32,544 nt of DNA, taken from positions 1 to 32,544 of the forward strand of contig CANDFN010000002.1 in assembly GCA_947384015.1 (NCBI GenBank), read 5' to 3'. Positions 1 to 32,544 of the stretch are shown here, piece after piece; positions within the stretch are counted from its first letter, which is position 1, and every line of letters starts with the position of its first letter. The DNA comes from an uncultured Clostridia bacterium. Its GTDB lineage: Bacteria > Bacillota > Clostridia > Christensenellales > UBA1242. The notes below the pieces were generated by a model. It saw only the letters and a list, made by a program, of their open reading frames with translations, did not search any database and was not told the origin of the DNA. Made by a program: the position numbers and the translations under genes.

Positions 1-43
1 CCTTCCCACGACACTCTTTCCCTACACGACGCTCTTCCGATCT
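1..43. other. Illumina TruSeq-type adapter (synthetic, not genomic)
   Basis: Positions 11-43 read ACACTCTTTCCCTACACGACGCTCTTCCGATCT, the standard read-1 adapter/primer. The 10 nt before it (CCTTCCCACG) sit where an i5 index would be. Confidence 0.9.
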
Positions 44-390
44 CCCCAATCTGCTGGCAAACATTGTATTATTCGCTCTGCCCTTTTTGTGCAAATTAAA
101 AAGTTTACATCTTGTCGTTGTCTAATAATCTCCCATGCTTCTTCACGCCATGGGTCAGCTTCTTCAATAAAAAAATCTGAAGTAAAACAAGTTGCAATTT
201 CACTGCCCGATGCAAGTTTATATTCTCCACCCCTTGTTTTTTTAAGTGGTAAATTAAAATTTGTTTTAGACCTTGTAACCAAGTTAGTATCTTTAGTATG
301 TTTGCTATCTAAATAAAACACATAACAATTTTTACAACCAGCACTGCACTTATGACAGCCGTGCCATGGACTCCACATGGATTTTGTCAT
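44..390 (-). CDS. Phage Gp37/Gp68 (DUF5131) family protein, 3'-truncated by contig end/adapter
   Basis: Track ORF 22..426 trimmed. AGGAG SD precedes the ATG at 390. The N-terminus MTKSMWSPWHGCHKCSAGCKNCY matches the W-x-P-x-x-GC-x5-GC-x-NCY signature of this family. The last residues (RKSVV) of the track ORF are encoded by adapter sequence. Confidence 0.6.
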
Positions 391-476
391 AAAATCTCCT
401 ACAGAAATATTATAACATCTTTTCACATTATTTTACAATTTTATTTAACCATTAAATTTCTATAAATCAAATAATT

Positions 477-2330
477 TTAACTTTCTTCTTTTTGTTGTAA
501 TTTTAGTAAATTTTTATGTTCCTCAATATGTTTTAATAAAATTTGCAACTGACCTTCTTTTAATCTGTTATTCATTTCAGAAAAAACAAAAGCAGAATGC
601 TCATCTATATGAACCTTGTGATCGTCTATTGGTAAAAGCCTAACTTCTTTATTTTTTAACACTTGTAAATTTTCTTCCTTAGCATGCTGAATGTTTAAGG
701 TGGATAAATCCACACTATCTTCCCACTTGCCAAAACCCAACATATCCAAACAACGTTTACGGGTAGATTTACTAAACTTGCCGTCTTCATCAAACATTAA
801 ACCTTGCCTAATAAGGTCTAACAGCATTGTTCGTTTTTGTCCAAGGCTATCACCAATATCAGACGAAGTATCAAACACCACATCATCGCTATTAATTTCA
901 TTTTGGTCCCAATAATACAATTGAACCTCTCCGCTATCGCCAGCAATTTTAAGCAACCTTGGCAAAACCGCATATTGCTTATATAAACGCAAAATATATT
1001 TTGCAACAATTTTTACTGCAAGGCGGGTAGAATCTATTGCAGTTGCCAGCCTGGTAGAATCTTGTTCTGCCAACAGCTCTAATGCCGTGCCCGACATATT
1101 AGTATATTGGGCGTAACTATCAGTCATCATATCGCTTACACCAGATACGGTTTTAAACTCTGCAAGCAAGCGTTCCTCTTCCGCATCAAAGTTAATATTT
1201 AAATTTGGATTTTGAACAATCTCTGGTATTTTACTGCCTTGCCTATAAACCAAAACCTTACCTGGACTTAGCCCTTCTATCTCTAAACTTTCAGTATCAA
1301 CACTTCCGTCTTCTACTGCAAGCACATTCATAACTGCACGGTTAAAATATTCGTGTTTACGATTACGCACAGCGTTATAAGCGCGTTGCAATGGAATTAA
1401 CCTATCTACCACGCTAACTCCAAAAAAACTTCCTGGCATATAGTTAGAAACTTGTTTAACAAAAGGGAAAGTTCTAGTCCCGTTTTCGTCATTAATATAA
1501 GGAAGCTCCCCGTCAAATAAAAGTTTATCACCAGCCACTATTGTAAGCCTACCGTTTTTATATTCTTTGGTTGGACGAATGTAGCGTTCTATTACAACAC
1601 AATGATTACAAAGTTCCACATTCGCAACTTTATTAATATGCGCATTATATCCAAGTCCACCAAGATTTCCTATGTTACTATCAAGCGTAAAAGCATTAAT
1701 ATTTTCTTTTTCTATAGTTTTACCCCAAACGCGTTTAACTTCGTCAACCTCCATGGCCCGCGCTTGAATTAGCGATTTTACATCTTCCATTCTTTCACAA
1801 GAAAGATTGTCTGGAAAGATTTCAAAAGGTGAAACAACTTGCACTTCCACATCACCTTCATATATGCTTGAACCTTCATTGTCTTGTGCAACCATTTTGC
1901 CGCTGTCTGTGTTCCAAACCACCTTATAAAAACATGTGCCACAAATTTCACTCCATGTGGTTGCAGTTTTTTCTATATCTGTTAAATTTAATCGGTTTGT
2001 TACAGATTCTAAAATATCTTTACTTAGTTTTGCACTTTCAACATCTTCTTCATCCGTGCTGGCTGGAACAACGGTAATGTTAGGCATGTTTTGTGCTATT
2101 TTTGCAATACGTGTTTCTACAATTGGTGCAATATGATTAAACACCTCTTTTTCTTGCCAAAAATATTGCTTTTCGTCCTCGCGTATTGCTCCATTTTGTG
2201 CAATGTAACTATACTGGTTACCCAACATAAAATTAATATTCATCTGCCACTGATTTTCTAAGCTTAATCTAGCATTGCGTCTAGCTAAATAATCTTGTTT
2301 AATCTCTTCTACTAAATTATTAATTTTCAT
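477..2330 (-). CDS. Phage portal protein (putative)
   Basis: 617-aa ORF lying downstream of the large terminase in the same operon. GGGGGG SD. ATGA start/stop overlap with the preceding small gene. Size and position are typical of portals; no diagnostic motif recognised by eye. Confidence 0.55.
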   Translation of the reverse strand: MKINNLVEEIKQDYLARRNARLSLENQWQMNINFMLGNQYSYIAQNGAIREDEKQYFWQEKEVFNHIAPIVETRIAKIAQNMPNITVVPASTDEEDVESAKLSKDILESVTNRLNLTDIEKTATTWSEICGTCFYKVVWNTDSGKMVAQDNEGSSIYEGDVEVQVVSPFEIFPDNLSCERMEDVKSLIQARAMEVDEVKRVWGKTIEKENINAFTLDSNIGNLGGLGYNAHINKVANVELCNHCVVIERYIRPTKEYKNGRLTIVAGDKLLFDGELPYINDENGTRTFPFVKQVSNYMPGSFFGVSVVDRLIPLQRAYNAVRNRKHEYFNRAVMNVLAVEDGSVDTESLEIEGLSPGKVLVYRQGSKIPEIVQNPNLNINFDAEEERLLAEFKTVSGVSDMMTDSYAQYTNMSGTALELLAEQDSTRLATAIDSTRLAVKIVAKYILRLYKQYAVLPRLLKIAGDSGEVQLYYWDQNEINSDDVVFDTSSDIGDSLGQKRTMLLDLIRQGLMFDEDGKFSKSTRKRCLDMLGFGKWEDSVDLSTLNIQHAKEENLQVLKNKEVRLLPIDDHKVHIDEHSAFVFSEMNNRLKEGQLQILLKHIEEHKNLLKLQQKEES

Positions 2331-2536
2331 TCTTTTCCCCCCTTCTTATAGATTGGTTTTATACTTTTAGGAACAATAAATTTAGAAATTTCACCATAAA
2401 GCATACTTATACAGTTAGAGCACAAGTATATGTTACCATCAAAAACAAAACGTTTGTTAATAATTACATAATCGCATTTATTATTACAACCGCTTGCATC
2501 GCATTTTACTTTTTTTGTTGCTTTTTCAACTATCAT
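2327..2536 (-). CDS. Small Cys4 (zinc-ribbon-like) phage protein, hypothetical
   Basis: 69 aa with CDASGC...CSNC cysteine pairs. AGGAGG SD. Overlaps both neighbours, suggesting translational coupling. Confidence 0.4.
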   Translation of the reverse strand: MIVEKATKKVKCDASGCNNKCDYVIINKRFVFDGNIYLCSNCISMLYGEISKFIVPKSIKPIYKKGGKE

Positions 2537-2741
2537 CGCCTTCCTCCTTTAATTGCGTTAATAATTTTTGCTTTTCTTGCTTTAACTGTTCATCTGTTAA
2601 AGCCTCGTAATTTTCCTCTTTTTGTTGCTGATTATATATAAGTTTTATAATATCTGTATTTGGTGGGATTGTGTTCTTTTTTACTTTTTGCTTTACAAGT
2701 TTCATCTTACCTGTTTCTTCGTCTAACACATATTCGCACAC
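2526..2741 (-). CDS. Small charged (Lys/Glu/Gln-rich) phage protein, hypothetical; start uncertain
   Basis: 71-aa ORF from a GTG start. The frame stays open for about 44 more codons upstream, and a strong SD+ATG lies one frame off (see findings). Confidence 0.4.
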   Translation of the reverse strand: MCEYVLDEETGKMKLVKQKVKKNTIPPNTDIIKLIYNQQQKEENYEALTDEQLKQEKQKLLTQLKEEGDDS

Positions 2742-2847
2742 TTCTTCTTTTGTAACAATGCCTACTATTAGGCGTTTTATTGAATTTATTGTATTTTCAT
2801 CAAAATCATTTGGGCATACTCTCTCCTTCCTTTTTATTAAGTTTAAT

Positions 2848-4275
2848 TTAGCGCTTAAACCTAAGTGCTCGTATTAATCTTTCTTTTTCTTGTTGAACAA
2901 TGTTTGGTTTTTCTTTTTGTTTTTTATTTTCTGGGCGGGTCATAATATAATACCTAAGTTCGTCCATACTGTGGTCATCCACCTTAACCGGACTATCACC
3001 CTTCCCCCAGCGGTAACCCTTAATTTCGCGTATTAAATTTGTGCAAGTGTTAAAAATGAAAAGTTTACTTTCTCCTTTTGCATTTTTTAAAAAACTTTTT
3101 ACCCGCTGAATGCCAGTAAATACATCTTTATTTACATTTGTGTTTACCAAAATTCCGTAGTCATAAAACAAGTTACTTACACTTTTGGTTGATGCCAAAG
3201 TTGTTTGATTTGCCGCACTATCTATTAACGCCTCTATCATTCCGTTTGTATTTCTATGCCAATGCAAACTATCACTAATTCTTTTTATTTCATCGCTATG
3301 ATAAACTATATCTTTTTCTTTTTCATAATGTTCTGCCACCACATAAACATTACAGTCATAATCCACCGCATACCAGTGACAAGAAAGCGGATTTTTTAAG
3401 CCTGGATCTATAGAAAGTTTATCTTGCCAATCGTAAGGAATATCAAAAGGTTCTATCACATGCACATTTTCATCAAACTCCGGGTAAACTCTACCACCAA
3501 AATCTAAGAACTCGCCATGTTCTCTTGTTTTTAATTCGTCAGCCGATAAACTTACCTTCATTTGTTCTTTTGCTTGTTTACTTATATAAGGATTATCATC
3601 CCAAGAAATAAACTCACACCAGACATTAGGGTCATTAAATTTATTTAAATAAATTTCGTCATACACAAAGGTCATACCTTTCAGCGGGGTCATCGTTCCA
3701 AAAATATCTCCATAATTATCTAGCACCCTCATACGACATTCTTTATAGATTTCTTCTGGTGGCTCTTCGTCAAACCAAACGTAATCTAAACTTGTTCCTT
3801 GAAATTTTTCTCTGCCCTGATCACAACTTTTAAAGCCAATTTTACTAACTGTGCCAAACACATTTTTTATAAGGATATAATCTATTACCCCATTTACATA
3901 ATTATCTTTTCTGCCAGACAACATAACCACATCTACAATCCAATCTGGGTTTAGATAATATAAAATTTTTTGCTGGGCAACGTCGCGCTGAACTTGAGTG
4001 GACAAACTAACCACCCAGCCATTTGTTGCGCCCGTTATTTCTCGGTAAGGATGATTTCCTCGTGCAAAAAATATAGCCTCAACCGCACCACATTCTGTTT
4101 TCCCTGTTCTGTTGCCTCCAAAAACCCAGCGGTTTTTCTTTTGAGATTTATGAAATGCTAATTGCTTTTTATGTTTTACCTTCCCCGCGTTGTATGCAAA
4201 AAGGCGGTTTTTGCTTTTTCTTGTTAAAAGCACCGCCTCTATTTGTTTTATTTTTTTTAATACATCCATTTGCAA
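2848..4275 (-). CDS. terL: Phage terminase large subunit
   Basis: Walker A-like GGNRTGKT and Walker B-like VWFDEEP, with a C-terminal nuclease-sized half; 475 aa, upstream of the portal-sized gene. Start is either TTG 4275 or ATG 4269; no clear SD for either. Confidence 0.8.
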   Translation of the reverse strand: MQMDVLKKIKQIEAVLLTRKSKNRLFAYNAGKVKHKKQLAFHKSQKKNRWVFGGNRTGKTECGAVEAIFFARGNHPYREITGATNGWVVSLSTQVQRDVAQQKILYYLNPDWIVDVVMLSGRKDNYVNGVIDYILIKNVFGTVSKIGFKSCDQGREKFQGTSLDYVWFDEEPPEEIYKECRMRVLDNYGDIFGTMTPLKGMTFVYDEIYLNKFNDPNVWCEFISWDDNPYISKQAKEQMKVSLSADELKTREHGEFLDFGGRVYPEFDENVHVIEPFDIPYDWQDKLSIDPGLKNPLSCHWYAVDYDCNVYVVAEHYEKEKDIVYHSDEIKRISDSLHWHRNTNGMIEALIDSAANQTTLASTKSVSNLFYDYGILVNTNVNKDVFTGIQRVKSFLKNAKGESKLFIFNTCTNLIREIKGYRWGKGDSPVKVDDHSMDELRYYIMTRPENKKQKEKPNIVQQEKERLIRALRFKR

Positions 4276-4352
4276 TTAATTTACATCAAAACAAGCTCTG
4301 TTTACCTTAAAACTGCCATTTTTTTACTAATTTTTTGTGTTACAATCTTGTT

Positions 4353-5132
4353 ATGGTAATAATTTTAATTTGTATTTTAATTTTATCTTCTTTTTATTGT
4401 GCATTGCCTTGTTTTAGCACTCCTTTAAATGCAAGCACATCTAAAACTTATTTTGCACGCGTCATGTTTGACAATGTGCAACTATATAAAACGCCATATC
4501 CGTTAGAAGATTATTCTAACATATATTTTGTTTTGCCACAAACTTACTTTGTTCAACTTGTGGACGAAGTTGATGATTATTACAAAGTTAATTACATAAA
4601 CTTTTCTGGCTATGTTAAAAAGGACAGTGTGCAAACCATTGTTGGTATACCAAAAAATCCATTTTTAACAAATGTCCGCTTCCGCGTCTACAGCGAACAA
4701 AGTAGAGACCTACGCACTCTGCCTACCGTTTCTATGGGGAACTCTAGTCAGGTTGCTTATATTCCGCTATATTCACGCAACCTTACTTTTTACGGCAAAG
4801 TTGTTGGTGAAACATTAATAGAAGAACGAACCAATGTTTGGTATTATTGTAAATACTCTGCAGACAGCGAATACTATGGTTATGTATATAGTGACTTTTG
4901 CGATTTAATGACAGGCTACACAGACAACACAGAAAATGTTACCTACACAGACAACCCCTCTTTTGCTGAAGTATCGCCTAACAACAACTCTGCCACACTT
5001 AATAAAAAAGCAACAGGGATTATTATCACTGTGCTTATGGTGCCTGCATTGATATTCGTATTCTTAATTTTAAAAGGCAGTAAATTAATTTCTAAGGACA
5101 AAGCCAAAGTTAAAGAAGTTAGCGATTATTAA
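4353..5132 (+). CDS. Membrane/secreted protein with SH3-like repeats, hypothetical
   Basis: Hydrophobic N-terminus (MVIILICILILSSFYCALPC) and C-terminal TM (IIITVLMVPALIFVFLIL). Segments such as VQLYKTPY...YYKVNYINFSGYVKKDSV resemble bacterial SH3 domains. ATG 4353 is preferred over the track TTG 4335 and lies 6 nt after TGtTACAAT. Confidence 0.45.
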   Translation: MVIILICILILSSFYCALPCFSTPLNASTSKTYFARVMFDNVQLYKTPYPLEDYSNIYFVLPQTYFVQLVDEVDDYYKVNYINFSGYVKKDSVQTIVGIPKNPFLTNVRFRVYSEQSRDLRTLPTVSMGNSSQVAYIPLYSRNLTFYGKVVGETLIEERTNVWYYCKYSADSEYYGYVYSDFCDLMTGYTDNTENVTYTDNPSFAEVSPNNNSATLNKKATGIIITVLMVPALIFVFLILKGSKLISKDKAKVKEVSDY

Positions 5133-5189
5133 TAATAATTTATACATGTTAACAAGCTCTCAACTTGACAACAAATAAATAAAACCTTA

Positions 5190-5666
5190 TTAGGCTGTTC
5201 TATATGCCAAGCGTCTGGTTTTAACTTCTTCTCTTAGTTTTACTATCCAAACCTCTTTGTTCATAATGCTGATTAGTTTTTCTAAATACTTAGAACGATT
5301 CAAAGCTATTGTAAGGTTAGTAAACGCACGCTCTATTCTTCTAAAGGCGGTGCGTTCTTTTAATTCTAACACTGCGCAAAATTCTTCCATGCTTAAATGA
5401 TAATTCATTTTAACATATATCACCTTTTTATCCTCATTATTTAAGGAGTTTACCACATTATCTAGAATAATTTTTAAATTGATTAATTGATTTTTCTTGG
5501 TAATTAGTTCTATAATATTATTACAAACATCTTCTGTGCCAAATTCTGCCGAGCAACTTCCAAAATTAAGTGCATGATTTTTTATAAACCCATCTATTGC
5601 CTGACATTTTTTATTTAATAGCCTATAAATTTTGACCAATGTTTCACTATCAAAAACATCCAACAT
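5190..5666 (-). CDS. Sigma-70 region-4 / ArpU-RinA-like HTH regulator (possible phage late regulator)
   Basis: The C-terminal LSMEEFCAVLELKERTAFRRIERAFTNL reads as a region-4-type HTH. The second ATG (5666) is preceded by GGAGG at proper spacing. The gene lies upstream of the packaging module. Confidence 0.45.
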   Translation of the reverse strand: MLDVFDSETLVKIYRLLNKKCQAIDGFIKNHALNFGSCSAEFGTEDVCNNIIELITKKNQLINLKIILDNVVNSLNNEDKKVIYVKMNYHLSMEEFCAVLELKERTAFRRIERAFTNLTIALNRSKYLEKLISIMNKEVWIVKLREEVKTRRLAYRTA

Positions 5667-5829
5667 TTTTACCTCCATACAATGCGAGTATAGTTTATTG
5701 CAGACTTAAAAGTCAAGTAATTATGACATTTTTTTACAAAAAAACTGCCAAATAAACATGAATGTTCTAAAAATAACCCAAATTCAATCAAACATTTGTT
5801 CTAATTTGTAAAAAATAAAAGTGGCGAGC

Positions 5830-6468
5830 CTAAGCTCCCACTGTTACATTATTTACCAAGCTTAAATTAGTAATAGATACTTCATAAGCGGTTTTAGTAA
5901 CCGTTTCGTCACTACCTTCTATTTTTTTCTCGTAGTCACGGCTTTGAATTCTACCTGTTAATTTAATTTCTGCTCCTACTGGCATACCGCGCACAAAACT
6001 TGCATTTCTGCCCCATGCAATACATGGAATATAGTCCGATTTGTCATAATTGCGGTTTACTGCCATTAACATATCGCAAATCTCTCTTGAGAATGGCGTT
6101 GTGCGATATATTGGCGGTTTGCACAAATATCCATCTAATTCAATAGTGTTTGGATTAATCTCATCCTTCCACTCTGTAATTTCTCTACAAAATATAGATA
6201 GTATTAATTTACTTCTACCATCCATTTGACGATTGTGGCTTCTAAACTGACCCTTAATTGCCAATTTGTTACCAACTTTTACATCGTTAACAGCAAGTAG
6301 TTTTTCACTTATTAAAATTGGTAAATAATCTACTGCTCCACTCAATCTTGGCACACGCAAATTAAATGTGTAAAAATTTTCTTCAAATACTGTGTGATTT
6401 AATTCTGGTGTGCTTTCTACCACACCTTGCAAGTATACCCTGTTGTTATTTAAAACATCCGTTTCCAT
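5830..6468 (-). CDS. Tandem OB-fold, SSB-like protein
   Basis: 212 aa with two halves each resembling an SSB OB fold (VYLQGVV...KLAIKGQFRSHN and IELDGYLC...IKLTGRIQSRDYE). AGGAGA SD. Its ATG overlaps the stop of the upstream deacetylase gene (TAATG). Confidence 0.45.
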   Translation of the reverse strand: METDVLNNNRVYLQGVVESTPELNHTVFEENFYTFNLRVPRLSGAVDYLPILISEKLLAVNDVKVGNKLAIKGQFRSHNRQMDGRSKLILSIFCREITEWKDEINPNTIELDGYLCKPPIYRTTPFSREICDMLMAVNRNYDKSDYIPCIAWGRNASFVRGMPVGAEIKLTGRIQSRDYEKKIEGSDETVTKTAYEVSITNLSLVNNVTVGA

Positions 6469-7238
6469 TAGTTCTCCTTTATTTGTGTGCCTTGTGTATT
6501 AATTATAAAATTATCATAATAAATCAACTCGCCAATAGGCACTACTTGAACCGAGTTAATTTTAAAATACTCTAACACCATTTTTAATCCATCTATAATA
6601 TTGTCTGAATTATTATGGAATAAAACTATGCTTCCGTTTTTTGCTTTGCTTGTAACCCTACCAGCTATTGCACTAGCAGATAATCCTTTCCAATCCAAAC
6701 TATCTACATCCCATTCTATACAACTAATACCCAATTCCTCACAAGTATTTATTAATGTATTATTATAATAACCGTAAGGTGGGCGGAAAAGTTTAGGCGT
6801 AAAATTTGTAAGTTGCTGTATTAGAGAAATATTCGTGTTAAGTTCTAACATTATTTCGTTTTTACTTAATTTTGTCATATCTGGATGCGTATTACTGTGC
6901 AAACCAATTTCAAACCCATTGTTGTAAATTTCTTTAACCATTTCGGGGTATTCTTCCACCCAAAAACCAACAAGGAAAAAGGTTGCTTTAACGCCATAAC
7001 TATCACATATAGCCATAATCTCTCTAGTTTTATCTGCACCCCATGCGGCATCAAAAGAGATAGCCACCTTTTTCTCCTCGGTTTGCACCGAGTAAATTGG
7101 AAGCTTTCGGTTTTGTTTTTGATTGAAGTATACCGCACCTAAATTTAATCCGTTTGCATTTATTGTAACAGCCGAAATTATTATCAAAAGACCAACAATT
7201 AAAGCAAGAGTTGTTCTTTTTATTATAAGCACTTTCAT
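6468..7238 (-). CDS. Polysaccharide deacetylase (NodB/CE4 family), membrane-anchored
   Basis: N-terminal signal anchor followed by NodB motifs: VAISFDAAWG, ATFFLVG, GLHSNTHPDMTKLS, FRPPYG, and VLFHNN near the C-terminus. Confidence 0.8.
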   Translation of the reverse strand: MKVLIIKRTTLALIVGLLIIISAVTINANGLNLGAVYFNQKQNRKLPIYSVQTEEKKVAISFDAAWGADKTREIMAICDSYGVKATFFLVGFWVEEYPEMVKEIYNNGFEIGLHSNTHPDMTKLSKNEIMLELNTNISLIQQLTNFTPKLFRPPYGYYNNTLINTCEELGISCIEWDVDSLDWKGLSASAIAGRVTSKAKNGSIVLFHNNSDNIIDGLKMVLEYFKINSVQVVPIGELIYYDNFIINTQGTQIKEN

Positions 7239-7360
7239 AGATATCTACCTACCCATACTATCATAATAGATGAAAAAACTTAAATAATTATGACTGTTTT
7301 TATTAAGCTTTTTTGTTTTATTTTGTATGTTTTTATTTTATTTTGACGAATATATAAAAT

Positions 7361-7393
7361 AAAAAAATAACCAACAAAACTAAAGTTGGTTAT
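7361..7393 (-). terminator. Rho-independent terminator after the Thr/Lys-rich gene
   Basis: ATAACCAAC (7367-7375) pairs with GTTGGTTAT (7385-7393). On the minus strand the hairpin is followed by a T-run (plus-strand A-run 7361-7367). Confidence 0.6.
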
Positions 7394-7420
7394 TCTTTTA
7401 AATGTTTAATTTTTTAGCTT

Positions 7421-7942
7421 TTATTGTTTTTTTGTTGTTTTCTTAGCAGTGGTTTTTGTTGTAACTTTTGTGCTAGTTTTTGATGTTGCTGGTTTTGTTG
7501 CTACAGTTTTAGTTGTTGTTTTTGTGGTAGGTTTAGCAACTGTTTTTGTAGCATCTTTTGTTGCGGTTTTAGAAGCAGTTTGTTTAACCGTATTTTTTGC
7601 TTGTGTTTTGGTTGTTGCAGATTTTGCTGCAGTTTTAGTTGGTGTTGATTTTTTAGTTGTTGTTTTTGTTGTTGTTAATTTTTTAGAAACTTTAGGTTTT
7701 TCGTCCACTTCTTTAATTTCCTCTTTTACAACTTCAGCTTCTGTTTTAGGTTCTTCAACAGTTTCTTCAGTTTCTTCAGAAGTTTCAGTTGGACGATTGT
7801 CTACAGATAAAATAGCCTCTCTACCCATAACTAGTTCTTTTTTGCCACGATTATTTAAAACAATAAACACTATTACTAGTGCAATAATTACAACTGCTAG
7901 TATAAGAACCATCCACCACCAATTAGTTTTTAAAAAGTCCAT
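7421..7942 (-). CDS. Membrane-anchored low-complexity Thr/Lys/Ala-rich protein, hypothetical
   Basis: N-terminal TM (WWWMVLILAVVIIALVIVFIVL), an acidic stretch (ETSEETEETVEEPKTEAEVVKEEIKEVDE), then about 90 aa made almost only of T/K/A/S. GGGG SD, own promoter and own terminator. Confidence 0.5.
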   Translation of the reverse strand: MDFLKTNWWWMVLILAVVIIALVIVFIVLNNRGKKELVMGREAILSVDNRPTETSEETEETVEEPKTEAEVVKEEIKEVDEKPKVSKKLTTTKTTTKKSTPTKTAAKSATTKTQAKNTVKQTASKTATKDATKTVAKPTTKTTTKTVATKPATSKTSTKVTTKTTAKKTTKKQ

Positions 7943-7967
7943 AATTTTCCCCTTTTATTGTTTTAAT

Positions 7968-7995
7968 ATTATAGCATAAATTTTTTTTGTTTCAA
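7968..7995 (-). promoter_or_regulatory. Sigma-A-type promoter for the Thr/Lys-rich gene
   Basis: Minus strand reads TTGAAA, 16 nt, then TGcTATAAT (extended -10), about 25 nt upstream of the ATG at 7942. Confidence 0.55.
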
Positions 7996-8045
7996 AATGT
8001 TTTTTTAATTTTTTCAAATTTTATTTAGTTTTTGTCAAATTTCTT

Positions 8046-8072
8046 ACAAAAAAAGATGCATAAAGCATCTTT
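8046..8072 (-). terminator. Rho-independent terminator after spoIVA
   Basis: Directly after the TAA stop the minus strand reads AAAGATGC-tttat-GCATCTTT followed by a T-run. Confidence 0.6.
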
Positions 8073-9551
8073 TTAAAGTAGTATGCAAAGCAATCCACCC
8101 TTACCTTCATTTACAATACGAGAAAGAGTCTTGCGCAATTTCTTTTGTAAATTTTCTGGCATTGCAGTTAATTTGTTATTTAAGCCGTCTCGCACCAAAC
8201 TTTCTAAAGACTTACCAAACATATTGGTTTGCCAAATACCTTGTGGATTATTTTCAAATTGTTGTTGCAAGTAATTGGCAAGTTCTTCGCTTTGCTCGTA
8301 ACCACCCATAATTGGGCGAACTTCAGTTTCTACATCCACTTTCATAATGTGTAAGCTTGGAGCTTGCGCTTTAAGCCTAACTCCACACTGTCCGCCTTGA
8401 TGCACAATTTCTGGTTCTTTAAGCTCCATTTCATCTACACTTGGAACTACTATTCCATACCCAGTTTCATTAACTTGTTTTAAGGCAAGGCTTATTTTAT
8501 CGTATTCTTTCTTTGCTTCGGTTAAACCTTTAAGAGAGGATATAAGTTCGTAATCGTCGCAAATTTCTGTGCCACATTGTTCACTTAATACTTTATAAAA
8601 CAAACCTTCTTTAGGTTGCACCTCAAAAGAAACTGCACCACTGCCAAGTTCTATTGTATTAGAAAGGATAGGTTCGTAATTTTCACTTTCTTCAAATAGC
8701 ACACGATTTTTATCAAAATCTCCAACACGCGCCACATCATCAATTGCCCCGTTTACTGCATCCAAAATTTCTTTTACGGTTGCATTATCAGCAGGCAATG
8801 GTTTTAACCACCTTGGCATTTTTATGTTTATAACTTCTAATGGGAACTGCTTTAAAATTTCACTCATAATAATATCTACATCATCCTTTTTTAATTCATT
8901 AACATTTATTGGTAGCACAGGCGAGCCATATTCTTTGTTTAATTCTCTAACTAAAGCCAAAGTATCTTTATCCCCTGGCTTGCTTGTATTTAATATAGTT
9001 ATAAAAGGTTTGTTGGCGTCTTTAAGTTGTCTAATTGTTCGTTTTTCCGCCTCCACATAACTCGCACGCGGAATCTCGGTAAAGCTTCCGTCTGTTGTTA
9101 CTGCTATTGCTATTGTAGAATGTTCGTTAATCACCTTTTCTGTGCCAATAACTGCCGCTTGCACAAAAGGCATAGATTGCTCGCTCCACGGTGTTTTTAC
9201 AAGGCGAGGTTTATCGTTGTCCATTGCTCCAACAGCACCATCCACCATAAAACCAACGCAATCTATAAGCCTAACCGACATATTTGCATTGCCAACCTTA
9301 ATTTTTACTGCCTCGTTTGGCACAAACTGCGGTTTTGTAGTCATTACCATTGTGCCCTCACTTGCTTGAGGTAATTCATCGTTAGCACGCTCGCGATCAT
9401 GCTTGTTTGTAATATTATCTAACACAAAATTTTGTATAAACTTTTGTATAAAAGTAGATTTACCACAACGCACTGGCCCTACCACACCTATATAAACATC
9501 TCCGTTTGTGCGTCGGGCGATATCTGCATAGATGTTTGAATATTTTTCCAT
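8073..9551 (-). CDS. spoIVA: Stage IV sporulation protein A (spore coat morphogenetic ATPase)
   Basis: 492 aa. N-terminus MEKYSNIYADIARRTNGDVYIGVVGPVRCGKSTFI (Walker A) and the characteristic C-terminus GKGGLLCILL. GGAGG SD. Confidence 0.93.
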   Translation of the reverse strand: MEKYSNIYADIARRTNGDVYIGVVGPVRCGKSTFIQKFIQNFVLDNITNKHDRERANDELPQASEGTMVMTTKPQFVPNEAVKIKVGNANMSVRLIDCVGFMVDGAVGAMDNDKPRLVKTPWSEQSMPFVQAAVIGTEKVINEHSTIAIAVTTDGSFTEIPRASYVEAEKRTIRQLKDANKPFITILNTSKPGDKDTLALVRELNKEYGSPVLPINVNELKKDDVDIIMSEILKQFPLEVINIKMPRWLKPLPADNATVKEILDAVNGAIDDVARVGDFDKNRVLFEESENYEPILSNTIELGSGAVSFEVQPKEGLFYKVLSEQCGTEICDDYELISSLKGLTEAKKEYDKISLALKQVNETGYGIVVPSVDEMELKEPEIVHQGGQCGVRLKAQAPSLHIMKVDVETEVRPIMGGYEQSEELANYLQQQFENNPQGIWQTNMFGKSLESLVRDGLNNKLTAMPENLQKKLRKTLSRIVNEGKGGLLCILL

Positions 9552-9650
9552 TTAATCCTCCAATCTTAACTAACTTATGAAGCATAAAAAAGTTTTATGA
9601 ATGATTTAAAAAATTTTATAAGCAATAAAAAAATGCGTTTGCGCGCATTT

Positions 9651-9923
9651 TTATATTCCAGCAGTTATTTCTGTTTTATAGTTTGTCAGCGAAATTTCTT
9701 TTAAACCAGCTTCCCTTCTTATCATGTTAGCATAAATAACGATGTCTACAAATCCGTTATAGCAAACAGCATCTTTATCACATTCTACAATCTCTTGCAT
9801 TTTTTTGCTAATTTTTAGTGCTGTTTGTTTAAGAATATCTTTGGGTGCAGAACCAATGGTCCAAGTGCTTAATCTAGCATATTCACTAGTATTTTTTATT
9901 AGACTTTTTACATAATTTTTCAT
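9651..9923 (-). CDS. Hypothetical protein
   Basis: Track ORF trimmed to the internal ATG (MKNYVKSL...), which is preceded by AAAGGCGG; the track start is a TTG with no SD. Followed by hairpin AAATGCG/CGCATTT (9631-9650) plus a T-run on the minus strand. Confidence 0.4.
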   Translation of the reverse strand: MKNYVKSLIKNTSEYARLSTWTIGSAPKDILKQTALKISKKMQEIVECDKDAVCYNGFVDIVIYANMIRREAGLKEISLTNYKTEITAGI

Positions 9924-10018
9924 TTTTACCGCCTTTACCGACAAAATATAACACAATTAATTTGGCATGTCAATAGAAAAAAATAAAAAGGTTGTAATTA
10001 TCAACCTTTTTATTTTTA

Positions 10019-10531
10019 TTAAATTTTAGCACGAAGTCTAATTTCTTTTAATATAAAATTAATTTGATTTTGAGTGTAAATTGCCATATCTATAAAATGT
10101 TTTTTATCTGTTTTATCTATAACAATTAATGTATCTATTGGTTTGTTGTTTAAGTTTATTAAATGTAACCCCTCTTCTTCTTTTTTTATTAATTCTACTG
10201 ATTTTATTTGATTATAATAAAGTTTTGTAGTAAACCATCTTGCTTTTGCCGGCTTATTTGCATAGTCTGTATTCCCCTCTTTGTCTTTAACCCAACCATT
10301 TTCCGTCCCAAAACGAAAGTAGTTTTTAGTAAATTTTATATTCTTAATAAAAAATATAATTAAACCAAAGATACAAAATACGGTAAAAAAGATAAATATT
10401 GACATTTTAAGCCAATTTTGATTTTTTGCATATACTACAACTCCCCAAATGCTAAAACATAAACATAATAATATTGCAATATAAAACCATATTACTTTTT
10501 TATTAAAACCAAAAACCAATTTATTTTTCAA
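10019..10531 (-). CDS. Membrane protein, hypothetical
   Basis: Two N-terminal TM helices followed by a soluble C-terminal domain. TTG start with AGAGG SD. Followed by hairpin AAAAGGTTG/CAACCTTTT (9986-10010). Confidence 0.45.
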   Translation of the reverse strand: MKNKLVFGFNKKVIWFYIAILLCLCFSIWGVVVYAKNQNWLKMSIFIFFTVFCIFGLIIFFIKNIKFTKNYFRFGTENGWVKDKEGNTDYANKPAKARWFTTKLYYNQIKSVELIKKEEEGLHLINLNNKPIDTLIVIDKTDKKHFIDMAIYTQNQINFILKEIRLRAKI

Positions 10532-10556
10532 TAATAACCTCTACCATTATCTGCCA

Positions 10557-11942
10557 TTAACCAATAATAGAGCCAACAGTGCGTGGGAATATTTCTACGT
10601 CACGGATGTTGCTTACACCTGTTAGATACATAATTAAACGTTCAAAACCTAAGCCATAACCAGAGTGAACATTTGTGCCGTAACGACGGGTGTCTAAATA
10701 CCAAGCATAATCCTTTTCGCTTAAACCAAGTTCTTGCATACGGGCAGTTAACTTGTCTAACCTTTCTTCACGTTGGCTACCACCAATAAGTTCTCCAATG
10801 CCTGGCACAAGCAAGTCTGCCGCCGCAACCGTTTTGCCATCATCGTTTTGACGCATATAAAAGGCTTTTATGTCTTTAGGGTAATTCTTTAAGAAAACTG
10901 GTTTACCATAAACTTCTTCTGTAATATAGCGTTCATGTTCACTTTGAAGGTCTACACCCCATTTTACTGGGAAGGTAAATCTATCTTTAACTTTTTCTAG
11001 TAACTTAATAGCTTCGGTATAATCTAGGCGAACAAAATCGTTTTCTACAATATTGGTTAAGCGTGCAATTAAGCCAGTGTCTACAAACTTATTTAAAAAT
11101 TCTAATTCATCTTTGCATTCTGTCATCACATAACGAATAACATATTTTATCATTTCTTCTTCATTATCCATAAGTTCATCTAAATCACAAAAACAAATTT
11201 CTGGTTCCATCATCCAAAACTCTGCAGCATGCCTGCTGGTGTTAGAATTTTCCGCCCTAAAGGTTGGTCCAAAGGTATAAGTTTTGCCAAAAGCATGGGT
11301 TAAGCATTCTTCGTGCAACTGACCACTAACGGTCAATGCAACCTTTTTACCAAAGAAATCTTTATCGTAATCCACCTTGCCAGATTTTGCCATGCGTTCC
11401 AAATCTAGCGTTGTTACTTGGAACATCTCGCCAGCACCTTCGCAATCGTTAGATGTAATAATTGGGGTGTGGACATAAACAAAGTTACGTTCGTTAAAAA
11501 ACTTATGAATTGCAAAAGCCGCCACCGAACGGATTCTAAACACTGCATTAAACAAATTGCCTCTGGCACGGATTGTTGGTATTGTGCGCAAAAATTCTAC
11601 TGTATGGCGCTTTTTTTGAAGCGGATAATCGGTATCACACTCTCCCAACACTTCTATTGTTTCAGCATTAATTTCAAATGGTTGTTGCGCTTGTGGGGTT
11701 AAAATTAGTTTACCGCTAACACAAAAAGACGCACCAACATTTTGTTTTATAACTTCGTCATAATTTTTTAATTTGCCTTTTTCTACAACTATTTGCACGC
11801 TTTTAAAAGCACCATCGTTAAGCTCTACAAAGGCGATGTTTTTACTATCACGAACCGTTCTTGCCCAACCACAAACAGAAATGGTTTTATCGGCATAATC
11901 TTTATAAGATTTTAACAAATCTCTAATTTCTACTCTTTTCAT
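10557..11942 (-). CDS. asnS: Asparagine--tRNA ligase
   Basis: 461 aa with FRAENSNTSRHAAEFWMMEPE, GGSQREER and GYGLGFERL (class IIb motifs specific for AsnRS). AGGAGA SD. Starts 10 nt after the aspS stop. Confidence 0.93.
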   Translation of the reverse strand: MKRVEIRDLLKSYKDYADKTISVCGWARTVRDSKNIAFVELNDGAFKSVQIVVEKGKLKNYDEVIKQNVGASFCVSGKLILTPQAQQPFEINAETIEVLGECDTDYPLQKKRHTVEFLRTIPTIRARGNLFNAVFRIRSVAAFAIHKFFNERNFVYVHTPIITSNDCEGAGEMFQVTTLDLERMAKSGKVDYDKDFFGKKVALTVSGQLHEECLTHAFGKTYTFGPTFRAENSNTSRHAAEFWMMEPEICFCDLDELMDNEEEMIKYVIRYVMTECKDELEFLNKFVDTGLIARLTNIVENDFVRLDYTEAIKLLEKVKDRFTFPVKWGVDLQSEHERYITEEVYGKPVFLKNYPKDIKAFYMRQNDDGKTVAAADLLVPGIGELIGGSQREERLDKLTARMQELGLSEKDYAWYLDTRRYGTNVHSGYGLGFERLIMYLTGVSNIRDVEIFPRTVGSIIG

Positions 11943-11952
11943 TTATTCTCCT

Positions 11953-13689
11953 TTATTCCTTAATTAATTGAATGTGAACGTCACGTAATAATTTATCGTC
12001 CACATTGTTTGGTGCGTTTGTAAGTGGGTCGCACCCATTTTTATTCATAGGGAAAGCTATAACATCCCTAATAAATTCGTTATGAGTTAATAACATCATT
12101 AACCTATCAAAGCCTGCGCCTGCACCGCAATGTGGTGGTGCACCATAAGAAAAGGCATTATAAAGCGCTGGGAATTTATTTTCTACAACAGATTTATCTA
12201 ACCCTGCTAGCGCAAATAATTCTACCATCATATTTGGATTATGATTTCTAACCCCTCCGGACAAACTTTCGTAACCATTAATAACTAAATCATACTGATA
12301 AGCTTTTGCTTTTAATGGGTCTTTTTTAACCTCTTCAATGCTTGCCTGTGGCATACTAAATGGATTATGGCTAAATGCAATATTACCGTCATCATCAAGT
12401 TCATAGAATGGGAAATCTACAATCCAAACAAAGTTATATGCACTGTTATCTATTAAGTTTAGACGTTTGCCCAACTCGTTACGCAAAACATCTGCATACT
12501 TAATTACTTTTGCCTTTTCATCAGCCACAAAGAAAATTGTATCTCCTGCTTTGTATTTTAGCATATTGCTTAGTGCTTGCTTTTGCTCTGGTGTAATAAA
12601 CTTTGTTATACCAGTTTCAAATTCACCTTCTTCTGTAACGTGCACATAGGCAAGACCTTTTGCCTCGCGTGATTTTAAAAACTCTGTTAAACTATCGTAA
12701 AACTTGCGTCCTAAACCACCGCAATTTACTTTTATTGCTTTAATTACATTACCATTAAAAGCATTAAAGGTTGTATTTTTAAACACATCAGTTACATCTG
12801 CCACAGTTAGCGGATTTCGCAAGTCTGGTTTATCACTACAATAATTTTTTATTGCATCTTCATAAGTCATTCTAGCAAATGGTGTTACAGGACGTTTGCC
12901 AGCAAAACGTTCAAATATGCTTGCATAAAGTTCTTCTATAACTTTAAATACTTCCTCTTGTGTTGCAAATGCCATTTCCATATCTATTTGATAGAATTCT
13001 GTAGGTGACCTATCCGCCCTTGCATCTTCATCTCTAAAACATGGTGCTATTTGAAAATATTTATCTACACCACTTGTCATTAATAACTGTTTAAATTGTT
13101 GTGGTGCTTGTGGCAAAGCATAGAACTTGCCTGGATTTAGCCTAGACGGAACTAAAAAATCTCTTGCACCTTCTGGGCTTGATGCAGTAAGAATTGGGGT
13201 TTGCACCTCTAAAAAGCCTAAATTGTGCATAAAGTTACGCACATGCAACATTAAGTCACTACGCAATTTTAACATCTCTTTATTATAATCGGCACGCAAA
13301 TCTAGATAACGATATTTTAAACGTAAATCTTCATTTACATCTTGGCTAGATTTTATTTCAAAAGGCAAAGCCTGTTCGCACTTACCTAATATTTTTATTT
13401 CTTCCGCCACTAACTCTATATCTCCGGTTGGCATATTAGGGTTTTTACTGCTACGCTCCCTAACCACACCTTTAATAGACACAACATCCTCTTTATTTAA
13501 CTCACATATGCAATCTTCTGGTAAAATTACTTGTGTTTTGCCATAATAATCGCGCAAAACTAAAAAGGTAATACCTCCTAGTTTACGTATTGTGTCTACA
13601 AAACCTGCTAAGGTTTCTGTTTTGCCAGCATCAACTAAACGCAAACTTCCACAATCTGTTGACCTATAAACATTTTTTAAAATATTCAT
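11953..13689 (-). CDS. aspS: Aspartate--tRNA ligase (bacterial type with insertion domain)
   Basis: 578 aa with LRLKYRYLDLR, FYALPQAPQQFKQLLM, FRDEDARADRSPTEFYQIDMEMAF and GAGAGFDRL. AGGAGG SD. Confidence 0.93.
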   Translation of the reverse strand: MNILKNVYRSTDCGSLRLVDAGKTETLAGFVDTIRKLGGITFLVLRDYYGKTQVILPEDCICELNKEDVVSIKGVVRERSSKNPNMPTGDIELVAEEIKILGKCEQALPFEIKSSQDVNEDLRLKYRYLDLRADYNKEMLKLRSDLMLHVRNFMHNLGFLEVQTPILTASSPEGARDFLVPSRLNPGKFYALPQAPQQFKQLLMTSGVDKYFQIAPCFRDEDARADRSPTEFYQIDMEMAFATQEEVFKVIEELYASIFERFAGKRPVTPFARMTYEDAIKNYCSDKPDLRNPLTVADVTDVFKNTTFNAFNGNVIKAIKVNCGGLGRKFYDSLTEFLKSREAKGLAYVHVTEEGEFETGITKFITPEQKQALSNMLKYKAGDTIFFVADEKAKVIKYADVLRNELGKRLNLIDNSAYNFVWIVDFPFYELDDDGNIAFSHNPFSMPQASIEEVKKDPLKAKAYQYDLVINGYESLSGGVRNHNPNMMVELFALAGLDKSVVENKFPALYNAFSYGAPPHCGAGAGFDRLMMLLTHNEFIRDVIAFPMNKNGCDPLTNAPNNVDDKLLRDVHIQLIKE

Positions 13690-13711
13690 AATTCCTCCTA
13701 ATGCAATAAAT

Positions 13712-14253
13712 AAAAAACGCCCTAAATTACTTTAGGACGAATAATTAAATCCGCGGTGCCACCTAAATTCTCGTCGTGCCATGCCATTAAACTAAATTGC
13801 TTCACTAGCGTTACGCAATTGTAAGTCTTTAGGCAGGCACTCCTCTTCCCCTTCCGCAAGCCAGTTGCGGTGGGGTCCCCATTTTTTGGGGTCTCCCTTT
13901 GAAGTTCTTTGCCATGCCATTAAACTAAATTGCTTCACTAGCGTTACGCAATTGTAAGTCTTTAGGCAGGCACTCCTCTTCCCCTTCCGCAAGCCAGTTG
14001 CGGTGGGGTCCCCATTTTTTGGGGTCTCCCTTTGAAGTTCTTTGCCATGCCATTAAACTAAATTGCTTAGTTTATTAGTGCAACTTTATCAGTTTAATTT
14101 ATAGCCAACAAGCCACTTTATTATACCCTTATTGGAGGGCCACCATAAAACTCCGGAGTGTTCTTCATTAAGGCTGTATTAATAAGTTCTCACTATCCTT
14201 ATCTCACTTTAAACCATTTCCTTAACTACTCTTTCCTTCAACGTTTTAAAAAC
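13712..14253 (-). promoter_or_regulatory. T-box riboswitch leader of aspS-asnS (specifier AAC = Asn, overlapping GAA)
   Basis: Minus strand shows a glyQS-like Stem I (CGTTGAAGGAAAGAGTAGTTAAGG...GGATAGTGAGAAC...CCTTAATGAAGAACACTCCGGAG). The specifier AAC sits at plus 14160-14162 and is followed by A. T-box core AATTTAGGTGGCACCGCGG = plus 13751-13769. Terminator CGTCCTAAA-gtaa-TTTAGGGCG+T6 = plus 13712-13739. The TTTAGG of the T-box can pair with the CCTAAA of the terminator arm (antiterminator). Confidence 0.8.
13777..14068. repeat. Perfect tandem direct repeat, 133-bp unit x 2.2, inside the T-box leader
   Basis: 13778-13910 and 13911-14043 are identical base for base. The first 25 nt (GCCATGCCATTAAACTAAATTGCTT) recur a third time at 14044-14068. 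Confidence 0.95.
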
Positions 14254-14259
14254 AGATTT

Positions 14260-14288
14260 ATTATAAAACAAAAAAAATCTGCTGTCAA
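14260..14288 (-). promoter_or_regulatory. Consensus sigma-A promoter of the T-box/aspS-asnS transcript
   Basis: Minus strand reads TTGACA (plus 14283-14288), 17 nt, then TATAAT (plus 14260-14265), immediately upstream of Stem I. Confidence 0.65.
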
Positions 14289-14297
14289 GCAAATTTT

Positions 14298-14906
14298 TTA
14301 TTCTTCTTCCTTTTTATTGCCCAAATTAAAAGCTTTCATAATCTCTTCTAGTGGCATGTTTGGGTGTAATGCTTCGTTAAAATCAAAGCCTGATGAGGTA
14401 ATATTATTTATAAGCACATCACTTGGACCGCCACGTTTAATATCTCCGCCCGCTTTTTTGCTATCAAAACAATCTATGATATTATGCAACAATTTTTTTA
14501 TAGGGTCATCCACCACTGTTTGGCGTTTGTTTAAATCTGGTAAAACCGTATCTGTTTTATCGTTAAGCCCTTCGTAAACTAGAGTTTTAAATTTATCTCT
14601 CATATCTCTAAGTTTGCCATCTTTTGTAAGTTCTGGATACCTTGCATAAAGTTCATTAATAATTTGTTCCATGCGCAAATACATTAAACGGCTACGTTGA
14701 ATATCTAAAGAATACAATTTTTTTCTGCTTGCCTCTAACTGATTCGCATGTTCTATACTGGCTATAATAGCACTAGAAATTGATTGTTCTTTACTTTTAA
14801 ACTCGTCAATTATTGCTTTTTGTTTTGCAATTATATTGCGTTGGTCGTTTACCATAGCCTCTAAATTTGCAATTTTATTTTGATACTCAATTTCTTTTCT
14901 GTCCAT
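14298..14906 (-). CDS. Coiled-coil protein, hypothetical
   Basis: Trimmed to the ATG at 14906 (MDRKEIEYQNK...), preceded by AAAGGAGA. The track N-terminal extension overlaps the upstream membrane gene. Heptad-like, Q/K/E-rich first half. Confidence 0.5.
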   Translation of the reverse strand: MDRKEIEYQNKIANLEAMVNDQRNIIAKQKAIIDEFKSKEQSISSAIIASIEHANQLEASRKKLYSLDIQRSRLMYLRMEQIINELYARYPELTKDGKLRDMRDKFKTLVYEGLNDKTDTVLPDLNKRQTVVDDPIKKLLHNIIDCFDSKKAGGDIKRGGPSDVLINNITSSGFDFNEALHPNMPLEEIMKAFNLGNKKEEE

Positions 14907-15393
14907 TATGTCTCCTTTTATAAAGTAATGTATTAACAACAAAATATAGCACAAACCAAACAACAACCAGCACAATCATCAGCCATAATTTAATTAGATG
15001 TTGCACAAATAATAAGGTTATCAAACCAAAACCCAGGGTTAAAAAGAATATTTTTATTTGTAATTTATCTTTAAAATAAATAGCGGTTATTATACTACCT
15101 ATTGACACAGCAAAAAAGTAATATGGCCACATCTGGCTTGTAGGTAACTTTGCAAAGTATATCACAATATTTAAAACTCCGCAACAAAATAAAACCACAC
15201 CAAAAAACAAACTGCTGTCTATTTTTAAAGAAAAGGCACGAATAGCAAGCATAATACCTATTAATATAAGCGTTACACCAAAGCTTGTGCGAAAAAACTC
15301 AAATTTTGTTGGAAGCGGCAACAGGTCTAAAATAAACATTAACACATTTGTTGCTAAAATTGCATAATAAAAGATTTTAGACTTTTTGCTCAT
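14887..15393 (-). CDS. Polytopic membrane protein, hypothetical
   Basis: 168 aa, about five hydrophobic helices. GGGGGG SD inside the 3' end of lgt (17-nt overlap). Confidence 0.5.
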   Translation of the reverse strand: MSKKSKIFYYAILATNVLMFILDLLPLPTKFEFFRTSFGVTLILIGIMLAIRAFSLKIDSSLFFGVVLFCCGVLNIVIYFAKLPTSQMWPYYFFAVSIGSIITAIYFKDKLQIKIFFLTLGFGLITLLFVQHLIKLWLMIVLVVVWFVLYFVVNTLLYKRRHNGQKRN

Positions 15394-16183
15394 TATCCCC
15401 CCTTCTTTTTAATAAATATTTAACAAAATGATAAATTAATATTCCCAAACCTATTAGCAACATAATTCCACTTAATAGTTGTGAGACCCTAATGTTTGTT
15501 CCAGCGATATATAAGCTATCGCTTCTTAAACCTTCAATCCACATTCTACCTACGCCTTCCCAAATTAAATAGCTTGCAGTGGTCAACCCTGTTGTTTTAG
15601 TTTTATAGTATACAACAAGTAAAATTGCTAAACCTATTGCATTCCACAAACTTTCGTAAAAGAATGTTGCCTGAAACCAAGCATTATAATCCTGTATGAA
15701 CACCGCATACGGGAACCATTGTAAACTTGGCTTTGTAACCAAATTGCCATAAGCTTCTTGATTAAAGAAGTTCCCCCAACGCCCAATAACCTGACCCAAA
15801 ATTAAGCAAGGCACAAGCACATCAAACAAAACTGGCAAAATTTTAATATTCTTTTTTATAAGGCAAAAAATTAAAATTCCAATTATTCCGCCAATTATTC
15901 CGCCATAAATTGCAAGCCCACCTTCCCAAACTTTAAACAGTTCTAAAAATGTATATGTGTGTTCATAAAACAAGCAATAGTAAAGCCTTGCACCAATAAT
16001 TGCACATGGCAAAACTATTATGGCAAGCATTATAATGTCGTCACTTTTTATTCCGCGTTTTTTACACAATTTACAAGCCAAAAATATGCCCGCCAACATA
16101 GATAGCGCCATAATCAAGCCATAAAATTTAATTTCCAAGCCAAAAAGCGAAAATGAATTTGGCGGAATATAGTAAGATTTCAT
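15377..16183 (-). CDS. lgt: Prolipoprotein diacylglyceryl transferase
   Basis: 268 aa with GARLYY, WEGGLAIYGG and GRWGNFFNQEAYG motifs. No SD; ATG lies 6 nt after TAAAAT. Confidence 0.9.
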   Translation of the reverse strand: MKSYYIPPNSFSLFGLEIKFYGLIMALSMLAGIFLACKLCKKRGIKSDDIIMLAIIVLPCAIIGARLYYCLFYEHTYTFLELFKVWEGGLAIYGGIIGGIIGILIFCLIKKNIKILPVLFDVLVPCLILGQVIGRWGNFFNQEAYGNLVTKPSLQWFPYAVFIQDYNAWFQATFFYESLWNAIGLAILLVVYYKTKTTGLTTASYLIWEGVGRMWIEGLRSDSLYIAGTNIRVSQLLSGIMLLIGLGILIYHFVKYLLKRRGDNEQKV

Positions 16184-16277
16184 GTTATCATTTTAAAATA
16201 AACATAAAAAAAACGCAACTAAATTTTTAACCTTCCTTTTAATTGATAAAAATCGTCATTAATTGCGTTTTTGTTTT

Positions 16278-16961
16278 TTAAGCAAATATTAAAAGTTCTT
16301 CTTCTAATTTTCTGCCAGTTAAAGAATTGTAAACTTGTGCAAATTTTTCTTTTGTTATACCACAAAGTGAACAAATCTTTTCCATTTTTTGTTTATAGTC
16401 ATCAAAATAATTGTCTAAATTTTCAATAAACTTTTCCGAACAAGATTGTTTACTACGGGCAATTTGGTAACTTTTTTCTGCCATAGAAAGCACAAACATT
16501 AAAACCATTAATTTTTTGTCTTTATAAAATTCTGCATCATTTATTTGTGCATCCTTACCAGACAAAGAGTATCCTTTTAAAGCCTCTATTTGTTTGGCTG
16601 TTAAAAGTATATTTTCACAAGTGCATTCACCGTCTATATCGTAAACATCATAAACTCCGTCTTTACCAAAAATTGCAATATGGTCTATTTGCATAATAAG
16701 GCTATTAAACTTTTTATCTACAACCAACCCTCCACGATTAGTTATGATTTGGCATTTAGTTCTGCTTTTTGAAACAGCAATAAATCTGTGTGTAGAAGCA
16801 GTTGGTAAAATGCTAGAGTAATCAAACCCTGTAACAAACTGATTTGTTTTATTGTCATACATTGCTTGTCTACCATTTTCGTTTTGAAAAATTGTAACTT
16901 TATTTGTTTTTAATACCATTTCTAAAGTTTGCGCTGTCTGTTTTTTATTGTTATTTTTCAT
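16278..16961 (-). CDS. Hypothetical protein
   Basis: 227-aa ORF with AGGAGA SD at proper spacing. No recognisable motif. Confidence 0.5.
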   Translation of the reverse strand: MKNNNKKQTAQTLEMVLKTNKVTIFQNENGRQAMYDNKTNQFVTGFDYSSILPTASTHRFIAVSKSRTKCQIITNRGGLVVDKKFNSLIMQIDHIAIFGKDGVYDVYDIDGECTCENILLTAKQIEALKGYSLSGKDAQINDAEFYKDKKLMVLMFVLSMAEKSYQIARSKQSCSEKFIENLDNYFDDYKQKMEKICSLCGITKEKFAQVYNSLTGRKLEEELLIFA

Positions 16962-17057
16962 AATATCTCCTCATCTATTTTACATATTATCAACTATTTG
17001 TCAATAGATAAATGATAAAATTTAAACAAAATTTTTATCTAAATCATATTTAACTAT

Positions 17058-18329
17058 ATGAAATATTTTGGAACAGATGGAATAAGAGGAATTGTAAATG
17101 AAAGCATAACCTCCTCGCTATTAAAAAAGATTGCTAAAGCCTTAGTTATTTATTACAAAAAACATTCTTTACAAAAACGAATTATTGTAGGCAACGATAG
17201 TCGTGCTAGTAGCAGCTACATATTGTCAATTATGGAAAGTGTTCTTTTAAAATATGGCATTAGTGTTGACTTTATTGGAACATGCTCTAGCCCATGTTTA
17301 GCCCATCTTACACAAAAGCATGGTTATCCTTTAGGCATGATGATATCAGCCTCTCATAACAGCCATGAATATAATGGAATTAAGTTTTTTAACATGTTTG
17401 GTGAAAAAATTAATGAAGAAACAGAGCAAGAATTAGAAAACTATTTCAATAAAAGAATTTATTGCCAAACACAATTTGCGCAACATTTAGATAAGCACAA
17501 ATTAAAAGATGAATACATAAACTTTTTAAAGCAAATTAAAAATTCTAATTTCCCTTGTGTTTTTGATTGTGCCAACGGCGGTGCAAGTAAAATTATTAAA
17601 CAAGTGTTTACCAATATAAAATTTATTAACTCTTTACCTAATGGAGAAAATATAAACAAAAATGCTGGTTGCACAAGCGTTGAAATGTTAAAAAGCGTTT
17701 GTGTAAGTGAAGGCAAAATTGGTTTTGCTGTGGATGGTGATGCAGACCGATTAAACATTGTAACTCCTGCTGGGGAAGTAATTAAAGGGGATAAAATTTT
17801 ATACATATTAGCCCGCCAATTTTTAAAGGCAGACGATGTTGTTGTTGGCACAATTTACTCTAACTCTGGTTTAGAAGAAAGCTTAAAAAAGTTAAAAATA
17901 AAGCTGGTTCGCGCCGGGGTTGGAGATAAATTGGTATACGAAAAAATGTGCGAACAAATAAGTTTAATTGGTGGTGAAAATGCTGGGCACATTATATTTA
18001 GAAAATATTTAAACACTGGCGATGGTGTGCTTACTGCAATTTTAATTTTAAACATTTTAGAGCGTAACAACTGCACTATTGAAGATTTGTTAAAGCCATA
18101 CACCGAATATTATCAAGCAGAGTCAAATATAAAAATTACCAACAATTTTACCATACCTAATGACGCCAAAGTTTTAATAAATAAATATGAAGAATATGGT
18201 GCAAGAATAATTGTTCGCCCTAGCGGAACAGAACCTGTTGTGCGCATAATGGTAGAACATGAAAATGAAGAAATGGCTAAAATTTACTTAATAAGCATAG
18301 AAAATTGCATAAATAACACCTGTTTTTAG
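17058..18329 (+). CDS. glmM: Phosphoglucosamine mutase (alpha-D-phosphohexomutase family)
   Basis: MKYFGTDGIRG N-terminus, active-site SASHNSHEYNGIKFF, metal loop VDGDADR and GGENAGH. At 423 aa it is slightly short for the family. Confidence 0.8.
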   Translation: MKYFGTDGIRGIVNESITSSLLKKIAKALVIYYKKHSLQKRIIVGNDSRASSSYILSIMESVLLKYGISVDFIGTCSSPCLAHLTQKHGYPLGMMISASHNSHEYNGIKFFNMFGEKINEETEQELENYFNKRIYCQTQFAQHLDKHKLKDEYINFLKQIKNSNFPCVFDCANGGASKIIKQVFTNIKFINSLPNGENINKNAGCTSVEMLKSVCVSEGKIGFAVDGDADRLNIVTPAGEVIKGDKILYILARQFLKADDVVVGTIYSNSGLEESLKKLKIKLVRAGVGDKLVYEKMCEQISLIGGENAGHIIFRKYLNTGDGVLTAILILNILERNNCTIEDLLKPYTEYYQAESNIKITNNFTIPNDAKVLINKYEEYGARIIVRPSGTEPVVRIMVEHENEEMAKIYLISIENCINNTCF

Positions 18330-18340
18330 GTGTTTTTTAT
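18315..18340 (+). terminator. Rho-independent terminator after glmM
   Basis: AACACCT (18315-18321) pairs with AGGTGTT (18328-18334), followed by a T-run. The hairpin overlaps the stop codon. Confidence 0.6.
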
Positions 18341-18430
18341 TTAATTTTAATAAATTTTCTATTTTTGTTTTATACAACTTTTAGATTTAAATCATTTTGT
18401 TTAACAACCGTTTTGTGTTATAATTTTAAT

Positions 18431-19096
18431 ATGAATTATGTTTTAGCAAAAGACTGGAGCGAAGCATTAGCAAACCGCTTTGAACAAGATTATAAACGAA
18501 ATCTATTTAATTGGCTAGAAAGTGAATATAACGCAAAGCCAGTTTTTCCGCCAAAGGAAAAAATATTTAATGCACTAAACCTTGTGCCAATAAAACAAGC
18601 CAAGGTTGTAATTATTGGGCAAGACCCCTACCATGTGCGCGGGCAAGCGGACGGCTTGGCATTTAGTTGCCATAATGGAACACCTCAGCCCTCTTTAACA
18701 AATATCTTTAAAGAAATTAATGCCGATTTGGGCGTTACTATGTCTGGCTCTACCGATTTAACCCCATGGGCAAAACAAGGTGTGGTTTTGCTAAACACAA
18801 GCCTTACAGTAATAGAACATCAACCAGCTAGCCATGCCACACCTGCTTGGAAAACTTTTACCAATGAAATAGTTAAGATTTTAAACGAACAAAACCAGCC
18901 TCTTGTATTTATGCTTTGGGGCAACCATGCAAAAAGTTTTTTACCTTTCTTAAACAACCCAAATCATTTAATATTAACATCTGCTCACCCAAGCCCATTT
19001 TCTGCTTACAACGGATTTTTTGGTTGCAAGCATTTTAGCAAATGCAATCAGTTTTTAACAGAGCATGGTTTAGAACCTATTAATTGGCAAATTTAA
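18431..19096 (+). CDS. ung: Uracil-DNA glycosylase (family 1)
   Basis: GQDPYH, VLLLNTSLTV and HPSPFSA motifs. ATG 18431 chosen because the track TTG extension encodes nonsense hydrophobic sequence. ATG lies 6 nt after TGtTATAAT, with no SD. Confidence 0.9.
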   Translation: MNYVLAKDWSEALANRFEQDYKRNLFNWLESEYNAKPVFPPKEKIFNALNLVPIKQAKVVIIGQDPYHVRGQADGLAFSCHNGTPQPSLTNIFKEINADLGVTMSGSTDLTPWAKQGVVLLNTSLTVIEHQPASHATPAWKTFTNEIVKILNEQNQPLVFMLWGNHAKSFLPFLNNPNHLILTSAHPSPFSAYNGFFGCKHFSKCNQFLTEHGLEPINWQI

Positions 19097-19103
19097 GTGA
19101 GAT

Positions 19104-19680
19104 ATGAAAGATAAACTTATAAAATTAAAAGATGAAGAAATATTAACACACTATTTAAACTATGTAAAATTAGATTTTCCAAAAAAACGAAACACAATCC
19201 GCTAAAAGTATTGGTAAATACATAGATTTAAATATTGCTTTAATGCATTTATATAAGGTAGACTCAGATATTGTCGGCTGGGCATTTTTGACAGTGGACA
19301 AAAAATGTAAACTTGCCTTTCTACAATATTTAGCGATATTTAAAACATTTAGAAACAAAGGTTATGGTGGCGAATTTTTATTAAATTTAAAAAATAAACT
19401 TAAAAATTATAACGGAATATTTTTAGATTGCGAAGCAGTTGAAATCAACAACCCCGTGCAAGAAAAAAGACAACAATTTTACAGCAACAATGGCTTTATT
19501 AAAAGTGACTTGGAAACCATTTGTTGGGATGTCCATTATAATTATTTTTATATTCCAATTAAAAATAACAATATAAAAAGTGATGATTTGTTTGATAGTT
19601 TAACTGAAACTTTTTTAATTAAACACAACAAAAAATATTTAGAAGAAAATTTTAAAAGGATTAATAATGATAAAAATTAG
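19104..19680 (+). pseudogene. GNAT N-acetyltransferase interrupted by a frameshift in an A7 run
   Basis: ATG 19104 opens MKDKLIKLKDEEILTHYLNYVKLDFPKK..., which stops at 19203-05. The GNAT body (track ORF 19243..19680, motif A FRNKGYGGEFL) is open from 19174 in the next frame. The frames overlap across AAAAAAA at 19181-19187. Removing one A gives a continuous protein of about 191 aa (..DFPKNETQSAKSIGKY..). Confidence 0.6.
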
Positions 19681-20122
19681 AAAAGCCACTTTACAAGACA
19701 CTCTAGCCATTCAACTTTTAAACAATCAGCTTTGCAATTTAGAAAGAGAAAAGTTTGATAAATACCTAATAAAAGATTATGCAACATCTAAGGAAGGCGA
19801 AGAATATTTTAAAAACTCTATAAAAAATGACTATGTTATTGTTGCAGAAGAAAATAAAAAAGTAGTTGGATATCTTTTGGGCGCAAGAAACGATGTTGTT
19901 TATTATAATTTTAAAATAGCGGAGTTGTGCAACATGTGTATAGATGAGGCATATAGACATCACGGCATTGGCACACTACTTTACAAAGAGTTTGAAAAAC
20001 ATTTTAATAGTTTGGGTATAACCCACTTTACAGTTACAGCATCTTTTAAGAATGAAAGTGCAAAGGCTTTTTATAAAAAAATGGGGTTTGAAGAAATTAA
20101 TACAACCTTTATTAAAGAATAA
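19667..20122 (+). CDS. GNAT family N-acetyltransferase
   Basis: 151 aa with motif A RHHGIGTLLYKEFEKH. AGGA SD. 14-nt overlap with the preceding GNAT. Confidence 0.8.
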   Translation: MIKIRKATLQDTLAIQLLNNQLCNLEREKFDKYLIKDYATSKEGEEYFKNSIKNDYVIVAEENKKVVGYLLGARNDVVYYNFKIAELCNMCIDEAYRHHGIGTLLYKEFEKHFNSLGITHFTVTASFKNESAKAFYKKMGFEEINTTFIKE

Positions 20123-20140
20123 AAAAATTATTTCATTTAA

Positions 20141-20169
20141 TTGACAAAAGCATTTGTGAATGATAAAAT
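20141..20169 (+). promoter_or_regulatory. Sigma-A promoter of the ileS leader
   Basis: TTGACA (20141-46), 17 nt, then TGaTAAAAT (extended -10; hexamer at 20164-69). Confidence 0.65.
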
Positions 20170-20175
20170 AGAAAT

Positions 20176-20220
20176 ATGTATAAAGCAATTATAGCAAGCA
20201 GCATTATTATTAACATCTAA
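20176..20220 (+). CDS. Putative Ile-rich leader peptide (MYKAIIASSIIINI)
   Basis: ATG 6 nt after the -10 hexamer. 14 codons, 6 of them Ile (ATT ATA .. ATT ATT ATT AAC ATC), then TAA. Lies directly upstream of alternative antiterminator/terminator helices and ileS. Confidence 0.55.
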   Translation: MYKAIIASSIIINI

Positions 20221-20256
20221 TTAATTAGGTGTGCGATTTGCTGTAATAATAAAAAA

Positions 20257-20281
20257 TGTCAGCAAAACGCTGGCATTTTTT
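20257..20281 (+). terminator. Leader (attenuator) terminator upstream of ileS
   Basis: TGTCAGC (20257-63), loop AAAAC, GCTGGCA (20269-75), then T6 (20276-81). It ends 5 nt before the ileS SD. Confidence 0.6.
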
Positions 20282-20299
20282 AAAAAGAGAGGTATTAAA

Positions 20300-23200
20300 G
20301 TGAAAAAAGAAAACAGCAACTTAAACTATGTAGAAATGGAAAAGCAGATGCTTAATTTTTGGCAGAATAACGACATCTTTGAAAAGTTAAAAGCCAAAAA
20401 TAAAAAGACTGGCAAATATTTTGCCACCCTAGACGGCCCTATTACTGCAAATTATAACATGGGGCTACACCATGCCTATAACCGCACCTTTAAAGATGCG
20501 ATGTTTAAGTTTGAAGCACTTTGCGGTTACGATCAACATTATCAAAATGGTTTTGACTCTCATGGTTTGCCTGTAGAAAAAAAGGTTGAAGAAGCATTAG
20601 GCTTAGACAGCAAACAAGATATTGAAAAATATGGCATAGATAAGTTTGTTAAAGCTTGTATGGATTCTGTAGACAAATATTCTGCATCTCAAACACAATC
20701 TTCTATTCGTTTAGGTCAGTGGATGAATTGGGACGATAGTTACTACACAAACAGCGATAGCAACATCACTGCAATTTGGTATTTTTTGAAGAAATGCCAT
20801 GAAAAAGGCTGGATTCAACAATCTTACCGCCCAACTCCATGGTGCACTCGTTGCGGAACAAGCATAGCAGAAAACGACATGTCTGGAGATGACGTTTATC
20901 GCAACGATACCTGCCAAGCAATTTTCTTCAAATGCCCAATTAAAGATAGCAATAACGATATTCTAGTTTGGACAACCACCCCTTGGACGTTATGTGCAAA
21001 TGTGGCAGTTGCTGTTAATCCAGATTTTGATTACAATATTGTAAAAATAAAATCTTCTAATCGTAACCTAATTGTTATGGCAAGTCTTATGAAAGTGCTT
21101 AAAGACGACGCTTGCGAAGTTTTAAAAACAGTTAAAGGAAGTGAACTTGTAGGTCTTAGTTACGAAACTTGTTTCCCAGAACTTAGCGAACAACAATTTG
21201 TTCATAAAATTGTCGCATGGGATTTGGTTGATGCAACCGAAGGTGCAGGTGCCGTCCACATCGCCCCTGGTTGCGGTGAAAGTGACTACGATTTAGGCAA
21301 AAGCCTAGGATTAAAAAATGTTGTGCCTATTGACGAAGCTGGTTTATTTTACCCAAGCTTTGGAGTTTTAGCTGGCAAAGATGCCAACAATGACGAAACT
21401 CGCGATTTTATTTTTGACGAATTAAGCAAACGAGGCAAGGTTTATTACACACACAAATACACTCACCGTTACCCACACTGCCACAGATGTAAACGCCCTA
21501 TTGTTTACAGACTAATCAGCCAATGGGTAATTAAAATGGATGAAATTCGCCCTAGCCTAATTACAGCTATAGACGATGTAGAATTTAACCCAGATTTTAT
21601 GAAAAAACGTATGTTAGACTGGCTTAACAATATGGGAGATTGGTCTATTAGCCGTAACAGATATTATGGGTTGCCTTTGCCATTTTACCCTTGTAAAAAC
21701 TGTGGAGAAGTAACAGTTGTTGGTAGTTTAGACGAATTAAAAAGTCTTTCTTCCAGTGCCGAAGTAGATTCAATGCCGCACATCCACCGCCCATATATAG
21801 ACAAAATTAAAATCAACTGCCCAAAATGTGGTAGTAAAGTAGAGCGAATTAAAGAAGTTGGCGATGCTTGGCTAGATGCAGGCATTACTCCATTTAGCAC
21901 CAAAAAGTATTTTACTGACAAAGAGTTTTTTAATAAAAATTTCCCAATAGAATGTGTAATAGAAGCAAAAGAACAAGTGCGTTTGTGGTTTTATAGCCTA
22001 CTTGTCATGAGTGTTGTGCTTACTGGAAAAGCTCCTTATAAACGCATTGGGACAACCCCAATGTTATTAGATAGAGAGGGCAAAAAACTTTCTAAATCTA
22101 GCCCTAATAACATACCATTAGACACCGTGTTTGAAGAAATTGGTGCAGACATTGTGCGTTATAATTTTGTAGCCACCCCGCTTACAAATGATGTTCGTTT
22201 TAGTAGAGAAACCTGTGACGAAGTTAAACGTAAACTTTTAGGACTTTGGAATGCTTACATCTTCTTAAACACTTATGCTTGTTTTGACAATCCTGACTTA
22301 ACAAGCTACTACCCTAAAGAAAATAGCCTAGCATTTATTGATAAATGGTTAATTAACCGTGTTAACGAATTTACTGCAAATGCTAAAGATGCTTACAACA
22401 AGCAAATGTTTGGTGCAGTAAGTAAAGACTTTGAATTATTGGTTGACGAACTTACAAACTGGTATATTCGCAATAACCGCAGACGTTTTTATAAAAGCGA
22501 AAATAACGAGGACACAACTAATGCTTATTTTTGCCTAAATTACGCAATTAAAAATATATGTATGGTAATGTTTCCTATTACTCCATTCTTAAGTGAATAC
22601 TTATGGCAAAATGTAGTGCGTGAACTAGACAAAAACGCAACTGAAAGCGTTGCTCTTAATGGTTATAATATTGCAGAATACAAGGTTAAAGATTCTGGCT
22701 TTACAGAAAAAACTAATATGGTTCGCACTATATTTGCACTTGCAAGCAAACTAAGAAACGAGAATCAAATAAAAGTTAAACAGCCACTAAAAACTATGTA
22801 TATCAATGGTAACAAAACAGTAGCCGAAGCTGTTAAATTATATTACGACATAATTTCTAGCGAACTAAACATTAAGCAAGTTGTTATGGAACATGACAAC
22901 TCTAAGTTTAATGACGAATATCTAACCCTAGATTTCCGCAAGGCTGGCGCTGTGCTTAAAGGAGATGTTCAAAAGGTTAAAAATTTGTTAACCGAGGCTA
23001 GCGAAAAAGAAATGACAAGCATGGTGGCGGAATATAAAAATGGTAAAGTTAAAATTAATAACACAGAGTTAGACAGCACTTTGTTTACACTAGCAACCAA
23101 ACCAAAACAAGAATATGTTGTTGCAAGCGAGGGTGACATCACTGTTGTGCTAGACACTACCCTTGATAGAGATTTGATGTTAGAAGGTATGAGCCGTGAA

Positions 23201-23431
23201 TTAATACGTTCTGCCCAAGTGCTTAGAAAACTTGGTGGTTTTAATGTTGATGACCGCATTGACATAGAATTTGTAACAGATAGTGCAGATCTTAACGAAA
23301 TTGTAATTAAATTTGCAAATAAAATTAAAAGTGAACTTTTAGCGCGCGATATTAAACCTTTAACCAACCCAGAAGTAAACGAAGTAACCGAAATTGGTGA
23401 CGAAAAAATTACAATAAAAATGAAAAGATAG
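20300..23431 (+). CDS. ileS: Isoleucine--tRNA ligase (type 2, about 1040 aa)
   Basis: GTG 20300 follows a GAGAGG SD. N-terminal NYVEMEKQMLNFWQNNDIFEK, GPITANYNMGLHH (HIGH-region variant of this subclass), GFDSHGLPVE, WCTRCGTSI, KKLSKS (KMSKS) and C-terminal LMLEGMSRELIRSAQVLRK. The track start at 20231 would overlap the attenuator. Confidence 0.9.
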   Translation: MKKENSNLNYVEMEKQMLNFWQNNDIFEKLKAKNKKTGKYFATLDGPITANYNMGLHHAYNRTFKDAMFKFEALCGYDQHYQNGFDSHGLPVEKKVEEALGLDSKQDIEKYGIDKFVKACMDSVDKYSASQTQSSIRLGQWMNWDDSYYTNSDSNITAIWYFLKKCHEKGWIQQSYRPTPWCTRCGTSIAENDMSGDDVYRNDTCQAIFFKCPIKDSNNDILVWTTTPWTLCANVAVAVNPDFDYNIVKIKSSNRNLIVMASLMKVLKDDACEVLKTVKGSELVGLSYETCFPELSEQQFVHKIVAWDLVDATEGAGAVHIAPGCGESDYDLGKSLGLKNVVPIDEAGLFYPSFGVLAGKDANNDETRDFIFDELSKRGKVYYTHKYTHRYPHCHRCKRPIVYRLISQWVIKMDEIRPSLITAIDDVEFNPDFMKKRMLDWLNNMGDWSISRNRYYGLPLPFYPCKNCGEVTVVGSLDELKSLSSSAEVDSMPHIHRPYIDKIKINCPKCGSKVERIKEVGDAWLDAGITPFSTKKYFTDKEFFNKNFPIECVIEAKEQVRLWFYSLLVMSVVLTGKAPYKRIGTTPMLLDREGKKLSKSSPNNIPLDTVFEEIGADIVRYNFVATPLTNDVRFSRETCDEVKRKLLGLWNAYIFLNTYACFDNPDLTSYYPKENSLAFIDKWLINRVNEFTANAKDAYNKQMFGAVSKDFELLVDELTNWYIRNNRRRFYKSENNEDTTNAYFCLNYAIKNICMVMFPITPFLSEYLWQNVVRELDKNATESVALNGYNIAEYKVKDSGFTEKTNMVRTIFALASKLRNENQIKVKQPLKTMYINGNKTVAEAVKLYYDIISSELNIKQVVMEHDNSKFNDEYLTLDFRKAGAVLKGDVQKVKNLLTEASEKEMTSMVAEYKNGKVKINNTELDSTLFTLATKPKQEYVVASEGDITVVLDTTLDRDLMLEGMSRELIRSAQVLRKLGGFNVDDRIDIEFVTDSADLNEIVIKFANKIKSELLARDIKPLTNPEVNEVTEIGDEKITIKMKR

Positions 23432-23460
23432 TTTTAAATTGCTTTTTGATTACAATAAAA

Positions 23461-23493
23461 AAGCCATTGCTTTAGTTGTTGCAATGGTTTTTT
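23461..23493 (+). terminator. Bidirectional rho-independent terminator between ileS and acpS
   Basis: AAGCCATTGC (23461-70) pairs with GCAATGGTTT (23481-90). Flanked by an A-run upstream and a T-run downstream. Confidence 0.7.
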
Positions 23494-23526
23494 ATTTTTT
23501 AATTTGTTTTTTGCTTTTATTTTATC

Positions 23527-23883
23527 TTATTTTAAAAGCACAACTGCTGTAGCATAGCCTTTACAGTGAGAGATACTTATTTCTACATTAAATAAGCCAT
23601 CATCCAATTCTTTTTTTGCAATTAAATCTTTAACATATTTTGTTAAGTTTATATACGGTTTTCCAGTATCTGTATGTAGAACCTCTATTTTTTTATACTC
23701 AATTTCAGGGTTATCCAAAGCTTTAACAAATGCTTCCTTTACACAAAAATAACCACAAAGATGTTCGGCAACATTCACATACTGTTTTGCATATTCCATT
23801 TCTTTTTTTGTAAATATTCTTGAACATTCTTTATCTGTCCACGCCAAAAACCTATCTGTAACCTCTATATCTATACCTATCAT
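23527..23883 (-). CDS. acpS: Holo-[acyl-carrier-protein] synthase
   Basis: 118 aa with MIGIDIEV, FTKKEMEYA, KEAFVKAL and ISISH motifs. AGGAGA SD. Confidence 0.88.
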   Translation of the reverse strand: MIGIDIEVTDRFLAWTDKECSRIFTKKEMEYAKQYVNVAEHLCGYFCVKEAFVKALDNPEIEYKKIEVLHTDTGKPYINLTKYVKDLIAKKELDDGLFNVEISISHCKGYATAVVLLK

Positions 23884-23923
23884 GCTTTTCTCCTAAAACT
23901 ATAATAAATTCAATTACACAAAC

Positions 23924-24517
23924 CTAAACCTCGTATATGTTTTTCATGGCCTGTTTTATAGTGTCCCAACCATAGCCTTGTCCAATTAAACGACGAGTTA
24001 ATTTTTCTACATTTGGTTTATCTACTGGTTTAGATTTAAAAAACTTTTCAACCTCTTTTGTGCAGGCTGGCAACTCATCAATTTCTACCAAATTTTCCTC
24101 AAAATCGTCACTTTTTATGCCAAACCCTTGCAGTTTTTGTTTTAGTTTACGTTTACTAAAATTAGGGTTAGAATTTATATAGCTTTGTGCATACAAATTG
24201 TCGTTTAATAAATTGTATTCTTTTAGCTTATTAATAACTGCATTTACAATTTTAGATTTATATTCCTTTTTATACAAATAATCTTTAACTTGTTTTTCTG
24301 TCTTCATGTGTTGATTAATATAATTAAGTGCAGTATTTGTGGCAATTAAAAGTGCACTTTCTTCCTCCGCCTGCTTAAATCTTTCTGTATCAACCTCGCC
24401 TACACGCAAACCAAATTTAACAATAATATCACTATGAAAAATATGCTGCCCCTCATCTGAGGTTATGATAAATATGTTTGCATTTTTACCTTTAAGTTTA
24501 ATAGACTGAATAAACAT
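23924..24517 (-). CDS. recX: RecX family regulatory protein
   Basis: 197 aa. Repeated helical modules of the type KQVKDYLYKKEYKSKIVNAVINKLKEYNLLNDNLYAQSYI are typical of Firmicutes RecX. No SD; ATG lies 6 nt after TGtTATAAT. Confidence 0.7.
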   Translation of the reverse strand: MFIQSIKLKGKNANIFIITSDEGQHIFHSDIIVKFGLRVGEVDTERFKQAEEESALLIATNTALNYINQHMKTEKQVKDYLYKKEYKSKIVNAVINKLKEYNLLNDNLYAQSYINSNPNFSKRKLKQKLQGFGIKSDDFEENLVEIDELPACTKEVEKFFKSKPVDKPNVEKLTRRLIGQGYGWDTIKQAMKNIYEV

Positions 24518-24557
24518 ACAAATATTATAACATAAATAAAAATTTTAAACAAATGCT

Positions 24558-25577
24558 TTAATAATTAATTTTGTGTTGGTTTTCCCAAGTTAAAAACTCG
24601 TTTAATTCTTCTGCCGTTTCAATTTCCATATGATAATAATGCTTAGTAAATTCTCCACAAGAACTACCAATTTGTTTGCCTGGTGGCGAATATGTTTTTA
24701 CAACAAGCGAAGGCAATTCCGTTTTTATAGTGGAAATCCAATGCGACTGATTATCGCTTATTTGCATATCTTCTTTTGGGTTAAAAGTTAAAAATTTTAT
24801 TGGGATGCTATACCTACTTAAAAGCATTAGCATTTTACTTAATTCATTTTCGCCATCGTTTACATCTTTTATTAATGTGTAATGTATTTCTATAGGTATT
24901 GAATTACGATGAAACAAATTATAATTTTGCATTATATGTTTATTATTTTGTAAGGTATTAGCATAAATTTTTAACAACTTTAAAGCATCGCAAATTTTTA
25001 TGCTAGAAGAAGGAATAATCTCAAAACGTTGATTGTCGTCTGGATTATGCAACGAAAAATGCACCTTTAAAGGAATGTTATTTTCGTTAATCATTTTGGT
25101 AAATTTCTCAAACAATTCCCCACTTGGAAGCATGGTTGCAACTGCGTAAGAAATATTGTTGTAATGTAATAAATATTTAATAACATTCTCGTTTTCAAAC
25201 ACTTGTTTAATTAAACTTTGATTTAAAAGAGGTTCACCCACACCCATAAAAGATATTAATAAATCTTTTTTATTTGTTCTTCTATCATAATTCTTTTCTG
25301 GGTTTTGATTACACACGCTTTTTAAAACCGCCTCTATAAATTCGGTGCTTTCTATAGGCTCCATACACTTATTAAGTTTGTTGTTTGTTAGGTGGCACAT
25401 TTTACAACCAAGGTTGCAAAAATGATGTGTTGGCACACACAAAACATCATAACTTTTATTGTTTATAAGGGTCATTTCTATAACCCCACCATTAGTGCTT
25501 TTAAACACACTTTTTATAGAGTCATCATTATGGTCTATAAACACACCCAAACTTTTTAAATTATTGTAATTTGTCAT
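24558..25577 (-). CDS. RlmN/Cfr-family radical SAM methyltransferase homologue lacking the N-terminal domain
   Basis: Collinear with RlmN: LCV..FCNLGCKMC (Cx3Cx2C cluster), FMGVGEPLLN, FSLHNPDD, DVNDG, NPKED and C-terminal GSSCGEF (second mechanistic Cys). Only about 45 aa precede the LCV cysteine. GAGGT SD. Confidence 0.7.
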   Translation of the reverse strand: MTNYNNLKSLGVFIDHNDDSIKSVFKSTNGGVIEMTLINNKSYDVLCVPTHHFCNLGCKMCHLTNNKLNKCMEPIESTEFIEAVLKSVCNQNPEKNYDRRTNKKDLLISFMGVGEPLLNQSLIKQVFENENVIKYLLHYNNISYAVATMLPSGELFEKFTKMINENNIPLKVHFSLHNPDDNQRFEIIPSSSIKICDALKLLKIYANTLQNNKHIMQNYNLFHRNSIPIEIHYTLIKDVNDGENELSKMLMLLSRYSIPIKFLTFNPKEDMQISDNQSHWISTIKTELPSLVVKTYSPPGKQIGSSCGEFTKHYYHMEIETAEELNEFLTWENQHKINY

Positions 25578-25678
25578 ATTTTTACCTCACAATCACAATG
25601 ATAAAATATACAAATTACGCTAGTCAATTGTTTAAAAATACCTGTTTTTTTATAAAAACATATCAAAAAAGATATGTT

Positions 25679-26584
25679 TTACACCTTTATTTCTAAAAAT
25701 TTTGTTAAAAAGTATTTAGAAAGGTTTGTTAAATTGCCATTTTCGTAAACCAAGCAAATTTCTATTTTTGGCAGTTCTTGCTTAACTTTTATTTCTAACA
25801 ATTCGCCATTTTTTAAATCGTCCAAAATTAAATCTTTCATAACATAGCCGATGCCTGCATCTTTTTTTACCGCACTAATTATCATCTCGCTAGTATGAAT
25901 ATTTATTATGTTATTTAGTGTAACCTTATTGCTTTTCAATACTTCGTCTAAAGCTCTTCTGTTTGCTGTGTTTGGTATTGGTAAAATTATAGGATATTCC
26001 TGTAAATTTGTTAAGTTGCTAATCTTTTCTATTTTACTTAGTGGAAATTTATTGTTAACAAAAAAGCAATTTTCAAATTCCTTAATGGGTTTTACTTCTA
26101 TATTCTTTTCTGTTACACGCACAGGGGCTGTATCTATAACAAAATTGAGTTCGTGCTTTTTTAATTGATTTAAAAGTTCGGTAGTAGTTTTGCTTACTAT
26201 TGTTATTTCTATGTTAGGGTAAAGTTTATGAAATTTAGATATTGCTTCAAACAAATACACCGCACCTATTTGACTTGGCACACCTATTGTAATAGAGCCA
26301 ATATCAATGCTGTCTAACTGCTTGATATCATTTTCTGTTTGATTAATTGTTTCAAAGATTTTTTCTACGGCACTAAAAAGCACCTTGCCTTTTTCCGTTA
26401 ATTCCACACCATTAATTGCCCTATAAAAAAGTTGTGCATTATACACTTCTTCCAACTGTTTTATTGCACGACTTATTGCAGGTTGAGAGGTAAAATACTT
26501 TTCTGCGGTTTTGGTAATATTACCCTCTTTTGCCACATTATAAAAAGTTTTTAACAAATTTAAATTTACTTCGTTTAATTTCAT
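25679..26584 (-). CDS. LysR family transcriptional regulator
   Basis: N-terminal wHTH LNLLKTFYNVAKEGNITKTAEKYFTSQPAISRAIKQLEE followed by a substrate-binding-type C-terminal domain; 301 aa. No SD; ATG lies 6 nt after TGaTATAAT. Confidence 0.88.
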   Translation of the reverse strand: MKLNEVNLNLLKTFYNVAKEGNITKTAEKYFTSQPAISRAIKQLEEVYNAQLFYRAINGVELTEKGKVLFSAVEKIFETINQTENDIKQLDSIDIGSITIGVPSQIGAVYLFEAISKFHKLYPNIEITIVSKTTTELLNQLKKHELNFVIDTAPVRVTEKNIEVKPIKEFENCFFVNNKFPLSKIEKISNLTNLQEYPIILPIPNTANRRALDEVLKSNKVTLNNIINIHTSEMIISAVKKDAGIGYVMKDLILDDLKNGELLEIKVKQELPKIEICLVYENGNLTNLSKYFLTKFLEIKV

Positions 26585-26674
26585 AAAGCGATTATATCAC
26601 AAAACAAATTTTAAACCAAACATTTTATTGGTTGTAGAAATTTAGTTTAAATTATAAAAAGCAAAATAATTTAT

Positions 26675-26703
26675 TTGTATTAAATTATTTAATATGTTAT
26701 AAT
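26675..26703 (+). promoter_or_regulatory. Promoter of eno-cmk
   Basis: TTGTAT (26675-80), 17-nt spacer ending in the extended -10 dinucleotide TG (26695-96), then TATAAT (26698-26703). Followed by a leader with AAGGAGA SD. Confidence 0.5.
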
Positions 26704-26728
26704 TTTATTAAGAAATAAGGAGATAAAA

Positions 26729-27982
26729 ATGAAAATTAAATCCATTAAAGCTTATGAAGCAATAGACAGCCGTGGTAACCCTACAGTAGAGTGTGAAGTA
26801 ACTCTTGTTAACGGCGTTAAAGCAAATGCTCTTGTGCCAAGCGGTGCATCAACTGGGGAAAGAGAAGCTTTAGAATTGCGAGACGGTGGCACTCGTTTTT
26901 CTGGCAAAGGCGTTTTAAAAGCTGTTGAAAATGTTAACAAAATTATTGCAAAAGCTATTGTTGGTATGGACGTTAGCAAGCAAGAAGAAATTGATAAAAA
27001 AATGATTGCCTTAGATGGCACAGAATTTAAAACCAAACTGGGTGCAAATGCAATGCTTTCTGTAAGCCTTGCTGTGGCACGCGCAAATGCAATATACAAA
27101 AATAAAGAATTATTTAAAAGCCTAGGTAAAGGCAACTCATTACCTATGCCAATGCTTAACGTTATTAACGGTGGTGCGCATGCAAACAGCAGTGTAGATT
27201 TTCAAGAATATATGATTGTGCCAGTTGGCGCAAAAACAATGGCAGAGGCTGTGCGCATATCTGCAGAAGTGTTTGCAAGTTTAAAAAAGATTGTAAACAA
27301 AATGGGCTTTTCCACCGCTGTTGGTGACGAAGGTGGTTTTGCACCAAACTTTAAGGATAACGAGCAACCTTTAGAGGTTATTTGCGAGGCAATTAAAGCC
27401 GCTGGTTACACCCCTAAAAAAGATGTATGTATTGCATTGGATGTTGCTGCAAGCGAATTTTATAATGCAAAAACAAAGAAATACGAACTTAAAAAAAGCA
27501 ACAGCGGAGAACTTACCACAGCACAAATGATAACATTACTTGCAAACCTTGTTAAGAAATACCCTATTATTTCTATAGAAGATGGTCTAGACCAAAACGA
27601 CTGGGCTGGTTGGCAAAAGTTAAATACAAGGCTTGGCAATAAAATTCAAATTGTTGGGGATGATTTATTTGTAACCAACCCAACCTTTTTAAAACAAGGC
27701 ATTGAATGTAAAGCTGCAAACGCAATTTTAATTAAGTTAAATCAAATTGGCACATTAACCGAAACCCTGCAAACCATCACCTTAGCAAAAGAAAATGGTT
27801 ATGCAACAATAATCTCTCATCGCAGTGGCGAAACTGAAGATACTTTTATTGCAGACCTTGCTGTTGCCGTAGATGCTGGTCAAATAAAAACTGGTTCTAT
27901 GTCTAGGTCTGAAAGAGTTGCAAAATACAATCAATTATTGCGCATAGAACGTGCATTAGGTAAAAAAGCAAAATTTAATTAA
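26729..27982 (+). CDS. eno: Enolase (phosphopyruvate hydratase)
   Basis: [23 protein letters not shown] and [22 protein letters not shown] motifs; 417 aa. Confidence 0.95.
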
Positions 27983-28016
27983 TACATTTAATATTTTAAA
28001 ATAAAAAAGGAACTAT

Positions 28017-28670
28017 ATGATAATTTCTATTGATGGACCAGCAGGAAGCGGAAAGTCTACCGTAGCCGGAAAACTTGCACATAAACTGGGGTTTGTTCAT
28101 TTTAATTCTGGTAAGCTTTATCGTGCAATAACTGCACACCTTATTTATAACGATTTTGATTTAACAAATATCTCAACTACCACCATAAACTTTCCTGTTC
28201 AATTAGAGGCAAAATTTAAAAATGGTGTTCAACACGTATTTGTTAATGGTAAAGACTACACCCAACACTTATACGAAAATATTATTTCTGTAAATGCCCC
28301 ACTTGTTAGCAAAAACCCCTACTTTAGAAGTGTAATTGATGTATGCCAAAGAGATTTTGCAAAACAATATAATTTAGTTGTAGATGGTAGAGATATTGGA
28401 AGTTTTGTTTTCCCTAATGCCGATATTAAATTTTATTTAGATTGTGCCATTGAAGAACGCGCAAGAAGAAGATTTAAAGAACTTGGCGGAACAGTTAACA
28501 TGCAACAACTTATTAAAGAAATTGAAGAACGTGACCACATTGATAAAACAAAAAAAGTAGCTCCTCTTGTTGTGCCTAAGGGTGCACATGTTGTAGATTC
28601 TACAAACCTTACCATAAACGAAGTTGTAGAAGAATTATATAAAATTGTGCAAAAAACTAAACGCATATAA
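28017..28670 (+). CDS. cmk: Cytidylate kinase
   Basis: IISIDGPAGSGKST P-loop, GKLYRA and DGRDIGS motifs; 217 aa. AGGAA SD. Confidence 0.9.
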   Translation: MIISIDGPAGSGKSTVAGKLAHKLGFVHFNSGKLYRAITAHLIYNDFDLTNISTTTINFPVQLEAKFKNGVQHVFVNGKDYTQHLYENIISVNAPLVSKNPYFRSVIDVCQRDFAKQYNLVVDGRDIGSFVFPNADIKFYLDCAIEERARRRFKELGGTVNMQQLIKEIEERDHIDKTKKVAPLVVPKGAHVVDSTNLTINEVVEELYKIVQKTKRI

Positions 28671-28683
28671 TATGAATGTAATT

Positions 28684-28710
28684 AATCACCATTAATTTGG
28701 TGATTTTTTT
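28684..28710 (+). terminator. Rho-independent terminator after cmk
   Basis: AATCACCA (28684-91) pairs with TGGTGATT (28698-705), followed by a T-run to 28710. Confidence 0.7.
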
Positions 28711-28829
28711 CTTTATTATTGCGCTTTTTATCTATAATTGTTTAATATATTTATTTATAAAATTATATTCATATTCATTTAACTTTTATAATATATGCCC
28801 GCAAGGGGTAAAATTTATTAACAGCCCTA

Positions 28830-28857
28830 TTGACAAATTACAAATATGTGGTAAAAT
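28830..28857 (+). promoter_or_regulatory. Sigma-A promoter of the 205-aa hypothetical gene
   Basis: TTGACA (28830-35), 16 nt, then TGgTAAAAT (hexamer at 28852-57). Confidence 0.6.
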
Positions 28858-28877
28858 AATTTTATACGGGGGTTAAC

Positions 28878-29495
28878 ATGATTTACGAGTTAAACAGAGC
28901 AAATAGCAAAAACGTTCAAAAACATTTAGGTTCTTTATTTAATTTTATAAAATCTCAAAGGGTAAAATCTGGCGCTTTTAAAAGTGCAAGCACTCACAAC
29001 TATTGCATTGCTTTATTTATGGATGGTATATTATCTGCTTGCGATGTTGAAGAATTTGATTATTTTGATGAGCTTAAACGCAACCTAATTCCAGAAGTTG
29101 GTATGGGTGTTGATTACTACTCTTTTACTGATGGTTATATATATGCAAAAAATTTTAATACTTTTAAAGTTAATATTAAGTTAGAAGAGCTTTCAGATTT
29201 ATTATGTCGCGAGATTGGTAAAAAAGTTGTTGAAACTCCATATAATAAAGAAGTAGACAAAATCAACTTTGATCACTATTCTTATAGGCTATTCATAACT
29301 ATACTTGAAAATTACATAAATTCAGTAAAAAGCCAAGACCCTAATTTAGACAACGTTACGTTTAGCGAATATCTTCAAGTTCAGTTTACTGCAGTTGCAG
29401 TTAAGAAGATGAAAACAATTGTTGAAATGGCTGAAAGCGGCGATCTTGATGATTTTATTAATGCAATAGTTGGGGTTATTATTCCTAAAAATTAA
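28878..29495 (+). CDS. Hypothetical protein (205 aa)
   Basis: GGGGG SD and own strong promoter. No motif recognised. Immediately precedes the large repeat-protein gene. Confidence 0.55.
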   Translation: MIYELNRANSKNVQKHLGSLFNFIKSQRVKSGAFKSASTHNYCIALFMDGILSACDVEEFDYFDELKRNLIPEVGMGVDYYSFTDGYIYAKNFNTFKVNIKLEELSDLLCREIGKKVVETPYNKEVDKINFDHYSYRLFITILENYINSVKSQDPNLDNVTFSEYLQVQFTAVAVKKMKTIVEMAESGDLDDFINAIVGVIIPKN

Positions 29496-29552
29496 TGTCA
29501 AAATTAGTGTAATAAAAACAGTTAAAAATCATATAAAAATTTTAATTAGGTA

Positions 29553-29581
29553 TTGACAAAATATCAATTATGTATTATAAT
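29553..29581 (+). promoter_or_regulatory. Perfect-consensus sigma-A promoter of the large ORF
   Basis: TTGACA (29553-58), exactly 17 nt, then TATAAT (29576-81). Confidence 0.7.
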
Positions 29582-29621
29582 TTAGTTATAAAAATAAATT
29601 CTTTGTTAAGGGAGGAGAATT

Positions 29622-32544
29622 ATGATTGTAGATCCTAAAGTAATTATTAAGTTATTTAATGAGTATTTAGAGGGAGATAATAAAAAAGTAAAAGGGGACT
29701 ATTCTTCTTTTGAAGCTTTCATTGCGTCTAGAAAAGGAAAGAAAGAACCATATTTTGACGGTTATGCAAAAGCTGACAGCATAGATCTTACTAAACTTGC
29801 TAAAACTGTTGATGGCGACTACAACGCTGACGATATAGTAAATAAGAAGTATGCTGAACTTTTAGTTTATTTGGCAAAAGAACCTCCACTAACAGTTAGA
29901 AATACAAAAGCTTCTCTTACCGAATATATTCGCCCACTATTATCTGCCCTTATCACTAAAGAAGCATATTTAAACATTAAACCTGTAGATAAAGCAGTTA
30001 TTGCTACCGAAAGTAAAAAAACAGAAAATGCGTATGTTACTTTTATTTCTACTGAAGATATAGAAAAGTTAAATGAATTATTAACAACTACTGGTAACGG
30101 AATGTTAAGAACAAACGAAAAAATTCGTAAAACCAAACCATTGGCAAAGTTCTGGACAGTATTTAGAAAATACCTTCTCCCTCCTGTATTGGTTGGCGGA
30201 GCAGCTGCAACGGCAGGTTGGCTAACAACAATGTTTGTTCAAGCAGGAACTAATATATTATGGACTGGTAGCGTTGCAGGCACAGCATTATCATTTGGAG
30301 CACTTGGTGTTGCTGGCACACTTGGAGTTATTGGTGCTGTTAAAGCTGCAAAAGCATTTACAAGATTATATTATGAACGCAAATATGGCAGAACCGCTAA
30401 AAAGAATGATGCACTTTTAAATGAATTAAACGAATTTGATGAAGAACACATTACTAGTTATGACGATTTAGTTAAAACTGCTGGCGCCCTTCCAATAGTA
30501 AAATTAATGGAACTTATTAGAAAGAAAGATGAATTAATCTTAAAAAGAAGAGGCCTTGCAAGTTGGTTAAACCCATTAACTAGAACAATGAATCGTAATA
30601 GATTACACGAATTAATGCGTTATAAACAAAAACTTGCTGACATTGATGCAGCCGACCCATCTTACAGCAAACTTAAACTTTTAGAAAAACACCTTGACAC
30701 TTTCTTATTAGCAAATATGGAAAACTACTTTAAACAAACTCGCAGAACAAAAAATAAAGCAAAATTCCAAAATGCAGATATAGAAGCTAAACATGTTATG
30801 CATTCTAAAAAACTAGTTGATGTGCGTAGTTACATAAATAAAAGACTTGCAGAAATAGCTTCTCTACATGTGTTTGGAGCAAACGCAGATCCTACCCTAA
30901 TTATTGAAGCTACTGACATGAGAAAAGTTCAAAAAACCGAAGGTAAAACAAGCAAGAAAACTAAAAAGGCAACAAAGCCAGAAGTTAAGAAAGACAAACC
31001 TGTTAAGCACGAAGTTAACGGCAAAACTCTTTATGTAAAAGATGGAAAGATTTACACTGACGAAGAATGCAAAACAATAACTACAGATTATACCTTAAAA
31101 CATGGTGCACCTGTTAAAACAGAAACTGATAAACCTAAAACAGAACTTGATAAAGTCCTAGAGGAAATAGACAAACTTATTAGCATAAAAGATGAAAAGG
31201 AGATAAAAAAAATGACCTATTCCGAACAAGTAGAGTACTTTGATAAATTAATTGCTTTGAAAAACAAACAATTACAAGCAGCTATTAAGGCTGGTGGATT
31301 TGAAAGCGAGATGTTGTTTAAAGCCTACCAAGAATCTATTAATGCTGAAATTGCAGACTTAGAAGCCAAACGTAAAGAAGCTGTTGCTAAATTATCAGAA
31401 GAAGAATCTATTGTAGTAAAGACCGTAAAATTAGGTCTTATAAAAAAACTAGAATTTAAATATAACAAAGTTACTGGTTTGGTAGATTCTGTAATAACTG
31501 CTGGTTACACCAGTGCTAGCCATAATGGTGAAGTTGGCTGGATTAGTAAAGATAGTAAATATTTCATAGACAACAAAGGAAATGTTACAGTTGTTTCTGA
31601 CGAATTACAAAATGGTCTAAGAACAATCACTGTTGCTGGTGCAAAAAGAGAAATTAAGTATAAATATAAAACCGATGATGGCTCAGTTGTTTCTATCACC
31701 ACATCAGGCTTTACTGTAAAAACTTATGAAGGTGAAGAAGGTTGGGTAAGCGCAGACGGAAGAGTGTTTATAAATAAAGATGCAAAAACAAAAGTTATTC
31801 CTCTTAAAAAAGTTTCTGCTGACGACGGCGCTACTTTATACTTAAATGAAACAACCAAAGAATTATTCACAGATGTAGACGGAGCTAAACCAGTAAAAAA
31901 AGACACTTATTTCATAGATGCTGCAGACAACGTTCTTGCCGTTTGGGAAGTTAAAGTTGTTAAAGATGAAGCTGAAAAAGTTGCTTACAATAGACAAACA
32001 AAGAAATTCTATAAAGAAGACAAGAAAACTATTTTAACTGATATTGAAATAGTTGGTGGCGAATTTGTTAGAAAAACCATATCTGCCCTAATTGAAAAAA
32101 CATATGGATCAGATAAAGTTTGGGTAGACCCAACAAGCAAAAAGGTTTATAAAAATAATGCAGGTAAAGCTGGCGATGAATTAGCGGACCTCACCTACAA
32201 TGGCACCGAAGTTATTGAAAAAGTTAAAACTAGAAAGAAATCTCCTAAAGAAATTGTTGAAGAACAAGAAACCACTGTTATAGCTATAGACGGCACTGAG
32301 GTTAAAGTTAAAGCTAAAGTTAAAGTTGTTGAAGGTAAAGATCCTCAAATTGTTGAAATTTTAGAAGTTTTAACTGCTGGCTACAAACTTAACGATAAAG
32401 GTGAAGTTATTAAAGCCACTACTACCAAGAAAAAGAAAACTGCTAAAATAGAAGAACAAGAAACCACCGTTAAAGCTACAGACGGCACCGAGGTTAAAGT
32501 TAAAGCTAAAGTTAAAGTTGTTGAAGGTAAAGATCCTCAAATTG
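29622..32544 (+). CDS. Large membrane-anchored repeat protein of unknown function, 3'-incomplete (at least 974 aa); absent from the ORF track
   Basis: I translated it by hand. ATG 29622 follows GGAGGAG, and the frame has no stop through the last base of the window. It has a soluble N-terminal region of about 185 aa and a Gly/Ala-rich hydrophobic hairpin (LLPPVLVGGAAATAGWLTTMFV...GTALSFGALGVAGTLGVIGAV, about 30174-30345). After these come a charged helical region, a Lys-rich linker and C-terminal beta-type repeats. The four track ORFs in 29867-31906 are shadow ORFs inside it. Confidence 0.75.
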   Translation, partial: MIVDPKVIIKLFNEYLEGDNKKVKGDYSSFEAFIASRKGKKEPYFDGYAKADSIDLTKLAKTVDGDYNADDIVNKKYAELLVYLAKEPPLTVRNTKASLTEYIRPLLSALITKEAYLNIKPVDKAVIATESKKTENAYVTFISTEDIEKLNELLTTTGNGMLRTNEKIRKTKPLAKFWTVFRKYLLPPVLVGGAAATAGWLTTMFVQAGTNILWTGSVAGTALSFGALGVAGTLGVIGAVKAAKAFTRLYYERKYGRTAKKNDALLNELNEFDEEHITSYDDLVKTAGALPIVKLMELIRKKDELILKRRGLASWLNPLTRTMNRNRLHELMRYKQKLADIDAADPSYSKLKLLEKHLDTFLLANMENYFKQTRRTKNKAKFQNADIEAKHVMHSKKLVDVRSYINKRLAEIASLHVFGANADPTLIIEATDMRKVQKTEGKTSKKTKKATKPEVKKDKPVKHEVNGKTLYVKDGKIYTDEECKTITTDYTLKHGAPVKTETDKPKTELDKVLEEIDKLISIKDEKEIKKMTYSEQVEYFDKLIALKNKQLQAAIKAGGFESEMLFKAYQESINAEIADLEAKRKEAVAKLSEEESIVVKTVKLGLIKKLEFKYNKVTGLVDSVITAGYTSASHNGEVGWISKDSKYFIDNKGNVTVVSDELQNGLRTITVAGAKREIKYKYKTDDGSVVSITTSGFTVKTYEGEEGWVSADGRVFINKDAKTKVIPLKKVSADDGATLYLNETTKELFTDVDGAKPVKKDTYFIDAADNVLAVWEVKVVKDEAEKVAYNRQTKKFYKEDKKTILTDIEIVGGEFVRKTISALIEKTYGSDKVWVDPTSKKVYKNNAGKAGDELADLTYNGTEVIEKVKTRKKSPKEIVEEQETTVIAIDGTEVKVKAKVKVVEGKDPQIVEILEVLTAGYKLNDKGEVIKATTTKKKKTAKIEEQETTVKATDGTEVKVKAKVKVVEGKDPQI
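32259..32544 (+). repeat. 192-bp (64-codon) in-frame tandem repeat, 1.5 copies, cut by the contig end
   Basis: GAAGAACAAGAAACCAC... at 32259 recurs at 32451. The last 52 nt of the window (GTTAAAGTTAAAGCTAAAGTTAAAGTTGTTGAAGGTAAAGATCCTCAAATTG) are identical to 32301-32352. Confidence 0.9.

Follow-up and report, generated by a model that had tools for sequence, protein, structure and literature searches.

A predicted isoleucine-rich leader-peptide attenuator with a leaderless start upstream of ileS in uncultured Christensenellales

The region upstream of ileS

The DNA examined here, referred to as the window, is a stretch of 32,544 nt from an uncultured Clostridia bacterium (Christensenellales; UBA1242; assembly GCA_947384015.1, contig CANDFN010000002.1). 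The window carries an ileS gene whose product matches the NCBIfam model TIGR00392 ileS with 731.6 bits (cutoff 621.4), contains the Pfam domains tRNA-synt_1, Anticodon_1 and DUF5915, and is a type-2 (MupA/MupB-like) isoleucine-tRNA ligase (IleRS). For comparison, 76 ileS loci with their 5' regions were collected, i.e., the window and 75 loci from Christensenellales-type MAGs; all organisms compared are uncultured and the analysis is wholly computational. The features found immediately ahead of ileS are compiled in Table 1.

Table 1. Coordinates of the ileS leader elements in the window
Feature	Position	Strand	Description
Promoter	20141-20169	+	-35 TTGACA 20141-46, 17-nt spacer, extended -10 TGaTAAAAT 20161-69
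Leader ORF	20176-20220	+	MYKAIIASSIIINI + TAA; 14 codons, 6 Ile
Ile codons in leader ORF	20188-93, 20203-11, 20215-17	+	from the sequence
Region 1	20187-20204	+	anti-antiterminator 5' strand; in the ORF, between and over the Ile runs; pairs with 20232-20247
P1 hairpin	20213-20232	+	tip of 1:2 stem; arms ACATCTAA 20213-20 and TTAGGTGT 20225-32; holds the stop codon
Region 2	20233-20247	+	20233-43 GCGATTTGCTG is the antiterminator 5' strand; 20237-47 also pairs with region 1
Region 3	20260-20270	+	antiterminator 3' strand CAGCAAAACGC; spans the terminator 5' arm (last 4 nt), loop and 3' arm (first 2 nt)
Intrinsic terminator	20250-20282	+	TGTCAGC 20257-63 / GCTGGCA 20269-75, loop AAAAC, T6 20276-81
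ileS	20287-23431	+	including Shine-Dalgarno GAGAGG 20287-92; GTG start 20300; 1043 aa

A first-pass annotation of the window had described a near-consensus promoter followed by an ATG 6 nt past the -10 element, and both are indeed present. The promoter matches the consensus at 11 of 12 positions, carries the TG extension, and is the best within the 5.5 kb scanned (19000-24500); the ATG at 20176 begins at the seventh base after the -10 element. This geometry is shared by 46 sequences of the comparison set, with the -35 element reading TTGACA in 41, the spacer measuring 17 nt in 44 and the -10 element conforming to TAnnnT in all 46. The ATG follows the -10 element after 6 nt in 27 of these sequences and after 5 to 11 nt in every one. 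Throughout the 46 sequences no Shine-Dalgarno sequence precedes the leader ATG, nor is there room for one. With the transcription start predicted from promoter geometry, an ATG this close to the -10 element and devoid of a Shine-Dalgarno sequence implies that the leader peptide would be translated from a leaderless mRNA; we found no documentation of leaderless initiation for this Christensenellales-type Clostridia lineage.

The ATG opens the 14-codon ORF in which six codons specify Ile, as the first-pass annotation had read it, and 12 nt separate its stop codon from region 2. Region 2 faces two competing partners. Toward the 5' side, the best 1:2 pairing joins 20188-98 with 20237-47 (11 bp) and 20201-02 with 20233-34; a pairing inside the mini-ORF had been anticipated and does exist, although the register proposed for it, 20193-202 with 20233-42, is not the best one. 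Toward the 3' side, regions 2 and 3 pair at 10 of 11 positions, interrupted by an A-A mismatch (20236/20267), which agrees with the antiterminator predicted earlier at 20233-43 and 20260-70 and with its exclusion of the terminator. Since the bases of region 2 are shared by both partners, the 1:2 and 2:3 pairings likewise exclude each other. The intrinsic terminator expected at 20257-20281, just ahead of the ileS Shine-Dalgarno sequence, is in place, its T-run ending 18 nt before the ileS start. The predicted fold shows a 14-bp hairpin, and the A6 stretch (20251-56) can extend the terminator stem through the T-run. A simple terminator scan lists this hairpin on the minus strand only; we think that the plus-strand call is missed because A6 pairs with the T-run and thereby absorbs the tail.

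Conservation of the helices and the leader peptide

The layout of promoter, ATG, Ile-rich ORF, antiterminator and terminator recurs in 46 sequences from different GTDB species and, with one gene inserted before ileS, in L057. Among the 76 ileS loci, 47 share it, 15 carry a divergent T-box and 14 have neither. All loci were also scanned blindly, on either strand, for a promoter, an ATG, a short ORF and a terminator; of the 44 matches, 40 are ileS leaders and a 41st is the leader of L057. A pattern scan of metagenome contigs with the region-2/terminator motif, aimed at further genes under such control, returned 35 matches, two of them real (L098 and L101), both before ileS; the remaining matches were set aside as chance hits or an unrelated recurrent human-gut element. 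The 47 loci fall into three leader-peptide families, A, B and C. The mini-ORF with its Ile runs and the helices of antiterminator and terminator, for which the first-pass annotation asked for conservation in relatives, are conserved, and so is the promoter-to-ATG spacing.

Compensatory changes are seen in the helices of the relatives. The antiterminator is paired in 99.0% of alignment cells in family A and in 86.5% in families A and B together, versus 27-60% when the strands are slid against each other, and four pairs are changed on both sides; none of 500 shuffles reached the covariation score. At the position of the A-A mismatch of the window, relatives carry UA, UG, AU or GU. Antiterminator duplex energies lie between -8 and -19 kcal/mol at every locus; in the window, the complementarity amounts to -14.4 versus -7.2 +/- 2.0 in shuffles (z = -3.55; 0/300 as good), and the mean z against shuffles across sequences is -2.58. 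The terminator stem is 95.2% paired in 41 sequences, versus 19-47% when slid. In the P1 hairpin, one pair is changed on both sides in 11 sequences (AU 8, UA 6, UG 5), and the stop codon lies in an equivalent P1 hairpin in families A and B.

The 1:2 helix requires a different measure. Its MAFFT columns are just 58% paired because the 1:2 register shifts between subgroups, and support was therefore assessed per sequence, by duplex energies against shuffles. The window duplex has -15.5 kcal/mol (z = -2.0), and the mean z over 45 sequences is -1.24 with 91% below zero, a modest signal for each single sequence. The 1:2 stem is part of the minimum-free-energy structure in families A, B and C. Family C has helices unrelated in sequence to those of the other two (ACGCUAUAUG with CAUAUAGCGU), yet the same architecture and the Ile runs are kept; an independent origin of family C is not established, given that its region 1/2b (GCAAA...GUUUGC) resembles that of families A and B.

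The leader ORFs comprise 14-23 codons across the conserved set. Ile makes up 38.7% of their residues. The share is 9.3% for a background of 3867 short ORFs, 6.1% for IleRS itself, and 2.7% and 7.3% when the leaders are read in the +1 and +2 frames; an Ile content of at least 40% is reached by just 0.65% of the background ORFs, a figure in which the leaders themselves are counted. Runs of three or more Ile occur in 34 of 46 leaders, and at least two runs of two or more in 38 of 46. The minimum numbers of changes at codon positions 1, 2 and 3 are 69, 53 and 118; in the Ile-consensus columns, where 205 of 219 codons are Ile, they are 9, 3 and 29. Judged from these sequence comparisons, the substitution pattern of the leader ORF is of the coding type, with third positions dominating. 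RNA-level constraint also acts on a portion of the first Ile run, since those bases pair with region 2 as well. ORF lengths vary by whole codons only, and both frame and stop stay anchored at the junction between P1 and region 2.

These features bear on a first alternative, namely that the ORF is a real gene for a hydrophobic small protein with its own terminator, and that ileS is transcribed by leaky read-through or from another promoter with no sensing of Ile. Leaderless hydrophobic ORFs of 20-22 aa ending in LPIKL/F do stand alone beside ileS at five loci (L001, L002, L049, L022 and L070), and over the promoter and ORF they share 62-70% DNA identity with family-B leaders. These stand-alone copies, however, contain only 2-4 Ile, whereas family-B leaders average 7; in families A and C, peptides of 14-18 aa have almost no hydrophobic residue besides Ile (162 Ile versus 19 Leu+Val+Phe in total) and do not resemble membrane peptides. 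Neither the leader peptides nor the 22-aa peptides match any Pfam or NCBIfam family. The distance between terminator and gene speaks on both sides: in about eight relatives (e.g., L009) another promoter-like site follows the terminator ahead of ileS, so that the attenuator would not be the sole route to the gene there, but at 18 loci, including the window, the T-run ends no more than 30 nt before the ileS start, which leaves no room for another promoter and means that the essential ileS could be transcribed only through the terminator. Moreover, a simple unit of gene and terminator would have no use for a conserved, covarying antiterminator overlapping that terminator. We therefore regard a small-protein gene as very improbable here.

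A second alternative is an untranslated RNA switch that responds to a ligand, a protein or tRNA-Ile directly, in the manner of a miniature T-box, with the ORF being incidental. The missing Shine-Dalgarno sequence, the very strong conservation of region 2 (GCGTTTTGCTG) and the tRNA sensing of ileS through T-boxes in relatives would fit such a device. Yet region 2 has two pairing partners, which account for its conservation, and the constant placement of the ATG 5-11 nt after the -10 element, the frame-specific Ile bias with its third-position substitutions, and the whole-codon length changes with a stop tied to the P1/region-2 junction all speak against it. No T-box (RF00230) or other Rfam family scores at the locus, and both were rejected as candidates: at 20050-20400 no T-box match appears even at E-values up to 10, and none in the window reaches the gathering score. 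The leader, just about 106 nt long, lacks Stem I, a specifier loop, a UGGN bulge and the T-box core AAUUAGGGUGGUACCGCG. The absence of a T-box before ileS, which the first-pass annotation had asserted, accordingly holds for a search that does recover T-boxes in 15 relatives and before aspS in the same window. An untranslated switch is, in our judgment, highly unlikely.

Predicted folding and a proposed mechanism for ileS control

The complete leader folds with -34.7 kcal/mol (z = -4.9), and none of 200 shuffles is as good; in all three families, A, B and C, the full-length leader adopts the 1:2 stem together with the terminator. When the leader ORF is removed or masked, the antiterminator forms instead, as the earlier proposal of alternative helices had foreseen, and the segment 20221-20272 by itself folds into the antiterminator with -13.3 kcal/mol and 70% of the ensemble. 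We modelled the switch on prefixes of the nascent transcript with a masked ribosome; when the full leader is instead folded to equilibrium around a masked ribosome, the terminator wins and the result is uninformative, and pairing of the terminator 5' arm is a poor measure of switching because the antiterminator spans arm, loop and arm. On the prefixes, the probability of the antiterminator is 0.33 and that of the 1:2 stem 0.63 without a ribosome, and a masked ribosome anywhere in codons 2-14 raises the antiterminator to at least 0.9. For a ribosome at the stop codon, the outcome depends on its 3' reach from the A-site codon, the antiterminator probability being 0.96 at +12, 0.18 at +15 and 0.01 at +18. 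In this model, a ribosome at the stop would cover region 2 only with a 3' reach of at least about +15 nt, and such occlusion is borderline in the subgroup of the window. In the relatives L004 and L016, the stop codon is 9 nt nearer to region 2.

Sequence elements, conservation, covariation, codon bias and the thermodynamic switch lead us to read the ileS leader as, in all likelihood, a ribosome-mediated transcription attenuator that matches ileS transcription to how much charged tRNA-Ile is available. The transcription start, translation of the leader, stalling and the Ile response we infer. Transcription would begin at the ATG (20176) or no more than a few bases away from it, and leaderless initiation would place a ribosome straight on the 5'-terminal AUG. 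As long as the leader carries no ribosome, or once the ribosome has finished and gone, region 1 (20187-204) would pair with region 2 (20232-47), a stem presumably nucleated by the P1 hairpin at its tip; region 3 would then be left free, the terminator (20257-75 plus T6) would form, and transcription would end 18 nt before ileS. When charged tRNA-Ile is scarce, the ribosome would stall at the Ile codons adjoining and overlapping region 1, covering it, so that region 2 could pair with region 3, the terminator would be blocked and RNA polymerase would read into ileS. The 1:2 / 2:3 / 3:4 layout suggested for this locus in the first-pass annotation is supported by the conserved ORF, the compensatory changes in the helices and the folding.

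A third alternative retains a translated, switching leader that reports general translation stress, e.g., antibiotics, rather than tRNA-Ile charging. In the masking model, arrest at any of codons 2-14 favours the antiterminator, and stalling leaders without amino-acid specificity are known, such as the erm leaders (PMC2965389). Against it, an extreme Ile enrichment has been kept through synonymous changes in three peptide families, the regulated gene encodes the Ile-specific synthetase, and the element stands in for a T-box with an AUC specifier. A general stress sensor appears improbable to us on these grounds, and the attenuator responding to charged tRNA-Ile remains the preferred reading.

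Known attenuators and a possible exchange with T-boxes

The predicted element shares its design with the attenuators of trp, his, leu, thr, ilvGMEDA, ilvBN and pheST (pheM), i.e., a short reading frame with many cognate codons, 1:2, 2:3 and 3:4 helices that exclude one another, and an intrinsic terminator just before the gene; the E. coli pheST attenuator also regulates an aminoacyl-tRNA synthetase. Those classical systems, however, belong to Proteobacteria and their peptides start from a Shine-Dalgarno sequence, whereas here the ATG lies at the predicted transcription start and the target is ileS in a lineage of Clostridia (Christensenellales). In Rfam, where classical attenuators are represented by families such as Thr_leader (RF00506) and Phe_leader (RF01859), the best local match was the Thr operon leader with 28.3 bits (E = 0.0018), far below its gathering score of 55, so the ileS leader is not a member of that family and the likeness is one of architecture only.

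Closer parallels come from scattered reports. His leader peptides have been predicted upstream of the hisS paralogues hisZ and hisS* in bacilli (Naville and Gautheret 2010, PMC2965389), likewise a "regular" leader peptide that replaces a T-box at an aaRS-family gene in Firmicutes, though for another amino acid, gene and lineage; ileS does not occur in that paper. Leaderless polycysteine short ORFs in mycobacteria (Canestrari et al. 2020, bioRxiv 10.1101/834739) similarly use a run of one codon type to sense an amino acid by stalling and control downstream genes, but they belong to Actinobacteria and target biosynthetic genes, whereas the output of the ileS leader is an intrinsic terminator and its target an aaRS. 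The Leu-rich attenuator peptide of the Staphylococcus aureus ilv operon (Kaiser et al. 2018, PMC5794164) provides leader-peptide control for a branched-chain amino acid in a Firmicute, yet it serves biosynthesis genes and senses Leu. The first-pass annotation knew of no leader-peptide attenuator for ileS; our literature search, which is incomplete in coverage so that an earlier prediction may exist, found none either, but the hisS paralogues (PMC2965389) show that the idea is not wholly unprecedented.

With the Ile T-box (RF00230, AUC specifier), the leader has in common the ileS target, the tRNA-Ile charging signal, the terminator/antiterminator output and, as judged from 15 relatives, the position. 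The two differ in that a T-box binds tRNA directly without translation, is about 200 nt or longer, and contains Stem I, a specifier loop and the core. The T-boxes of the 15 relatives carry the specifier UAUCAC (AUC = Ile) at the same position before ileS; all 15 score below the Rfam gathering threshold and are found by E-value thresholds only, and a scan of the relatives at the gathering threshold returned zero T-boxes. The T-box before aspS in the window indicates that this genome still uses T-boxes. In a neighbor-joining tree of IleRS, families A and B are interleaved and the T-box locus L022 lies among them, a pattern suggestive of recombination or of exchange on more than one occasion, and less so of a simple line of descent. 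We put forward, as a tentative scenario and not as an expectation, that within one genus-level gut Christensenellales clade the control of ileS may have switched repeatedly between a T-box and a leaderless Ile leader, that at least two attenuator designs with unrelated helices (A/B and C) exist, and that family B may have been co-opted from a leaderless LPIKL small-peptide gene and then enriched in Ile. If true, the origin of family B would be a documented route from a small-protein gene to an amino-acid-sensing attenuator, and leaderless initiation would be in routine use in this Clostridia lineage.

Aminoacyl-tRNA synthetase genes in Firmicutes are textbook T-box territory, and the T-box is the usual control of ileS. 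A comparative paper of 2005 stated that no Firmicutes aaRS gene is under classical attenuation (PMC1262725). We consider it very probable that the leader described here is a classical ribosome-mediated attenuator, of which no case had been described for this gene and lineage. Annotation pipelines will overlook this element and the divergent T-boxes alike. If the predicted attenuation is true, the leader would also offer an Ile-responsive part of compact size (about 106 nt), and its fixed -10-to-ATG spacing predicts leaderless translation in a Clostridia lineage. As we read the ileS locus, a ribosome-mediated attenuator has naturally and recently taken the place of an Ile T-box in front of the same gene, and since T-box-bearing sister species are at hand, the exchange between two sensors of one signal is directly testable.

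Layout of the ileS leader in the window and its relatives

Inspection of 19900-20500 finds the promoter, ATG, mini-ORF, terminator, antiterminator segments and SD listed in the first-pass annotation, each in its place. The promoter, an 11/12 match with TG, is the top match of a promoter scan over 5.5 kb. The gene 3' of the leader encodes a 1043-aa isoleucine-tRNA ligase (TIGR00392, 731.6 bits vs a cutoff of 621.4), a type-2 (MupA/B-like) enzyme. Elsewhere in the window, phage-type genes at the left end (477-4275, minus strand; P22-like portal 477-2330, terminase large subunit 2848-4275) probably represent a prophage or prophage remnant, and SpoIVA at 8073-9551 indicates a spore-former.

Features of the ileS and aspS leader regions in the window
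Feature	Position	Strand	Detail
-35	20141-46	+	TTGACA, then 17-nt spacer
Extended -10	20161-69	+	TGaTAAAAT
ATG of leader ORF	20176	+	base 7 past the -10
Leader ORF	20176-20220	+	ATG TAT AAA GCA ATT ATA GCA AGC AGC ATT ATT ATT AAC ATC TAA (MYKAIIASSIIINI)
Region 2	20233-43	+	GCGATTTGCTG
Terminator stem-loop	20257-75	+	TGTCAGC-AAAAC-GCTGGCA
T6	20276-81	+	
ileS SD	20287-92	+	GAGAGG
ileS start	20300	+	GTG
Candidate T-box before aspS	13730-14250	-	Stem I 52.5 bits, E = 1.5e-10; core GGTGGCACCGCG canonical
aspS	11953-13689	-	downstream of T-box leader
Second class-II aaRS gene	10557-11942	-	downstream of T-box leader

An IleRS protein scan across GTDB species, each represented by a single genome, yields 79 loci, nearly all from Christensenellales or 'Candidatus Onthoplasma' MAGs (IleRS identity 50-83%); 75 of them with a 5' region, together with the window, make up 76 sequences. 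In 46 of these the same layout lies directly 5' of ileS, and the Ile-rich mini-ORF and helices are kept, with compensatory changes; the first-pass annotation had proposed this conservation test on related genomes. The -35 is TTGACA in 41/46 and the spacer 17 nt in 44/46, while the ATG lies 6 nt past the -10 in 27/46 and 5-11 nt past it in all 46. The leader ORFs comprise 14-23 codons and end in TAG, TGA or TAA; from the end of the T-run to the ileS start the distance is 13-329 nt, and at most 30 nt in 18 loci. Three peptide families can be told apart: A, with 19 sequences of 14-18 aa, the window among them (e.g., MFKAIIIRNIIINI and MNKNAIIISNIIISSSN); B, with 21 of 20-23 aa (e.g., MGILSFIFAVIIISKIILPIKL); and C, with 6 of 15 aa (MKTINANIIINIIIA). 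When both strands of all loci are scanned blindly for the combination of promoter, ATG, short ORF and terminator, 44 matches result, of which 40 are these ileS leaders and one is the leader of locus L057, where one gene separates leader and ileS.

Several variants accompany this layout. At L057 (2292-2405), a family-B leader and terminator lie ~600 nt upstream of ileS with a ~200-aa ORF in between; this attenuator would control a two-gene operon. Locus L009 carries an additional promoter-like site (TTGAAT, 16 nt, TGaTATAAT; 2952-2979) between terminator and ileS, and similar sites are seen by eye in L003, L004, L019, L026, L037, L042 and L064, the window being without one; this suggests a constitutive promoter besides the attenuated one in that subgroup. 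In L008, L012 and L020, 100-330-nt insertions with GC-rich inverted motifs, e.g., GTCATTCTGAGCG...CGCTCAGAATGAC, identified by eye only, look like miniature repeat elements separating the terminator from ileS. Loci L044, L048 and L051-L053 have neither T-box nor leader peptide; ~60 nt upstream of their ileS, a promoter-like site (TTGCAA-N17-TAGAAT) overlaps a perfect hairpin and T-run (TAGAATGTGAAATGTAAATTTTACATTCTATTTTTTT). Among metagenome contigs matched by motif pattern, a near-identical human-gut element (...TTGCGATTTGATTTTTGCGGATTTTTGCTGTACAGGGCGCAGCTACAGCGTTCGCTGGCATTTTTTGTACAAGTGTCAAAT...) recurs in L085, L089, L091, L093, L095, L096, L103-L106 and L108; it is a chance pattern match, has no mini-ORF and, in a crude test, shows no IleRS-like frame within 700 nt downstream.

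An Ile-rich frame and a predicted pairing switch

Ile makes up 38.7% of leader residues; its share is 9.3% across 3867 background short ORFs from the same DNA, 6.1% for IleRS, and 2.7% and 7.3% when the leaders are read in their two other frames. In families A and C, Ile occurs 162 times vs 19 for Leu, Val and Phe together, and 34/46 leaders contain an Ile run of at least 3. Equal-length groups require at least 69, 53 and 118 changes at codon positions 1, 2 and 3, respectively; for Ile-consensus columns the minima are 9, 3 and 29, with 205/219 codons ATT, ATA or ATC. The leaders were chosen partly on Ile count, and both the whole-leader homology and the frame-specific bias are independent of that choice. 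This codon-level pattern is what a translated, Ile-sensing frame would show; both translation and Ile response are our inference.

Folding the leader, a step proposed in the first-pass annotation, recovers the alternative 1:2 and 2:3 helices and the terminator, where region 1 lies in the ORF, region 2 follows it and region 3 overlaps the terminator. The 125-nt leader has an MFE of -34.7 kcal/mol (z = -4.9; 0/200 shuffles equal) and is predicted to form a long imperfect hairpin (20188-98/20237-47 and 20201-02/20233-34, with the tip P1, 20213-20/20225-32, enclosing the stop codon), then a 14-bp terminator hairpin. A simple terminator scan reports the terminator hairpin on the minus strand only, which we put down to plus-strand pairing between the A6 tract and the T-run. 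Without the ORF, 20221-20272 forms the 2:3 antiterminator (-13.3 kcal/mol, 70% of the ensemble); with it, 20176-20272 regains the 1:2 stem.

Across family A (alignment A1), antiterminator cells are 99.0% paired, vs 27-50% with the 3' partner slid; pair 20236/20267 is UA in 7, UG in 6, AU in 4 and GU in 1, the window's A-A being its sole unpaired cell. In families A and B together (A2, 41 sequences), 86.5% are paired vs 27-60% slid, with both-side changes at 4 pairs and a covariation score attained by 0/500 shuffles. The antiterminator duplex reaches -8 to -19 kcal/mol in each locus; against dinucleotide shuffles its mean z is -2.58, with 82% of sequences below -2 and 0/300 shuffles equal to the window. 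The terminator stem is 95.2% paired vs 19-47% slid. Region 1:2 complementarity exceeds shuffles in 91% of sequences, modestly (mean z -1.24; window -2.0); its register varies among subgroups, so that MAFFT columns understate this helix. Representative full leaders of all three families fold with a 1:2 stem and terminator, those of A and B also with the P1 tip; family C helices are unrelated to A/B in sequence and alike in logic.

The Ile runs lie on both sides of region 1 and extend into it; in most relatives its core AGCAA falls between two of them (IIISNIII). In the folding model, the nascent window transcript to 20272 without a ribosome gives P(1:2) 0.63 and P(antiterminator) 0.33, and in the masking model of this transcript, placing a ribosome's A site anywhere from codon 2 to codon 14 raises P(antiterminator) to at least 0.9. 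In subgroups with 1-3 nt between the stop and region 2, a ribosome at the stop lowers P(antiterminator) from ~0.8-0.9 to 0.2-0.4, which in the model amounts to occlusion of the trp-like kind. The gap from stop to region 2 is 12 nt in the window's subgroup, where modelled occlusion is borderline, with P(antiterminator) 0.96, 0.18 and 0.01 at a reach of +12, +15 and +18 nt; here, termination after full translation may instead depend on the ribosome leaving and the hairpin, nucleated by P1, quickly re-zipping.

T-boxes and a possible origin of family B

The absence of a T-box before ileS, claimed from the window's sequence, is borne out by Rfam: no family reaches its gathering score across the window, and 20050-20400 yields no T-box match at permissive cut-offs either. 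The best permissive match there is the Thr operon leader (28.3 bits, E = 0.0018; gathering score 55); we reject membership on this score and regard the likeness as one of architecture only. A T-box directly upstream of ileS occurs in place of the leader in 15 relatives (e.g., L054 2730-2903, L022 2129-2339). All score below the gathering score of 93 (34-89 bits, E 7e-4 to 5e-18) and are thus missed by standard Rfam annotation; UAUCAC at the specifier position in 15/15 reads as AUC (Ile) plus the conserved purine. In an IleRS NJ tree, a gene tree and rough guide only (L070 left out, with too little ileS on its contig), T-boxes occupy deep branches, the crown clade interleaves families A and B with one T-box lineage (L022), and a T-box clade forms the sister group of family C. 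The L070 T-box leader closely resembles that of L022. The candidate T-box before aspS indicates that the window's genome has kept T-box regulation. Its specifier appears to be AAC, and the leader is interrupted past Stem I, ahead of the core, by a 133-nt unit present in 2.2 perfect tandem copies (100% matches, 13777-14068).

Apparently leaderless hydrophobic ORFs of 20-22 aa with ...LPIKL/F ends and 2-4 Ile adjoin ileS in 5 loci: upstream of the attenuator promoter in L001 (about 2739-2808), L002 and L049, and divergent from a T-box ileS, preceding another gene, in L022 (2017, minus strand) and L070 (832, minus strand). A wider set, with ATG 6 nt past a consensus -10 and hydrophobic peptides of 19-22 aa, e.g., MSMFSFVLVILIIGFSFLPIKL and MTVYQFVLLIVMLGWMFLPIKF, adds L031 (6454, plus strand). 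These small peptides are similar to the family-B leader peptides and contain little Ile; they have no Pfam or NCBIfam match and may constitute an unannotated small-protein family. Over promoter and ORF, the LPIKL/F ORFs share 62-70% DNA identity with family-B leaders (z 7-10 vs shuffles, partly reflecting the shared promoter consensus); hypothetically, family B may be a co-opted copy of such a stand-alone gene.

Collectively, comparative evidence supports well the proposal of an Ile-sensing leader-peptide attenuator of ileS with 1:2 / 2:3 / 3:4 logic; its TSS, ORF translation and Ile response are predictions. Firmicutes aaRS genes have been described as under T-box control, with classical attenuation at none (Seliverstov et al. 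2005, PMC1262725). Predicted His leader peptides stand in for a T-box upstream of hisS paralogues (hisZ, hisS*) in bacilli (Naville & Gautheret 2010, PMC2965389). The literature searched contains no leader-peptide attenuator for ileS, and an earlier prediction may exist. Mycobacteria have leaderless short ORFs, rich in Cys, that serve as sensors (bioRxiv 10.1101/834739), and differ in that their output is translation. The mechanism class here would be classical; novelty lies in the gene (ileS), in the lineage (Clostridia, Christensenellales), in an apparently leaderless start and in a clear swap, seen between close relatives, with an Ile T-box.
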